A DNA stretch of 64,000 nucleotides, from the NCBI GenBank assembly GCA_038247415.1, contig JBBRUX010000003.1:74013-138012 (forward strand), written 5' to 3'. A model generated the notes under the pieces. That model was not told where the DNA came from. It was given only the letters and a program-made list of their open reading frames with translations, and searched no databases. This document shows positions 1-64,000 of the stretch, in pieces (position 1 is the stretch's first letter; the number at the start of each line of letters is the position of its first letter). The DNA is from Chitinivibrionales bacterium. Its GTDB lineage: Bacteria; Fibrobacterota; Chitinivibrionia; Chitinivibrionales; WJKA01. Both the position numbers and the translations under genes were made by a program.

Positions 1-2
1 TG

Positions 3-488
3 TCGGTTGTACTTGACCTTATGGTACATGATATACATCTGGTATTACGATTTTGCAAGGAATTGCCCGACCCCGAAAAAAGCCTCGCTACGGGTGTGGC
101 TATTGTTTCCAATGATATCGATATTGTGAATGCCCGTCTCATGTTTCCTTCAGGATGCGTTGCTAATATGACAGCGAGCAGAATATCCGCAAAAAAAATG
201 AGGAAGTTTCGAATGTTTCAAAAGAGCGGTTATTTTTCTGCCGATCTAGACAAAAGAGAAGTGGTCAGGTGCTGGCTAACTCAACCTTCGCAGCAGGAAT
301 CCGGACCTATCGGGATGTCTACGAGCATCGCGGAACCATCCGATGCGCTGAGTGCCGAGCAAGAGGCTTTTCTGTCGGCGATTTCGGGTGTTCCATCGGT
401 GCCCGGTTGTGGCGGAACAAGTGGTTCAGAAGCGCTCAATGTGCTGATTGTCTGCGAAATGATTTTAAATCAGATCCAAAAGCGGTAA
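3..488 (+). CDS. Gfo/Idh/MocA-family oxidoreductase, C-terminal part (runs off the left edge)
   Basis: Frame is open from position 3. SVVLDLMVHDI and VANMTASRIS..KMRKFR motifs are typical of the family's C-terminal domain. Confidence 0.8.
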   Translation, partial: SVVLDLMVHDIHLVLRFCKELPDPEKSLATGVAIVSNDIDIVNARLMFPSGCVANMTASRISAKKMRKFRMFQKSGYFSADLDKREVVRCWLTQPSQQESGPIGMSTSIAEPSDALSAEQEAFLSAISGVPSVPGCGGTSGSEALNVLIVCEMILNQIQKR

Positions 489-588
489 GAAAAGCAGCTT
501 GCATATTTTTATTAAGTTAGCGAGCTCTAAAACATGCCTTTTATTTTGTATTTTGGCTTAACGTATAATATTTTTCTTTTTGAAACAA

Positions 589-662
589 GCGCCAGTAGCT
601 CAGTTGGATAGAGCGTCGGCCTCCGAAGCCGAAGGTCGAGGGTTCGACTCCCCCCTGGCGTA
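589..662 (+). tRNA. tRNA-Arg(CCG)
   Basis: Cloverleaf with acceptor GCGCCAG/CTGGCGT, anticodon arm TCGGC-CT-CCG-AA-GCCGA and T-loop GGTTCGACTCC. CCA is not encoded. Confidence 0.95.
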
Positions 663-722
663 GATAATTCGCATTCTTTACTCATTGAAAACCATGGCAA
701 GGCCTTCACAAAGGGGGGTATT

Positions 723-2414
723 ATCCGATTCGAAACTAAAACTTCAGGGCTTTACGACGTTCTCACTCCAATTCAGGAAGATGGGGAAGTCTTTGATGCC
801 GCTCTTTTACGCGAGAATTTAAATGCTCTCTTGGCGCAAGGTCGACGCAATATTGCGATCGATTTATCACAACTTGAGTATATCTACTCCGACACGATGA
901 ATGCGCTCTTTGCACTTAATCGTCAAATCCTTGATGTGAACGGTCGACTGGCACTTCTTGGACCATCAAAAGATGTTGCTCAGATTTTGCAAAGTGCTGG
1001 TATCTATAACTTTCTTAAGGTATACGATACCGAAAGCGAATTGCTTAAGAGCTCCGATGATATCATTGTGCAAACCTCTAGCTACAATCTGTCGTCTATT
1101 CGAACCATGCAAGCCGAATCGGTCGAACCTGCAGTGCGTGGTGATTCAGACTTCGAAGATTTCAGGTCGGGCATTGCCGATGCATTCGATACCGCACCTG
1201 CTCAACCTTCGCGTCCTAAGCAACCACCATCGCCTGCGCCTGAGCCTCCTCGCATGAGGGCACCTCAGAAGCCTGCGGCTCCAGTTGCTGAACCAGTTTT
1301 TGATCTAGGTGACGAAAGTGAAGCTTTTGTTTCTCGACCACAAGCTCAAAAAGCGCCAACAAATAAGGCACCTCAAGGTATGCCTAAAGGTTCTCGCCCT
1401 GTAGAGCAACCATCGTTTGGGCAAGAATCTTTTGACGAACCCGCATTTAAGCCATCTAAAAAGCCAGAGCCCGCTGTTGCACCTAAAGCTTCCAAAAATG
1501 TCGACCGATGGGAAGAAGAAATTGCAGAAAGCAAGTCATCTAAAAAATCTGCAATGCCTGTTGTTATAGGTGTTGCGGTATTTGTGCTGCTTGCCGCTGC
1601 TGCAATTATCATTGTACCAGGCTATATGGAATCCAATAAAAATAAAGATGTTTCTGCTGCTCCCGAAGCTGCAAAAATTCCGCAAGTTGCATCGGTGCCG
1701 GCTGCTGAGCCAAGCCCAGCTGCTCCTGAAGCGGTTGCCCCTGCTACCCAGCCAGCTCAAGTTGCACAAAGGCAAGCAGAATCAGCTCCAGTTCCACGCG
1801 ATGCTGCGCAAAAACCGGTTGCAGAAAAACCCAGAGCTACCTATGCTCCTGTCGCTTCTGCGCCGCCTCCAGCTGCACCATCTGCAGTTAACAAATTAGT
1901 AGTTCAATCAATTCCCTCTGGAGCTCGGGTAATTCTCAATAATAATCCTCGTGGAGAAACCCCTCTTGAGATCGATAATCCACCCAAGGCAAAATATCGT
2001 CTTATTGTAAGTAAAGATGGTTTTACTACTAAGGTCATGAGTATCGAGTTTAGGGGTGGCTACCAGGAAGAAAATGTTGAACTTGCAATGGCAAATGAAC
2101 CTGCTCCAGAACCTGCTGCAGCACCATATTCTCCACCACCTCCACCTCCGCCACCACCGGCTCCTGTTGCAGCACCTGCACCTGCGGCCTCATCCGCACC
2201 ATCGGGAGATCCTGCTACTATATTTATTAGCTCGATTCCGCCTGTTGCAGATGTATATCTTGACGGAAGGCTCATTGGTAAAACTAATATAACAAAGCTT
2301 AATGTCTTTACAGGTACGCATACGATGCGCTTTTCAAAAAATGGCAAAGAAGTAACCAAAGATATGACATTTAGTGGTGGAGAGAACCCTTCTGTAATGG
2401 TTAAGATACAATAA
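723..2414 (+). CDS. Membrane protein: N-terminal STAS domain, Pro/Ala-rich linker, one TM helix, two C-terminal PEGA domains
   Basis: IAIDLSQLEYIYSD...RLALLGPSKDVAQILQSAGI is STAS-like; VQSIPSGARV and ISSIPPVADVYLDG are PEGA motifs. The ORF track starts at TTG 831, but the frame is open and STAS-like from ATT/ATC at 720-723 after AAGGGGGG, so the start is uncertain. Confidence 0.75.
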   Translation: MRFETKTSGLYDVLTPIQEDGEVFDAALLRENLNALLAQGRRNIAIDLSQLEYIYSDTMNALFALNRQILDVNGRLALLGPSKDVAQILQSAGIYNFLKVYDTESELLKSSDDIIVQTSSYNLSSIRTMQAESVEPAVRGDSDFEDFRSGIADAFDTAPAQPSRPKQPPSPAPEPPRMRAPQKPAAPVAEPVFDLGDESEAFVSRPQAQKAPTNKAPQGMPKGSRPVEQPSFGQESFDEPAFKPSKKPEPAVAPKASKNVDRWEEEIAESKSSKKSAMPVVIGVAVFVLLAAAAIIIVPGYMESNKNKDVSAAPEAAKIPQVASVPAAEPSPAAPEAVAPATQPAQVAQRQAESAPVPRDAAQKPVAEKPRATYAPVASAPPPAAPSAVNKLVVQSIPSGARVILNNNPRGETPLEIDNPPKAKYRLIVSKDGFTTKVMSIEFRGGYQEENVELAMANEPAPEPAAAPYSPPPPPPPPPAPVAAPAPAASSAPSGDPATIFISSIPPVADVYLDGRLIGKTNITKLNVFTGTHTMRFSKNGKEVTKDMTFSGGENPSVMVKIQ

Positions 2415-2424
2415 TATTTTTATT

Positions 2425-3747
2425 GTGCAATCTATGAAAGATCGTTTTTTTGATGATGAAAAAGCCCCTTCAGAGAGGGGCTTTTTTCATGTTCGGCCTT
2501 CACTCTGGCTGATAGGCTTTGTACTTGCGGGGCTTGGGCTCTGTATATGGCTGGGATCGAGAACAGTACACCATGCTGCTCCTGAGGTTGTGCAAACTCA
2601 GGTCGTAAGCTTTGTTCCAAAGCTTATTGGTCATGTTGTTAAGCCTGGCGATACGTTTGCGGGCATACTTGCGCTCTATGGAGTTCCTCCCGACAAGTCA
2701 AACAAACTTTATTCCTCGCTTATGTCAACTGGTTTTTCGTGTCTGTTTCCCGGCGATTCTCTTGTTCTTGCAATGACAGAAGAAGGCTCCTTGCTCGAAT
2801 GCAACATTTTGTCGGGGCTATCGTATTGGTATCGGATGAAAATTGGCGGTCAGGGAATTAATGCCGAAAAAACAAAGCTTCCAATTACTGTCCAGCAGTG
2901 TGTAATTTGGGGAGAGCTATCAAGCTCACTCTCGGAGGCGCTTAATGCGCTTGGTGTTGGCGATGCGGTTGTTTCACAATTTGCAGATATCTTTGCGTGG
3001 GATATCAATTTCTTTATGGATCCACAGCGGGGAGACCGGTTTCGTGTTGTGGTGGAGCGCCTCTATGCTGGCGATCGGTTTGTAGGGTATGGGACAATTC
3101 TCGCTGCATCATATTGCAACCAGGGAAAAACGTTTACCGCTTTTGGTGTTACCGATACAACCGGCAAGATTCGCTATTACGATGAATCTGGAAAATCGCT
3201 CGAAAAGGAATTTCTAAAAGCACCCTTGCGGTACAATAGAATATCTTCGCTTTTCACCCTGCATAGAAAACACCCAGTTCTTGGAATTGTTCGACCCCAT
3301 TTGGGTATCGATTATGCTGCACCAACCGGTACCCCTGTGTATGCAGCTGCAGACGGGTTGGTAGTTTTCTCTGGCGTAAAGGGTGGCTTTGGTCGGTATA
3401 TTGTAATTCGGCATGGAGCTGCCTACGAAACAAGTTATGGTCATTTGAATAGTATCGCCAAAGGCGTTGGCGCTGGCAAGCGTGTTATTCAGGGTAGTTG
3501 TATTGGCGCAGTGGGAAGTAGTGGGCTCTCGACGGGGCCGCATCTGGATTACCGTATGCAGAAAAATGGGCACTTTGTTAATCCACTTACAATCAGTGCC
3601 CCGTCTAAAGAGGGTATTGATGTCGCGCATAGTGCGGTATTTTCGGTAACCCGAGATCAATGGCTCGATGTTTTTAATTTGCGATATGGGGCAGAACCTG
3701 GTTGTTATCTTTTTAATGTATATACGCAAGTTGCATCTTGTAAATAG
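2425..3747 (+). CDS. M23-family peptidoglycan DD-endopeptidase (MepM-like)
   Basis: N-terminal TM, LysM-like HVVKPGDTF, FAWDINF..DPQRGDRF, and catalytic-region motifs HLGID, YGHL, STGPHLDY. Confidence 0.9.
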   Translation: MQSMKDRFFDDEKAPSERGFFHVRPSLWLIGFVLAGLGLCIWLGSRTVHHAAPEVVQTQVVSFVPKLIGHVVKPGDTFAGILALYGVPPDKSNKLYSSLMSTGFSCLFPGDSLVLAMTEEGSLLECNILSGLSYWYRMKIGGQGINAEKTKLPITVQQCVIWGELSSSLSEALNALGVGDAVVSQFADIFAWDINFFMDPQRGDRFRVVVERLYAGDRFVGYGTILAASYCNQGKTFTAFGVTDTTGKIRYYDESGKSLEKEFLKAPLRYNRISSLFTLHRKHPVLGIVRPHLGIDYAAPTGTPVYAAADGLVVFSGVKGGFGRYIVIRHGAAYETSYGHLNSIAKGVGAGKRVIQGSCIGAVGSSGLSTGPHLDYRMQKNGHFVNPLTISAPSKEGIDVAHSAVFSVTRDQWLDVFNLRYGAEPGCYLFNVYTQVASCK

Positions 3748-3785
3748 TACCGATTCGATCGTTTCGAATGTAAGGTGGTTAAGGA

Positions 3786-4205
3786 ATGAATATGCAGCAC
3801 GATATGATCTACGAAAAGGTTACGCGCGATCTGATTGAAAGTGGCAAAGAAGTTCGGTATAAAGCGCAGGCCTATGGTTTTGTCATGGGCGGGCTTGAGT
3901 TTCAAATTGGAAGAATTGGTATCAAGCGTCATTTGACAGGGCAGGAACTTTCGATTGGACTTGCAGATTATGCAGGGATTCAATTCGGACCTTTGGCATG
4001 CTGCGTATTGTCTTTTTGGGGTATTCATGGAAGCCATGATTTCGGGCATATCGTCTATGCGATGATCGATATTGGCCTCATGAGTCGCAAAGAAGAAGAT
4101 CAACTTCAAGACTTTTTTGATGCAATAGACCTAGGGGTATATTTAAATAACCAGAATTTCTATACTATCGATGCATCTGCTATAAAAAGAATACGCGGAT
4201 CTTGA
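3786..4205 (+). CDS. Minf_1886-like (TIGR04138-type) conserved hypothetical protein
   Basis: AYGFVMGGL...RHLTGQEL...QFGPLA..VL..WGI....DFG.IVY.MI..GLM......DF pattern. Confidence 0.75.
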   Translation: MNMQHDMIYEKVTRDLIESGKEVRYKAQAYGFVMGGLEFQIGRIGIKRHLTGQELSIGLADYAGIQFGPLACCVLSFWGIHGSHDFGHIVYAMIDIGLMSRKEEDQLQDFFDAIDLGVYLNNQNFYTIDASAIKRIRGS

Positions 4206-4229
4206 AAATCGGGTGCCCCGCAATATATT
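4202..4229 (+). promoter_or_regulatory. Putative sigma70-type promoter of tRNA-Phe
   Basis: TTGAAA-N16-TATATT about 30 nt upstream of the tRNA. Confidence 0.5.
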
Positions 4230-4258
4230 TTTTAACGTCTTTTAAAAAGAATCTAAAT

Positions 4259-4331
4259 GCCGCTTTAGCTCAGTCGGTAGAGCAAGGGACTGAAAATCCC
4301 TGTGTCCACAGTTCGATTCTGTGAGGCGGCA
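4259..4331 (+). tRNA. tRNA-Phe(GAA)
   Basis: Acceptor GCCGCTT/GAGGCGGC, anticodon arm AGGGA-CT-GAA-AA-TCCCT, T-loop GTTCGATTC. Confidence 0.95.
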
Positions 4332-4340
4332 TTTTAATAC

Positions 4341-4380
4341 AAGGGCTTGTAGATAAAATTATCTGCAAGCCCTTTTTTTT
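4341..4380 (+). terminator. Rho-independent terminator after tRNA-Phe
   Basis: AAGGGCTTGTAGATAA / TTATCTGCAAGCCCTT hairpin followed by a T run. Confidence 0.8.
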
Positions 4381-4390
4381 ATGGATAAAC

Positions 4391-4467
4391 TAAGAATAAA
4401 CTAAGAATAAAATAAGAATAAAATAAGAATAAAATAAGAATAAAATAAGAATAAAATAAGAATAGAT
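4391..4467. repeat. 11-bp tandem repeat (TAAGAATAAAA), about 7 copies
   Basis: Read directly: five identical units, first unit ending in C, last unit degenerate. Confidence 0.9.
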
Positions 4468-4476
4468 ACATAAGAT

Positions 4477-4840
4477 TGTGGGCATTCCAGCTTCGCTGTC
4501 GGGCCTCACCTCTTTAGGCGCCCAAAGGAAGTACCCTTGGAGTATTTTCCGATGCGGCTCCTCCTACGCTCTGGCTTAGCCAGCCGGTCTTTCATGCCAT
4601 GCGGCACAAGGTGCCTGAGGCATTCAAGAATGAAAGATTCACTCCGTTTTGCTTTCATTCTCCAGTCCTGGCTAATGATCTTGACATGCGTGTGCTTTTG
4701 TGTTCACACCTTTCCGTCAACGGATAGGGGTACGGGGTGAGGCTCAAATGTAAATAAATCCCACAGTTATTTTTCGGAAAAAATCCGTTGACTTACGCGT
4801 TAAACAGGACTGGAAGGTGGCACCAAAGGCGAATGCCCGC
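4477..4840 (+). other. Long nested stem-loop non-coding element (structured RNA or MITE/REP-like)
   Basis: Nested complementary pairs: TGTGGG/CCCACA, GGGCCTCACCTC/GGGGTGAGGCTC, GTACCCTT/AGGGGTAC, TTAGCCAG/CTGGCTAA, TCTTTCAT/ATGAAAGA. Several G-U pairs form on the + strand. Confidence 0.55.
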
Positions 4841-5055
4841 GCTTGTAAGGAGAGCCGACGGTGGCAACCGTGGCGTCCAGATTCTGGATTTAGAAGATCT
4901 TTATTAGGGTTAAAGTGCAAAAAACTCTATAAATCAAGTATATTAATTACCTCTCTCCTCGATTAAAGCATTCTTGGAATACTAAGAGACCACAATCGAG
5001 TAGACCATACTCAGACTTTAAATATTTAAAAATAGCGAAAGGATTCTTTTTATTT

Positions 5056-6111
5056 ATGGCACGATTAAAAACGATTTATTGGAATAATAATACACTTCGC
5101 ATGATTGATCAGACCTTGCTGCCAACAACGCTCGTATCTGTGGATATTACCGATGTTAAAGATGTGTACAACGCAATTAAAACACTCATGGTTCGCGGAG
5201 CGCCGGCAATTGGAATCGCTGGTGCATATGGGACGTATCTGGGTGTTGCCCATTTGCCAGAGTCTATAGACAAGGATACTTTTTTTGATGTTTTGACAAA
5301 AAATGCAGATTATTTAAATTCGTCTCGGCCTACTGCCGTGAACCTTTCGTGGGCCATTAACCGAATGGTGCGCTGTGCCAAAACATTGGTTGCCGAACCA
5401 GTACAGAAAATTAAAGATGCGCTCCTCGCAGAAGCCCATGCCATTTACGAACTCGATTTAAAAACGTGCCGCGCAATTGGTGAGTATGGCTACGAAGAGC
5501 TTAAAGGCTTTACTACCTTGTTGACACATTGTAATGCGGGCGGCTTGGCAACATCCGAGTACGGAACTGCGCTGGCACCCATTTACATTGGGGCAGAAAA
5601 AGGAAAGAAATTTAGTGTTTTTTCCGATGAAACGCGGCCGCTTTTACAAGGATCTCGCATAACGGCATTTGAGCTTGCGCAAGCAGGCATAGATGTAACG
5701 GTTATTTGCGATAATATGGCAGCCTATGCAATGTCGCTTGGAAAAATAGATGCCGTTATTGTTGGTGCCGATCGTATTACTCGCAATGGCGATGTAGCAA
5801 ATAAGATTGGGACCTATAGTGTCGCCCTTGTTGCTAAAGCCCATACTATCCCTTTTTATGTAGCTGCGCCCTTGTCTACGTTTGATGCAGTCATGAAAAC
5901 AGGCAAGGAAATTCCTATCGAAGAACGGGCTGCAGAAGAAATAACCCATGGGTTTGGCAAACGAACTGCTCCCGAAAATGTCAAGACTTTTAATCCTGCT
6001 TTTGATGTAACTCCGGGTACTCTGGTAACGGCTTTTATTACCGAAAAAGGTATTATTCGCCCTCCGTTTACCACGTCGCTGCCAGCACTTCTCGATGCAC
6101 CTCATGCCTAA
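5056..6111 (+). CDS. mtnA: S-methyl-5-thioribose-1-phosphate isomerase
   Basis: VRGAPAIG, SRPTAVNL, LTHCNAGGLAT, ETRPLLQGSR, GDVANKIGTY, NPAFDVTP. Confidence 0.95.
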   Translation: MARLKTIYWNNNTLRMIDQTLLPTTLVSVDITDVKDVYNAIKTLMVRGAPAIGIAGAYGTYLGVAHLPESIDKDTFFDVLTKNADYLNSSRPTAVNLSWAINRMVRCAKTLVAEPVQKIKDALLAEAHAIYELDLKTCRAIGEYGYEELKGFTTLLTHCNAGGLATSEYGTALAPIYIGAEKGKKFSVFSDETRPLLQGSRITAFELAQAGIDVTVICDNMAAYAMSLGKIDAVIVGADRITRNGDVANKIGTYSVALVAKAHTIPFYVAAPLSTFDAVMKTGKEIPIEERAAEEITHGFGKRTAPENVKTFNPAFDVTPGTLVTAFITEKGIIRPPFTTSLPALLDAPHA

Positions 6112-6116
6112 AAACA

Positions 6117-6152
6117 AAGCGGCCCGTGTACGCTACGGTACACGGGCCGCTT
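6117..6152. terminator. Hairpin terminator between convergent genes
   Basis: AAGCGGCCCGTGTAC-gctacg-GTACACGGGCCGCTT, a perfect 15-bp stem. Confidence 0.75.
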
Positions 6153-6186
6153 AAAAAATCCCCTCACGATATGCAGTAGTAAACTA

Positions 6187-7257
6187 TTAGTAAATAACAG
6201 GGACCGTGTTTAACCGTAAAGCCTTTTTGGCAACTGCAAGAATTTCTGCTTTTGTTCCTGCATAAGCATCGATGGTATGAGTTGCTTTACTTATTGTTGT
6301 TTGGTCTTTTTCTATTCCTTTCACAAGCTGTAGTTCTATTTCTCCAAAAAGCAAATGTTCACCAGATGGTGCGGGGCCTGCATTATAAGATTGTATACCA
6401 CCTTTTGGGCCATCGGGGTTACCCTTGGCTGGATCTACGCATTCTTCTTGCGACCGGGGCATGTCATTGGTGGATTTAATAACACAAAACCAGGTGTCGG
6501 AATCTGGATAGGCAGACACATACACAGCTTTTACAGGATTGTCAAAACACATATCTTCTGGACGAATTGCAAGTTTGTAAATATCCTGAGCATCTATTTT
6601 ATACCGCGCGTAGCCAGCTTCTACACTCACTCGATCTGCAGGGATTGGGGTAAAGTAGCTGAGCACCGATGCGTTTGGTTTAATAGGAAACAGTGCTGTT
6701 CCAGGGGATGATAGACCATTTGTAAAGACCATTGCGAGCGACCATGCGCACATATCGATGTGTGTAACTCCAATTACCATAGTGTCAGTAATGGTTGTAC
6801 CGGCGTGTGCTAATCCTGTAGAAAAGGGATCGGTCTCATGAATTTTAAATATTCTTTCGGCACTGCACCCTTCGTACGATTCATTCATGACACAGTCGAA
6901 TGCTGCAAAGTTGCTCTGGTACTGTAAAGATCCTATGGTGGTATAATGTCCTGGATCCATTTCTGATGGTGTAAACCAACCTTCGAAGTCGCGAGGGTTA
7001 TCGTAGTAGAATGTTCGCTCGGGAGAGAGCCAAAGCCGCTCTCCGCCGATAGCCCATAGTTTTGATGCCATTACTTCATCGAGATTAGCGGGATTCCATA
7101 AAACATTGGGGAGATCTCGTCGGGGAAAAAGGCCGAGAAGTCGCGCCCCATATTCTGTAAAAAGCAAAGCCCCTTGAGACGACTCAACCATTGTGGTGGG
7201 TGAAAATTTTGTGGTAATTGCTTGAAGCTCTTTACAAAAAAACGATGGATTAGACAT
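6187..7257 (-). CDS. Conserved hypothetical protein, DUF6786-like (possible galactose-mutarotase-like fold)
   Basis: YGARLLGL, GGERLWLSPE..FY, W.TP..MDPG, IQSYN.GP....FGEIE motifs. SD AAGGAG upstream. Confidence 0.55.
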   Translation of the reverse strand: MSNPSFFCKELQAITTKFSPTTMVESSQGALLFTEYGARLLGLFPRRDLPNVLWNPANLDEVMASKLWAIGGERLWLSPERTFYYDNPRDFEGWFTPSEMDPGHYTTIGSLQYQSNFAAFDCVMNESYEGCSAERIFKIHETDPFSTGLAHAGTTITDTMVIGVTHIDMCAWSLAMVFTNGLSSPGTALFPIKPNASVLSYFTPIPADRVSVEAGYARYKIDAQDIYKLAIRPEDMCFDNPVKAVYVSAYPDSDTWFCVIKSTNDMPRSQEECVDPAKGNPDGPKGGIQSYNAGPAPSGEHLLFGEIELQLVKGIEKDQTTISKATHTIDAYAGTKAEILAVAKKALRLNTVPVIY

Positions 7258-7396
7258 AGTGTATACTCCTTGAACGGTCTCGATAGGTTGTGGTGAAAAG
7301 AAAAGTGGGACCCTTTAAAATATAATGGTGCTCGAAAAAAAATGCATACATCATAATTTTAATCTGAGTGCAGAGATTCTTAGGTTTCTATAAAAT

Positions 7397-8761
7397 TTAT
7401 GGGAAAGCGTCTTCATCGGATCCTTCTACCAGAATGCCGTGGGTATTCATACGAGAATAGAGCGCACGGCGAGAAATTCCCAATAACGAGGCCGCTTTTG
7501 TTTTATTTCCCGATGCCTTTTCTAACGCCTGCATAATTAAACTTTTTTCAACTTCGTCAAGAGATACACCATCATCGGGGAGCAGAAAAGATCCTGCAAA
7601 CGCATTGGTTTTGGCAATAGTAATATGAGTTGGAAGATGCTGCGGCAAGATTTGTTCGTTATTTGAAACGATAACACTGCGTTCGATACAATTTTCAAGT
7701 TCTCGAATATTACCTGGCCAGGTATACGCCAAGAGTATATCGAGAGTTTTTTTTGCAATGCCCCCAGTATGATGAAATTTGAGGAGAAACGAGTCTGCCA
7801 GGAGCGGGATATCTTCTCTGCGTTGTGCGAGGGAGGGGATAAGAATGGGAAATATGTTGAGCCGATAGTACAAATCTTCGCGAAACGTACCATCTTTAAC
7901 TGCTGCTTCGAGATCTTTGTTGGTAGCTGCAATAACGCGCGCTGTGGTTTTGATACATTGGGTGGCCCCAACTCGCGTGAATTCCTTTTCTTGAAGAACA
8001 CGCAAAAGCTTGACTTGGAGAGATTGTGAAATATCGCCAATTTCGTCGAGAAATACGGTGCCCGATCCTGCTTGTTCAAAAAGCCCAAGCCGTTTATCGA
8101 TTGCACCCGTAAATGAACCTTTTTCGTGACCAAACAATTCCGATTCGAGCAAGTTTTCGGGCAAGGCCCCGCAGTTTATGGCAATAAATCCCTTGCGCCC
8201 GCTTTCGGCATGGACGCCACGGGCAACAAGTTCTTTTCCGGTTCCGCTTCTTCCCCGTACAAGCACCGTCGTTTCACGGGATGCAACACTTTTAATGGCT
8301 GCAATAACCTCGTGAATTGCTCGCGATTCACCAATAATGCCCTTAAGTGTTTGATAGGAGTCAACATCTTTTTGTAAACGCTCAAGCTCAAGAGACTTAG
8401 TGGTATCAGCCAGAGCGCGTTCAATGAGCATGAGCATTTCTTCCATCTCAAATGGCTTTGCAATATAGCGCAGAGCTCCCCGTTTCATTGCCTCTATGCC
8501 TGTTTTGGCATCTGCAAAGGCAGTCATGACGATAACGGGAATGGCAGGATAGAGTTGCTTAATGTGCGTGAGAAGCTCAATGCCGGTCATGCCATCCATG
8601 CGTATGTCCGAGAGCACGAGGTCGACAGGAGACGCTTTAAGAATGGTCAGTGCTTCTTCTCCCGAGCAGGCTTCGCTAATCTGGTAGTTCCCCGAAAAGA
8701 GGGCCATGGCAAGCAATGCCCGAATTTTTCCCTCGTCGTCAACAATCAGGATGTGTGCCAT
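7397..8761 (-). CDS. Sigma54-dependent response regulator (NtrC/ZraR family)
   Basis: Receiver domain ([17 protein letters not shown]), AAA+ domain ([38 protein letters not shown]), Fis-type HTH. Confidence 0.95.
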
Positions 8762-10026
8762 AAGTTCCTCGGGATAGAAATGGTGAAAGTAGTTGGACTG
8801 CCGGGTTTAAGGGCGAGCGTGTATCCGAGTCGTTCACAGACCGTTTTTGTAATTGCCAAGCCTAACCCTGTTCCATTGTTATGCGATGTTACAAACGGTT
8901 CAAAAAGAGTTTTTCGAATAGATTCTGGTACTCCTGGTCCGCTATCGGCAAGCGAAAGAACACCGAGTTGCTTTTCTAAAGAGAATTCGGCTTTAATACT
9001 TCCCGTTTCTTTCATGGCTTGTGCTGCATTACGAATTAGATTGTCGATTGCTTGACGTAGCGCATCGGGATCGGTTGTGATGCTATAAGAATTGTCGATT
9101 AAAAGAGAGAAAATAATAGTGGGATAGATAAGTTTGTATGGTTCGGTGATGGCTACAAAGAGTGGTGCAAGCTGTACCTTTTTTAATACCAGCGGACGTT
9201 CACGAGAAAAGGCAAGCATGTCGTCGATAAGGCGGGAAAGTCGCATTACTTCTTCGCTTAAAAAAGTAAATGCTTTATGGTGATGTTGTGGATCAAATTG
9301 TTTTTGTAATACATCGGCACTCGCTTTAAGAATGGCAAGAGGGTTTTTAAGCTCGTGGGCCAGCTCGGCGCTCATTCTTCCCAAAAAAGCAAGCCTGTCG
9401 GTATGGGCAATCTTGTGTTGATTCTTACGGGCAACCTGAGTAAGCCAAATTATACCAGCACACATGACAATCGTAAGCAGGGCAAGTACAAGGGTGATTG
9501 CGTAAAAATATCCTTCTACTTTTTGCGTAAGCGTCAAGTCGTCTTGGTTAGATTCCAGAACAATAAGGGCTGGGGTTAATCCGATTGTGCAAGGATAATA
9601 GAGCGAATTAAAGGATACCCCATCGAGTGTTTGAATGGGTGTCAGGGAAGGGATAGTACGGGAGGCTGCTGTTTTAAAGAGTTCTGGAAAAGCAAGAAAT
9701 GGTAACAGATCATCGCCGCGCTGAATAATCTGCTGGCTGCTGTAAAGAACCATCCCCGTTGTAGAAGTAATAACAATACGCTCAAATCCACATCCCCGAG
9801 AAAATTGACCAAGCCACTGGGAAATCGCCTGCGGATCGGTATCGTTTCCCATTAACTTTTCCTGCGTGGTAGCAGCAGCGTAGGCCGCAAACGATGACAT
9901 ACGGGCGAGAGCTCGAGTGCGTTGTTGGCCTACCCCAGAAGAAAATATGAGCATGGTAATAACAAAAAAGATTGTTATCGAGCCAATGATGATACAAAGA
10001 AGAGTAAATAAATAGCGGTTTTTCAT
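8746..10026 (-). CDS. Membrane sensor histidine kinase
   Basis: Two TM helices, LAHELKNPL H-box, N-box NLIRNA, DSGPG, GTGLGL. Confidence 0.93.
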   Translation of the reverse strand: MKNRYLFTLLCIIIGSITIFFVITMLIFSSGVGQQRTRALARMSSFAAYAAATTQEKLMGNDTDPQAISQWLGQFSRGCGFERIVITSTTGMVLYSSQQIIQRGDDLLPFLAFPELFKTAASRTIPSLTPIQTLDGVSFNSLYYPCTIGLTPALIVLESNQDDLTLTQKVEGYFYAITLVLALLTIVMCAGIIWLTQVARKNQHKIAHTDRLAFLGRMSAELAHELKNPLAILKASADVLQKQFDPQHHHKAFTFLSEEVMRLSRLIDDMLAFSRERPLVLKKVQLAPLFVAITEPYKLIYPTIIFSLLIDNSYSITTDPDALRQAIDNLIRNAAQAMKETGSIKAEFSLEKQLGVLSLADSGPGVPESIRKTLFEPFVTSHNNGTGLGLAITKTVCERLGYTLALKPGSPTTFTISIPRNLWHTS

Positions 10027-11675
10027 GGTAATTTGACTGAAATGGATGCTGAAATCTCAAAAAAGGAGGTCTTGGTAGTTGTCGTAGTTCCTATTTCGGT
10101 AGAATAAGATCCCAAAAGATCTGCCCGTATATGCCTGTTAAGAGTATAGCCTAAAGCTCCTTGTATGCCAAGGGTATTTGAAAGGGATAGCAGAGGAGAA
10201 TCGCTTGACGCGGGCCGATCCATACGGTAACTTCCGTCGATGCTTATCTCAATTGTTGGAGCTGTAAAGGAGATTCCAGCCCGAGGAGAGATGGTATAGC
10301 CACTTTCCCAAATCATAGCAGAATCATATAAAGTATATCCATTATCACTTGTGGTAACCGCGGGATAATTCCCTATAAGAAATTCACATCCAAATGTCAA
10401 TAAAAGAGGATCGGATAGATCGAGAGAAAACTCCGGGTCACATCGAAATGCATGACCAACAAGAGTATATGAATCTTTGATAGTACGAAGCGTTTTAGTA
10501 TAGAGCAATGAATCGGCCGGGTTGACTATATGTGATGAGTCGGTGCGAATGATGGTGTCTTGAGTTGAGATTATTGAATCGTTGTAATAGCGAGAGGTAT
10601 AGGTATACAATATGGCGCAGGATAGCGAAAGCAGTGTGCCAGTAGTAATAGATGCTGTAAGCGAGTTTTCGGATTCAAAACTTGTATGGAGAAAATCTCG
10701 ACTTAGGCACGAAGTTGAAAGCGCCGTACTTGAGAAAAAAAGATTCGCGTTTGTGCCCCAATAGGACGCGTGAAGGGCTGGGCCAGCGCTTACATTATCT
10801 AATGAATCGTCGGGGCCTTGATAATTGGTATAGGCAGAAGATAGTATGAACTGGATAGTAGATTGCGGTGTAATTAAGTACGAAAGTGAAGGCGATATAT
10901 GAATGTTTTGAAACGACGATGCCCCACTGCGGTCGAACATAGTTGATACCGCATTGGCTGCAATAGGCAAACTCAGCACGAGATGTTTTTTGCAAAGGGT
11001 ATCAACACGAGTGACTTCCAGAGACCCTCGTATGTTGTCGGCAGAATCTTTCCAGGGCTGATTTACATTTTTAGTACCACCCAGAGTCCCCGTCGACACC
11101 ACATGTCCTAAGGGCGATTGCAATTGCCAATTGATAGACGCCGATGCTCGGGCATTTGATACTTCTGTTTGTAAAGAAATGGATCGTAGGCTCGGGGTGA
11201 TTTTTTCTAAAAGTACCGTGGCGCTCAATTCGCCGTTATAGACCTCCGTGTCAAGCGAATTGTAGCTCTTAGATGCCGAATCGATAAATAAATAACTCGA
11301 TGAATCGGAATTTTCTGAAAATCCGGCCTGTGCTTGAATAGTCCATGTTGGCTTTAAGGAATTAGATGCACGGGAGGGTTTTACGTTTTGTGTACTTTTA
11401 TTTGAATCTGCTACCACAGGCGAATTACCCAAAGGAAGCAGCGCCAGCGCATCTAAAAAAAGCTTAGCACGTGCGAGCTCATCTGCAGCACGCAGGTAGG
11501 CACTATCTTCTTCGGTTGGTTTGTTTTTAGTCAAGGCCTCTCGCCCGAGTTCGAATAAGAGAGAATCCTGCGTAATGGGTTCGGATTGAGCTTTGGAAAG
11601 CGTGAATAGCCCAATGAATGCTGCGCAATAAGCTATGTAATGAATGCGCCAATGTAGGGGAAAAACATGCAGCAT
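10023..11675 (-). CDS. Hypothetical exported protein, probably an outer-membrane beta-barrel
   Basis: Signal-peptide-like N-terminus, Ser/Thr-rich amphipathic beta-strand pattern, C-terminal FEISASISVKLP. Overlaps the kinase start (ATGA). Confidence 0.55.
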   Translation of the reverse strand: MLHVFPLHWRIHYIAYCAAFIGLFTLSKAQSEPITQDSLLFELGREALTKNKPTEEDSAYLRAADELARAKLFLDALALLPLGNSPVVADSNKSTQNVKPSRASNSLKPTWTIQAQAGFSENSDSSSYLFIDSASKSYNSLDTEVYNGELSATVLLEKITPSLRSISLQTEVSNARASASINWQLQSPLGHVVSTGTLGGTKNVNQPWKDSADNIRGSLEVTRVDTLCKKHLVLSLPIAANAVSTMFDRSGASSFQNIHISPSLSYLITPQSTIQFILSSAYTNYQGPDDSLDNVSAGPALHASYWGTNANLFFSSTALSTSCLSRDFLHTSFESENSLTASITTGTLLSLSCAILYTYTSRYYNDSIISTQDTIIRTDSSHIVNPADSLLYTKTLRTIKDSYTLVGHAFRCDPEFSLDLSDPLLLTFGCEFLIGNYPAVTTSDNGYTLYDSAMIWESGYTISPRAGISFTAPTIEISIDGSYRMDRPASSDSPLLSLSNTLGIQGALGYTLNRHIRADLLGSYSTEIGTTTTTKTSFFEISASISVKLP

Positions 11676-11759
11676 AGATATGTTGTAAATAAAGGTCTTG
11701 GTTTCGTTGAGATGCTAGCATAAAATACATGGCGACCAGTCTGCCTATCTTCTTCTCGA

Positions 11760-13220
11760 TTATTCTGTAATGTCGCCAAGGGAAGTGGAATCGTCTTCGA
11801 AGGGCACTGCAATAGCGCTTGTGGGCGCAACCAAAGATGTTGAAGCATCTTTTTGTGATATGATCTCTAAAAGCAGTACTTGGGCCTTTGCTAAATCTGC
11901 ACGATTGTCAGATGCGAGAGCTTCTGAAAGGATCTTTTTTGCTTGAGTGAGTTGTTGTTTTTCTTGCGGGGTCTGTGCTATTTCTTGCGCACGCTTAAGA
12001 AGCTCTGCAGAGGTAGATTGCGACGTAGTAGATGTTTGCAGGGCGGGGGGATTTTGGGTTGCAATATCAGCAGCTTTTGCAGCGAAGCGAAGCGCAATAT
12101 CGAGCTCTGCTTTTGCAATCCTAAGATTGTTTCGGTTTTTTGCTGCTTCTGCTCGAAAACGATGTTCGATTGCTTTACTCATAATATCCCGAGCAAGCGC
12201 ATTTCCCGATTTGGCAACGAGTTCCTTAGCATTTTCGATGCGCATAAGGGCACTTTCTAAACGGGCGACATCGGCGTTAAGGTTTTTATTATTTTCTTGC
12301 ATGATTGCGTCAACAAAGCCTCTTGCTTGACGTGCATGCAAAAACGCTTTTGAAATGTTTTTCGTGGAAAGTGCTGTTGCAGATCGGGCATTTTCATCTT
12401 TGGCGAGCGTTAAAAGTTGCAGTGCACGGTCTGAAGGCATTGTAGTAAGCGCTTCAATTTTTGTAATCATGTCAAGCGTCATTTCTGCATATGCTGCAAT
12501 ACTAGCTGCTTTGATGTTTTCGGCGAGCGTATCAAGAGTCGTTGCTTTCAGCGATTGCGCCATGTCACGAGCTTTGAGTGTTAGCTTAAGCGAACGCTCG
12601 AGTGCTCTATTTGCAAACGCTTTTTTTGCAAGATCTTGCATACTGAGTGCGCTTTTTAGTTTGTCGGCATCTTGTTGAGAGGGAGATAGTAGCGAGCGTG
12701 CTGCAGTGGCGATAACCTGGTCGGTTTTTCGAATGATTTCGGGTGCCCGCCTGGCAATGGCTGCTCGTCCCCGCATGTGCTGGCCATAGGTGCGAAGCGA
12801 TTGGAGGTATGCAGTAACATCAGATTCTAATGAGCTTATTTTTGATGACAGGGTAGATAAACGTGATTGACAGATAAGACATAACCGATCGGAGGCAATA
12901 TCGCGTGCAAGTGCATCGCGACTCATGCGAACATCAATCATACGAGAGGACAATGCCAAGCTTCGAGCTTGTTCTGTGGCTTTATTAATAAACTGGGTTA
13001 TAGCAGATTTGTCGGCATCATCAACGATTCTGCTAAGAGTAACCAGAGCAAACCATTTGTTTTCTAGATCTTTTAGTTTAACTACAATTTTTTCGAGGCG
13101 AGTGTTTTCGCGCGTGAGATCTGTTGAGATGTCTGCCCAGGCATTTAAAGAAAATCCCATGAGCAACCACATGGGAAGGATTTTGGAGCACAGAGAAAAT
13201 AGTAAACGATATGAATTCAT
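11760..13220 (-). CDS. Hypothetical periplasmic alpha-helical repeat protein
   Basis: Signal peptide ending AWA-D; Ala/Leu/Lys-rich helical modules (LKLTLKARDMA, FLHARQARGFV, ELDIALRFAAKA). SD AAGGAG. Confidence 0.65.
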   Translation of the reverse strand: MNSYRLLFSLCSKILPMWLLMGFSLNAWADISTDLTRENTRLEKIVVKLKDLENKWFALVTLSRIVDDADKSAITQFINKATEQARSLALSSRMIDVRMSRDALARDIASDRLCLICQSRLSTLSSKISSLESDVTAYLQSLRTYGQHMRGRAAIARRAPEIIRKTDQVIATAARSLLSPSQQDADKLKSALSMQDLAKKAFANRALERSLKLTLKARDMAQSLKATTLDTLAENIKAASIAAYAEMTLDMITKIEALTTMPSDRALQLLTLAKDENARSATALSTKNISKAFLHARQARGFVDAIMQENNKNLNADVARLESALMRIENAKELVAKSGNALARDIMSKAIEHRFRAEAAKNRNNLRIAKAELDIALRFAAKAADIATQNPPALQTSTTSQSTSAELLKRAQEIAQTPQEKQQLTQAKKILSEALASDNRADLAKAQVLLLEIISQKDASTSLVAPTSAIAVPFEDDSTSLGDITE

Positions 13221-13248
13221 AGGAAACTCCTTTTTGATCCATCTTTAC

Positions 13249-13264
13249 CGCAAAGCCTATGCCA
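13249..13264 (-). promoter_or_regulatory. Sigma54 (-24/-12) promoter
   Basis: Minus strand reads TGGCATAGGCTTTGCG, i.e. GG-N10-GC, 29 nt upstream of the ATG at 13220 of an operon that encodes a sigma54 activator. Confidence 0.75.
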
Positions 13265-13357
13265 GTAACTAAAAAAACTCAGAAATTCAATTGTAATGTT
13301 GTACCAGGGAGAAAAAACCGTTACTCTGCTTATATAATGCTCATCTTAGTATAGCGG

Positions 13358-13377
13358 TGTGTACGAGATGGTACACA
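13358..13377. promoter_or_regulatory. Putative enhancer (UAS) palindrome for the sigma54 activator
   Basis: TGTGTAC-N6-GTACACA about 100 bp upstream of the -24 element. Confidence 0.5.
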
Positions 13378-13914
13378 TTATAGGGTTAATTTCAACTGAA
13401 TGCCTGTGGATCGCCCTGAAGCTTTGGGCACAAGGGCAAAGCTCTTATGGCGTGGCGTGGTAAAATAAAGCGCCGGCAGAATGCCAACTAAAGCACCAGC
13501 AATCACATCTTCGGGATAATGTTTATGAGCAGCAATTCGTGTTGCACCAGTAACAAGTGCAAGCCCAAGGGCAGGAATACCAATACGTGGCCCATATCTT
13601 TTGTAAAGAAATACTGCGGGAGCAAACGTCATTGAAGTATGGCCGGAAACAAATGAGTAGGGTTCTGTATCTGGCCTTGTTTTGGGTATAGTAAGCTTTG
13701 TCCAGCCCGTGATAAGGGCGGCGGTTCCAAATGATTCTCCATACTGTAAAGTGCCTTCGTAATCATGTTCCAAAAGGGTGTAACCCCCCGCCGCAAGGGG
13801 TAGTGCAACTCGTAAAATGTCACCGCACAGCGCAAATGCTTTTTCTTGCGACGACTCGGATGCGTTACTCATACAGCATAAAAAAAAGAGACTTACAGCA
13901 ACTTTGCTAAACAT
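13378..13914 (-). CDS. PAP2-family phosphatase (LpxE-like)
   Basis: K....KTRP, SFVSGH, TRIAAHKHYPED motifs; signal-like N-terminus. Confidence 0.85.
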   Translation of the reverse strand: MFSKVAVSLFFLCCMSNASESSQEKAFALCGDILRVALPLAAGGYTLLEHDYEGTLQYGESFGTAALITGWTKLTIPKTRPDTEPYSFVSGHTSMTFAPAVFLYKRYGPRIGIPALGLALVTGATRIAAHKHYPEDVIAGALVGILPALYFTTPRHKSFALVPKASGRSTGIQLKLTL

Positions 13915-13960
13915 TGGTAGTATCCTTGAGGGAGTGTTTACAGGATCATACTAATTTAAT

Positions 13961-15739
13961 TTAGGCCGGAGGCACAATATCTTGCCTTGTGCACAATGCC
14001 CGGTACTGTTCGCAGGTATAGTAGATTTCTGCGTGGCTTCCGGCTGCAATGCTTGTGCCTTTTTCTAGATATACTATGGTGTCGCATTCGAGTACCGTAG
14101 AAAGCCTGTGGGCAATGATAACTGCAGTTCGTCCTTGAAAAAGCTTTTTCATGGTTGTCTGAATCTTTTTTTCTGTAATGCTATCAAGGGCAGATGTTGC
14201 TTCGTCAAACAGTACGATGGGAGGATTTTTGAGAAAAACGCGAGCAATAGAAAGTCTTTGGCGCTGCCCACCCGAAAGTCTTACTCCTCGCTCTCCCAGT
14301 ACCGTGTCAAGACCTTGAGCCATTTCATTAACAAAGGTGAGTGCCATGGCATTTTCGAGGGCTTGTGATATTTCTTCATCGGTCGCATCCGATTTGGCAA
14401 TGAGCATATTTTCGCGAACGCTTCCGCTGAGGATGGTTGTATCCTGCATCACAAAACCAACCTGTTCTCGGAGGCTCTGTTGGGCAATATCGAGAATATC
14501 AACCCCGTCAAGCAGCACCTGCCCCGATTGAGGCTTCATGAAGCGCAAGAGCATATGGGCAATGGTCGATTTGCCTGCACCACTTTCGCCAACGATTGCA
14601 ACACTCGTGTGAGGCTTTATGGTTAGCGAAAAATTCGAGAGCACAATTTTAGTTGGGTCTGCGGGGTATGCAAAGAGCACATTTTTAAAGGATATCGATC
14701 CTGTTAAATCAAACGATTGTGCACGCGGCCTATCTTCGATAAGCGGGGTTTGTTTAAAAAATTCTATGATGCGATCGAAGCTTGCGAAGGAGGAAAAAAC
14801 TTGTGCCAATTGACTCAGAACATTTGCTGCATGCCATGACGAAGATCTCCAGTAGGTAAAAAAGGCGACAAGCGTTGCAACAGTAAATTTGGGCCCAATA
14901 AGCAATGCCCCCAGTGCGAGCATGAACAGGGGGCCAATTAAGGTAATAAAGGTATTGATGGTATCGCTATAATAGATGCCCACTCGTTTACTGCGCAGTG
15001 TTTTTTTTAGAAACGAGTCACACAGTTCTCGTATCGAGGCAGAGAAACGTTCTTCCTGTGCAAACGATTGAATAAGGGTCATCGATGAAATGTTTTCGGT
15101 CATACGCGCGTTTACTTTGCCAAGATCATCGCGAGCTTGTCGGTTAAGAGAACGCATAAAGGGAAATATGCGTAAAGAAATGAGGAGGAGTATAAGCAGC
15201 ACCCCTCCATAGAGCGCAAGCATAGTAGTATTAAGAAATCCCATGATAATAACCGAGGTTGTAAGAAGGCTAAGAACCCAAAACATATACTGAAATTGAC
15301 TATACAGTTCCATAACACCGGTCATAGTATCGTTTGTTAATCGTGAGGTAATTTCTCCCACATGGGTGCGTTGATAAAAATCGAGATCTAATCGCTGCAG
15401 ATGTGCATACAGTTCGGTTTGGATAGATACCATGGTCTTGGCTCCAATAACCTGCCAGAGGGTATGCTGTGTTACGGCAATTGCATAAAAAACAATAACT
15501 ACAGCCATGCCAACACACGAAAAGGGAAGAAGCTCCCGGTGTACAAAGGCCACAGGATCTTTAAGCAATCTGTCAACAACATAGCCAAGCATCCCTGGTA
15601 CAATGCCTTGAATAATGCCATCGAGCGAAAGAAGAAAAACATGAAGAGGAATTAGTTTTCGGGTTGGTCCTGCATATTTCCAGAAAGTCGATACTATTTC
15701 GGCAATCTTGGCTTGACGCGGTAAGGTTTGTGTTTTCAT
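13961..15739 (-). CDS. ABC exporter, fused permease/ATPase (MsbA/Sav1866-like)
   Basis: Multi-TM N-terminal domain, GESGAGKST, LSGGQRQR, DEATSALD, IAHRLST. Confidence 0.93.
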   Translation of the reverse strand: MKTQTLPRQAKIAEIVSTFWKYAGPTRKLIPLHVFLLSLDGIIQGIVPGMLGYVVDRLLKDPVAFVHRELLPFSCVGMAVVIVFYAIAVTQHTLWQVIGAKTMVSIQTELYAHLQRLDLDFYQRTHVGEITSRLTNDTMTGVMELYSQFQYMFWVLSLLTTSVIIMGFLNTTMLALYGGVLLILLLISLRIFPFMRSLNRQARDDLGKVNARMTENISSMTLIQSFAQEERFSASIRELCDSFLKKTLRSKRVGIYYSDTINTFITLIGPLFMLALGALLIGPKFTVATLVAFFTYWRSSSWHAANVLSQLAQVFSSFASFDRIIEFFKQTPLIEDRPRAQSFDLTGSISFKNVLFAYPADPTKIVLSNFSLTIKPHTSVAIVGESGAGKSTIAHMLLRFMKPQSGQVLLDGVDILDIAQQSLREQVGFVMQDTTILSGSVRENMLIAKSDATDEEISQALENAMALTFVNEMAQGLDTVLGERGVRLSGGQRQRLSIARVFLKNPPIVLFDEATSALDSITEKKIQTTMKKLFQGRTAVIIAHRLSTVLECDTIVYLEKGTSIAAGSHAEIYYTCEQYRALCTRQDIVPPA

Positions 15740-15822
15740 AGGTTACACAGGTGTCCTTGAATTAAACAAAAAAACCTTGAATGCGACTGAAATCAGGCAA
15801 CATTCAAGGTTTAGATAAATCG

Positions 15823-15876
15823 AAAGAATCGGGGTGACTGGATTTGAACCAGCGGCCACTTGAACCCCATTCAAGT
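15823..15876 (-). repeat. att-like duplication of the 3' part of tRNA-Pro (54-bp direct repeat of 17754..17807)
   Basis: AAAGAATCGGGGTGACTGGATTTGAACCAGCGGCCACTTGAACCCCATTCAAGT occurs identically at both positions. Confidence 0.95.
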
Positions 15877-15942
15877 CTCATAATTTAAAATAGTTGTTTT
15901 CTTTTGGGAATTGCAAGAAACAGAGATGGGCATTTTGTTAGC

Positions 15943-16505
15943 TTAATTCTGTCGCCCATCATCCCGTGCAAGATAGCGGACAATACAGGAGTTGAAAAGA
16001 AGCCAAGAAAGAGAGCCCATTCGTGCAGTAACTGTTACCTGCTGAGAATTAAATAGGCACGATTTGTGAATGGAACATTGATGGGTAAGATCAAGAATGA
16101 ATCCTGATGTGAATGATCGCACCAAGGGGGTAAGTAGAATTTTTTGAAACTGTTGTAACGCCTCAAACCGTCGATAACAGAAGCAGGAACGTCTTTGTCT
16201 AGCTCAATCAGAGGTGATACGTGGGAGTATTCCAAGTCATGTCTATCTCGATCCAGATCACAGGTATTTCCTATAATGATCCATTGAGCACATTCTCCGT
16301 CTATCGTAGAAATATCTCCTTCAGAATCAATCACAGGAAAAGGTGACCGAAATTGCACGACATCGCCTTGGCATAATGCAACATCTGGGAGTGTATCGTC
16401 AGAGTAGAAAATCCTAAATATACTTTGAGTCGATATGAGGTCTTTTATTTGGGTCGTCAATGTATCAAAATCGTACGTGGGAGGCCACCCACGAGAAGTG
16501 GTCAT
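15943..16505 (-). pseudogene. Frameshifted PemK/MazF-like hypothetical protein
   Basis: The 5' frame has LCQGDVV...IIIGNTCDL...FYLPP. A protein-like continuation GFILDLTHQCSIH...ARMG..SW.LF...IVRYLARDDG lies in the adjacent frame, from about 16110 to the stop at 15943. Confidence 0.55.
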
Positions 16506-16924
16506 GACATTTTCTTATAGGGATTGATAAAGAGTTTCTTAGTTTTAACTTCTCTGCCCGCAAAGTGCGAATCAATGGCCTTATCAACTTCGGCATCCAC
16601 AGGAAGAAATGCCCTTCTCTGGATGAATTGAAGCCCTTGGAACAGCGGGGTAGAAAAGTCGTCGACAGAACAAACTTCGCTGAGATTCATTGGAACGAGA
16701 TTTGATTCCGCAGAGGAGAGTGTTAAACTTGAAGTGTTCTTGATGCCCATAAACCCTCCGCCACTTGAAAAATGTACAGCTGTCGAATAGAGAGGTTCTG
16801 TTTCGGCAGCATAGGTTGTAGATGGTGACAATGCGATACCGCTTAATACTACCATGGCGGCAGCAAGAGGGAAGCGGTTTTGAAAAGGACCTTTGTCAAC
16901 TGATGAATACGTCGGGGATTCCAT
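16502..16924 (-). CDS. Hypothetical protein with an N-proximal hydrophobic segment (middle gene of the islet)
   Basis: 140-aa ORF starting 1 nt after the upstream stop and overlapping the downstream start (ATGA). Confidence 0.7.
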   Translation of the reverse strand: MESPTYSSVDKGPFQNRFPLAAAMVVLSGIALSPSTTYAAETEPLYSTAVHFSSGGGFMGIKNTSSLTLSSAESNLVPMNLSEVCSVDDFSTPLFQGLQFIQRRAFLPVDAEVDKAIDSHFAGREVKTKKLFINPYKKMS

Positions 16925-16925
16925 C

Positions 16926-17672
16926 TTAATACTCCGGATTGAGCGTATCGATAAATTCCTGTTTTAATAATGAAAAGAATAATTCCTTCTCACGAGAATG
17001 GCATTCGTCAATCAATTCGAATAGACCAGAAAATGAAAACCCGGCGGTAGACTCGAAAAATGTATCTGAATCAAGCACTGACCCAGTTTTTTGAGCCCCT
17101 TGTATCGTAGCTTGGGAATTATTCGCAATCTGAATGTTAGTCAGGAATTTACCGTATTCGACTACCGACCGATAGATTCGTTGCTTAGAAGGAAGAGGTT
17201 TCTTGTCAACAATAATATCAGGCATGGTAAATGTGACGTTATCGAAAATGTCATTTTCGAAGAAATCAATGTATCGAATACCTATGCGAGTAAACTTGGA
17301 AACAATCTCGACTTTATTAAGTTTATCGAGGATGTCTTTGAGCTTAAGTAAAAATTTATCCCATCCGACATACTCGCCAACATTAGAGAGAGAAACCACT
17401 CGCGGCCCTATCCTTAAAACAAAGGATGATGACACGCCTTGATAATGTGGAGAAAATTTTAAGTTTGGGTCATGGTTGCGCAGTGGCTCAGGAACATCAG
17501 CAACAGGCAACCGTTGAAATTGCGGGTATTCGGTTTTGACTGCTGAGAAGATAATACCAAAAATGGCATCTGGCTGAATCGCGCTATCAAAGCGGAGTTC
17601 GACGACAGAGTCTATTATTGGGCAAAGAGCAATTCTTTTTGGTAAGCGCATCATACTTTTAAAATATAGCAT
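16926..17672 (-). CDS. TIGR04255-family protein
   Basis: CPIIDSVVELRF, YVGWDKF, RIGIRYIDFF, VLDSD, EKELFFSLL. Confidence 0.8.
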   Translation of the reverse strand: MLYFKSMMRLPKRIALCPIIDSVVELRFDSAIQPDAIFGIIFSAVKTEYPQFQRLPVADVPEPLRNHDPNLKFSPHYQGVSSSFVLRIGPRVVSLSNVGEYVGWDKFLLKLKDILDKLNKVEIVSKFTRIGIRYIDFFENDIFDNVTFTMPDIIVDKKPLPSKQRIYRSVVEYGKFLTNIQIANNSQATIQGAQKTGSVLDSDTFFESTAGFSFSGLFELIDECHSREKELFFSLLKQEFIDTLNPEY

Positions 17673-17759
17673 ATGTTTCAGTTTAACACTAAAACAATTT
17701 ACTCGTTAAAAAAAGCCCTCAAAAATGCATTTTTTTACATTTCTGAAGGCAATAAAGAA

Positions 17760-17833
17760 TCGGGGTGACTGGATTTGAACCAGCGGCCACTTGAACCCCA
17801 TTCAAGTGCGCTACCAGACTGCGCTACACCCCG
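17760..17833 (-). tRNA. tRNA-Pro(GGG)
   Basis: Minus strand CGGGGTGTAGCGCAGTCTGGTAGCGCACTTGAATGGGGTTCAAGTGGCCGCTGGTTCAAATCCAGTCACCCCGA. Confidence 0.95.
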
Positions 17834-17890
17834 AGGCTAATAAAATAATTAATTTTTTAAGCGAGCGCTATTGAATTTGAAATTATAGAG

Positions 17891-18460
17891 CTAGATTGAT
17901 GATTGAATTATTGCGGCAGAATCTAGGTGCGCCATACTCATCTGGCATCCACAATAATTTTGCCGATATATGGCATATTCCTTGCAAAGCCCCAGACTTT
18001 CTAAAAAGCCATTCTTTTTTTTAAGATCAACATCGAGATACTGTATGGTATAGGCATAAGACGCTTTTGAGGCTGATGCACGAATCATAGAAATGCTTTT
18101 ATGGGGGCTTACCGATAGCACGGTTCCAAAGTGGGAAAAATTATTTTTTTTTGCATAGTCGGCAGCAGTTTCAAGGCGGAGGTCGATGCAGACCTCACAG
18201 CGTGCCCCTTTTTCTGGCTCATTTTCCAGTCCCTTAATTTTTTGAATGAAGAAGTCGGTGTTGTAATTTCCCTCTGTAAATGGTATTGAGAGCAGTTGCG
18301 CTATTCGCTGCGCTTCATCGCGCCTTTTAAGGTATTCGCTTGTGGGGAAAATGTTAGGATTGTAAAAGAAGATTGTTATATCCCAATCGCAGCGTAATCG
18401 CATGATGCCCACAATTTCGTCGGGCGCACAGCAGCTATGAAGAAGAAGTTTAGGAGACAT
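17891..18460 (-). CDS. queH: Epoxyqueuosine reductase QueH (DUF208)
   Basis: LLLHSCCAP, FYNPNI.P..EY..R, EPEKGARC..C...RL, SPHK, YRQNYCGC. Probable start is MSPKLLL at 18460 (ORF track gives 18493). Confidence 0.9.
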   Translation of the reverse strand: MSPKLLLHSCCAPDEIVGIMRLRCDWDITIFFYNPNIFPTSEYLKRRDEAQRIAQLLSIPFTEGNYNTDFFIQKIKGLENEPEKGARCEVCIDLRLETAADYAKKNNFSHFGTVLSVSPHKSISMIRASASKASYAYTIQYLDVDLKKKNGFLESLGLCKEYAIYRQNYCGCQMSMAHLDSAAIIQSSI

Positions 18461-18462
18461 GT

Positions 18463-20004
18463 TTATGCTCCAATTTTTTTGCGTTTGATCCACAATCTAA
18501 CCAGGATTGTTAGTACTGCTGCAATAATAAAGGATGTTCCTGCAAGAAGGCCTTTGAGTCCAAAAAAGAAAATACCTGCAAGCGTTCCCATAGTTGTGAG
18601 CGCAATGGCTCCGATAGCGCCAAAACGTTTAAGATAATACAAGTAGAGATAGTTGCCAAAAGCTGCCGGCCTCTCTCCAAAATAGCGCAACAGCCTAAGC
18701 CCTTCTTGGCTAAATTGACCCGAAAGCCGTTTGTGGCTTGCAAAAAGATTCATCGTATCATTCCAGCCATTTCTGGCAACATACCGTACTAAAAGCGGGT
18801 TTGCAAAACTGGAATGCCGTTCATCGAGCATGATATCGATCATGGGGGGCAAAAGCTCGGTTTCTCCGGGCATGAGGCGATATGCTTGATGTAAATAGGC
18901 AAATGCCCTGCTGTTGTCCCCGTGCTCCCGGTGGAAATCTGCGAGAAACCAATATTCTTCAGAACAATAAGGCTGTTCTGCTGCTATTACTTCTTCAACA
19001 ACTTTTTGCATGGAGGCGTGGTCGCCGCTGGTGCGGAGAAAATGGTAGTAGTCTCTTTTAATTTCGGCATTTTCGGGATCGAGACTTATTGCTTTAGTAA
19101 AGAGTTCCCGGGCGGTGGTTACTTCGCCCTGTTCGGATGTTATGAGCGCCTTGACTCGATGCGCTTCTGCATCGATGGGCGAAATGTCGAGGGCTTTGTC
19201 GACGCTTGCACGTGCGTTGGGATAATCTTCTTTGTTAAGATAAATATAGGCAAGGTCTACGTGCCCCACGGGAGAATTGGGATAGCGGATAATGGTTTGC
19301 CCGGCAAGCGCAATGGCTTCGTCGTTTTTTTCGTTTTGGCACAGGCAGTACACGAGGCGAGAAAGGCTTTTGATATCATTAGGTTTTTTAACCAGATACT
19401 CTTGATACAGAGAAACAGCAAGTTCCGGCTCTCCTGCCATAAGGTAAACATCTGCCAGATTGTCACGAGCTTCATCAAATGTTGGTCCAAGGGCAAGGGC
19501 TTTTAAAAAGCATGTTTTGGCATCTTCCAGATTGCCCAAACGAGTATACACCATCCCACCGTTGCGGTATGTTTCGGGGTTTTCGCTGCCCAGAGATACT
19601 GCTTTTTCATATGCCTCGAGGGCTTTGGGAAATTTACCGGTTTCTGCATAATACCAGATTAGGCTGGTATGCACAATTTCGTAGTTTGGATAGAGCCGCA
19701 AAGCACGAAAAAGATACCGGCCGCCTTTACGAATATTATGAAGTTGGGTATAGGAATAAAAAAGACCAAGCAAACAGTCAAGATTACCTTTGTCGAGGCT
19801 ATAGCACTGCTTTAAATAATCAATTGCCGTTTCGTGTTTGTTTTCTTCTGAGGAAAGTCGTGCAAAAAGGAGATACATTTCCGATTCGTCTTTATAGGTA
19901 TCTTCGTATTGAACCAGCAACTCCCGAGCTTTTTCAAAGAGACCGATATCGATAAGTTCGGTTACCGCATCTGCCAGATCAGGAAAATCGAGCCACTCAT
20001 CCAT
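18463..20004 (-). CDS. Tetratricopeptide-repeat protein with C-terminal membrane anchor
   Basis: Repeated A...Y/F..AL.L.P motifs; two hydrophobic helices at the C-terminus. Confidence 0.85.
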   Translation of the reverse strand: MDEWLDFPDLADAVTELIDIGLFEKARELLVQYEDTYKDESEMYLLFARLSSEENKHETAIDYLKQCYSLDKGNLDCLLGLFYSYTQLHNIRKGGRYLFRALRLYPNYEIVHTSLIWYYAETGKFPKALEAYEKAVSLGSENPETYRNGGMVYTRLGNLEDAKTCFLKALALGPTFDEARDNLADVYLMAGEPELAVSLYQEYLVKKPNDIKSLSRLVYCLCQNEKNDEAIALAGQTIIRYPNSPVGHVDLAYIYLNKEDYPNARASVDKALDISPIDAEAHRVKALITSEQGEVTTARELFTKAISLDPENAEIKRDYYHFLRTSGDHASMQKVVEEVIAAEQPYCSEEYWFLADFHREHGDNSRAFAYLHQAYRLMPGETELLPPMIDIMLDERHSSFANPLLVRYVARNGWNDTMNLFASHKRLSGQFSQEGLRLLRYFGERPAAFGNYLYLYYLKRFGAIGAIALTTMGTLAGIFFFGLKGLLAGTSFIIAAVLTILVRLWIKRKKIGA

Positions 20005-21160
20005 GGAATGGCTCCACTGTATTGCGCGTGCTCACAACGCAGCCTTGTACGAGGTAATATCGTGTTAGCAGTGCCGAAAGGTTGCAGAGAACCTCGTAAC
20101 CAATGGTTTGGCATCTTTGGGCAAGATCATCTACACTAATAGTTTGGTTTCCATCGGTTCCAATAATCGTGGCGATATCGCCTCGTGCAATAGTTGTGTT
20201 GTCGCCAATATCAACCATAATGTAATCCATGGTTACCCGGCCAACGAGAGGGTAGCGCTTTCCCCCTATCAAAATTTCGCCATTATTGGTAAGCCGGCGC
20301 GAAAGTCCGTGTGCATAGCCCACACAAATGGTTGCGATCGTAGTGGCTTTGGGTGTTTGAAATGTTCCCCCATAGCTTATGCGCGAACCTGCTTCTACAC
20401 GGCGCACTTTAACAACAGGGGCACGCAGCGAAACAACGTGCTCAAAGGATGGAACCCATGTCTGCGCAGGATCTGGCTTGCATCCGTAAAGACCAATACC
20501 GCATCGATACGCCGTGGAAAAATGGGGGAGTGTTCGTAATGTTCCGGCAGTATTGGTGATATGTATAATCGGGGGAGTTATACCTTGTTGAGCAAATATG
20601 GCTATGGCATTTATAAAGGAACTTATTTGCTCCTTGGTTACAATTGCATCGGGTACATCTGCTGATGCGCAATGGGTATAGAGCCCCTCTAGGGTGACAT
20701 GTTTCGCAGATTTACATAAAGAAGCAACGTGGGCCGATTCTGAAAATGAGATTCCAAGGCGGTTCATGCCGGTATCGATATGACAATGGGCGATGCAGGG
20801 AATCTTTTGAGATGCAAGTAATGTGATATCCGACAAGTCGTTGATGCTCAAACGGATTCCGTGTTGTGCACAAATTTCGATGTCGTCTGGATGAAATTCC
20901 CCTAGTAGGAGGATCGGTTCGGAGATGGTATAATTGCGCAGTTGAAGCGCTTCTTGTACCGTTGCTACGGCAAAAAAGCGAACTCCCTGCGCTGCAAGAT
21001 GTCGCGCAACTGCGGGTGCCCCCAATCCGTAGGCGTCATCTTTTACAACTGCAATAAGGCTGTGCCCAACTCCTACGGCTGTATTCAATAATGCGACATT
21101 TTGAGAAATTGCATCCAGAGAAATTTCGAGCCAGGGAGTAATCGAGTTGTGGTGTATCAT
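19997..21160 (-). CDS. alr: Alanine racemase
   Basis: [40 protein letters not shown]. Probable ATG at 21160 overlaps the hisI stop. Confidence 0.93.
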
Positions 21161-21519
21161 GTTGAAACTTTTTTTGTATGGGTAACGATCCATTCGGTTT
21201 CGCTGCGTTGTCTAAAAAAGCACGAAAAATAGCCTTCGTGACACGCTGCGTCTTGTTGAGTTACTTTAAAGAGAATCGCATCCCCATCGCAGTCGATATG
21301 AACGCTCTTGACAGTTTGAAAATGCCCAGAAGTATCTCCTTTGCGCCATCTCGATTTACGACTGCGGCTGAAATAGACCATAGTGCCTGTTTCAAGCGTC
21401 TCAGCAAGCGTTTGTCGGTTCATATACGCAAGCATGAGCACTTCTCCGGTGAGCGCATCTTGGGCTATTGCGGATACAAGGCCGATGTCATCAAATTTTA
21501 CGCTGTCAAGAATATCCAT
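21157..21519 (-). CDS. hisI: Phosphoribosyl-AMP cyclohydrolase
   Basis: [12 protein letters not shown]...W.KG.TSGH.Q, DCDGD, ACHEG..SCF. Confidence 0.95.
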
Positions 21520-21542
21520 GACGTATCCTGAATAAAGAAGTG

Positions 21543-22808
21543 TTAGATTCTAATCTGCCCATTGCCTTTGACAATCCATTTATATGTCGTGAGTTCCGAA
21601 ATTCCCATTGGACCCCTGGCGTGCAATTTGTCGGTTGATATTCCGATTTCGCAACCCATGCCGTATTCTCCACCATCTGCAAAGCGAGTGGATGCATTAA
21701 TCATGACCGATGCACTATCAACAGTACTCAGAAAGGCCGTTTGTTCGGTTTTGTTTTCGGATACTATCGCATCGGTGTGATGTGAACCATACGTATTGAT
21801 ATGATCGATGGCTTGTGCTATATCGTCAACAATACGAATCGCGCAGCGCAAGTCGAGATACTCGGCGTACCAGTCGGCCTTCGTTGCTTTCTTGATTGCT
21901 GGGCTCAATTGCTGGCACTGTGTATCTCCATACAAAATAACATTATTTTCGAGAAGCGCATCGATTATTGCTTTTTTGTTTGATCGAGTTAGCTTGGAGT
22001 CAAGCAGAATCGTTTCCATTGCATTGCACACACCAGGACGTGAAATCTTTGCATTTACAGCAATGGCAATGGCCTTCTTGATATCTGCTTTGCTGGATAC
22101 GTAAACATGGCAAACACCTTTATAATGCTTGATAACAGGAATACGCGATTTTTCAACCACCGCGCGAATGAGCCCTTCGCCGCCCCGTGGTATGATAAGA
22201 TCGATATCGTCGGAGAGCGTAAGGAGCGTGTCGATTGCCGCTCGGTCGGTTGTGGGAATGAGTTGAACGCTCTCAGAAGGCAATCCATGCTGTTTCATGC
22301 ATTTCGAAAAGAGCTTTGCAAGTGCAACATTAGAATGAAATGCTTCCGAACCGCCGCGTAAAATAACGGCATTCTGGGATTTTAAGCAGATTGCAGCAGC
22401 ATCAACCGTTACGTTGGGACGTGATTCGTAAATGATCCCAACAACGCCTATGGGAACAATCATACGAGAAATAGAAAGCCCATTGTTAGGTGTACGCTCG
22501 TCAAATAGTGTCCCGATAGGTGCGGGCAGTTTTGCAACCGTTTTTAATCCCGTTACCATAGTAGCAATAGTTTTGTCCGAGAGTTTCAATCTATCGAGCA
22601 TCGCACCCGAAAGTCCGTTTTTAACGCCAAGGACAAGATCTTTGTCATTTTCTTTTTTGAGAAGTTCAGACTCCTTTACTAATGCATCTGCCATTGACAA
22701 TAACACCTTAGAAATGTCGCTACGGGATGCGCCCACGAGAATTCTGCTTGCAGCACGTGCTTTTTTTGCAATGGCAAGTATTGTTTTCTCTGAATAAAGA
22801 GTTTTCAT
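21543..22808 (-). CDS. proA: Glutamate-5-semialdehyde dehydrogenase
   Basis: [46 protein letters not shown]. Confidence 0.95.
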
Positions 22809-22892
22809 GCGATCATTCTTTCTGGAACAAGTATTTCTTGTAAAGAATTTAACTCGTTAAAGCTTGTTTTGAACGGGTGTCAGAGAGTCTTT

Positions 22893-23129
22893 TTAATTGA
22901 GGCTGCTGCAACACCCACCACCAGCGGCACTACACGCACCCGCTGAAGGGCATGCCGATTGGCACGACAGAGCTCCTTGCTTCATTGCTATGCCCCCAAG
23001 CACCGACATGAGCTTTTGAGTGTTTTTAGAGCTGCATTGAGGGCAGGGGAGCGTATCATTGGTTATGCGATGTACGAGTTCTTCGAATTTGGTTCCGCAA
23101 TCGGTACAAGAATATTCGTAGATTGGCAT
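22893..23129 (-). CDS. FmdB-family zinc-ribbon protein
   Basis: MPIYEYSC..CG..FE ... CP.C.S; SD AAGGAG. Confidence 0.85.
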   Translation of the reverse strand: MPIYEYSCTDCGTKFEELVHRITNDTLPCPQCSSKNTQKLMSVLGGIAMKQGALSCQSACPSAGACSAAGGGCCSSLN

Positions 23130-23314
23130 GGTGTTCTCCTTATTTTTAGCTAAAAAGACCTGTTGGAATTATGAACAATTCCGATTGGTTTATGGAGTGG
23201 GTGGCTTAAATCTATTTTACCATCTCTTTTAAAATAGCTAACGGAGAGGGGTTCCCTCCAAAATTGTATACTTTGCACTTTAAACGCAGTCAATAATGAT
23301 ATAATTGAAAGGGA

Positions 23315-23722
23315 ATGCGAATGGATGATCCGCGAATTGCAGTGATGCAGAAACGAATGCTGATTCTTAAGTCGATGCCTCAGAGTGCTCATGGAGCCAG
23401 GGAAATTGTGGCCCTCGAGCGGACAATAATGATTCTGCGCCAAGGATCGCCAGCTTCCAAGCCAAAAAGGGGCGCATCGGCAGCAACGCGCAAAAAAGCT
23501 GAACTCGAAACAATCATGGCAGAGGATGATACTCCCGATGAACCAGCAGCGCCTAGTCGCCGCGTTGAACGGTTAGGGGAAAAACGTAGGGTGATCATAA
23601 GAACCCCTCGCAAAAGTGAGCAGGTTCCAGAAGATGAAGATGCACAACTTGAGCGTGAGAAGAAAAAACGCATGGGGGATATTATGCAAATGGTGGGGCT
23701 TACGCATCGCGGAATGAATTAA
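23315..23722 (+). CDS. Hypothetical highly charged protein
   Basis: 135-aa ORF with an AAGGG SD, filling the gap before the tRNA-Glu promoter. Confidence 0.55.
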   Translation: MRMDDPRIAVMQKRMLILKSMPQSAHGAREIVALERTIMILRQGSPASKPKRGASAATRKKAELETIMAEDDTPDEPAAPSRRVERLGEKRRVIIRTPRKSEQVPEDEDAQLEREKKKRMGDIMQMVGLTHRGMN

Positions 23723-23732
23723 TAAAGAAATC

Positions 23733-23761
23733 TTGCATTCGCATAATCAGGGGTGTATATT
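23733..23761 (+). promoter_or_regulatory. Putative sigma70-type promoter of tRNA-Glu
   Basis: TTGCAT-N17-TATATT. Confidence 0.55.
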
Positions 23762-23780
23762 ATACCACTGAAATAATTTT

Positions 23781-23855
23781 GGTCCCTTCGTCTAGTGGTT
23801 AGGACACAGGATTTTCATTCCTGCAGCAGGGGTTCAATTCCCCTAGGGACTGCCA
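23781..23855 (+). tRNA. tRNA-Glu(TTC)
   Basis: Acceptor GGTCCCT/AGGGACT, anticodon arm CAGGA-TT-TTC-AT-TCCTG, CCA encoded. Confidence 0.95.
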
Positions 23856-23858
23856 ATT

Positions 23859-23891
23859 GGCGTCATCAATAATTTGGTGGCGCCTTTTTTT
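23859..23891 (+). terminator. Rho-independent terminator after tRNA-Glu
   Basis: GGCGTCATCAA / TTGGTGGCGCC hairpin followed by a T run. Confidence 0.75.
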
Positions 23892-23910
23892 ATTGCTTTT
23901 TGCAGCTCTT

Positions 23911-23939
23911 TTGACTTTGTCTGGGAGTGGACATATTTT
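23911..23939 (+). promoter_or_regulatory. Putative sigma70-type promoter of yajC
   Basis: TTGACT-N17-TATTTT. Confidence 0.5.
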
Positions 23940-24041
23940 TTAGCTGCATTCTACTCAAGAAATTTGTTTCGGCTGCAATTATCTGATTGCTTCCCCAAAA
24001 TAGATTTATAAATATTACCTTTTGCGAAAGGACTCTCCACA

Positions 24042-24407
24042 ATGATTCGTACTCTTATTGCAGTGCTCTTGTCGGCTACTCCTGTTTTGGCTCAAGCAAA
24101 ACCTGCTGGTGGAATGCTTGAAGGCTTTCTGCCGATGATGCTTGTCATGTTTGCAGCTGTTTACTTTCTCATGATTCGGCCAGAGCGAAAGAAGCAGAAA
24201 AATCGTCTTAAAATGATTAATGAAATTAAAAAAGGCGATAAGGTCGTAACCATTGGTGGAATTATTGGCATTGTTGGTACTGTTAAAGATTCAACTCTTA
24301 CGGTAAAGACCGGCGATGACACTATTGTAGAAGTTCGCAAAAGTGGAATTGCTGAAGTTGTGATTGATAAGGTAGAAACGGCTCCGAGCAAAGATTCTAA
24401 GAAGTAA
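24042..24407 (+). CDS. yajC: Preprotein translocase subunit YajC
   Basis: YFLMIRP..K.QK ... KKGDKVVTIGGIIG. Confidence 0.93.
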   Translation: MIRTLIAVLLSATPVLAQAKPAGGMLEGFLPMMLVMFAAVYFLMIRPERKKQKNRLKMINEIKKGDKVVTIGGIIGIVGTVKDSTLTVKTGDDTIVEVRKSGIAEVVIDKVETAPSKDSKK

Positions 24408-24541
24408 GATCAATTATGCCCTTTGCGCGGCCGTATTCTACAGTGTGCGGTCGCTTTTTTTTAAATTTGTTTGTGTGCGCGCTCTTATTTCACTGTTCCC
24501 AAGCACGTGGCGCCCCTCCAGATACTGGCGAGAGGAAGTTT

Positions 24542-25063
24542 ATGTTTGATGTAATCATATACGGTGATCCCCTGTTACGCAAAGTTTGTTTACCTGTTGA
24601 GCATTTTGATGCGGAACTTGCCCATTTTGTTGATGAAATGATAGAAACAATGCGCGAAAAGGATGGGGTTGGTCTTGCCGCGCCTCAGGTGGGAAATTGC
24701 ATTCGACTTGCGGTTGTGGATGCCACCGTCGGAGAAAATCCGGCTATTGTTCTTATTAATCCTGTTATAACCTATGTGTCGCAGGAATTGTGGGAGTATG
24801 AGGAAGGCTGTTTGTCAATTCCTGATATTCGCCTTAAACTCAAACGACCCGTTCAAATTAGTGTTGATGCAGTCGATGTTAAGGGAAAACCTTTTCATAT
24901 CGAAAAAGCAGAAGGACTCTTTGGGAGGGCGCTTTTTCATGAAATAGATCATTTGAATGGTGTCATGTTTGTCGATCATGCCTCTGCCTTGCAATACCAA
25001 CTCATAAACGGAAAACTTAAAAAATTGGCTCGCTCCCACCGTGTAGCCTCAAAAAAAGCATGA
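24542..25063 (+). CDS. def: Peptide deformylase
   Basis: GVGLAAPQVG, EEGCLSIP, HEIDHLNG. Start at MFDVII after GAGGA (ORF track gives 24416). Confidence 0.95.
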   Translation: MFDVIIYGDPLLRKVCLPVEHFDAELAHFVDEMIETMREKDGVGLAAPQVGNCIRLAVVDATVGENPAIVLINPVITYVSQELWEYEEGCLSIPDIRLKLKRPVQISVDAVDVKGKPFHIEKAEGLFGRALFHEIDHLNGVMFVDHASALQYQLINGKLKKLARSHRVASKKA

Positions 25064-26673
25064 AGTGGGTTCATAAGCGTTTTAGGCTTTTACTACGTAC
25101 GTCTTTTCCACGTTCTTACCAGTCGCGCTTTCGTGTATGCGCATACGTATCTGTGGGTGTATTGCTTTATATTGTAGTTCTTGCTGGATGCGCAGGAACA
25201 CCTTTTCTTTCTCCTAATCCGCCACAGTCACAAGCTGGTTTACACGATAAAAATTCTTCCGAACTGCCGAGTAAAGGTGTTGCTACCGAGCCTCATCATA
25301 ATCAATCAACTCCGGTCGAGGTTGTTGAGTATGCTGATACTCCAAAAGTGGCTCAATCCCCCATTATTGAGACGTTACCAGGGGCAGTTCAATCTTCGCC
25401 GCAAGACTCGCTCAACCCCGATTTTTCGTCGGTCATTGCAAAGCCAGAAAATGCAACCGAAGATACCCTTACGGATGATGTCCCGCCGCCCGTGGCTAGT
25501 AATGCTAAACAATCGGGATTTATGTATGCTTCTCCATCGGGATCAATTCGCGTGCAACTTAAAAAAAAGGTGCGCGAGACCATGCTCTATTCCATAGGGA
25601 ACATTGCTCTGGGTCACGGAGATGCAAAGCGAACTGTTAAGGGGCGCATAAAACTTGTGGCTATTCCCGATGAATATGTTTCGATAGAAAACGATGGTTC
25701 GATAAAGTTTACACTTGCAATGCCTTGCACCCTTTTATCGGTAAACCAATCCAATGTTATTGAGGTTGGGGAAGATAGCTATCGCGGATCTATCATTCTC
25801 GATAAAGATATCGCGGGCACTATCATGATAATTAATCTGGTTGATATAGAATCCTATTTGCGCGGTGTTGTAAGTTTGGAGATTGGTCGGCGCTCCGAGG
25901 CTGAAATAGAAGCCGTAAAGGCCCAAGCAATCGCAGCACGTACTTATGCCTACCGCAAAATGCTCGAGAATACACATTCGGCATTTGACTTGGTTGCAAC
26001 TGTTGCCGATCAAGTGTATGGTGGCTGCAGTGCGGACGCTCCTGTGTGCGATGCTGCAATCAAGGCTACCACAGGGATGGTTCTTACGTTTCATGATAGC
26101 CTGGTCATGGCATATTATCATTCTACCTGTGGAGGACGGACAACTGCGATTTCCGATGCTTGGCCCAATAAGCAAACGGTTCCGTATCTACGATCAATGT
26201 CCGATTTAGACAAGCATGGCCAACCCTATTGTGCTGCATCCAACCATGGTCAATGGACAGATACCTGGAAAACATCGAGATTATCGTCTATAATCAACAC
26301 CTATTCAAAGGCTGCTTTTCCCGAGGATCCGTGCAAGGGCTCGCTCAAACGCATGAGAATTACAGACCGCTTTTCGGATGGTCGTGTCAAGAATTTGGCA
26401 ATTTATACAACCGTTGGAACCTTCGAATACGGTGGGGATAAACTGCGGTTTTTACTACGGCGCGAGATGCCCGGTTTTCCTATCTTGCGCTCTTCATGGT
26501 TTACAATAAAAAGTGGTAATTCATCTGAGGTTGTCTTTGAGGGAAAAGGAAATGGCCACGGTGTTGGTATGTGTCAAATGGGAGCGCTTGGCCGGGCAAG
26601 TGCTGGGTATGGCTATAAAGATATTCTATCTGCCTATTACCCGGGAACCAAGATAGTGGTTTTGCGGAATTAG
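25060..26673 (+). CDS. SpoIID/LytB-domain lipoprotein (putative lytic transglycosylase)
   Basis: Lipobox LAGC, YLRGVV..E, KAQAIAARTY, DQVYGG, YHSTCGG, GHGVGMCQ.GA. Confidence 0.9.
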   Translation: MKWVHKRFRLLLRTSFPRSYQSRFRVCAYVSVGVLLYIVVLAGCAGTPFLSPNPPQSQAGLHDKNSSELPSKGVATEPHHNQSTPVEVVEYADTPKVAQSPIIETLPGAVQSSPQDSLNPDFSSVIAKPENATEDTLTDDVPPPVASNAKQSGFMYASPSGSIRVQLKKKVRETMLYSIGNIALGHGDAKRTVKGRIKLVAIPDEYVSIENDGSIKFTLAMPCTLLSVNQSNVIEVGEDSYRGSIILDKDIAGTIMIINLVDIESYLRGVVSLEIGRRSEAEIEAVKAQAIAARTYAYRKMLENTHSAFDLVATVADQVYGGCSADAPVCDAAIKATTGMVLTFHDSLVMAYYHSTCGGRTTAISDAWPNKQTVPYLRSMSDLDKHGQPYCAASNHGQWTDTWKTSRLSSIINTYSKAAFPEDPCKGSLKRMRITDRFSDGRVKNLAIYTTVGTFEYGGDKLRFLLRREMPGFPILRSSWFTIKSGNSSEVVFEGKGNGHGVGMCQMGALGRASAGYGYKDILSAYYPGTKIVVLRN

Positions 26674-26720
26674 CAGAATTAATTCGCCAAAGCGCTCATG
26701 TTCGGTGTTGTGCTGCCAGC

Positions 26721-27329
26721 ATGAGCGCTATTTATGCTGTATGCTGTAATAAATCCCTTTTTCTCTGGATTAATGCACATGCGGCCTTTTTAGACGACAG
26801 AATAGGGGCTACAATAACTATTTTTGGAGATACCACGGTAGCTGCTGCACTCTATGCCTTTTTTATCGGCAAAAAGCCTGGTGTTTTGTGGGCAGCAATA
26901 CTTTCGGGAATTATAGGTGCACTGTTTACACATACGCTTAAACCCTTATTAGATTTACCTCGTCCTGCTGGCTTTTTTCTTCCAGATTCATTTCATATCA
27001 TTGGTCAAGTATTGCGGAAGCATGCCTTTCCTTCGGGTCATGCGCTTACGGTTTGGGCGCTTGCTGGAGTGATAGTATTGGTATATCGTTTGTGGTGGGG
27101 TAGTATTCTGCTTTTTGTTCTTGCAAGCCTTGTAGCACTCTCACGTATTGCCATTTGGGCACAGCGTATTATCTACCTTTTTCCAATTGGCGCATCATTA
27201 AGCCTCTTTTTTTATAAGACAGGGTACCCAAGTGTAAAAGGGGTTCAGTACATAATTGCAGGAGGTTCCTTTTGCATTGGTATTGTCCTGTACAGAAAGT
27301 TGTGGGGTAAACAATTCATTTTCGGCTAA
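26721..27329 (+). CDS. PAP2-family membrane phosphatase lacking motif 3 (possibly inactive)
   Basis: KPLLDLPRP and FPSGH are present; SR is followed by IAIWAQR instead of xxxxxHxxxD. Confidence 0.65.
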   Translation: MSAIYAVCCNKSLFLWINAHAAFLDDRIGATITIFGDTTVAAALYAFFIGKKPGVLWAAILSGIIGALFTHTLKPLLDLPRPAGFFLPDSFHIIGQVLRKHAFPSGHALTVWALAGVIVLVYRLWWGSILLFVLASLVALSRIAIWAQRIIYLFPIGASLSLFFYKTGYPSVKGVQYIIAGGSFCIGIVLYRKLWGKQFIFG

Positions 27330-27375
27330 GGTTTAAGTAGGTTGTAGTTAAAGACATTAACTCTAAGGAGCACAT

Positions 27376-28353
27376 ATGGAATATCGCAGACTCGGCAATT
27401 CTGGTCTTAAAGTAAGCGCGTTGTCACTCGGCTCGTGGGTAACTTTTGGTCGTCAAGTTTTCTTTGACGACGCCGTTGCTCTGATGAGCATGGCATATGA
27501 TGCAGGTGTTAATTTTTTTGACAATGCAGAAGGCTATGAGGCAGGGCTTTCGGAGACGATTATGGGAGAGGCTTTAGCACGGCTAGGATGGCGGCGCGAT
27601 TCTTATTGTGTATCAAGCAAAGTTTTTTCCGGATGCGTGCCACATCCAACAGTCTTGCAGCGAGGACTGTCTCGCAAGCACATAATGGACGCTTGTCATC
27701 AGGCACTCAAGCGGCTGCAGGTTGAGTATCTAGACTTGTACTTTTGTCATCGTCCCGATAAAGATGTTCCCATGGAAGAAATTGTTACCACCATGCATAC
27801 GCTTGTCATGCAAGGAAAAATTTTATATTGGGGAACATCGGAATGGCCTGCAGTGGATATCATGCAAGCATATGGGATTGCAAAAGCACTGCATATAACC
27901 CCTCCCACAATGGAGCAGTCGGAATATAACATGTTTGCACGCACGCGCATCGAGAAAGAATATGCGCGTTTGTATAGTGATGCAGGCATTGGAACTACGG
28001 TGTTTTGTCCTCTTAATTCAGGTGTTTTAACAGGAAAATATAACGAAGGTATCCCTGCTGATTCACGCATTGGTATGGCTGGTTTTGAGTGGCTTAAAGA
28101 TATGCTTGTAAGCGATGAAGGAAAATCGCGGATTGAAAAAGTGAAAAAGCTATCCGTTATTGCACATGATCTTGGAATATCCATGACGAGTCTTGCGCTA
28201 GCATGGCTGCTTAAAAATCCGCATGTGAGTACTATTATTTTAGGTGCATCTAAAATGGTACAACTCGAAGAAAATTTAAAATCGGTTGCCGCTGTCCCGC
28301 TTTTAAACGAAAGCATCATGAAAGATATCGAAACGATATTGCAGAATCTTTAA
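27376..28353 (+). CDS. Aldo/keto reductase (Kv-beta-like)
   Basis: RRLGNSGLKVSALSLGSWVTFG, FFDNAEGY, LDLYFCHRPD, YWGTSEW. Confidence 0.93.
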   Translation: MEYRRLGNSGLKVSALSLGSWVTFGRQVFFDDAVALMSMAYDAGVNFFDNAEGYEAGLSETIMGEALARLGWRRDSYCVSSKVFSGCVPHPTVLQRGLSRKHIMDACHQALKRLQVEYLDLYFCHRPDKDVPMEEIVTTMHTLVMQGKILYWGTSEWPAVDIMQAYGIAKALHITPPTMEQSEYNMFARTRIEKEYARLYSDAGIGTTVFCPLNSGVLTGKYNEGIPADSRIGMAGFEWLKDMLVSDEGKSRIEKVKKLSVIAHDLGISMTSLALAWLLKNPHVSTIILGASKMVQLEENLKSVAAVPLLNESIMKDIETILQNL

Positions 28354-29435
28354 TTTGATGGAGGGGGAAAAAACCTATCTAATCGCGCGAAGATAGATTT
28401 GTCCCCTTCCAAAACAATTTTCTTTTGAACGAGAGCATCTCGTACATTAATTTGGCGCGTAAAAACTCCTGCCCATGTGGTACTTTCTGCCACAACAAGA
28501 AGGTCGGGATTGGCTTTTTTCTCCTCTGTTCTAATACAGGTTCCCTTGTTAATAACAATGCACACATGATAGTTGATATTAGGGAAATCAAACTGAAGTG
28601 TTGCCTTCATTTTCTGAGTAGCCAAAGGATCTATTGATCGTGCCATTTCGCGCATGAGGATGCGAACATCCGTTGTTACTCGTTCACGTACTGCCTGCGG
28701 ATTTCTCCGGTCTTCCCCCATTGCGTTTACATGTTCCCAATAAATATCCGAATACGCTCTAAAATCATCGATATCCGATGCAAGCGGAATAGCCGCTTGT
28801 TCAAGTGTTTCGGCACTCATGAGTCCCTGTGAAGCCAGTTCAAAGCCCGCGCGAATCGTTGCAGTTTCTAATAACTTAATAGATTTTGGCTTTGCAAGCT
28901 CAAATTGTAAGAGAAAAGATTCATCTCTTTTGAGTAAACCGACAAATTCCATGCTCATTGCATCTGCAAAGAGTTCTAGAGTATTACGCAGACCTTCAAA
29001 GTTTCCAAGACCTTTAAGCGCGCCCACAGAAATTGCAGCAAGCTTTTTAGGCCAGTAGTGTGGAAATCGTAAATTGTTGCAAACAAGGTTTTTTGGCGTT
29101 TGCTTAAAACCAGGTTGCGTGAGGGGAAGTGTTCTATCGAGAAACGTTTTCATGATACCACTCACCGAATAAGCATATAATGGTGTTGACAAGAGAACGC
29201 ATTCTGCATTTTTAAATTCCTCAAGAAGTGTCGCCATCGAATCTTTATGAATGCAACGTCCGGGTGTTTCTATCCAACAGGTGTAGCATCCATTGCACGG
29301 ACGAACATTAAGGTCGGCTAAACGATACTCGATAATTTCGGCATGCGCATCGCGACAACCTTTAAGAAACAAATCGGTTATGTGATCGGTAAATCCTTCT
29401 TTACGGGGATTTCCTCGGATCAAAAGAATTTTCAT
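28350..29435 (-). CDS. Iron-sulfur flavoprotein/flavodoxin fused to a C-terminal SCP2 lipid-binding domain
   Basis: GNPRKEGFT, C..C..CW..TPG.C, STPLY..VSG..KTFLDR; C-terminal LQFDF...PDL.......W......DAL...KI..EGD. Start MKILL at 29435. Confidence 0.8.
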   Translation of the reverse strand: MKILLIRGNPRKEGFTDHITDLFLKGCRDAHAEIIEYRLADLNVRPCNGCYTCWIETPGRCIHKDSMATLLEEFKNAECVLLSTPLYAYSVSGIMKTFLDRTLPLTQPGFKQTPKNLVCNNLRFPHYWPKKLAAISVGALKGLGNFEGLRNTLELFADAMSMEFVGLLKRDESFLLQFELAKPKSIKLLETATIRAGFELASQGLMSAETLEQAAIPLASDIDDFRAYSDIYWEHVNAMGEDRRNPQAVRERVTTDVRILMREMARSIDPLATQKMKATLQFDFPNINYHVCIVINKGTCIRTEEKKANPDLLVVAESTTWAGVFTRQINVRDALVQKKIVLEGDKSIFARLDRFFPPPSN

Positions 29436-29896
29436 GATAATCCTTCCATCATGGAAAGGGTGAGCGATCCTGATGCGATAAGCTTTTTGCCGCAAAGTGC
29501 TTCGACTGAGTATCCAAAAAGACGGTCAAAAGATTTTGTAAGAATGGCCGACAATCGTAATGTTTCTTGTGGAAGTGCCGGAGCATGAAATTTCATGGAT
29601 GCCGCTGCTAAAAAAAAGATTGTTGGTTTTTCTGAGGTGGTTTCGCCTTGCAAGACTTTAGAAAACCCCCAGAGGAGTCCACTGGTTTGTGCTAATGCAT
29701 CGGTAATTAAAACGCCTGGCATGATTGGTTTTTCGGGAAAGTGTCCTGCAAACCATACTGCATTTGGATTGAGGTAAAAAGTTGTTACTATCGATCGATC
29801 TTGTGTAATGGAAATAACCTCGTCGACAAAAAGAAAGGGGGGGCGGTGTGGCAAGATGGCCATTATTTCTTCTTTGGAGAATTTTTGTTGTGTCAT
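29432..29896 (-). CDS. FabZ/FabA-like hotdog (3-hydroxyacyl-ACP) dehydratase
   Basis: LPHRPPFLFVD, FAGHFP..PIMPGVLITDALAQ. Confidence 0.88.
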   Translation of the reverse strand: MTQQKFSKEEIMAILPHRPPFLFVDEVISITQDRSIVTTFYLNPNAVWFAGHFPEKPIMPGVLITDALAQTSGLLWGFSKVLQGETTSEKPTIFFLAAASMKFHAPALPQETLRLSAILTKSFDRLFGYSVEALCGKKLIASGSLTLSMMEGLS

Positions 29897-29898
29897 AG

Positions 29899-30702
29899 CT
29901 ACTCCTTGCGGGCAGAATTATCGAGTGTTTGTAAACAAGATGCGATTTGTTTGCGAATGCGATCGGCAAATGCGCCAGGACTTTCGGTTGCGTTTGAAAA
30001 GCATGGCGGATAAAAAAGAATGTTGCAGTTGATAGTTTTTTTTGGGAAAATACTGTTCATCGATTTTGTCATAAAGGGAATATCGGTATGGATGACAACA
30101 GGAATAACGGGAAGGTTCATTTCTTTAGCGATTCTAAAGGCAAAATCTTTGAAGGTAAGCATTTTTATGGTGCTACTTCGTGCCCCTTCGGGGAAAATGA
30201 GAAGGTTATGTCCATTTTCTAGTGCTTTTTTGCAGGCATTGTGCGCACGGGAAAGATTAGCCACACTATGAGGAGAAACCCCAATAAAATTCAGGTGCTT
30301 TACGAAATAAGAATAGAGGGGAAGGTTAGCATATTTTTGCTTAATGATGACAGCGCACTCTGGAATTATACCTAAAAGTAGTGGCCCGTCGAGCTTTCCG
30401 CGATGGTTTGCAACATAAATTGCAGGTTTGGTAACACGTGTTTGATTGTCTCGGCAGATATTGACAATGCGATAGAATTTTAAATAAGGAAGATATGCTT
30501 GTGTCAAAAAGTGGCAGTACCAGGTAAAGAAAGCTGAAATAGATTGCGGCTTAACAATGCCTGTTACAAGAAGTATAGAGATGATTGGACCGCCAAGGAG
30601 TACACATAAAAACGTGCTCATATAATAACCGAAATAGCCAATAAGCAGATAGAAAAAGTGCATTTTTGAATGTACTGAAGCTCCTTGTGCACTCTTTACC
30701 AT
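29899..30702 (-). CDS. PlsC-like lysophospholipid acyltransferase
   Basis: VANHRGKLD (NHxxxxD), IFPEGARS, FK..AF..A....PVIPV. Probable start at 30702. Confidence 0.88.
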   Translation of the reverse strand: MVKSAQGASVHSKMHFFYLLIGYFGYYMSTFLCVLLGGPIISILLVTGIVKPQSISAFFTWYCHFLTQAYLPYLKFYRIVNICRDNQTRVTKPAIYVANHRGKLDGPLLLGIIPECAVIIKQKYANLPLYSYFVKHLNFIGVSPHSVANLSRAHNACKKALENGHNLLIFPEGARSSTIKMLTFKDFAFRIAKEMNLPVIPVVIHTDIPFMTKSMNSIFPKKTINCNILFYPPCFSNATESPGAFADRIRKQIASCLQTLDNSARKE

Positions 30703-30706
30703 AGTG

Positions 30707-32434
30707 TTAAGTAAGTATGCAGTCTTGAGGTGTGGGTGGTTCGAGCCGCTTTTCGGTGCCGAAGGCCCATTCTTTACTGAGCCCACGTACAACGGTTTTG
30801 TAGGCGTCCCCCTCTATTATAATTGAATCCTGTGGATATTTGTTGACTAAAATAGAATAAAGGCACACTGCTTTTTCGAGGCCGTCGCCTCTGCCAAAAT
30901 TCCAGATTTCATCGGGTTGTGCAACGCGGGTTCCATCGTAGATAGATCCGTTTTCAAGCGCATTCAATCTGTTTGCAATGGTATTTGGGTCAGCATGCTC
31001 TGTTGCAGAAACGCACACAGGATTGCGTTCGACGGCTGCTTTCATAAAAGGTTTCCAGGGTGCAATACGCATGTCCCGGTAAGCCATGAATGCTAAATCA
31101 GCAATGGGGTGGCTTGTTCGAATCTCTTTAAGTTTTTCTATGACTTCGAGATTGTTTTTGCATGAATCGATCTCGATTGGTTGACTAGGAACGAATGATC
31201 GCGTTGAAGATTCTGGAAGTCGTGGAGTAATGCGGCAAAATTCAACAAGCTGTGTTATCACATTGTCGACATTGAAGCACTTGTGGCACAGTTGGCGTTT
31301 TAGATCATCGAGATCTGCATTGGTATCGATAGAAACGGGTCGCTTTTTAAAGTAGGTTTCTAGTTCGTCAATGAGCATCCGATTTTCTATAGGCGTAGGA
31401 TAAAATTCATCTTCATCAATTTCATGCAGCAAAGTTGCACGGGAATCGTCGCTTACGCGAGAACGACTGCTATGTTCGTAGGTATAAACCTTTTCTGCTT
31501 CGATATAGCGGGGCTTACCACAACACGAATGCGTAAATTGAAAACATTTTTGAAGCGAAGAATGCTCGCGTAAAAAATTTGCGAGAATTTCAAACGTAAT
31601 ATCTGTTTTAAGAAACGTTCCAAGTTTTTCTTCAAATCGTTTGTAATCATCGGGATTCATGGTTGCTTCTGGATAGAGCGTATGAACATAGCCTGTGCTA
31701 TTAACTACCATGGTAGCGCGCTCGTGTCGCAGGGCACGTTGAGCTTTAACCGATAGCTCGGTGCCATTAAACCACATGTTTTTGGTAACAATACGCCGAT
31801 TATTGGTAAGGATTCCATCTTTACAATCGATAAAATTTTGCGAATGAAGGGGTGTAGCCACCATGAATATGTTTCGAAGCGAAACCCCTGCAACTGCAAA
31901 CAGCGCCGAAGCATACAATGCAGCTAATGATACACATTCGCCAGCACCTGTGAGATATTTTGGTTTGTGTTTGAATGCTACCATTGCTTCTGCGGTTTCT
32001 GTTTTCCAGTAAGGAATAATATCGGTTGTGTATTTATCGAGGCCGAAATGTCGGCGGATATCGATATCGAAATAATACTTGTCACCTTCGTAGCCAAAAA
32101 GGGCGTTGCTTTGTGAGAGTGTTTTTTCGTCTATGAAGCTTGTAAATCGGGCAAGCTCTTTTTGTTTTGTAGTAAGTCCCCAGGTGTCTAGGTCAAGATT
32201 AAAAGTGAAATGATCGAGTATGTATTGTTTAAGTCTGAGGATACGACGATATTCGTTAAGTTTGTCGAGTTTGTCAAACCATGAATCTTGTTTCCATTGC
32301 CACAAAAGGGGAGACATTATATTGGCAAGGGTAAGCGCGTACATGATTTCGGGGAAAATGAAAATTTCCATATCAGACAAGGTTATTGCCGATGAATATT
32401 TTTCGAGCGATTCTTTTGAATTCGGATTATACAT
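30707..32434 (-). CDS. Conserved hypothetical protein, possible transglutaminase-like fold
   Basis: 575-aa ORF with GAGECVSL, PLHSQNF and a C-terminal PDEIWNFGRGDGLEKA motif. Confidence 0.6.
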   Translation of the reverse strand: MYNPNSKESLEKYSSAITLSDMEIFIFPEIMYALTLANIMSPLLWQWKQDSWFDKLDKLNEYRRILRLKQYILDHFTFNLDLDTWGLTTKQKELARFTSFIDEKTLSQSNALFGYEGDKYYFDIDIRRHFGLDKYTTDIIPYWKTETAEAMVAFKHKPKYLTGAGECVSLAALYASALFAVAGVSLRNIFMVATPLHSQNFIDCKDGILTNNRRIVTKNMWFNGTELSVKAQRALRHERATMVVNSTGYVHTLYPEATMNPDDYKRFEEKLGTFLKTDITFEILANFLREHSSLQKCFQFTHSCCGKPRYIEAEKVYTYEHSSRSRVSDDSRATLLHEIDEDEFYPTPIENRMLIDELETYFKKRPVSIDTNADLDDLKRQLCHKCFNVDNVITQLVEFCRITPRLPESSTRSFVPSQPIEIDSCKNNLEVIEKLKEIRTSHPIADLAFMAYRDMRIAPWKPFMKAAVERNPVCVSATEHADPNTIANRLNALENGSIYDGTRVAQPDEIWNFGRGDGLEKAVCLYSILVNKYPQDSIIIEGDAYKTVVRGLSKEWAFGTEKRLEPPTPQDCILT

Positions 32435-32636
32435 GAGTTATTCTCCACGAGGAATGAGATTGAACCAGTTCGGTTGCAGGAGCCTTAAAAATAGCGTATT
32501 TTGTTAAACCATTTATTGAGCTACAGTACACCACTTTGAAAGCGGTGTCGATTATATCTATAGGCCTGTCTACGAATGTGGAAGGCCTTGTTAAAAAAAT
32601 ACATTCCGGAAAATATCCAAGAATCGATAGAGATCT

Positions 32637-35600
32637 ATGAAAACTTTGGGAATTTGTTTTGGAGCATCAACGATTTCAATCGTGGAGCTTGAGTATGCTC
32701 ATGAAATAAAAACAATTATAAAAACTACGCGGATTGTTCATGAAGGCAATCCATTGCAGGGTCTTTCGGATTGGTTTAAAACCATTAATCCGGAGGAATT
32801 TAACCATGTTGCAGTAACAGGCCGTTCCATGAGAGATCATGTTGAGGCCGCAAGCATCTCCGAACCCGAAGCTATTGAAGAAGCTCTGGAGTATGCCTAT
32901 GGTGAGGGGCCATTTCCAACCGTTGTAGTAAGCCTTGGCGGAGAAACCCAGATCGCCTACCAAATATCCAAAACAGGCACCATTGATGCCGTTTATTCTG
33001 GAAATAAATGTGCGAGTGGAACAGGTGAATTTTTTTTGCAACAAATTCGTCGTATGGGTTTGTCTCTTGACGATGCGGTAGAGATGGCGCGTAAAGGCGA
33101 GGCTCATAAAATAGCTGGACGATGCAGCGTGTTTTGCAAAAGCGATTGTACCCATGCACTTAATAAAGGTGAGAGCAAAGAAAATGTGGTGGCTGGTCTG
33201 TGTGCCATGATGGCTGATAAAATTGTTGAATTGATCAAAGATCTTCCTATCGTCGGTATTGGGCTGATTGGTGGAGGGTCACAAAATGACGCCATGATTC
33301 GCTACCTGCGAAATACTTATTCGGATGTAAATGTCGCTCGCCAGGCGATAGTTTTTGAGGCTCTGGGAGCTGCTCTTTGGGCTGGCAAAAAAGGCAGCGG
33401 ACCCTTGCCCAAGCCGCTCGCATCATTTTTTCGTCCTGTCAAATCGAGTTTTGGAACGCATGCTCCTCTTAAAAATGCATTGTCTTTGGTCCGGTTCTCT
33501 GAGTCGCACGTATCTATGCCAATGCCAGGCGACGAGTGCGTGATTGGGCTTGATGTTGGCTCGACGACTACAAAAGCTGTTCTGATGCGGCGCGCTGATT
33601 CTTCTATCCTCGCTTCAACCTATTTACGGACGTCGGGAAATCCGGTTGCTGCCGCGATATCGTGCTATTCTGCTTTACAGAGTCAGGTACATTCTACCCC
33701 ACTACGGTGCGTTGGCCTTGGCGTTACCGGTTCTGGTCGACATATTGCGGCACTGCATGCGTCAACAGACACAATCATCAACGAAATAGTTGCACATGCT
33801 ACGGCAGCTGCGTTTTACGATCCGCAGGTAGATACGATCTTTGAAATTGGTGGACAAGATGCAAAATATACCTTTTTGAGCAATGGAATTCCATCAGACT
33901 ATGCTATGAATGAAGCGTGCAGCGCGGGGACAGGTTCTTTTTTAGAGGAAGCTGCTTTCGAATCGCTTTCGGTTACTACAGGGGAAATTGGAGATCTTGC
34001 TATGGAGGGAATGCGCCCCCTCAATTTTACCGATCAATGCTCGGCATTTATTTCCAGTGATATTAAGCGGGCTATTCAGGAAAAAATAGATCGAAACGAT
34101 ATTTTAGCGGGATTAGTATACTCTATTTGTCTTAACTATCAGAATAGGGTTAAAGGGTCGCGGCCCGTGGGGAAAAAAATATTCATGCAGGGAGGGGTCT
34201 GCTATAATAAGGCTGTTCCGGTTGCTATGGCATCGCTTTTGCAATGTGAAATTATCGTCCCCCCCGATCCTGGTCTTTCGGGCGCAGTTGGTGTTGCTTT
34301 GCAAACTTCCCGCAGACTTACACGAGGTTCTATTGAGCCCAAAGAATTCAAACTCGAAGATCTCATTTCGAGAACCGTTGCCCATGAAGGATCATTTGTT
34401 TGTCAGGGGACCAAAGGGGGGTGCGATCGCAAATGCGCCATTCAAAAATATCGTATTGCTGGCGAGTTGGTTCCTTTTGGAGGAGCGTGCAACAAATATT
34501 ATAATCAACGTCACAATATTTCCGTAGATACCGATGTGAGAGATCTTGTTGCTGTTCGTCAACACCTGGTTTTTGAACAATTCGGAATAACGGGACATGC
34601 TGCCGATGCTTCTGTTCAGCGTCAAGAAACGGTAGGGATTTCACGGTCATTTCTTGCGCATTCACTATTCCCTTTGTATTCGCATTTCTTTGCATACATG
34701 GGTTTTAATGTTGTAGTGTCGGATAAGATCGACCCGCAAGGGCTGGCGCGAACACTTGCATCGTATTGCCTACCGGTTGAAATTGCGCATGGTAGTTTTC
34801 TCAATGTGCTAAAGCAGAAGCCCGACTATATTTTTTTGCCTCAGGTTATGCAGCTGCCTGTACCCAATGTTCCAACGTATAGTCGACTATGTGTTTTTGT
34901 TCAGGGGGAGCCCTATTACCTAGAAACAACATTTAGGGATGATATCGCAAAGGCTGGGGTAAAGATTCTCCGTCCGGTTTTGCGCATGGAAACAGGTTTT
35001 ATGCAAGCATGCGAAACGCTCGTGGCGATGGCGATGACTATGGGCGTTGACAAAAAAAATGCGACTCGGGCCTTTGAACATGCAGTTTCCATGCAGCACG
35101 CATGCGATAATGAAATGCGTGTTTACGGCAAGCAAGCACTCGAATATTTAGCAGTGCATCCGAGCGAAGTTGGTATTGTCCTTTTTGGGAGGCCGTATAA
35201 TGCCTTTACATCCGATGCCCACATGGGCATTCCCAAAAAAATAGCCTCGCGCGGGTATTATGTGATACCACTAGACATGTTGCCAGCAGATAGGTATTCG
35301 GTAGATGAAAAAATGTTTTGGGCGATGGGGCAAAAAATTATGAAGTCGGCGCAATTTGTTAAAGATACGCCGAATCTTTTTGGCGTTTTTGTAACTAATT
35401 TCAGCTGTGGACCAGATTCGTTTCTTCTTGGATTTTTTCGCACCTGCATGGGCGATAAGCCCTCTCTCACCCTAGAGCTAGACCATCATACCGCAGACGC
35501 CGGTATCGATACGCGTATTGAGGCAGCAATCGATATTTTCAGGCATTGCGTCGAGAAAAAGAATCCTGATCTGGCGCTACCACAGGTGTATGTTCCGGCT

Positions 35601-36977
35601 AGGGTTGCCTTTACCAATGAAATCATGGTAACAGATTCGTACGGTAATCGAATGCCCATCGATGACCCTCGGGTTGAAGTTCTTCTTCCGTCAATGGGAA
35701 CCTATGCAACCGAAATTGCTGCAGCCGTTCTGCGTTCACGGTCTATTCGCGCGCGTGCGTTACCTGTTATCGATGATGACGTATTTCTGGTTGGGCGAAA
35801 GAACACTTCTACCAAAGAGTGCTTGCCGTATATCATAACAACAGGGTCTTTTCTTTCTTATTTACATAATACAAAAAGAGATCCACACACGGTAACACTT
35901 TTGCTCATGGCGACAGGAGGCGGACCGTGCCGTTTGGGGCAATATTGCAGGGCTTTAGAGCAAAAAATTCATGCCGACCGATTGGTTAATGTTGCTGTTT
36001 TAACAATAACAGATGAGAATGGGTATGCTGGCCTTGGAGCGCGAACGCTTTTGCGTGCCTGGCAATCGCTTGTGGTGGCAGATGTTTTTAGCGATCTCAA
36101 AAGCATGCTGCAGGCCACCGCGCGCGATCCTGCAAAGGCACAGGAACTATTGCGGGAGTGCTGGACGCGTGTTGTGCGTTATTTCGATGGATCGTTATCT
36201 ATTCGGCTTTCAACGCTGCTTGGGACAATTGCAGAGCAGGTGGATGCGATCGAGCTCGATAGGAATCCTCGCGAGGTACCGGTCATTTCATTGGTTGGAG
36301 AAATCTTTGTACGGCGCGATGAGTTTTCTCGCAAAAACCTTATTGATTATTTGGAATCAAAAGGATTTATGGTACGTATTGCACCAATTTCAGAATACCC
36401 TTTGTATGGCAATTATGTTATTAACCAGGGGCTTGGCGAACGTAAGTTTACCATACAAGAAAAGGTTAAAATGCACCTCACTGCTCGAATTCAAGAGTGG
36501 TGGGAATGGAGAATAAAATCAATTTTTGGCGCAACGCGCTTATACCATCCGGAAATGATAGATATCGCCAAAACTATCAAAGGCGTAAAGCATATTATAG
36601 ACGAAAATTTTAGGGGGGAATGTATCCTTACGGTGGGTCTTGCTATGCGAGAAATTGCCGAATCTGCCTGCGGAATTATTTCAATTGGGCCCTTTGGCTG
36701 TATGCCTTCCCGAATGGCAGAAGCAATACTTAAAAAAGAAATGAATCCTTCGGGAAAAAAAAGAATGGCAACTGCAGGGCCAGAACATTCCGCTCTTGAT
36801 GATGTTGAGTCATTTCCCTTTTTGGCAATTGAGGCCGATGGCACGGCGTTTCCTCAATTAACGATTGCAAATCTGGAATCGTTTGTTTTAAAGAGCAGGG
36901 CAATGCATGCTCGCATGCAAGCAGTGCGCACAACCCATGAACGTCACCGTCGAAAACGACATGAACACAAATCTTAA
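32637..36977 (+). CDS. Fused CoA-substrate-specific activase/reductase (2x BadF/BadG + DUF2229-type domains; PlsA/Ger-like)
   Basis: KCASGTGEF, RCSVFCKSD, GLDVGSTTTK, EIGGQDAK, MNEACSAGTGS, GRPYN, NFSCGPDSF, GPCRLGQY, PFGCMP. Confidence 0.85.
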   Translation: MKTLGICFGASTISIVELEYAHEIKTIIKTTRIVHEGNPLQGLSDWFKTINPEEFNHVAVTGRSMRDHVEAASISEPEAIEEALEYAYGEGPFPTVVVSLGGETQIAYQISKTGTIDAVYSGNKCASGTGEFFLQQIRRMGLSLDDAVEMARKGEAHKIAGRCSVFCKSDCTHALNKGESKENVVAGLCAMMADKIVELIKDLPIVGIGLIGGGSQNDAMIRYLRNTYSDVNVARQAIVFEALGAALWAGKKGSGPLPKPLASFFRPVKSSFGTHAPLKNALSLVRFSESHVSMPMPGDECVIGLDVGSTTTKAVLMRRADSSILASTYLRTSGNPVAAAISCYSALQSQVHSTPLRCVGLGVTGSGRHIAALHASTDTIINEIVAHATAAAFYDPQVDTIFEIGGQDAKYTFLSNGIPSDYAMNEACSAGTGSFLEEAAFESLSVTTGEIGDLAMEGMRPLNFTDQCSAFISSDIKRAIQEKIDRNDILAGLVYSICLNYQNRVKGSRPVGKKIFMQGGVCYNKAVPVAMASLLQCEIIVPPDPGLSGAVGVALQTSRRLTRGSIEPKEFKLEDLISRTVAHEGSFVCQGTKGGCDRKCAIQKYRIAGELVPFGGACNKYYNQRHNISVDTDVRDLVAVRQHLVFEQFGITGHAADASVQRQETVGISRSFLAHSLFPLYSHFFAYMGFNVVVSDKIDPQGLARTLASYCLPVEIAHGSFLNVLKQKPDYIFLPQVMQLPVPNVPTYSRLCVFVQGEPYYLETTFRDDIAKAGVKILRPVLRMETGFMQACETLVAMAMTMGVDKKNATRAFEHAVSMQHACDNEMRVYGKQALEYLAVHPSEVGIVLFGRPYNAFTSDAHMGIPKKIASRGYYVIPLDMLPADRYSVDEKMFWAMGQKIMKSAQFVKDTPNLFGVFVTNFSCGPDSFLLGFFRTCMGDKPSLTLELDHHTADAGIDTRIEAAIDIFRHCVEKKNPDLALPQVYVPARVAFTNEIMVTDSYGNRMPIDDPRVEVLLPSMGTYATEIAAAVLRSRSIRARALPVIDDDVFLVGRKNTSTKECLPYIITTGSFLSYLHNTKRDPHTVTLLLMATGGGPCRLGQYCRALEQKIHADRLVNVAVLTITDENGYAGLGARTLLRAWQSLVVADVFSDLKSMLQATARDPAKAQELLRECWTRVVRYFDGSLSIRLSTLLGTIAEQVDAIELDRNPREVPVISLVGEIFVRRDEFSRKNLIDYLESKGFMVRIAPISEYPLYGNYVINQGLGERKFTIQEKVKMHLTARIQEWWEWRIKSIFGATRLYHPEMIDIAKTIKGVKHIIDENFRGECILTVGLAMREIAESACGIISIGPFGCMPSRMAEAILKKEMNPSGKKRMATAGPEHSALDDVESFPFLAIEADGTAFPQLTIANLESFVLKSRAMHARMQAVRTTHERHRRKRHEHKS

Positions 36978-37015
36978 AGGTTCTTTGCTATGAGAATCGC
37001 GTGCGGGCTAACTCT

Positions 37016-38059
37016 ATGAAAACTGCTGATTTTGATTTTGAATTACCCTTGGAACTTATTGCGCAACATCCCCCAAAAGAACGGGATGCGAGCAGGCTTC
37101 TGGTTTTGAGAAGAGAAAGCGATTCGCTAGAACATTCACAATTTTCCAAGGTTGTCGATTTTTTTAAACCTGGAGATCGGCTTGTTCTTAATAATGTTAA
37201 GGTGATTCCTGCGAGGCTGCATTGTGTAAAAACCAGTGGTGCTCAGATTGAGCTCTTATGCAGTAATCAGTTACCCGATGGTTCCTGGGAGGCTCTGGCA
37301 CGTGGACGCCGACGCCTTGCACAAGGTTTGCGGCTTCAGATTAGAAACGATTCTCACCGTGGCATAAGGGTTCTCAAACTTCTTAATAATGGCGGAATCC
37401 AGATTTGTGCTGAGGATGAGCATGGTAATGTTATTAACCTTAGTCAAGTTCTCGAGCAGTTTGGAGAAATTCCTTTGCCGCCCTATATCAATAGGCTCGT
37501 AGAGCCATCCGATACCGATCGGTATCAAACGGTATATGCTTCTGAGGGTGCTGCCGTGGCTGCGCCTACCGCGGGCCTTCATTTCACTCCAGAGCTCTTG
37601 CAACGGTTAAAGGAAGCAGGGGTGGGTATAACCTATGTAACGCTTAATGTTGGAATTGGAACGTTCCGCCCTGTATCTGTTGATGATCCAGCAACGCATC
37701 CAATACATTCAGAATCATTTTCGTTAACGCCTCAGAGCGCGCTTGAAATCAACCAAACGCGGCAGAATGGTGGGCGGATTTTTGCCGTGGGTACAACGGT
37801 GGTTCGTGTTCTTGAGCATTGTGCTCTAGGAAATCGACACGTGCTGGCAACGTCTGGTGCTACCAACATATTAATTCTGCCAGGATACCAATTTAAGATC
37901 GTTGATGGGCTTATAACCAATTTTCATCTACCCAAATCTTCTTTAATTATGCTGGTTTCAGCATTGGCTGGCAGAGAATTTGTCCTTTCTGCGTATCGTG
38001 AAGCAGTGGAGATGAAGTATCGATTTTTTAGCTATGGCGATGCAATGCTTCTGCTCTGA
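37016..38059 (+). CDS. queA: tRNA preQ1(34) S-adenosylmethionine ribosyltransferase-isomerase
   Basis: DFDFELP.ELIAQ, PLPPYI, YQTVYA, AAPTAGLHFT, VGTT, TNFHLPKS, YRFFSYGDAM. Confidence 0.96.
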   Translation: MKTADFDFELPLELIAQHPPKERDASRLLVLRRESDSLEHSQFSKVVDFFKPGDRLVLNNVKVIPARLHCVKTSGAQIELLCSNQLPDGSWEALARGRRRLAQGLRLQIRNDSHRGIRVLKLLNNGGIQICAEDEHGNVINLSQVLEQFGEIPLPPYINRLVEPSDTDRYQTVYASEGAAVAAPTAGLHFTPELLQRLKEAGVGITYVTLNVGIGTFRPVSVDDPATHPIHSESFSLTPQSALEINQTRQNGGRIFAVGTTVVRVLEHCALGNRHVLATSGATNILILPGYQFKIVDGLITNFHLPKSSLIMLVSALAGREFVLSAYREAVEMKYRFFSYGDAMLLL

Positions 38060-38088
38060 TTGACACCGGATGCGATCTAACATATATT
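38060..38088 (+). promoter_or_regulatory. Putative sigma70-type promoter
   Basis: TTGACA-N17-TATATT immediately after the queA stop. Confidence 0.6.
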
Positions 38089-38200
38089 TTTAGTTCAGCA
38101 TGTGGCAGGTATAAGCCCGTATGGTGTCATACGGGCTTATTTATTTATAGTTTCTCGAAGCTTTTTGCTTCAGTTTCATGTATCACAAAGGAGTTTGGCA

Positions 38201-38860
38201 ATGTTTTTAGAAGGAATTGTTCGGAAACCGGTTTCTGCGGTTCAATGGCAGGATTATCGTGCATCTAATACCGGTCTCATTACTGTATATGTTACGGATT
38301 CTGTATCAGAAATGCCTATACGCGAAGTACCCGAAGAATTCCCAACCGATGTTGTTCCCGACCCAAACTACGAAACGGGAACAGTTGGATTTTATGGTTG
38401 TTCACGAACAAAAATTAGAAGTACGTTACATAAGAGCCGTATTCGGTATATGTTTTTTATGGCAAAATATATGGGCACCCGTGATGAATTCGCAGATAAT
38501 TTTTATGTCAATGGGTTTTATCGGATTTCAAAATGGACCGAAGCCGTTAAACTCCATATGAGATATTTATCTGAACCTTCGTGCGCAAATTTAGATACGT
38601 GCACTGCGTTTCTCGCAGATGAGGTTCATTTTGTTTCGCTCGAGGATTCAATTGCTGTTACCAAAGAGGTCCTTTCGAAGTGGGGATTTTCTGGCGCGCT
38701 AACTCGACAGTCTCGCATTATTCTCGATGAAGAAAAAACCACAGAGCTACTTGCTCTCTTACGCGGTAAAGAGAATATAACTAAAGCCTACATCGAAGAA
38801 ACACGGCGTCTTGAGCCTACCGATCCCGAAGCGGAAGTTGATGAAGAGGAAGAAGAGTAA
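38201..38860 (+). CDS. Hypothetical protein
   Basis: ATG at 38201 after AAGGAG; own promoter and terminator; acidic tail. Confidence 0.75.
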   Translation: MFLEGIVRKPVSAVQWQDYRASNTGLITVYVTDSVSEMPIREVPEEFPTDVVPDPNYETGTVGFYGCSRTKIRSTLHKSRIRYMFFMAKYMGTRDEFADNFYVNGFYRISKWTEAVKLHMRYLSEPSCANLDTCTAFLADEVHFVSLEDSIAVTKEVLSKWGFSGALTRQSRIILDEEKTTELLALLRGKENITKAYIEETRRLEPTDPEAEVDEEEEE

Positions 38861-38891
38861 GCACAATACTATAAGGAATAAAGTTTAGAAC

Positions 38892-38925
38892 AAGGCTGCC
38901 CAAGAAATTGGGTGGCTTTTTTTTT
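38892..38925 (+). terminator. Rho-independent terminator
   Basis: AAGGCTGCCCAA-GAAA-TTGGGTGGCTTT followed by a T run. Confidence 0.75.
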
Positions 38926-38932
38926 GCGGAGG

Positions 38933-40684
38933 TTAAACGTCGGCAAAGAATGGTAAATGGGGGAGAAGGTCGCCAAGAACACGTTTGTTAAGATTGTGAA
39001 GCCATTCGTTGAGTTCTGTTGTAGTAGAAATAGCTTCTATATGAGAAACACTTTCGGCAGCATCTGCAAAGCTTGTTTTGGAGATGAGTTCTTTGAGTAC
39101 GGGAATGCATCGTGGAACTACTGAAAATCGCTTAAGTCCCATACCAATCAGCATAATGGTATGGAATGGATTGCCTGCCATTTCACCGCATATTGAAAGT
39201 GGCTTGCCATGATCGTTACTGATTTTTATCGCATTTTTAATAATTTTTAAAAAAGCTGGTTCAATAGGATTATAGAGATAGTTGACTTTTGCATTATTAC
39301 GATCCGCTGCACTTAAATACTGGATAAGGTCATTAGTACCAATTGATGCGAAGTCGATATCCTTCATAAAGGTATTCATTTCCAAAACAGCAAGCGGAAC
39401 TTCAAAAAGCACGCCGCATTTAGGCATGGGAACACCTTCTTCTTTGGCTACTTTGGCAATAAATTCACGTGCTTCCTGCCATTCGGTAACAGTTGTTACC
39501 ATAGGGATCATAATCGAAAACGGGCCATTGCCCCCGGCACGCAAAATTGAGGTGAGTTGGGCTTCAAAAATATCTTTACGTTCAAGAAAAATGCGGATTG
39601 CGCGCCATCCCATAAAGGGGTTGTATTCTGCTGGCATTTCAAAAAAATCGGGAACCTTATCGCCACCAATATCCATAAGGCGGATTACGGTTGGTTTTTT
39701 GCCCATGGTTTGAAGAATTTGCGAATAATATGCAGTCTGGATATCACTGGGTGGAAAACTTTTTCTGTTGGTAAGTAGGTATTCGCTTCTGACAAGTCCT
39801 ATGCCATCGGCTCCGTATTCGTTGGCAAGCTCTGCATCTTCGGGCAAAGAGACATTAGCCAAAACACTGATTGCAATGCCGTCGCGTGTGTAGGCTGGAC
39901 GGTTCCATTTGGCTTTGAGTTCCTGGAGCTTTTCTTCGGTATGTGATGTTTTTGGGTGGCGGTTTAGTGTGGCAGCCGTTGGTCTAATGTAAACTTCACC
40001 TTTTGTTGCATCTACAAAAAGCTGGTCTCCGGGATGTATATGCTTGTTGAGATTTGGAATGCCAGAGAGTACTGGAATCGAGTAAGAACGTGCCAAGATT
40101 GCTGCATGTGAAGTTTTGCCACCGCTTGCTGTTATGACTGCAGCAATTTTAGATTTGTCGTATGAGAGAATATCGGATGGAGTAAACATTCTGGAAACAA
40201 TAAGGACAACCGGTTCCAGAAATGACTTTGCCCTTCCATCGTCCTGATTGATATAGGAGACAAGTTTTTCGCAAATTTCAACCATATCGGAACTTCGTTC
40301 TTTAAAGTACGATGTCCCTGCAGAATCGAATCGCTTGATAAAATCGTTTGAAACCAAGCGAATTGACGTTTCGAGGTCGTAAAGTTTAGTAGAAATAGTT
40401 TCAACAACCTGCCCAATAAAGGCAGGGTCATCGAGGATATGTTCGTAAATATTGAGAATGGAGGCGTCTAGAGCCGTGGAACCATCGGAATTCGTGAGAT
40501 AAATGCGGTAGTCCTGCCGCGCACGTTCACGAATCTCGTTAAAACGCATTACCTGATCGCCAACATCTTGACGGGAAATGGTAACACGGGAAGGTTGCTC
40601 AATTGCCCGGCCTACAAAAAAAGCTTTGCCAACGCCCTGCCCTGGGGCTACAGTTATACCAGTGAGTTTTGACGCTTTATTCAT
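38933..40684 (-). CDS. ptsI: Phosphoenolpyruvate-protein phosphotransferase (PTS enzyme I)
   Basis: TSHAAILARS phospho-His motif, GIGLVRSE, DIGGDK, NPFMGWRAIR, SIGTNDL, ICGEMAG. ATG at 40684 overlaps the upstream stop. Confidence 0.93.
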   Translation of the reverse strand: MNKASKLTGITVAPGQGVGKAFFVGRAIEQPSRVTISRQDVGDQVMRFNEIRERARQDYRIYLTNSDGSTALDASILNIYEHILDDPAFIGQVVETISTKLYDLETSIRLVSNDFIKRFDSAGTSYFKERSSDMVEICEKLVSYINQDDGRAKSFLEPVVLIVSRMFTPSDILSYDKSKIAAVITASGGKTSHAAILARSYSIPVLSGIPNLNKHIHPGDQLFVDATKGEVYIRPTAATLNRHPKTSHTEEKLQELKAKWNRPAYTRDGIAISVLANVSLPEDAELANEYGADGIGLVRSEYLLTNRKSFPPSDIQTAYYSQILQTMGKKPTVIRLMDIGGDKVPDFFEMPAEYNPFMGWRAIRIFLERKDIFEAQLTSILRAGGNGPFSIMIPMVTTVTEWQEAREFIAKVAKEEGVPMPKCGVLFEVPLAVLEMNTFMKDIDFASIGTNDLIQYLSAADRNNAKVNYLYNPIEPAFLKIIKNAIKISNDHGKPLSICGEMAGNPFHTIMLIGMGLKRFSVVPRCIPVLKELISKTSFADAAESVSHIEAISTTTELNEWLHNLNKRVLGDLLPHLPFFADV

Positions 40685-43086
40685 GCGCGCGTAGCAACTT
40701 TCCAGATTGTTCGGGCATATTCTAAAACAGCCGAATCCGCTGAGAATTTGCAGACACATGCCATAAGCTGAATGCTATCCTCTTGCCATGAGGCAGTATT
40801 TTGCCAAGCTTTGGAAATACCTTCTTGCACACAGATATAGTCGGAAAAATCGAGTAATGTAAAGTATTCGTCGTTGTCTCGTAGTGAAGCAAGTAAAGGA
40901 AATATAGCGTGTCCATCGGGAATCGTGCTCAAATGATTGTCTAGAAATTCGAATATTTCGGAAAGAAGCGGGTTATCCCTGATTATTTCCCATGGTTTGT
41001 AATCGTGATGAGTAGGCATTGCTTGTAAAGTATGGCCAAAAACAAAAGGAAGCGCATTTTGACAAGATTCGGTTATTTCGGTATTGATGCCGCTATGACT
41101 TGCGATAGGAATTGCGCCATTGATAATAAACTTAACAATGCTCGTTCCACAGGCCTCCATGCCAGGTGTTGCGATTTGTTCGGTTAAATCTGCGCCAGGA
41201 ATAACGACCTCGGCCAAAGACATGCCATAGTCTGGGATGAAAACAATTTTTAGCTTGTTGTTAATGCTTGCATCGTTATTTATTATTGAAGCAACTACAT
41301 GGATTAAATGTACTATTTGTTTAGCAAGTCGATCGGACGGGGCTGCTTTTCCGGTAAATATATGAACCCGATCGGGGCTGCTATCGTTGCCTTGTTTGAT
41401 GTTGAGATAACGATATAAAATTCCCAAAACATTAAGAACTTGTCGTTTATACGGATGAATCTTTTTGGCTTGAATATCGAAGAGTGCCTCGGGATTGACA
41501 TCGAGATTGCAGAGTGTCTTGATTGTTTTGCATAAATGCAATTTTGCTATTTTTTTGACGCGGGAGCACTCGTGTTGAAAGCTAGCATCGCGAGCTAGTG
41601 GTGCCAGCAAGGAAAGCTTGGAGGCATTAGTGATCCAATCGGTACCAATTGCGTTGCTAATAATAGTGCCCAGATTTGAATTTGCACCTAGGAGCCAACG
41701 CCTATGCATTATGCCATTAGTAACATTTGTAAATTTATTGGTGTTAACAAGCGCAAATTCCGGAAAGATCTTGGTGAGCAGTGCCGTGGATTGTTCTCGC
41801 GAAACACCATTGACAGAAGATGATCCTAATACGGCAAGATGTGCCATGCGTATTCGCTTGACTTCACCTTCTTCGACCAGTGAGAGGGCTGGAATACAAG
41901 CCGTTAGACGCTCGTCGTTGCGTTTGCGTATTGAATCGAGATGTCGTTGATTAATTTCGAAAATAATTTCGATATGACGTGGAAAAATTTCGGCAAGTTT
42001 ATAGATTGGCCATGATTCACAATCATCTTTGCCTACAGCATGACTGGTATACGCAAAAACATTGCGGGTAACGCGCCAAGCGTCATTCCACTCCATGCCC
42101 TCTACATCAACTAAAATTCTTAGAAGTTCGGGAACTGCAATTGCACAACCGCTTCCATTAATTTGAATAACTACTTTGCTATCCAGCGTAGAAAGATCGG
42201 TGTTTTGAGCTTTGAATCGCCGTACAATGTTTTGCAATGTTGCGCTTACAAAGAAAAACTGCTGCTTGAGCCGTTGTTCTGTTCCCCGAACTACATCTTC
42301 GTCGGGAAAAAGCATTCGTGTTACGGTGCTTGATTGAGACTTTTCTTCGCATGCGCGAGTATAATCACCATGGTTTTGATAATCGGGCAGAAATTTTTCT
42401 GAGGCCCGGGCAGACCAGAGTCGTAAGGTGTTGACTGTTTCGCTGTTGAAGCCAGGGATAGGCATGTCATAGGGAATTGCAATGACATTTTCTGTGTCTT
42501 CCCACATTCGCGGTTTAGCATTATCTCTTTGGCCCGTAACTGTTCCATAAAAATTCACCGTGCAGGCATATTCCGGACGGATAATTTCCCAAGGGTGTCC
42601 TTTGTGAAGCCAATCGTAAGGTGCCTCGGACTGCGCATCTTCTTTAATTTCTTGCCGGAAAGCACCATAATCGTATCGAAGTCCATACCCTGTTGCTGCG
42701 ATGCCCAGAGTTGCAAGCGAATCTTGAAAGCAGGCTGCTATGCGACCCTTTCCACCGTTGCCAAGGTCGAAGTCATCTTCTTGAGCAAAAATGTCATCGA
42801 GCGAAAACCCAAGATCGCGAGCTGTTTCTTGTACACCCTCTAAAAGACCTGCATATATAATGTTGTGTTTAAGGCTTTTTCCAAGAACGTATTCCATCGA
42901 AAGGTAGTAAACCCTCTTGATATTGGAATCGCGATATCGTTTTTGTGTTTCGATCCATTTGTCGACCATTTCACTGCGAACAGCGTATGCCAGGGCCATA
43001 TATTTATCGTAATTTGTAGCAGTGTCATTATCCTTGGCAAGGAAATAACGGAGGTACCGGTGGTAGGCGAGTTTAATACTTTCCAT
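40681..43086 (-). CDS. glgP: Glycogen/starch phosphorylase homolog (GT35) with divergent active-site motifs
   Basis: VYYLSMEY, LGNGG.GR.AACF.DS, NTLRLWSA, RLKQQ.FF, TNGI..RRWL, H.YKRQ, GKAAP, PLP-lysine region EACGTSIVKF..NGA. Confidence 0.8.
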   Translation of the reverse strand: MESIKLAYHRYLRYFLAKDNDTATNYDKYMALAYAVRSEMVDKWIETQKRYRDSNIKRVYYLSMEYVLGKSLKHNIIYAGLLEGVQETARDLGFSLDDIFAQEDDFDLGNGGKGRIAACFQDSLATLGIAATGYGLRYDYGAFRQEIKEDAQSEAPYDWLHKGHPWEIIRPEYACTVNFYGTVTGQRDNAKPRMWEDTENVIAIPYDMPIPGFNSETVNTLRLWSARASEKFLPDYQNHGDYTRACEEKSQSSTVTRMLFPDEDVVRGTEQRLKQQFFFVSATLQNIVRRFKAQNTDLSTLDSKVVIQINGSGCAIAVPELLRILVDVEGMEWNDAWRVTRNVFAYTSHAVGKDDCESWPIYKLAEIFPRHIEIIFEINQRHLDSIRKRNDERLTACIPALSLVEEGEVKRIRMAHLAVLGSSSVNGVSREQSTALLTKIFPEFALVNTNKFTNVTNGIMHRRWLLGANSNLGTIISNAIGTDWITNASKLSLLAPLARDASFQHECSRVKKIAKLHLCKTIKTLCNLDVNPEALFDIQAKKIHPYKRQVLNVLGILYRYLNIKQGNDSSPDRVHIFTGKAAPSDRLAKQIVHLIHVVASIINNDASINNKLKIVFIPDYGMSLAEVVIPGADLTEQIATPGMEACGTSIVKFIINGAIPIASHSGINTEITESCQNALPFVFGHTLQAMPTHHDYKPWEIIRDNPLLSEIFEFLDNHLSTIPDGHAIFPLLASLRDNDEYFTLLDFSDYICVQEGISKAWQNTASWQEDSIQLMACVCKFSADSAVLEYARTIWKVATRA

Positions 43087-43300
43087 AAGATTATTGCGAC
43101 CCAGAAAAAATGGGTACTTTCGCCTTCTAACTGTTGATTGAACTCATATTAAAATAATTCTATATTCTCGGACAATGAAATAGTATTAAAAAAATCATAA
43201 TCTTACGAGTAGTTTAATACGCAGTATTGCGATAATAATTGTAGTGCTATATCTTGTATTTAGAGGGTATACCTATTATTTTTACAATGTTCTTATTTAT

Positions 43301-43389
43301 GGAGGGGTGGCCGAGTGGCCGAAGGCAACGGTTTGCTAAACCGTCGTACGGTTTACACTGTACCGGAGGTTCAAATCCTCTCCCCTCCG
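43301..43389 (+). tRNA. tRNA-Ser(GCT)
   Basis: Acceptor GGAGGGG/CCCCTCC, anticodon arm ACGGT-TT-GCT-AA-ACCGT, long variable arm, GGTTCAAATCC. Confidence 0.95.
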
Positions 43390-43429
43390 TTTTTTTTGCT
43401 CGACAACGCCCCCCGGGATCACTCACCGT

Positions 43430-43897
43430 ATGTCGGCACGATTTCGCCAATATCTTATCGATGCGTATGTCGGGGTAGGTGTTAACCACTCCGGCCGCAA
43501 AAAAATTTCCCGTGACCTAGCTATCCAAATTGATGACCAAGACGACAACGATATCCTTGCGTCTTTTTGCACCATTTTCGTAACGGTGGGCACTAAGAAC
43601 GGGTTTGAGATTGAACTTTTAGGTCCAATGCCAATCACACTTGAAATTGCCGATTTAGCAGAAATCTATGGGGGTTCTGCGGATGCAAAAAAAGGGCGGT
43701 TGAGTATGAAGCTCACATTGCTTCAGATCGAAGCAGTATCGGATCTTACGGTAAAAATCAGGAAAACTGCTCAATTAGGTCCGAGTGTTGGAAATCCTCA
43801 TTGGGATAGAACCTCTGCCCGTACAATTTCTTCTTTACGTCGTTTTGTTAGAGTTGTTCACGAGTATATCCGCAGTCGATCTAAATCTATGGGGTAG
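43430..43897 (+). CDS. Hypothetical protein
   Basis: 155-aa ORF with a protein-like alpha/beta pattern; no motif recognised. Confidence 0.6.
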   Translation: MSARFRQYLIDAYVGVGVNHSGRKKISRDLAIQIDDQDDNDILASFCTIFVTVGTKNGFEIELLGPMPITLEIADLAEIYGGSADAKKGRLSMKLTLLQIEAVSDLTVKIRKTAQLGPSVGNPHWDRTSARTISSLRRFVRVVHEYIRSRSKSMG

Positions 43898-44044
43898 CTC
43901 TCGCCGCTGCCCGGCCACTTTAGTGGATACTATCCTGAACATGTGCGGCAATGCGCAGCTTGTTTGCCTCAAGATTTGAAAATTGCTTGTCGCATATGTC
44001 GCTTAGTCGGGCAAGAACTTTGCGATTGACATTTTCTTGATTTT

Positions 44045-45193
44045 CTATAAATTCACCACTACTTTAAACAAGTTGTTCTCTCTGTCATCAAAGAAATCAA
44101 TACTTGGATATGCCTTAAGTGCTCTTCTGATACCGTTACCGAGGCCACGATAAGGCAATAGCTTTGTTGCAAACGAAGCAAGAATAGGATTGCGGATATT
44201 TGAATTTCCTGATTTAATATTTTGAACCGTCAAATTGTTTGGTAAATGCCCAGGGCTTATTATTTCGACCCTGTTTTCAAATAAGAATACGCGTATCGGA
44301 GCAGAAATAAAATAATCTCTATGAATTAAAGCATTAGCAATAAGCTCTTCAAATACAATTATAGGAACAACCATTTCGCCGGTAGAGTTAATGGTTTTAT
44401 TTGTTTGGCTATGGCGATTGTTAACTCTAATAAACGAAAGTACCTGCTGAAAAACATCGGAAACCTTACCAGTAATATCTCTGTTGTCCAAATATTTTTC
44501 TTCGTCAATATCCATACCGGGATATGCTACCGCTTTTACAATGAAAGTCGGCAAACGAAAATGTGCTTGTTTTGCAAATAATAATGCACCTGCGATGTTT
44601 AAATTTGAAGCCTTTGCAAGGTTCATGTTTTCCAGAATAATTTGCAAGGGATTTTCTTGTGTGTCTAATGTTTCACCGTATTCTTTTTGAAAGAATGCTT
44701 CAAAATAGGGCAAGTCAATGTCTGCAATAGTTAAGCCATTAGCGGGTATTTCATCCCCGTGTACTAACCCCGCTGCCTGAAACATTCCTTGAACTTCTTC
44801 TCGGCTTGTAACTCTTCTTTTATCGCTTCCATTTTTGACCCAGATTGCACCTTTATTATCCATGTACGGTTTACTGATGCCATCCGGTATTGTTAGAACA
44901 ATTACTAAACCATCAGGATGTGAAATGTTTTCTGAAATTGGGTTTACTGGTGGCCTAACAGATTGTGTAGAGGCGTTCGATATGAGTTGGTTAAGCCGAC
45001 CAATATCATCCTTCGATAAACCTGTAACTTTCCATGTCTTGTCTTCAACTCCTATGATAATTCTACCACCACCAGTATTACTAAATGCAACAATTTCTGC
45101 TGCAAGCGAATCAACCTTATGAAAATTTTCTTTGTATTGGTTCCCACTGTCTTCGCCATGGTTTAATAACTCTATAAGTTCTGAGGTTTCCAT
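44045..45193 (-). CDS. AlbA_2 (Schlafen-like) domain + HATPase_c_4-type protein
   Basis: GEDSGNQYKE, VAFSNTGGGRIIIGVED, EELIANALIHRDY, RVEIISPG.LP, IRNP.LA, GLGNGIRR. Confidence 0.85.
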   Translation of the reverse strand: METSELIELLNHGEDSGNQYKENFHKVDSLAAEIVAFSNTGGGRIIIGVEDKTWKVTGLSKDDIGRLNQLISNASTQSVRPPVNPISENISHPDGLVIVLTIPDGISKPYMDNKGAIWVKNGSDKRRVTSREEVQGMFQAAGLVHGDEIPANGLTIADIDLPYFEAFFQKEYGETLDTQENPLQIILENMNLAKASNLNIAGALLFAKQAHFRLPTFIVKAVAYPGMDIDEEKYLDNRDITGKVSDVFQQVLSFIRVNNRHSQTNKTINSTGEMVVPIIVFEELIANALIHRDYFISAPIRVFLFENRVEIISPGHLPNNLTVQNIKSGNSNIRNPILASFATKLLPYRGLGNGIRRALKAYPSIDFFDDRENNLFKVVVNL

Positions 45194-47828
45194 ATTCCGT
45201 ATATTTTCTTTCGTTTATTAAATGCGTCTTCTCCGCCTTCCATAATATCTACAATTTCTTTTTGTATGACTGGAGAATCAATGCTACCCGATTGAATACT
45301 AACATTGTCATCTGCATACCTGCATGAATGTATCTGTTCTGCATCCCCTAATACCGGAAAATTTGCATTATGCGTTGCAAACAAAAATTGTGTGTGTGGT
45401 TTTAATTCCCTGATTAATTTAATAACATCCTCGTAAATTGTTTGATTATCCAAATCATCCTCTGGCTGGTCAACTATTATTACATCGTTATTTTGTTGAT
45501 TCAGGACAAACAAGATGAGAGCAGAAGCTCTTTGCCCAAGAGAATGATGTTGTAATTCCTTGCCTCTGTATTTGATAGAAAATTTGTTTGGCACTTGATA
45601 CACCAATAATGGTTGTAAGTTCTCGATGAAATACCTTTCAAATGTTTCCGGAGATGAACCCGCTTTAGTTTTCGTGTTTTCAAAATCACGATACATTGTT
45701 GCAAAATCGGAGTACTCGTTTACGATTGACAACAGAGTTGATTCCCGAAGTGAACTGCCACGGAAAACATTCTTCATAAATGTTAAGAAGTTTGATTTAT
45801 CACCCTTAAACTCAGCTTCAATTGTTAATGCTGAATGCTTATTATTAATAAGGTCTAATTGGCTAGTAATAGCCTGAAATTCCTGCTGCCATAAAGCATT
45901 TAATACTGATAAAGATTCAATTAGCTCATTCCTTACAGTGAATTTCTGTGACTTTTGCTTAATCAAAGAATCAAGCATCTGTTGTGCTGTGGTTATTTTA
46001 TTCTTTAAGCTAGGATATTCTTCAAGATTGAGAGATAGTGCGCCCTTTTCTTTTAACTCCGCTTCAATTTTTCGTCTTGTCTCCGCAAACTCATCGGTAA
46101 ATGCCTTTTTTGTTTGAGCGAAACCCGAATATTTAGCCTGCAATTGATTAATAATATTCTCAAGAGATTGCTTGTCTATTTTTTGTTTTTCTAAAATGGC
46201 AACAACTTTGGCGTACTCTGAAAAGAATTCCTTAAAAAAGACTGTATTCTGTGCAGAGGCATACGAAGTATGATTTTTTATCATGTCCTCATATTCGCTG
46301 GTGAAATTTACCAGTCCAATTATGAATTCTTCATATCACCGAGAATCTGAATAATTTTTCTGTCATCACTAGTAAAATCTGTCTGTTTTTTGAATTTTTC
46401 TTCAACCCCATATTCAGTAAATTTTTTAAGATTAAACTCGGCATCTTGTTTTTTTTAATTGTATTCCTCAATCTGGTCATCAATGTTAGCAAGCTTTTGA
46501 AATCTAGCAATTACATCTGATACTAATTGTTTTTTTTCTTCAATTTGCCGGCGTATGTCGTAAAGACTTTCCCCTACAAGTTTTTCTACCAAATCCTTTT
46601 CAAAACCATCGCCACTACTGGAGAGATCTTTTTGACCAAAATAAATAGGATTTTTTATGATAGTCTCCCGTATAGAGATTCCGGGCTGCAGCTTACCACC
46701 AACAAAACATTCGGGATATTCATTTAGTATCCGTTTAATCTGAAAATCGCTACCGTATTGATTGCAAGCCGTGATAACGGCTTTTCCACCGCTACCGAGG
46801 GTGTGAGCCACTAGTTCATTTTTGTATTTCTTATCGGTAACGTGCTCACCAAATGGGATATCTAATACATAACGGAATACTTCCATTATAGAAGATTTCC
46901 CACTTCCTCTTATCCCAATTAGTGTGTTCAGTTCCGGCGAAAAATTAATTATCTGACCGTTAAGCGTGCCACCTTCAAAAGAAATACTTTTAACGTAGGA
47001 ATGTTTGTAACGATCGGGTTTAGATGATCTAACACGGTTGCTATTATCTGTTAATGCATATCTTACTGCTTCAAAGGTAAAATCACCGATTTTTAACCAA
47101 GTTTCCTCATCTTTACTGCCAATTTCATCAATAGATTTGCAGTCGGAGCCATCTGCTTCGGCAGGGTACCAATTGCCAAACCATGCTTGCACTTTTGTTC
47201 TGCATGGCCTGTCTATACCATCATGTGTCCTTACCTTTTGGAAGGCAAGTGCTCTGTTTCTAAGCAGCCTGTTTTTAGCCAACTCACCAATCCTACCGCC
47301 ATCCAATTCGTTCCATAGGCCGCTGTTTTGTTCTACGTGGGCAAAAACCAAAAAATAATCACGATGGTATCCATCAAGTTTTTTGATAGTATCAATTAAA
47401 TTTAAAGAGCTGCGACCATCTTCATTCTCGTATTGCAAAGGTGTTTTGCCTTCAAAGGCAACATTTAAAAATTGAGCGATATAGTCCTGCCCATCGGCTA
47501 TCCATTGATCGGAAAAGACAACCAGGGTATGAATGCCATTTGAACCATCGTTTACCGAAAGTTCTATTCCCGGTAGCAAAAAAATCTCTTCCTTCCGAGC
47601 ATTCTTTCGCACATTAATAAATTCGTCTTTGTTAAATTTGTTATGGTTACTAATAACACCAACATTGATGGATTGCTCTTTCATTTTTGCAACATATGAA
47701 GTCAAAAATGAATGTGCCTCCCCTTTGTAAATAAATTGCTTATCAGCCTGTGTATGTAGGTGAAAGTCAGCTTTTAATCACGTAGATCCATGCTTGAAGA
47801 GTTCAAAACTGTATGTGTCTACAGACAT
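45172..47828 (-). pseudogene. TrlF/Ppl-like PHP-domain + ABC-type ATPase, disrupted
   Basis: Start MSVDTY at 47828. In-frame TGA at 47778-47780 in GST*LKADFHLHT, TAA at 46455-46457, frameshift near 46335. PHP motifs (HLHT, SNHN, PGIE, H, GSD), Walker A GIRGSGKS, signature SLGQR, IVDQPEDDLDN, ATHNAN. Confidence 0.85.
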
Positions 47829-48080
47829 TGGAACATCTCCTTTTATTTGTTGAGATAAAAATTGTCCATAATTGTCATTTTAAAGAACCTTGGCAAATTC
47901 GTTTGCACTTAGTACTGTATTATACAATCCAATATCTTACAATGTTCTTTGTGGTCACGATCTTGTGCCTCGTGCCGGTCTGAAGCGACTTTTTCGGTGA
48001 TGCAGCGAAATACTTGGCTCGGGACACCTCTTTCCCCTAAAGCAAGAGAATTCTTATTTGCTGCAGAGCCCATTTGTTTC

Positions 48081-51000
48081 TTACTGGGCGGCTGCGGCTT
48101 TAACCTCTTTTTCTAAAACCAAATCGGTTGGACAATTAAATTTTTGGAATACATCTCCAGCAAATGGATGATCTGAAGATGATGTTGCCATTCTGTACTC
48201 CTGCGCAATCGTATACATATTCTGCACATTGAGTTCCCATCGAGCGGTAAATGTTGAGGCATTTGTCTTTGCGATGCGAGCATTGCCTAAAAGCTTCATA
48301 AAACCCCACGCGCCATCGTAAGACATGTCTTGGGCAAAGTTGGTTCCAACAGCAATTTTAAGGTTCGCGCCAAGCGGTTGGGCATCAAGTGGCCACATAA
48401 TTTGTACCGATCTTCCCCCCAGAGGTATTTCGTAGGTTTGGCCGTTGACAATGAATGTTGCACCATATTTGTTGGCCGGCTGCGCTGTTATGGTAATAGC
48501 CAACGATCGCGTTGTTCCATCTGGTTTAAAAAAGATGTCTCGGATGCGTTCGGCTGATATAAGCGCTGGGGCTAAATCGGGATTAAAAGAGAGCGTAACG
48601 CTCCCTAGCGATTTGATCATCCAGCCCGAGGAAGTTTTTACCATAAAGGGTGATAATATTCTCTCGTAAAAACCAAAAAAGGTTCCCGTTGACGGACGAA
48701 AAAATTCCATGACATCCGAAAATCCGGCATCTTCTCCACGCGTAGAGAATGGATAACGCCCAGAAAACCGGCTGGTATACACTTTAATGATCTCGTCGTG
48801 CCATTTGGTGTTGAGGGAGCGTGTGAGTACTGCAGATACCGCATCGCTTGTAAAGGTGATGGGGAGAGTTAGGCAGGGCTTAACTGCATCGCCGAGTTTT
48901 GCTGGCATTGAGGTGATTTCGTTATTTGCATATTTATACGCCGAAAGGAGCGGGTCTGCATCATTGCCATTAAAATATTGAATAGCTTGTTGGTCACCTT
49001 GCTCGTTTACAGAAGTTAGTTTGTCGGATAAAACAAGGAGTTTGTCTCGATATCCCTGAAAGCCCGACATTGCTCCACCATTAGATCGGGCAAACAGCCT
49101 TAAAGCGTCAAAAATTCCGGTGCCTTCTGTTGAACGCGTAGGAAGCGATAATCCTAATTGGCCTCCAACCGATTCTATTTTGTCTATTTTTTTCATGAAC
49201 CCTTTGGTTGCTTTGTTTTTTGATGCAACGTCAAGCGCCGCCGAGCCTGTTTTTTCGAGTTCGTTAACGGATTTAAAAACGGTGTAATCTGCAACATTTT
49301 GAAGCACTATTTGTAATTCAGATCCATCTGCCGCAAGTTTTTTAAGAAGAAACGAACATCGCTGCAAATCGCCCATTTTATCGAGATATATACTCGAGAG
49401 AAAATCGAGCCAATGGGTTGAAAAATCTTCTTGGTACGCAGCGAGCATTTCATCGTAAAGTTGTTTGGGATCAAGCGAAGATTCAGGAACCTGGTCTTTG
49501 GTGATTCCTAAGACCCAGTCTATCGCATAGGGGTTTTTGCTCGCATCGGAAATTGCCTGGCTAACAAGTTGGTCCCAGCCTTGTTGTGTAAAGAGAAGGC
49601 TTACTGTTTTGTTACTTTTGAGGATTCCTTCGCCCGTGCGGCCAAGAATGTTATCGAGCGAAACTGTTTGTGGTGCTTCGGATGAAAGCCTATTGATAAC
49701 TGTATTGTAAATAGTCCTGGCATCGGGAAGTCTTTGTAACCGACTACGAGCCGTTGCAACCAGTGGCTGATTTTCTTGCAAAAGGGGAAACATCTGCCGT
49801 TTAAGATAGAATAAATACATGCTGATATTATTGTTAAGTACGATTTCGACATTTTCGGGCAATTTAGATTGATTAATAGTTGCTAAAATGGATCGTGTCA
49901 CCGCTTTGGTGATCATTCCCTTAAGAAATGTTGTATCGATATCTTTGGCACGACCAGAAACCATTTCAGACATTGATAAATAAGATTTTAAATTATCGTA
50001 TAAAGCTTGATATTCGTCTCCGGAAATCTCGGTGTAGGCTCCGGTTGCCTGGCGGATATCATATTCAAAGCACTTTTCGGCAGCGTTGACAACAAGCATT
50101 TCAATCCGGTCGAAATAAACCTTTTTCATTTCGTTAAGAATTCGCGATCCTTGGTAAAATCCAAGATTGCTAAAAAATGGTGCGCCTTTATCTTCGTAGC
50201 GTTGCAAGAGGGCAATTGAGGTGCGGAGTATTTCGAGGGATTCGTAATGCTCAATGACATTTGTTGACCCTTGTGGTAGTGAGGCCAGATTACCAGAAAG
50301 TGATCCAATAAAATCGGATGAGCGAACCTTTGCCATACTCACAAAAAAGCCGACTATGGCAGCGACTACTACGATACTGCCGATTATTGCATAATGTCGG
50401 ATGAGTTCGCTACGAGATCGGGCCTGGGTAGTCTTGACAAGTACTTTATCTCGAACCATAATTTTCGAAAAGAGCGGAAGTGTGAAAACCGATGAAACCG
50501 TAGGTCCTTTTGTTGATTGACGGGGCGTTGCATCTTTTTGAGATCGGGGCAATGATTTATTAGGATTAAGTGGATGGTTAACGATGGTTTGTCCTACTGA
50601 TGGCTCGGAATGTGGGCTGCTCTCTTCTTGGGGGATATCGGTTCTGCGGCAGCTAGTAAAGTAAAAGCCTCTAAAGAGTGGTTTCCCAACATAGCTTGAG
50701 GGCTTGAAGAGTTCGGTTACAAGCAATGAGAGCTTTTCTTGCATTGCTTCAAAATGTATGACAAAACGGCAAATCATGCGTTTGCGAGAATCTGCTTTTT
50801 CGGTATGGAGGCTGTCGAGCCGAAAGTCGGTGAGCGATTTGCACAGGAGAGAATATTCTTCGGCAAAGGCAACGCGGGGCATCATTTTTTGCTTTTCGAG
50901 TGGAATTGTGGCTCCAAAAACCTGATTTTGGGCAGTGGAAAGATTTTTGCCAAAATACTCGTTAAAACCGGGAATTTCGTCGGCATGATTAAATATAAGG

Positions 51001-51713
51001 TATACGGGAAATTCTATTCCCCATAAGGCTATGAGTTCATCGATACGACCGCGAAATCCTTTTGCCATAGAACGAATACCGTTATCGTCGGTGGCCAGCA
51101 CGGCGGTAGCGTCTACTACAAGCGCAATACCATCGATGGGCCTAATTGGTCGACTTTGCTTAAGTGCTGCGGCAAAAGCTTGCCATTCATCGTTTGAGGA
51201 TTCGTCAAGGAGTTCTCCCGGGAGATCTATCCAGACAGCTTCATTGGCAAATTGCCAATAAATTTGAGAATTTCCCTCGATCTGCGCACCATCCCTCTCC
51301 GAAGGGTAGGAGAGCGGAAAGGTAAGTCCGGAGCCTTTAAGGAGTGACGATTTTCCTGCACGGGGGGATCCACATAAGAGGAAAAATGGCCTTTCGTACA
51401 GCGCATTTTTGCGCCGGATACCAGAGAACATAACGCTTTTAAGGTAGCGGCCAATCGCTTGATTACAATCGGTGATCATTCTTTGGAGTGTGGTATTGTT
51501 ACCAGAAAATGCTACTGTAGCGCGGGGTTTCTTCTTTTTACCCATTGTAATTGTGAGCGTAATGAGCAACAGGTCGGTAACCATCATGATGCCAAAGACG
51601 ATCCAGCCGATCCAGGGATAAAAATTGAGGACACTAAAGATGATTGGAAAAAGTATTGCAATCATAAGAAGTATCGACCAGAGGACAATCCGACCAGCAG
51701 TAAGTTTTTTCAT
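48081..51713 (-). CDS. tssM: Type VI secretion membrane subunit TssM (IcmF)
   Basis: Two N-terminal TMs, LY..PFFLLCGSPRAGKSSLL, W.F..EAVWID.PG, RPIDG, FPVYLI, FRGFYFTS, third TM, GRYPF, C-terminal GAWGFMKLL. Confidence 0.9.
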   Translation of the reverse strand: MKKLTAGRIVLWSILLMIAILFPIIFSVLNFYPWIGWIVFGIMMVTDLLLITLTITMGKKKKPRATVAFSGNNTTLQRMITDCNQAIGRYLKSVMFSGIRRKNALYERPFFLLCGSPRAGKSSLLKGSGLTFPLSYPSERDGAQIEGNSQIYWQFANEAVWIDLPGELLDESSNDEWQAFAAALKQSRPIRPIDGIALVVDATAVLATDDNGIRSMAKGFRGRIDELIALWGIEFPVYLIFNHADEIPGFNEYFGKNLSTAQNQVFGATIPLEKQKMMPRVAFAEEYSLLCKSLTDFRLDSLHTEKADSRKRMICRFVIHFEAMQEKLSLLVTELFKPSSYVGKPLFRGFYFTSCRRTDIPQEESSPHSEPSVGQTIVNHPLNPNKSLPRSQKDATPRQSTKGPTVSSVFTLPLFSKIMVRDKVLVKTTQARSRSELIRHYAIIGSIVVVAAIVGFFVSMAKVRSSDFIGSLSGNLASLPQGSTNVIEHYESLEILRTSIALLQRYEDKGAPFFSNLGFYQGSRILNEMKKVYFDRIEMLVVNAAEKCFEYDIRQATGAYTEISGDEYQALYDNLKSYLSMSEMVSGRAKDIDTTFLKGMITKAVTRSILATINQSKLPENVEIVLNNNISMYLFYLKRQMFPLLQENQPLVATARSRLQRLPDARTIYNTVINRLSSEAPQTVSLDNILGRTGEGILKSNKTVSLLFTQQGWDQLVSQAISDASKNPYAIDWVLGITKDQVPESSLDPKQLYDEMLAAYQEDFSTHWLDFLSSIYLDKMGDLQRCSFLLKKLAADGSELQIVLQNVADYTVFKSVNELEKTGSAALDVASKNKATKGFMKKIDKIESVGGQLGLSLPTRSTEGTGIFDALRLFARSNGGAMSGFQGYRDKLLVLSDKLTSVNEQGDQQAIQYFNGNDADPLLSAYKYANNEITSMPAKLGDAVKPCLTLPITFTSDAVSAVLTRSLNTKWHDEIIKVYTSRFSGRYPFSTRGEDAGFSDVMEFFRPSTGTFFGFYERILSPFMVKTSSGWMIKSLGSVTLSFNPDLAPALISAERIRDIFFKPDGTTRSLAITITAQPANKYGATFIVNGQTYEIPLGGRSVQIMWPLDAQPLGANLKIAVGTNFAQDMSYDGAWGFMKLLGNARIAKTNASTFTARWELNVQNMYTIAQEYRMATSSSDHPFAGDVFQKFNCPTDLVLEKEVKAAAAQ

Positions 51714-51719
51714 GGGTGC

Positions 51720-52466
51720 TTATCTTTGGGAAAGAGATTGGATACGAGTGATAATTGAACGCACTGCAGTTTCGTTGCTTAAGAAGAATGCTCCATACAG
51801 AATTGCCAGAGAAGCAATGCAGACGGTTGCCGCAATCCAGAGCGGTAAAAGCATGACTTTCCCTTTTGGGGGTTTCCCGCCTTCTGCATGATAGGCATGA
51901 GGAGAAAGTGTTGTGGATGCATTAACCTTTAGTTTTTTAAGGCGAATGCCAAGGTCTTCGATGATGGTTGCTCGTTCTTGCATATTTCCGATTTTGTATT
52001 TGCCTTCAAATCCGAGTGAAAGACAGAGGTAATAGACAACGAGGACATCTTTCTTTTTTTCGGATTCAAGCAGGATTTTTTCGAGTCGCTTAAAAAATTC
52101 TTGTCCTGCATTGCTATGTCCAAAGAAATCGAGCTGCAAGGGGTGAGAAAGCCAGAAATCGCGGCACTCACCAGGTATCGAAAGAACTGTTTCGTCAATA
52201 AGTGCAACAAGCGCATAGGTAACATCTTCGATAGCTTCTGGATTCATGGCAAACGTTGCGCAGTTTTTCTTAAAAAGATCGAGATAATAGGCAATGAGCT
52301 TTCGAAGGGCAGCGGGATCGCCAAGGTTTTCGGCCTCTCGCATCCGGATGACAATCAGGAAAAGGTCGGTGCACAGTGAAGAGACGCTTCTGTTCCCGCC
52401 AATTGTTTTAGACAAATCAAGGTTCATGGTTTGTCCAACCATGGTATCTACAAATGATCCTGCCAT
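51720..52466 (-). CDS. tssL: Type VI secretion protein TssL (DotU family)
   Basis: YALVALIDE, W...PLQL.FFG...AG.EFF..L, YYLCLSLGFEGKY; C-terminal TM; no OmpA domain. Confidence 0.9.
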   Translation of the reverse strand: MAGSFVDTMVGQTMNLDLSKTIGGNRSVSSLCTDLFLIVIRMREAENLGDPAALRKLIAYYLDLFKKNCATFAMNPEAIEDVTYALVALIDETVLSIPGECRDFWLSHPLQLDFFGHSNAGQEFFKRLEKILLESEKKKDVLVVYYLCLSLGFEGKYKIGNMQERATIIEDLGIRLKKLKVNASTTLSPHAYHAEGGKPPKGKVMLLPLWIAATVCIASLAILYGAFFLSNETAVRSIITRIQSLSQR

Positions 52467-52519
52467 ACTCAGTCATATCCTCGGAAAACGGTGGTAATCG
52501 AGAGCTACGTGTAGTTACA

Positions 52520-53872
52520 TTAAGCTTTTAGTGCTACTATTTCCAATTTGAGATCGGAATAATTGTTTGGAAAATAAATTGCTATCGATGCCGAAAGGGC
52601 AACACCCTTCCATAAATCGCTTTGCTGATCGAAACTAAAATAATGATACCCCGGTTTGGTTGACAACGCCTCAGGGGGGCGGGACGTATGCATGAGTTGA
52701 ACACCAGGCATGGCCGATGCTATGAGCATGTCAAGTTTATCGGGAGAACACGATTTGACACGAGAGACAACACCCACAATAAGTTCTTTTTCTGGGGCCG
52801 TAGCGCTAATGGCAAAGTAAAAACGAGCATTGCTCGTAAAGAGTCGTGGATCGGGGCAGCGCGCGACATAGGTAGATGGGCGAACTTGCTCAAGGGGCAT
52901 AATAACCGAGCCTGCAGAAATTTCTGCATTCAGTATGGTTCTAAGCAATTGCATGAATCTATCGAGCACTGCACCAAAACTAGCATGATCATAGCGAGGC
53001 AAATTACGAATAGAGATACTAGAAGAAAATGTACACAATGCGCCTAGAAATTGGGTGAGAAGAGTAAACAGTTCGAAGGGATGCGTTTCGTTGGCGAGAT
53101 GATGATGGTTTATAAGTGGTGTATACGTGTTGAGTGTGTAAAGAAGTCGAAATGCAGTTTCTTCTGCTCCGCTAAATTCTGCAAATCCGCCATCCACTTG
53201 TTTTCTGGAAGCAGAAAGGTTTGTGATTTTGGCGAGAAGAATTTCGAGCATAGATCGGAGCTGTGCTCCAATAAAAGGCGATGCGCAGCAGTAAAGTAGT
53301 GGGGGAATAAACTTTTCGTCGAGAGCAATTTGTCCCGATGCGTTGCGAACGAGGCGACAAATGGGCAACGATGCGTGGTCATCGATGGTTTCGTCGCTAA
53401 AAAGGATGCGGAAGTTGTATGAACCAATTTCTACATTTTTTTTCTGAACGCCGAATACTTCATCGGTCACTGAAATTTCTTTTCCGCTAAATCGGGTATT
53501 CTGGCCTTCAGATTGCACAGAGGCAACGTCTGGTTTTCCTTCTATTACATACGGCAATGCCATAAAAACATCAAGGGATTGTCGTTCTGGGGTAAAATGA
53601 TCGACAAAAGACCTTGGAATAGGCAATGGCCCTTTCAAGGGAACGTCAAAGGCAACACCATCGGGAAGAACCCCGCGTGCTCTCGTAATTGAAATAAGAT
53701 TGCTTCCAATTGCATCTGGATCCACCACAATTTCGGTAAATCCCGCACAATAGGTGTTTTGTGCCTTAAACCGCATTTGAAGAGAATCGAGAAGAAATCG
53801 CTCATTTTGCTGGAAATGATGAGGTTGTAGAAACATTCCCTCTTTCCAGATTACCTTAGATGTATCGAGCAC
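52520..53872 (-). CDS. tssK: Type VI secretion baseplate subunit TssK
   Basis: VIWKEGMFLQPHHFQQ, G..PDG..FD.P, FIPP.L, HP..LF, Y.H, AMPGV.L. GTG start after AAGGAG. Confidence 0.92.
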   Translation of the reverse strand: MLDTSKVIWKEGMFLQPHHFQQNERFLLDSLQMRFKAQNTYCAGFTEIVVDPDAIGSNLISITRARGVLPDGVAFDVPLKGPLPIPRSFVDHFTPERQSLDVFMALPYVIEGKPDVASVQSEGQNTRFSGKEISVTDEVFGVQKKNVEIGSYNFRILFSDETIDDHASLPICRLVRNASGQIALDEKFIPPLLYCCASPFIGAQLRSMLEILLAKITNLSASRKQVDGGFAEFSGAEETAFRLLYTLNTYTPLINHHHLANETHPFELFTLLTQFLGALCTFSSSISIRNLPRYDHASFGAVLDRFMQLLRTILNAEISAGSVIMPLEQVRPSTYVARCPDPRLFTSNARFYFAISATAPEKELIVGVVSRVKSCSPDKLDMLIASAMPGVQLMHTSRPPEALSTKPGYHYFSFDQQSDLWKGVALSASIAIYFPNNYSDLKLEIVALKA

Positions 53873-54005
53873 ACGAATCTCCTTGTCGAAAAAATGCGTG
53901 AAACCTAGTGTAAGACAATTATTTTACTACAGTATCGGAATAAATAATATATTGTGTACAAAATAAAATGTGCTCGTGTCTGTTTTTTAAAAAAAAGGAG
54001 CAATA

Positions 54006-54755
54006 ATGCGTTTGGTCCAGATTTCTCTACTTTTGCAGCTCATTGCTGGCATATGCGCACCATGTGTCGTGTATGCCGAAGGCACTCTCACCGTAAAGAC
54101 TGTGCCCGAGGGCATAGAGGTGTGGCTTGATGATAAATATGTTGGCGAATCGCCCATTGTCGAAAAAAAATTAAAAGCTGGTCGTTACGCTCTTAAAATT
54201 ATCGATCCAATGCAACATGTGAGTACTAACGAAGAGGTATTTGTTCAAGAAAATCAGCTTACGCTTGTAGAAAAAACGTTAAAGGCGAAATTTGGCTCTC
54301 TCAAAATTGCCACCGATCCAGAAGGTGCCGATGTTTTTATTTCTACGCCGCTGGGCAAAACACCTATATCTAATGACTTTATGGTGCCCGGAAAATATCG
54401 CCTCGAAATTCGCTATCCAGGCAAGCAATATGAGCCTGCAACCGAAGATATCACCGTTCCAATGGGCGATATCGTTTCGCTCAATAAGCCCCTTAAAGAG
54501 AAAGCCATTCTAACCAATAAAGCTATAGCTCGGTTATTGCTTGGTGCTGGCGCTATCGGCGGATTTGTTTTTGCTATTGTTAAGCAAAATGAGTATGCGA
54601 AATATCATGCACGTGTTGATGATCTAAAGAATTATTCCGCCACTCAACGCGAAGAGGCCGCTACAAAAGCATCAACCGAAGGCGTTTGGCGCACGCTTGG
54701 TATCGTTGGGGGCAGCTTATGCGTAATAGGTTTTGAAATAGTTGCCTTTTTTTAG
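54006..54755 (+). CDS. Exported PEGA-domain protein
   Basis: Signal peptide; VKTVPEGIEVWLD and IATDPEGADVFI PEGA repeats; two C-terminal hydrophobic segments. Confidence 0.85.
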   Translation: MRLVQISLLLQLIAGICAPCVVYAEGTLTVKTVPEGIEVWLDDKYVGESPIVEKKLKAGRYALKIIDPMQHVSTNEEVFVQENQLTLVEKTLKAKFGSLKIATDPEGADVFISTPLGKTPISNDFMVPGKYRLEIRYPGKQYEPATEDITVPMGDIVSLNKPLKEKAILTNKAIARLLLGAGAIGGFVFAIVKQNEYAKYHARVDDLKNYSATQREEAATKASTEGVWRTLGIVGGSLCVIGFEIVAFF

Positions 54756-54804
54756 TGAAGCAAATTATGATATGCAATAAAGATGAAGATGCAAAATTGC
54801 CGTT

Positions 54805-54891
54805 CGTTTCGACGGTGCTCAACGTTCGGGTCTCCAAATCGCGCCCTGAGGCCCCAGTCCTGAGCCTTTGACCCTGAGCTTGTCGAAGGGG
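54805..54891. repeat. REP/MITE-like palindromic element
   Basis: TTCGACGGTGCTCA ... TGAGCTTGTCGAAGGG inverted pair with three internal CCTGAG repeats. Confidence 0.55.
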
Positions 54892-54965
54892 TACTGTTGA
54901 AAGAGTTTTGCACATAACACTGTAATGAGTTCCATATTTTTTTCCAGGAAGATTGCACATAGGCA

Positions 54966-56978
54966 ATGACACCAAATACTTCATTTCCGCAAGAGCCAGA
55001 TAATTTTGATAAAACTATGGTAGAGGGGTCTGCTGCCTCTATCCCTATTAATCAAGTGCCCGCAGGCACAAAAATTAATGTGGGTCAAACGCGGGGCGCT
55101 CCAAAGACCTATGTTCCCAGTGGCGGAAACGGCCCGGGAGACGGTATCTTACCAACGGGCGACGATCCTGTTCCACTTGGGTCTGGCACTATTGCTGGGC
55201 GTTTGGGAACTGGGGGCATGGCAACTGTTTACAAAATCTGGAATGAAAGGCTCGAGGTTTTTCGTGCTATCAAGATTTTACTCCCCACGCATCAAGCAGA
55301 TTTAAAAAGCAGGTTTGAGACCGAAGGAAAAATTACTGCTAAACTTCGGCATCCCAATGTGGTTGAGATTTTTGCAGTGGGCGAGTGGAATGGTTTGCCT
55401 TTTTTAGAAATGGAACTCATTGAAGGTCAGTCCCTTGAAGCTTTTATTACTCGTGCAGATCGGTTGCCCATCACGATGTGCACAGCCGTTGGCATCGCGG
55501 TTGCCCGGGCGCTTGTGTATGCACATAGCCAAGAAGTTCTTATTTATGGCAAAACTTACCAAGGGGTTATCCATCGCGATCTGAAGCCCGCTAATATCAT
55601 GATTGATAAAAACGGCCGTGTAAAGCTTATGGATTTTGGAATTGCACGTCCCACCGAAACAAGTTTACATACCGTCGAAGGCAATATTGTGGGCACATTG
55701 CCCTATTTATCTCCCGAACAAATTGATGGTGTAGATATCGATGCGCGGGTGGATATTTACGCGCTTGGAACAATTCTTTATGAAATGGTAACGGGAACAA
55801 AAACTTTTCCGCAAAAATCAGTTACCAATCTTATGAAAAACAAGATTACGAATCAGTATCGTACCTTCGAGGACTTTGATTTTAAAGTGCCTCCAGTATT
55901 GGCAAAGATTGTTCAGAAGTGTTTGCAGGTAGAACGTGATGACCGCTATAAAAACGCAAAAGCATTGCTTGACGCATTAGAAGCGGCTCATGCAACTTTA
56001 GTAAATCAAACACCAGAAGAAACGGTAGCCGCGTACTGTCATAATCCTTTTAGCAAAACCGAATCGTTACCTTCGCGCGGGGGCAAAAGATTTTCTCCGC
56101 TTGCATTAATTCGTAAACCTGCTGTGTGGGGATCTTTGGCGGGTGCAGCTGTTTTGGGATGCGTGGCAATTATCCTCGTGGTAACCGGGCCTACAGGGGA
56201 AAATTCCCCGGCTAAAGAACCTCCCGTGAGTGCAGCGGCCCAAACTCCGGTGGCAACAGAAGCCCCCGTGGCTCCTGCTCAAGAATCGCAAGAAGGATTG
56301 CGACCTTTAGGCGCATCTTCGAGCAGTACTCAAGCCGAGGCTCCGTTGCCCTCACCTAAGCCAGAACCTGTGCAACCAGTACGTAAAACTGCAACACCAG
56401 AACCTGTGGCAAAAGCAGCTCGTACGGTACCTGCTCCTGGTGCCAGTGGTAAAAAAGAAGGCTCCCTAGCAGAGCTTATTAAAAAATATAATGGATCTGA
56501 TGCCTTGGCGAGTGGAGAGTCTGCCCTCAGATCAGGTTCCTCTCAAGATGCGGTGCTTCTTCTTGAATCGGTATCTACGCCTTCAGATCGACGAACGGTG
56601 TTGTTACTCGAGGCCTACACGCAGAGCGGACGCATGTCTGATGCTCGATCAATTGTCACTGGCTCTGCGGTGAATGATGCTCAATATGTGTTTTTGTGCG
56701 GTCTTTACAATTACAAAAGTGGTAATAGAGATAAAGCGCTTGATTTCCTTCAAAGTGCATTTACAAAACCGAGCACTGTCCGCCCTCGTGGAGATGTGCT
56801 CAACGATGCGCTGTATTATACGGCGCTTATTCGAGTCGATAATTATCGGGACGAACCAACTGTTGATAATAAAGGTATTGCAATGCAAGCTTTGCGGGTT
56901 GTAAAAAATGCGTATCAAAGCAACGACTCGCATCCCCGTTACACCCGGGTGGTTAATGAATTGTCTACTTTGAAATAG
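54966..56978 (+). CDS. Hanks-type Ser/Thr protein kinase with a TM helix and a periplasmic TPR-like domain
   Basis: LGTGGMATVY, AIKIL, HRDLKPANIM, DFGIA, GTLPYLSPEQ, DIYALG; TM near aa 385-410. Confidence 0.92.
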   Translation: MTPNTSFPQEPDNFDKTMVEGSAASIPINQVPAGTKINVGQTRGAPKTYVPSGGNGPGDGILPTGDDPVPLGSGTIAGRLGTGGMATVYKIWNERLEVFRAIKILLPTHQADLKSRFETEGKITAKLRHPNVVEIFAVGEWNGLPFLEMELIEGQSLEAFITRADRLPITMCTAVGIAVARALVYAHSQEVLIYGKTYQGVIHRDLKPANIMIDKNGRVKLMDFGIARPTETSLHTVEGNIVGTLPYLSPEQIDGVDIDARVDIYALGTILYEMVTGTKTFPQKSVTNLMKNKITNQYRTFEDFDFKVPPVLAKIVQKCLQVERDDRYKNAKALLDALEAAHATLVNQTPEETVAAYCHNPFSKTESLPSRGGKRFSPLALIRKPAVWGSLAGAAVLGCVAIILVVTGPTGENSPAKEPPVSAAAQTPVATEAPVAPAQESQEGLRPLGASSSSTQAEAPLPSPKPEPVQPVRKTATPEPVAKAARTVPAPGASGKKEGSLAELIKKYNGSDALASGESALRSGSSQDAVLLLESVSTPSDRRTVLLLEAYTQSGRMSDARSIVTGSAVNDAQYVFLCGLYNYKSGNRDKALDFLQSAFTKPSTVRPRGDVLNDALYYTALIRVDNYRDEPTVDNKGIAMQALRVVKNAYQSNDSHPRYTRVVNELSTLK

Positions 56979-57104
56979 CCACAGCAGCATCAAACTTCAG
57001 AATGCTCTATTTATTTTGAGAAGCTTGCATTATCGATTGAAGAAAAGTTACAATTGAGCTGAAGGTTAGGTTTTCGTACTTATCCCGTTTTTTGGAGAAA
57101 ACGA

Positions 57105-57944
57105 ATGTATATACGGTGTTGGGGAGCTCGCGGTTCATTGCCTGTTAGCGGCGCACAGTACGAAAAATACGGTGGTGATACTACGTGCATGGAAATCAGA
57201 AGCAGCAAGGGCGACATAATCGTTATTGATGCTGGCTCGGGTATTCGTGCGCTCGGGAACAAGCTTGCCAAAGAAAAAGTTAAGAAATTTGATATTCTCT
57301 TTACACATGCTCATTGGGACCATCTCCTTGGGTTTCCTTTTTTCTATCCGGTTTATCAAAAAGGTGTTGATATTACTGTTCGTGGGTGTCCGTTTACCAT
57401 GGCATCGTATCGACGCATTCTAGACGGGCTTATGAGTGCTCCTTATTTCCCTGTAGGCCTCGAAGCGATTCGCGCTAAATTGCGCTTTGTTAATATCAAT
57501 ACTCGTGCCTTTAACATAGGATCTATTAAGGTTCGACCTGTGTATATCAGTCATCCGAATGGCGGGCTTGGTTTTCGTTTCGAAGAAAATGGCAAATCCT
57601 TTGTTTTTATTACCGATAACGAACTCGATTATGTCCATGATATGGGTTTAGAATTTAGTGAATATGTAAAGTTTTGCGAAGGCGCCGACTTGCTTATCCA
57701 CGATGCAGAGTTTACCGATTCGGATTATCAGGTGTATCGCCTTTTTGGGCATTCTCAATATACCGATACTGTTAATCTTGCGATTCAGGCAAAGGTTAAA
57801 AAGCTTGGGTTATTTCACCTGAATAAAGAACGAACCGATAAAAAAGTTGATAGTATGGTAGATCGCTCAAAGAAAATTATCGCCAAGAGTGGTCAGGAAA
57901 TCGAGTGTTTTGCTGTAGGCAGTTCTTTTGAAATGAAGCTTTAA
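57105..57944 (+). CDS. Metallo-beta-lactamase-fold hydrolase (phosphodiesterase-like)
   Basis: WGARGSLP, YGGDTTC, THAHWDH..G, HP, TDNE, GHS, LFH. Confidence 0.88.
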   Translation: MYIRCWGARGSLPVSGAQYEKYGGDTTCMEIRSSKGDIIVIDAGSGIRALGNKLAKEKVKKFDILFTHAHWDHLLGFPFFYPVYQKGVDITVRGCPFTMASYRRILDGLMSAPYFPVGLEAIRAKLRFVNINTRAFNIGSIKVRPVYISHPNGGLGFRFEENGKSFVFITDNELDYVHDMGLEFSEYVKFCEGADLLIHDAEFTDSDYQVYRLFGHSQYTDTVNLAIQAKVKKLGLFHLNKERTDKKVDSMVDRSKKIIAKSGQEIECFAVGSSFEMKL

Positions 57945-59200
57945 GCCAGGAAAAAGAACGCCGATTGATACACGATAAGGAGTAAGCCAACACGCAGTGC
58001 AACCTTATTCGTTAATACTGCCTCTGATCTGGAAGAAATGCCTAGTAGAGCCACAAGAATTATGGGGATCAACGCTGGCAGAAGAAATCTTCCTTCTGGT
58101 TCTCCCCATGTTGCATTAAGTTTGATATAGCCGGCAATTGTTATTGCGAGAATTCCCCAGCATATCACATATGAGAGAGAATAAAGACGATCTTTGATTG
58201 TCTTCACAACTGCAAAAAGTGTGATAGTTGCTATCCCAATTATTCCTACTAGTACGAGAATCTTCCAGATCACGGATGATGCAATGTGCTGCATGGGGAA
58301 TATGAAAAAACGTGTTGTTGCATAAAGAAGATGTGCAAACCAGCTCAAGGAGTGGTGGATCGAGTCTGGTTCGCCAAAACCAATAGTGAGAGCAAGAATT
58401 GAATCGTAAAGCGTGTAATTGCGGAAATACCATGGAAATGCCAGTACACTTCCGACAAGTGCGATAAGCACCGCGCCAATTAGGTAACGAAAATCTTTTC
58501 TATAAAGTCCTAAAGAAGCAACTACAGCAATTGCAAGAATAAAAAATGGAAGCATTGAACTTTTAGTTAAAAGGCTGGCGCCGCACAAAAAACCACAGAT
58601 AAGAGAAGTTTTAATGAGTTTAATTGTTGTCCATTGAGGTTGTTGTGCAAGTATAATAAGGATATACGTTAATAACGAAGCCAGAAACCAAGAGAGTGAA
58701 TCGTTACTTACAAGTGAGCTGAAATAAGCATGTACAAGCATGAACGTAGCAAAAAGAGCCCCCGCAACACCGTATGATGTTGATCTGGTAATGCGCTTTA
58801 TGGTGAGGCCAGTTAGTACAATTGTCGCGAGTCCCAAAAGGCAAGAAAACGCACGGCACCACAAAAGCCCTGCCCGTTCAGACGGGCATATCGAGGTTAT
58901 CACGCTTCCAATGCAATAATAAAGTGGCGGTTGGTAGTATTCAAAATCACCCCTCAGAAAGGATCCTGTGTCTTTTACCGAATGCGTTTGTACAGGGAAC
59001 GATTTGTGATCTTTTAAATAGAGGATGTAATTGAAATGAGCAGGCTCATCGTTGAGCCCTTCTAGGCGATGTGAAACTGTTTGGCCGTAGGGAAGCGCAA
59101 AGATCAACCAGATGCGAAAGGCGATGCCGATTGCAAAAAGTACGATAATAGCAAACTGATATTTTGATAGTAAAGTATTGTTGTGAATTGGTGCGTTCAA
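57941..59200 (-). CDS. GT-C fold membrane glycosyltransferase (ArnT/PMT-like)
   Basis: DEPAH..Y, YQPPLYY, VSND, many TMs, WYFRN..LY, EGRFLLP. Confidence 0.75.
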   Translation of the reverse strand: MNAPIHNNTLLSKYQFAIIVLFAIGIAFRIWLIFALPYGQTVSHRLEGLNDEPAHFNYILYLKDHKSFPVQTHSVKDTGSFLRGDFEYYQPPLYYCIGSVITSICPSERAGLLWCRAFSCLLGLATIVLTGLTIKRITRSTSYGVAGALFATFMLVHAYFSSLVSNDSLSWFLASLLTYILIILAQQPQWTTIKLIKTSLICGFLCGASLLTKSSMLPFFILAIAVVASLGLYRKDFRYLIGAVLIALVGSVLAFPWYFRNYTLYDSILALTIGFGEPDSIHHSLSWFAHLLYATTRFFIFPMQHIASSVIWKILVLVGIIGIATITLFAVVKTIKDRLYSLSYVICWGILAITIAGYIKLNATWGEPEGRFLLPALIPIILVALLGISSRSEAVLTNKVALRVGLLLIVYQSAFFFLA

Positions 59201-59317
59201 GTGCAGTTCCTTTGTTTTATTAAAGATAAAATAGCATCAATCCTACATTCGCATACGAAATCGGTTATTTTGTTAATGCAAAGCGCTCAATGCACATGAA
59301 TCATTTTCCGGAAAAAT

Positions 59318-60733
59318 ATGAATATACCTCATCTTTTAAAGAGCAAAGCTGCCTTCAATTTTCTTTCGCTCACAGCTATGCGTGCTTGCACAGCGCTTTT
59401 TGCATTTATTCTTTTTGTTGCAGTTGCCCGAACATACGGACAATCTGGCTTAGGCTCATTTTCTACCGTGCTCAACCTGTTTCTCATTTTTCAGACACTG
59501 CCTTTAATTGGCATGGGGATGTTTGTAATTCGCGATCTGGCGCAAAACCCAAGTCAGGAACGTCAGTATCGAACTTCCATGACTCTTATTTCGTTAACCG
59601 TGGCGTGCTGTATTGCGTTGGGGCTTATTCTCTTTGCATATTTTTCATACGCTCCATCATTTCTTTTTCCGGTAGCCCTTGTAGGATTTTCAATTGTGCT
59701 GGGGGCACCTGCGGTTGTCGATGAGGCAATTTTGGTCGCATGTCAACGCATGGGAACCACATCAATCATCATTGCTTCAGAATCTGCGCTCCGTACTCTC
59801 GGGTGCTTGCTGGTCGTGCACAATGGGTATCATCAAGAGTGGCTGTTTCTCGTGTTTGCTGTTTCTCGTTTGGGTTCAACGGTTGCTTATCAGATAATTC
59901 TTTCAGGTCGCTTTGATAGTATAAGTTGGTCTCACATTATCAACCTTCTTAAGGCAAGTCCTGCATATCTTGGCATTGTAGTTTTTGGCGCGTGCATGCT
60001 TCGACTTGACAATACATTCTTATCGCTTCTGGGGAGTATGGAGGCTGTTGGTATCTATAGCGCTGCGTATAAGCTTTTTGAAATGTTTCTTTCTGTGGTA
60101 GTTATAGGGGTAATGGCTTTGTTTCCCATGGTTGCACAGAAATTTACAGTAGACAATGTATCGTATAAAAGATTTGTACACTCTTTCTTGCTGATCCTGA
60201 TTGTAGGGATACCCATTGCACTTATTCTTGCAACCATTGCCCCGTTTCTCATGAGCACTGTTTATTCTTCTAAGTATGCTGACAGTGCTCCGGTTTTTGC
60301 AATTCTTACCATAACGCTTGTGGCTTATACTCTTGACAGGGTGTTTTCTTTGATTGTTCATTCTGCAAAAAAACCTTTTCTTGATACGATGGCATTTGCT
60401 GTGGGTGCAGGGTTGTTTGCACTGCTCTTGTGGATGATGATCCCTGCTTGGGGTGTACAAGGCGCTGCATGGGCATCTGCATTGGCGCAGCTCTGCGTCC
60501 TTGCCATACGCCATTATCAGATTAAAAAGGTTTTTGGGTGGGATGGTTTTTTTAAAAAGTCAAGTAAAATTGCCATTGCAGGGGTGTTTGCATTGTTAGT
60601 TTTTATCTGGATAGGTTTTTCTGAAAAACCACTGGTATCTTTACTTTGTGCATTGGGAACATATTGCGTTCTTTTAGCATTGCTTCGCGAGAGCCTTTTT
60701 TTAAGCGTTTTTACGAAGGCGCAACGCTCATGA
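59318..60733 (+). CDS. Wzx-type oligosaccharide flippase
   Basis: About 12-14 TMs, AR..G...LG.F, VGIYSAAYKL, G..GAAWA. Confidence 0.85.
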   Translation: MNIPHLLKSKAAFNFLSLTAMRACTALFAFILFVAVARTYGQSGLGSFSTVLNLFLIFQTLPLIGMGMFVIRDLAQNPSQERQYRTSMTLISLTVACCIALGLILFAYFSYAPSFLFPVALVGFSIVLGAPAVVDEAILVACQRMGTTSIIIASESALRTLGCLLVVHNGYHQEWLFLVFAVSRLGSTVAYQIILSGRFDSISWSHIINLLKASPAYLGIVVFGACMLRLDNTFLSLLGSMEAVGIYSAAYKLFEMFLSVVVIGVMALFPMVAQKFTVDNVSYKRFVHSFLLILIVGIPIALILATIAPFLMSTVYSSKYADSAPVFAILTITLVAYTLDRVFSLIVHSAKKPFLDTMAFAVGAGLFALLLWMMIPAWGVQGAAWASALAQLCVLAIRHYQIKKVFGWDGFFKKSSKIAIAGVFALLVFIWIGFSEKPLVSLLCALGTYCVLLALLRESLFLSVFTKAQRS

Positions 60734-60735
60734 TA

Positions 60736-61860
60736 TTATAGCCCCAGATTGCGCATAGCTGCGAAAACAGTATCCGGCATATTTGCGGCAATGGGGGAGC
60801 CATCTTTCCATTCTGTATACGGGAATGTCATGGGTTGGTTTGCCGAAATAACAATGGTAGATGAATTCAGGGGCGCAAAACACTGAGGATTTGATGTGCC
60901 AAAAAGGATGACCATTGCTTTTTTTAATGCCCACCCCGCGTGCATCATGAAACTGTCATGACATACTATTATTTTTGATTGATTAATAAGAATTTCAAGT
61001 TCTATAAATGTTGGGCATTGTACAGTTATGTTTGGAGCCATATCATTTTTTAGTTCATTCAGGTCTTGGATATCGCCAGGGCCACCAATACAACATATCG
61101 AGAGATTCTGGTTTTCGCCGTGAACAAGGTTAATTAATTGTTTAAAGTGAAGAAGCGGCCATTTACGTGCAGGATTTGATGCGCCACTATGAATAATAAC
61201 ATCAAACGCTGGCAATGAGGGTGCTGCGTTTTTAGATTGCTTAGGCCATAGCGGTTGAGATTGACTGATAGTATTTTTTGTGTTGCACAAGGAACTGGCT
61301 AAATAATAGTCTTTGTACATCTGATGCAGGATTGATGAAGGTGTTGTATAAGACTGTGAGCATGCAAAAGCAGCTCCAAATGACGAATGCGAATATCGGT
61401 ACGGAATCGCTGCGAGAAGTCCTAAAATAACACCACGCGGGTCACCTTGAAAATCGATAAATATTTTGTAGCGGCGTGCGCGAAGTTTTATGGCCGTGTC
61501 AATATAAAATCGTGTTGCTTTGAGCAGAGATTGTTGGGTGAGCCACGGCGGATCAAGTGCAATGCACTCGTTGAACCATCCGGAATTGGAAACGAGCTCA
61601 CAGCCACTGCGCGAGGTAACAAGATCTATTTTATACGATGGATATTTTTCTTTAATGAGTTCTATTGCAGGGGAGAGTAGTAGTAAATCTCCCAAACGAT
61701 AGCCATCCTGAATGAGAATGGCTTCTTTGCAACGTTGAAAGGGTTTTAGGCTTAAAAGAGCGCCAAGAATTTTGCCGGGGATCCAGAGAACTGTACCCAT
61801 CAATCTGGATAGACCAATTCTCGTTTGGCGGTATGGCGTAGAACCGTGTAAGTTAGGCAT
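60736..61860 (-). CDS. Glycosyltransferase family 9 (heptosyltransferase-like)
   Basis: RLGDLLL..P, HSGAS...RKWP, CHDS..MH, LFG.S.P. Start uncertain (61860; ORF track gives 61926). Confidence 0.85.
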   Translation of the reverse strand: MPNLHGSTPYRQTRIGLSRLMGTVLWIPGKILGALLSLKPFQRCKEAILIQDGYRLGDLLLLSPAIELIKEKYPSYKIDLVTSRSGCELVSNSGWFNECIALDPPWLTQQSLLKATRFYIDTAIKLRARRYKIFIDFQGDPRGVILGLLAAIPYRYSHSSFGAAFACSQSYTTPSSILHQMYKDYYLASSLCNTKNTISQSQPLWPKQSKNAAPSLPAFDVIIHSGASNPARKWPLLHFKQLINLVHGENQNLSICCIGGPGDIQDLNELKNDMAPNITVQCPTFIELEILINQSKIIVCHDSFMMHAGWALKKAMVILFGTSNPQCFAPLNSSTIVISANQPMTFPYTEWKDGSPIAANMPDTVFAAMRNLGL

Positions 61861-61913
61861 AGTAGAAAATAGAGTCTGGAATACCAGTCGTCCAATCAAG
61901 TGAGTTAAATTAT

Positions 61914-63101
61914 ATGCGCATAGCAATTGTAACCCATCAATTTCCTCCTTCTATTGGGGGAATGCAGCAATGGAATCATCAAATGGCTCGGGCATATGCT
62001 TTGGCTGGCCATAGTGTGGATGTGTACCATTTCAAGCTTGGACAAAAAGAACATTCAGATCCTCTGTATGCCTATCATGGGATCGTTGTTGACCCAGAAG
62101 TCGATGTAGAAAAATGCGGGAAGCATACGTACACGCCTTGGTTTCTTCTCCAATGTATTTATCGGGCTATCAAACTTATTCCCCGATTATATAAGGTTGA
62201 TGTTGTTCAGGTTTGCTTTGGTGAGCCCGTAGTGCTGAAACTTCTTATCTTTGTGTTCTCCTTTTTTTGCCGATTCAAAATTCTCATGGTTTCCGGGTGC
62301 GTGATTTTCCGGCATCCTTATAAAAATGCCCTTACAAAAAAGGCAATGTTTGCCCTTTCGAGAATGCTTATCAGGCGAAGCCGTATGATGCTTGTGGATG
62401 GAATTGACATCAAAAAAGAAATTTTGGAGCAGGGTGTATCAAACGTTCCTATCCATGTTTGCTACGCGGGGATAGATTGCACTCTGTTTGCTCCTTCTGC
62501 AAAAGCTACTAATCTTGCTGTTTTTGCTCGGGAAAATAATCTTCCAATTCCTAGCCAGAATCCAACTATTCTCTATTGTGCGCGATTCTCTTATGAAAAT
62601 GATCCACTTGCTTTTGTAAATATTGTGAGGAACATGGAACATGTTTCTCCTATCATGATAGGAGATGGCCCGCTTATGCCCGATGTACTGCAGGCTGCAA
62701 AAAATACTATTAATCCTATTTGTTTCTGGGGAAGTATGCCCTATACGCTTCTCCCACAGATTTACAGTTCAGTTGCCATCTGCTGCTATCCGTATACCCG
62801 CTTTATTGGGGGAATCAGCCAAGTTATACCTCTTTCTATGGCATGCGGTGCACTAGTCATTACAACTAATATCGGCGATAATAACTCCTTGATACAGCAT
62901 GGAGTAAATGGCTTTTTGGTTAAGGAAGGGGATCTTCAAGGGATGCAAGTGCTCATTGAAAAAATTCTCTTTGGATCGCTTAAAGAACAAGCGAATACAA
63001 TAAGAATCGCTGCCAGAAGGACGATTTGCGATAATTGGAGTCTCGCGGCGAGGGATGAGATGTATGGGGAGATTTTAAGGGGGATTGGTTTGAGGATCTG
63101 A
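61914..63101 (+). CDS. Glycosyltransferase family 4
   Basis: MRIAIVT..FPP.IGG, IGDGPL, SMACG..VITT..G, GVNGFLV. Confidence 0.85.
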   Translation: MRIAIVTHQFPPSIGGMQQWNHQMARAYALAGHSVDVYHFKLGQKEHSDPLYAYHGIVVDPEVDVEKCGKHTYTPWFLLQCIYRAIKLIPRLYKVDVVQVCFGEPVVLKLLIFVFSFFCRFKILMVSGCVIFRHPYKNALTKKAMFALSRMLIRRSRMMLVDGIDIKKEILEQGVSNVPIHVCYAGIDCTLFAPSAKATNLAVFARENNLPIPSQNPTILYCARFSYENDPLAFVNIVRNMEHVSPIMIGDGPLMPDVLQAAKNTINPICFWGSMPYTLLPQIYSSVAICCYPYTRFIGGISQVIPLSMACGALVITTNIGDNNSLIQHGVNGFLVKEGDLQGMQVLIEKILFGSLKEQANTIRIAARRTICDNWSLAARDEMYGEILRGIGLRI

Positions 63102-63174
63102 AAATTGGTTAACGCGATGATAAAAAAAGCATATTTCTTTTACGAGGAACTCAACATAGCAAAGGAATTCTTAA

Positions 63175-63807
63175 GTGGATATTTCTCTTTTTAAAAAAAG
63201 TCTTTTAAATTATTTTGACCAAAACTGCTTTAAGTCTTGGATATTTTTAATGGCCATTTTTTATGGCACGCTTTTTATTGGTACTCATTTTTTAACGATT
63301 CCGCCGTGGGGAGATGAATTTCATTTTTTGGAAACTGTTCGTCTCTTTAAGACGTCTTTTTCGTTGAATACACTACAAACCTATAATGAGATGAACCCGC
63401 CCTTAAGTTATGGCCTTTTTGCGTTAGTAGGTGCCTGTGTTGGTGACCAACTTTGGATTTACAGATTAGTAACAGTTACTTGTGGAATAATTTTTTATTG
63501 GTTCCTTTTGAAGCTTTTTATAAAGATTTCTGGCCGTAAAGATATTTCTCTTATAGCGCTGATTTTAGTATTATTGAATCCCTATATTTGGGGGCTTAGT
63601 GTTTTTGTTTTTAATGATATCCCTGGATTGATGTTTTTGGCAATTTCTATAAATGCACTACTTGACAAAAGATTTTTTATTTTTTGTTTGGCAAGCGCAG
63701 CTGTAATGCTATGCCGCCAATATAATGCGTTTTTGCCAGCGGCGCTGACCTTGTGGGCTATCATAACTCCTAGCCCGACTTTCGCACCCGTGCGTGTAAG
63801 TTGTTGA
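63175..63807 (+). pseudogene. GT-C-type membrane glycosyltransferase truncated by an IS insertion
   Basis: WGDEFHF, PPL, multi-TM; the frame runs into an IS terminal repeat at about 63774 and stops. Confidence 0.65.
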
Positions 63808-64000
63808 TTTTGCTCATACTATTTTTTGGGGGCACTACAAATTTCACTTTTTTGCAGGGGTGATATGTACATGCCAAGTAGGAAGTTTGTTCCAATTTAC
63901 CCCAAGCACATTATAAATTGCCTTCTGCGATTCATCAGGATTCCCTGCTTTTCGTATTCGGTGAATGTCTCCGTCAACCTCTGGGATAATCATTGTTGTA
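63774..64000 (-). mobile_element. IS1634-like insertion sequence, right end (continues beyond the window)
   Basis: Terminal CCCGACTTTCGCAC after CTAG; transposase-like C-terminus on the minus strand. Confidence 0.65.
63844..63999 (-). CDS. IS1634-like transposase, C-terminal fragment
   Basis: TTMIIPEVDGDIHRIRKAGNPDESQKAIYNVLGVNW...K*, matching the T...P...G....IRK...P...Q..IY..LG tail as recalled for this family. Confidence 0.6.
   Translation of the reverse strand, partial: TTMIIPEVDGDIHRIRKAGNPDESQKAIYNVLGVNWNKLPTWHVHITPAKK

Follow-up and report, generated by a model that had tools for sequence, protein, structure and literature searches.

A probable junction of two gene modules beside a PlsA/Ger-like gene in a Chitinivibrionales bacterium

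Organisation of the locus

The window, a 64,000-nucleotide stretch of a Chitinivibrionales contig (JBBRUX010000003.1), contains a gene for a 1446-aa protein of the PlsA/Ger family, here called type A, which is transcribed away from four closely packed genes. The following features are open reading frame calls, except for the spacer, which was read from the sequence:

28350..29435, minus strand: Fe-S flavoprotein-SCP2 fusion gene, 361 aa from ATG
29432..29896, minus strand: FabZ/FabA-like hotdog dehydratase gene, 154 aa
29899..30702, minus strand: PlsC/LPLAT-type acyltransferase gene, 267 aa from ATG
30707..32434, minus strand: 575-aa gene, two predicted transglutaminase-fold domains
32435..32636, no strand: divergent spacer separating the type A and 575-aa genes, 202 bp
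32637..36977, plus strand: type A PlsA/Ger-family gene, 1446 aa

The preliminary description had reported a 1446-aa gene lying about 200 bp from a divergent four-gene operon, and this arrangement is confirmed, as are the gaps within the operon: reading the sequence gives 4 nt, 2 nt and then a 4-nt ATGA overlap. The ATG starts agree with the relatives, whose flavoproteins are also 361 aa long and align from the first residue. The join of the 575-aa gene to the acyltransferase gene is not an assembly artefact, since contigs from three runs in two studies span it (X1, X3 and X4, with X4 coming from another study). No run has a listed difference at or near this junction; the sole listed differences lie at 33005 (X3) and 35472 (X1). 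Within the divergent spacer, promoter-like sites occur at chance rate only. No 8-mer is common to more than five of 13 such divergent spacers, and the 8-mers common to several of them are A/T runs.

Type A and the PlsA/Ger family

Type A is composed of ATPase 1 (about residues 1-260), ATPase 2 (about 300-560), a Cys4 linker (C589, C596, C600, C618), DUF2229 (665-882) and a PlsR-like tail. Pfam and NCBIfam models recognise BcrAD_BadFG in two stretches (196.9 bits) and DUF2229 (154.2 bits), and the PDB sequence matches of residues 302-565 are the activators HgdC, HadI and MbdQ. Fourteen Cys residues are invariant across 23 homologues, and all 14 are common to the Clostridium clade. The last 556 residues have no Pfam match even at E <= 10, but the tail does align to a separate 421-aa PlsR-like protein encoded on another contig of the same genome, C26 (E 8e-14). 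For the tail, the earlier label 'reductase-reductase' stands on this alignment and not on a domain model.

Known relatives of this build include the PlsA/PlsR proteins of C. perfringens (CPE1194/1195), the single-gene PlsA of E. faecalis, L. cremoris and B. longum subsp. suis, and the glycerol ester reductase Ger, a 'modified PlsA' (T. maritima Tmari_0479, D. alkenivorans SHJ90043). PlsA is described as Act1-Act2-Red1-Red2, encoded by single genes of 4,248-4,920 bp (PMC12838417), which is similar in size to type A, and the module order is the same, with two activator ATPases followed by two reductase/dehydratase modules. Ger is described as a 'BBD' core with variable C-terminal parts, and this core (two PF01869 plus PF09989), which type A shares, is reported for all alkyl-ether producers (PMC13159169). 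The host of type A is also an anaerobe. The architecture proposed earlier, that of PlsA/PlsR and Ger, therefore agrees in domain order with both single-gene PlsA and Ger. Unlike Ger, type A lacks a PF06050 (HGD-D) match in its tail, even at E <= 10.

Type A is 55-59% identical to five relatives, but only 23-26% identical to a clade made up of the C26 proteins (a split plsA/plsR-like pair of the same genome), four fused proteins from family f13, and homologues from C. magnum (two copies) and C. ragsdalei. The maximum-likelihood tree separates the type A group from this clade with an SH-aLRT of 100; in both tree and identities, this clade is represented among named species by the two Clostridium. 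Characterised PlsA proteins are 48-55% identical to one another (PMC12838417), whereas the 23-26% of type A refers to the Clostridium homologues, which are not characterised PlsA. The two main branches of the tree part type A from these homologues, to which the C26 split homologue is closer. Type A shares its half of the tree with homologues from Desulfobacterota MAGs, the best of which are 26-33% identical to it. Judged by these sequences, type A is a deep paralogue among proteins of PlsA/Ger build. Counting against the accessory operon of the preliminary description, the 1446-aa protein falls outside the clade holding the Clostridium homologues, and it is the C26 locus of the same genome that falls inside. 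The C26 pair, which shares 48-49% identity with the f13 proteins and 36-38% with those of Clostridium, has an acyltransferase (PF01553) of its own and a HAD hydrolase downstream, and is a better candidate than type A for an ordinary plasmalogen synthase. As the tree was built without PlsA and Ger reference sequences, type A may instead be orthologous to Ger or have a different substrate.

The 575-aa protein and its pairing with type A

No Pfam or NCBIfam model recognises the 575-aa protein. It belongs to a very large family, and its 6053 relatives among 8000 scored are all unnamed or 'hypothetical'. In its AF2 model (mean pLDDT 88.2), the N-terminal domain places Cys167 at the start of a helix and His197 on the next strand, and both residues are invariant; in the C-terminal domain (about 456-575), a Gly occupies what we take to be the position of the catalytic Cys. 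VIA-align relates the protein to 3kd4 (BDI_1141; Z 8.6, rmsd 3.4, 142 aligned), 4fgo (LapG; Z 7.7, rmsd 4.3, 148 aligned) and 2f4o (PNGase; Z 7.3, rmsd 6.0, 186 aligned), scores that the tool calls 'middling', and every Foldseek E-value is above 0.1. The C-terminal domain also has a fold likeness to PeiW/PeiP. This likeness is at the level of fold, unlike the sequence level, at which Transglut_core is not matched, and at 575 aa with two such domains the protein differs from the bacterial transglutaminase-like Cys enzymes compared. The label 'transglutaminase-like' given earlier is thus upheld by the predicted fold and the invariant Cys/His pair, although not by any Pfam or NCBIfam model. The protein would be a cytoplasmic transglutaminase-fold Cys-His enzyme, which might catalyse acyl or amide transfer or hydrolysis via a thioester at Cys167.

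Among the four operon genes, only the 575-aa gene is a conserved neighbour of type A. The two are divergent in 12 of the 80 loci found through the 575-aa protein, all 12 labelled Fibrobacterota or Chitinivibrionales. Of the other genomes in the order, 74 have the 575-aa gene; counted from coordinates, 44 of these, spread over six of the nine families, show the divergent pair, with outer flanks that vary between loci. The 575-aa gene itself occurs in 75 of 81 genomes of the order (74 of 80 without the present one), and type A in most of these. Nonetheless, the pairing is not obligatory. Three genomes that are 96-98% complete (G058, G060, G061) have the 575-aa gene and only distant PlsA-like matches, while G025 is the reverse case, with type A but no 575-aa gene. 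Wherever both places are given for a family f7 genome, the two genes are non-adjacent (3.5 kb apart in G067). Families f10 and f18-f21 have proteins 37-57% identical to type A, ranging from type-A-like ones to remoter members of the clade, and the 575-aa gene was found in none of 215 genomes outside the order, these families included. The 575-aa gene is also present in a Kiritimatiellae genome (G305) and an Atribacterota MAG (G300), in which no PlsA-like match was found; its neighbours in other phyla are unrelated housekeeping genes. What links the 575-aa protein to type A is conserved divergent adjacency only.

The acyltransferase-dehydratase-flavoprotein cassette

The identities proposed for the other three genes hold: the PlsC-type acyltransferase, the dehydratase and the Fe-S flavoprotein each show the catalytic motifs of their type, and these are invariant. 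The 267-aa acyltransferase (PF01553, 80.3 bits) has a hydrophobic N-terminus, and its H100-x4-D105 and F170-P-E-G-x-R175 motifs are invariant in 19 sequences. The 154-aa protein is a FabA-like hotdog protein (PF07977, 73.2 bits) with H52 and D66 invariant in 19 sequences; it also matches an ApeI-like model and scores below both FabZ equivalog cut-offs (103.5 vs 155.15 and 102.4 vs 113). The same genome has two further FabZ paralogues. The 361-aa protein combines FMN_red (66.8 bits in Pfam) with SCP2 (23.1, cut-off 21.3) and Alkyl_sulf_C (28.6, cut-off 27), and belongs to a small family of 278 relatives, of which the named ones are Chitinivibrionales. Its Cys4 motif (C47, C50, C53, C61) is invariant in 21 sequences, with a spacing that, we presume, resembles that of iron-sulfur flavoproteins (Isf). 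Among solved structures, the flavin domain comes closest to the flavone ene-reductase FLR (7D38, E 1.5e-8, residues 1-106), and the match includes the Cys-rich stretch. FLR (PDB 7D38-7D3B) likewise has a flavodoxin/WrbA-like FMN domain with a C-terminal extension, which forms its substrate pocket (PMC7862272); in the 361-aa protein, the C-terminal part is an SCP2 lipid-binding domain.

Neither type A nor the 575-aa gene lies near the cassette in any of 20 fetched loci of relatives (6.7-18.5 kb around each), 18 of which have the full three-gene cassette, and in none of 39 other genomes with the flavoprotein-SCP2 fusion are the cassette and the 575-aa gene on one contig. The neighbourhood conservation that had been proposed as a check is therefore seen for the 575-aa gene, and for the three cassette genes the adjacency is unique to this genome. 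In relatives, the cassette instead faces a cluster encoding a radical-SAM-ketosynthase fusion, a second ketosynthase, ACP, a GcvT-like protein, FabG and FabD, whose large ketosynthase contains a B12-binding and a radical SAM domain. Its neighbours among the 20 loci are rmlA (11), FabD (11), rmlC (10), FabG (9), GcvT-like (7), ketosynthase (7) and ACP (6). None of these families occurs near the cassette in the window itself, and in this genome the cluster is scattered over four contigs, with the ketosynthase fusion on C22, ACP-GcvT-FabG-FabD on C17 and rmlA-rmlC on C4. Of the 81 genomes of the order, 40 have a near-full-length flavoprotein-SCP2 and 41 the ketosynthase fusion, 38 having both and 38 neither; kin are not independent in these counts, which therefore overstate the number of events. 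Sister genomes in five genera (g5, g9, g13, g15, g24) have or lack the two together. The occurrence of the cassette follows the radical-SAM-ketosynthase cluster and not the PlsA-like gene. A divergent FabZ, as in this cluster, is also described for the anammox FAS-like cluster (amxACP, amxFabZ; PMC10139942).

A junction of two modules

It seems reasonably probable that two conserved and mutually independent modules meet at this locus, joined only in this lineage. The first would consist of type A and its divergently transcribed 575-aa partner. Type A may be a self-contained iron-sulfur enzyme, driven by ATP and sensitive to oxygen, from the PlsA/PlsR-Ger branch of the 2-hydroxyacyl-CoA dehydratase/benzoyl-CoA reductase family, in which two fused activator ATPases would deliver a low-potential electron via Cys-bound clusters to two catalytic modules. 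By analogy, it would reduce a membrane-lipid ester bond to an ether, as a second enzyme of the PlsA/Ger kind beside the split C26 pair. The second module, the cassette, would be part of an uncharacterised accessory fatty-chain pathway centred on the B12-radical-SAM-ketosynthase fusion, with the second ketosynthase, its own ACP, the GcvT-like protein, FabG and FabD as further members. Within this pathway, the cassette would carry out dehydration and, once the chain is complete, pass it on to a lipid acceptor. Enoyl reduction is probably a further contribution, for which the flavoprotein would serve as an ene-reductase of the FLR type, with its SCP2 domain binding the chain; this role is weakly indicated, as the match to FLR extends over 106 residues only and the genome also encodes a FabK-like candidate (238 bits, cut-off 453).

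Alternatively, type A might be a non-lipid enzyme, an ATP-driven reductase/dehydratase for a CoA thioester or small molecule, with the 575-aa protein acting on the same metabolite or being merely syntenic housekeeping. We consider this unlikely, although several observations speak for it: the low identity (23-26%) to the clade with the Clostridium homologues, the presence of three such systems in the genome, the C-terminal 556 aa without a Pfam match, and the occurrence of the 575-aa family in many phyla beside genes of central metabolism (among them pyruvate kinase, FBP aldolase and glycogen phosphorylase), also in genomes where no PlsA-like gene was found. However, type A retains the full four-module build and all 14 Cys common with the Clostridium clade, and no CoA-transferase, ligase or other CoA-pathway gene is among its conserved neighbours. 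Moreover, every enzyme of the fused build characterised so far acts on glycerolipid esters (PMC13159169, PMC12838417).

The preliminary description had taken all four operon genes for a dedicated accessory set of the PlsA/Ger-like enzyme, supplying a special chain, its transfer and a lipid-binding electron carrier. The activator domains of such enzymes require a low-potential electron donor, for which the flavoprotein with its invariant Cys4 motif would be suited; the genes are tightly packed and face the enzyme gene across the 202-bp spacer, independent contigs bear out the arrangement, and the C26 locus also adjoins an acyltransferase. Nevertheless, this proposal now appears improbable: the cassette lies elsewhere in relatives (0 of 20 loci, 0 of 39 genomes), within the order it occurs in 40 of 81 genomes, the 575-aa gene in 75 and type A in most of these, the cassette tracks the ketosynthase fusion instead, and type A stands outside the Clostridium clade.

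Under the two-module explanation, the cassette would have moved directly behind the 575-aa gene in this genome. The tight 4-nt spacing between them could reflect a selected functional link that conservation analysis hides, and the cassette is probably co-transcribed with the 575-aa gene here.

Layout of the locus

As judged from sequence comparison, the locus appears to join two modules, namely a PlsA/Ger-family paralogue with its conserved transglutaminase-fold neighbour and a relocated cassette with the finishing genes of a radical-SAM-ketosynthase lipid pathway. The genome (3.84 Mb, 99 contigs, 96% complete) carries the window at C3:74013-138012, and the closest protein relatives of the window genes come from MAGs labelled Chitinivibrionales or Fibrobacterota.

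Genes of the locus (window positions)
32637-36977, + strand: type A gene, 1446 aa, PlsA/Ger family (ORF call and base-by-base reading)
30707-32434, - strand: gene of the 575-aa protein, predicted transglutaminase fold
28350-30702, - strand: cassette, encoding an acyltransferase (267 aa), a FabZ-like protein (154 aa) and a flavoprotein-SCP2 (361 aa)

The minus-strand genes (575, 267, 154 and 361 aa) follow one another with separations of 4 nt, 2 nt and an ATGA overlap, and a spacer of 202 bp lies between them and the type A gene. The gene order, gaps and divergent layout of the preliminary description were thus found again in the ORFs and in the sequence read base by base. Because contigs from three runs, belonging to two studies, span the junction where the 575-aa gene meets the acyltransferase gene, the arrangement is real; differences between runs are listed only at 33005 and 35472, and none lies at or near the junction in any run. 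A shared operator in the divergent spacer was considered and rejected, as no 8-mer common to more than 5 of 13 spacers between the 575-aa and type A genes was found, and a promoter and terminator scan of the spacer returned chance level only.

Type A as a probable deep paralogue within the PlsA/Ger family

In type A, Pfam and NCBIfam models detect BcrAD_BadFG (PF01869) in two stretches and DUF2229 (PF09989), and the solved structures that match residues 302-565 are activators of 2-hydroxyacyl-CoA dehydratases and a subunit of a benzoyl-CoA reductase. The last 556 residues (891-1446) have no Pfam match even at E <= 10; this tail is homologous to a separate 421-aa PlsR-like protein encoded on contig C26 of the same genome (E 8e-14). 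The module order is therefore like that of PlsA/PlsR, with two activator ATPases, Red1 (DUF2229) and Red2 (PlsR-like); for single-gene PlsA, excerpts of PMC12838417 give the order Act1, Act2, Red1, Red2 and genes of 4,248-4,920 bp. The "BBD" core is common to type A and Ger, which excerpts of PMC13159169 describe as this core, conserved in all alkyl-ether producers, plus a variable tail. However, the C-terminal part of Ger shows short HGD-D (PF06050) and DUF2229 matches (BBDHDDH or BBDHDHDH), whereas residues 891-1446 of type A show none at E <= 10; according to the same excerpts, its authors note many variations in this part of Ger (PMC13159169). Fourteen cysteines are invariant across 23 homologues, the Clostridium ones included, and since all of them are kept in type A, it looks like a working enzyme. 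Domains and module order agree with the PlsA/PlsR-Ger build that had been read from the sequence earlier.

The genome contains three systems of this build, one fused (type A) and two split.

Split PlsA/Ger-type systems elsewhere in the genome
C26:27875-34875 (locus L151): plsA-like gene (1051 aa, activase-DUF2229) and plsR-like gene (421 aa), then a PF01553 acyltransferase (228 aa) and a HAD-IB hydrolase (225 aa)
C15:21278-27094 (locus L152): third system, 1120 aa and about 470-526 aa, with a 345-aa ORF without Pfam match

The comparison set comprised five type A relatives, paralogues from the phylum, four fused proteins of family f13 (a family of 151 genomes), homologues from Clostridium magnum (two copies) and C. 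ragsdalei (one copy), and proteins from one Dethiobacter and four Desulfobacterota MAGs. The Clostridium homologues served as proxies for characterised PlsA/PlsR in both the identity comparison (23 proteins) and the tree, to which the four Desulfobacterota homologues were confined. Type A shares 55-59% identity with its orthologues, 43-46% with type B (a second fused paralogue that many relatives possess and this genome lacks), 35-36% with a third group and only 23-26% with all remaining proteins, including those from Clostridium. The C26 pair shares 48-49% identity with the f13 proteins (each of the four genomes examined from this family has one fused homologue) and 36-38% with the Clostridium proteins.

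A maximum-likelihood tree of the shared 1000-residue part (27 rows, LG+G4, SH-aLRT) separates two main branches with an SH-aLRT value of 100. One holds the C15 system, Clostridium, the C26 pair and f13, and the other type A, type B, the Desulfobacterota and Dethiobacter proteins and two others. The C15 system is very divergent and has a long branch. Phylogeny had been named as the check on the assignment of the window enzyme to PlsA/PlsR or Ger; type A falls outside the clade of the Clostridium proxies, on the opposite main branch, and it is the genome's own C26 pair that lies inside. Characterised PlsA/PlsR come from Clostridium, and excerpts of PMC12838417 give an identity of 48-55% among characterised PlsA proteins. 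Given both points, the C26 pair is the stronger candidate for this genome's ordinary plasmalogen synthase, and type A, as placed against proxy sequences, would be an uncharacterised deep paralogue of the PlsA/Ger family.

Bacterial ether lipids serve as proxies of environment and climate, with PlsA/Ger homologues used to predict which bacteria make them. With three deeply diverged systems of this build in one genome, and more in its relatives, a "PlsA/Ger" match cannot be read as one function. The type A clade, together with its conserved transglutaminase-fold neighbour, constitutes a defined, testable branch. That Fibrobacter makes plasmalogens was not confirmed by a literature search, and nothing here relies on it.

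The 575-aa protein and its pairing with type A

The family of the 575-aa protein is found in anaerobes, is very large and is highly conserved, yet it has neither a Pfam or NCBIfam model nor a name. Among 8000 scored candidates, 6053 are relatives, none of which has a Pfam domain or any label beyond "hypothetical"; a one-genome-per-species collection contains at least 579 matching stretches. The family occurs in Fibrobacterota, Thermodesulfobacteriota, Kiritimatiellia, Verrucomicrobiota, Lentisphaerota, Clostridia and others, and across phyla its members share 48-63% identity and more than 120 invariant columns (26-sequence alignment).

The protein had been labelled transglutaminase-like. No family of Pfam or NCBIfam matches it, PF01841 and relatives included, and a profile search of the PDB gave nothing below E 0.4, so the label finds no footing in sequence models; it does at the level of the fold. 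With the AlphaFold model, which is of high confidence (pLDDT 88.2, pTM 0.87), Foldseek returned no PDB match at E <= 0.001, only weak rows headed by LapG. VIA-align gave a list whose top 36 rows are nearly all transglutaminase or papain-like cysteine enzymes (Z 8.6 to 4.2, in the range that the tool calls "middling"). Residues of about 10-276 align with BDI_1141 (Z 8.6), LapG (7.7) and PNGase (7.3), and further with XPC/Rad4, TglA, factor XIII, TG2/TG3 and arylamine N-acetyltransferases, and residues of about 456-575 with PeiW, PeiP, CPR-C4 and TgpA (Z 5.6-5.8). There are two transglutaminase-fold domains, of which the second appears to be without the cysteine. Cys167, at a helix start, and His197, in the following strand, are invariant in 26 sequences, and Atlas gave weak leads to Transglut_core and CEP76-peptidase (0.80-0.83). 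The consistent VIA-align list and the invariant Cys167 and His197 support a predicted transglutaminase-like fold.

Among the 81 genomes of the order, 74 of the 80 other than this one carry the 575-aa gene, compared with 0 of 215 genomes from the phylum's other families. In 44 of the 74, as counted from coordinates, type A lies divergently within about 1 kb of it, and in three more it lies 3-9 kb away on the same contig; in the remaining genomes the two genes are on different contigs, many of them short. Three genomes (G058, G060 and G061) have the 575-aa gene and no type A that could be found, one (G025) has type A without the 575-aa gene, and families outside the order have type A-clade proteins (37-57% identity) without it. 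When loci were collected via the 575-aa protein, type A was divergently upstream in 12 of 80, all of them Fibrobacterota or Chitinivibrionales, and nothing beyond the pair is conserved in these 12. It appears from these gene positions that the two form an order-wide conserved divergent pair, which hints at, and does not prove, a functional link between their products. No literature on a plasmalogen synthase paired with a transglutaminase was found; as a neighbour of pls genes, excerpts of PMC9702350 name a TetR/AcrR regulator in E. faecalis.

Outside Fibrobacterota, the neighbours of the 575-aa gene are unrelated, with no recurrent theme among the 94 of 119 flanking ORFs scanned (members of families already scanned were omitted), and genomes of Kiritimatiellae (G305) and Atribacterota (G300) have the 575-aa gene with no PlsA-like match found. 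A gene for a conserved 477-aa protein stands divergent to it in 17 Kiritimatiellae/Verrucomicrobia loci (e.g., L013, L046, L064, L072 and L074); this protein was set aside, having no Pfam match and no likeness to type A. Kiritimatiellia/Verrucomicrobiota loci often have a patatin-like phospholipase, a radical SAM (LAM-like) gene and glycogen phosphorylase alongside, the last of which likewise occurs in the window at 40681-43086. In one relative (locus L144, G022:C10:6500-14500), the 575-aa gene, whose match is in two pieces, lies directly downstream of a type B paralogue on the same strand; the latter is 44% identical to the window protein and has one TAA inside the match.

The cassette as a probable part of a ketosynthase pathway

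The 267-aa protein has PF01553 and invariant H100-x4-D105 and FPEGxR motifs, which place it in the PlsC/LPLAT family; it scores below the TIGR00530 cut-off (71.5 vs 102.95). The 154-aa protein has a FabA-like hotdog domain with an invariant His52 and Asp66 as acidic partner. FabZ has Glu and FabA has Asp at the latter position; with Asp66, and with scores below both FabZ cut-offs (103.5 vs 155.15 and 102.4 vs 113), the protein was rejected as a FabZ equivalog. The 361-aa protein combines FMN_red (PF03358, 66.8 bits) with SCP2/Alkyl_sulf_C, and its domain and a C47-x2-C50-x2-C53-x7-C61 motif, invariant in 21 sequences, predict an iron-sulfur flavoprotein of FMN_red fold. Among proteins of solved structure, FLR gives the best match to the flavin domain (E 1.5e-8 over 106 residues); it is an FMN ene-reductase in which a C-terminal extension makes up the substrate pocket.

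The flavoprotein-SCP2 family is small (278 relatives); those named are from Chitinivibrionales and annotated "multimeric flavodoxin WrbA/putative sterol carrier protein". Of the order's 81 genomes, 40 contain a near-full-length copy. In 18 of 20 flavoprotein-SCP2 loci fetched (6.7-18.5 kb each), the acyltransferase and FabZ-like genes are directly upstream of the flavoprotein-SCP2 gene, in the order of the window. The cassette is thus a conserved unit, and the company it keeps in relatives is another: it comes after rmlA-rmlC and converges on genes for FabD, FabG, a GcvT-like protein, a 98-aa ACP and two large ketosynthases. Of these two, the larger (1250-1313 aa) has N-terminal B12-binding and radical SAM domains fused to a ketosynthase pair, the B12-binding domain having been seen in the copy of genome G066 only. 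In relatives, the fusion is followed by a 781-aa ketosynthase, ACP, the GcvT-like protein, FabG and FabD. In the present genome, these partners are scattered over contigs.

Cassette partners elsewhere in the genome
C22:45894-49650 (locus L187:7892-11650): ketosynthase fusion; a relative's copy is at L186:8318-12259
C17:16713-19822: ACP-GcvT-FabG-FabD
C4:75174-76604: rmlA-rmlC

Co-occurrence points the same way. The ketosynthase fusion, scored as present at E <= 1e-150, is found in 41 genomes of the order; it occurs together with the flavoprotein-SCP2 in 38 genomes, another 38 lack the two, two have the flavoprotein only and three the ketosynthase only, one of these three having a flavoprotein fragment on the same contig. 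Sister genomes in five genera differ in the two jointly. The preliminary description had proposed the minus-strand genes as a dedicated accessory set of the PlsA/Ger-like enzyme. As a conserved set, this operon does not recur: neither type A nor the 575-aa gene is present in any of the 20 loci fetched, and the flavoprotein-SCP2 gene is on the contig of the 575-aa gene in none of 39 other genomes. What remains of that interpretation is the architecture of the enzyme.

The ketosynthase cluster comprises KS, ACP, KR and MAT, and with the cassette also DH and AT. As no enoyl reductase is evident in it, the flavoprotein-SCP2 is proposed as that reductase and would then act as the enoyl reductase of the ketosynthase pathway. 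This proposal is not forced, since a FabK-like gene (238 bits, short of the 453 cut-off) is present elsewhere in the genome. No FabV signal was seen in the genome, with a model that gave none in any control genome either, and no FabI-named model was among the best rows for the six SDR proteins scanned. The cassette adds three candidate finishing enzymes, including a possible new type of ene-reductase, to an uncharacterised radical-SAM-ketosynthase lipid pathway.

Significance of the junction

That the junction is functionally meaningful in this one lineage seems very unlikely. A specific form of this idea is that the move of the cassette was not neutral: it would have brought the finishing genes of the ketosynthase pathway, namely those for the dehydratase, the flavoprotein-SCP2 (an FLR-like enoyl reductase of a new kind) and the acyltransferase, under one divergent control region with type A, a second enzyme of PlsA/Ger type. 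The ester bond of the radically modified chain would then be converted by type A to an ether, and the transglutaminase-fold protein would be a third partner. In our estimation it is very improbable that this anaerobic sediment bacterium has such a dedicated pathway to unusual ether lipids, perhaps methyl-branched ones.

Other features of the window

Just past the operon, at 26721-28353, are genes for a PAP2-family phosphatase (202 aa) and an aldo/keto reductase (325 aa), the latter converging on the flavoprotein-SCP2 gene with a 4-nt overlap of their ends; in relatives, no copy of either turned up close to the cassette or the pair at the thresholds used. A 252-aa ORF after queA (38102-38860, + strand) has no Pfam or NCBIfam match; its relatives (48-53% identity) occur in two Fibrobacterota loci (L003 and L078), and the one in L078 adjoins queA. 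Finally, the stretch 44001-48000 has a G+C content of 0.36-0.37, against approx. 0.44 elsewhere, with a change in the sign of GC skew, and may be an island.
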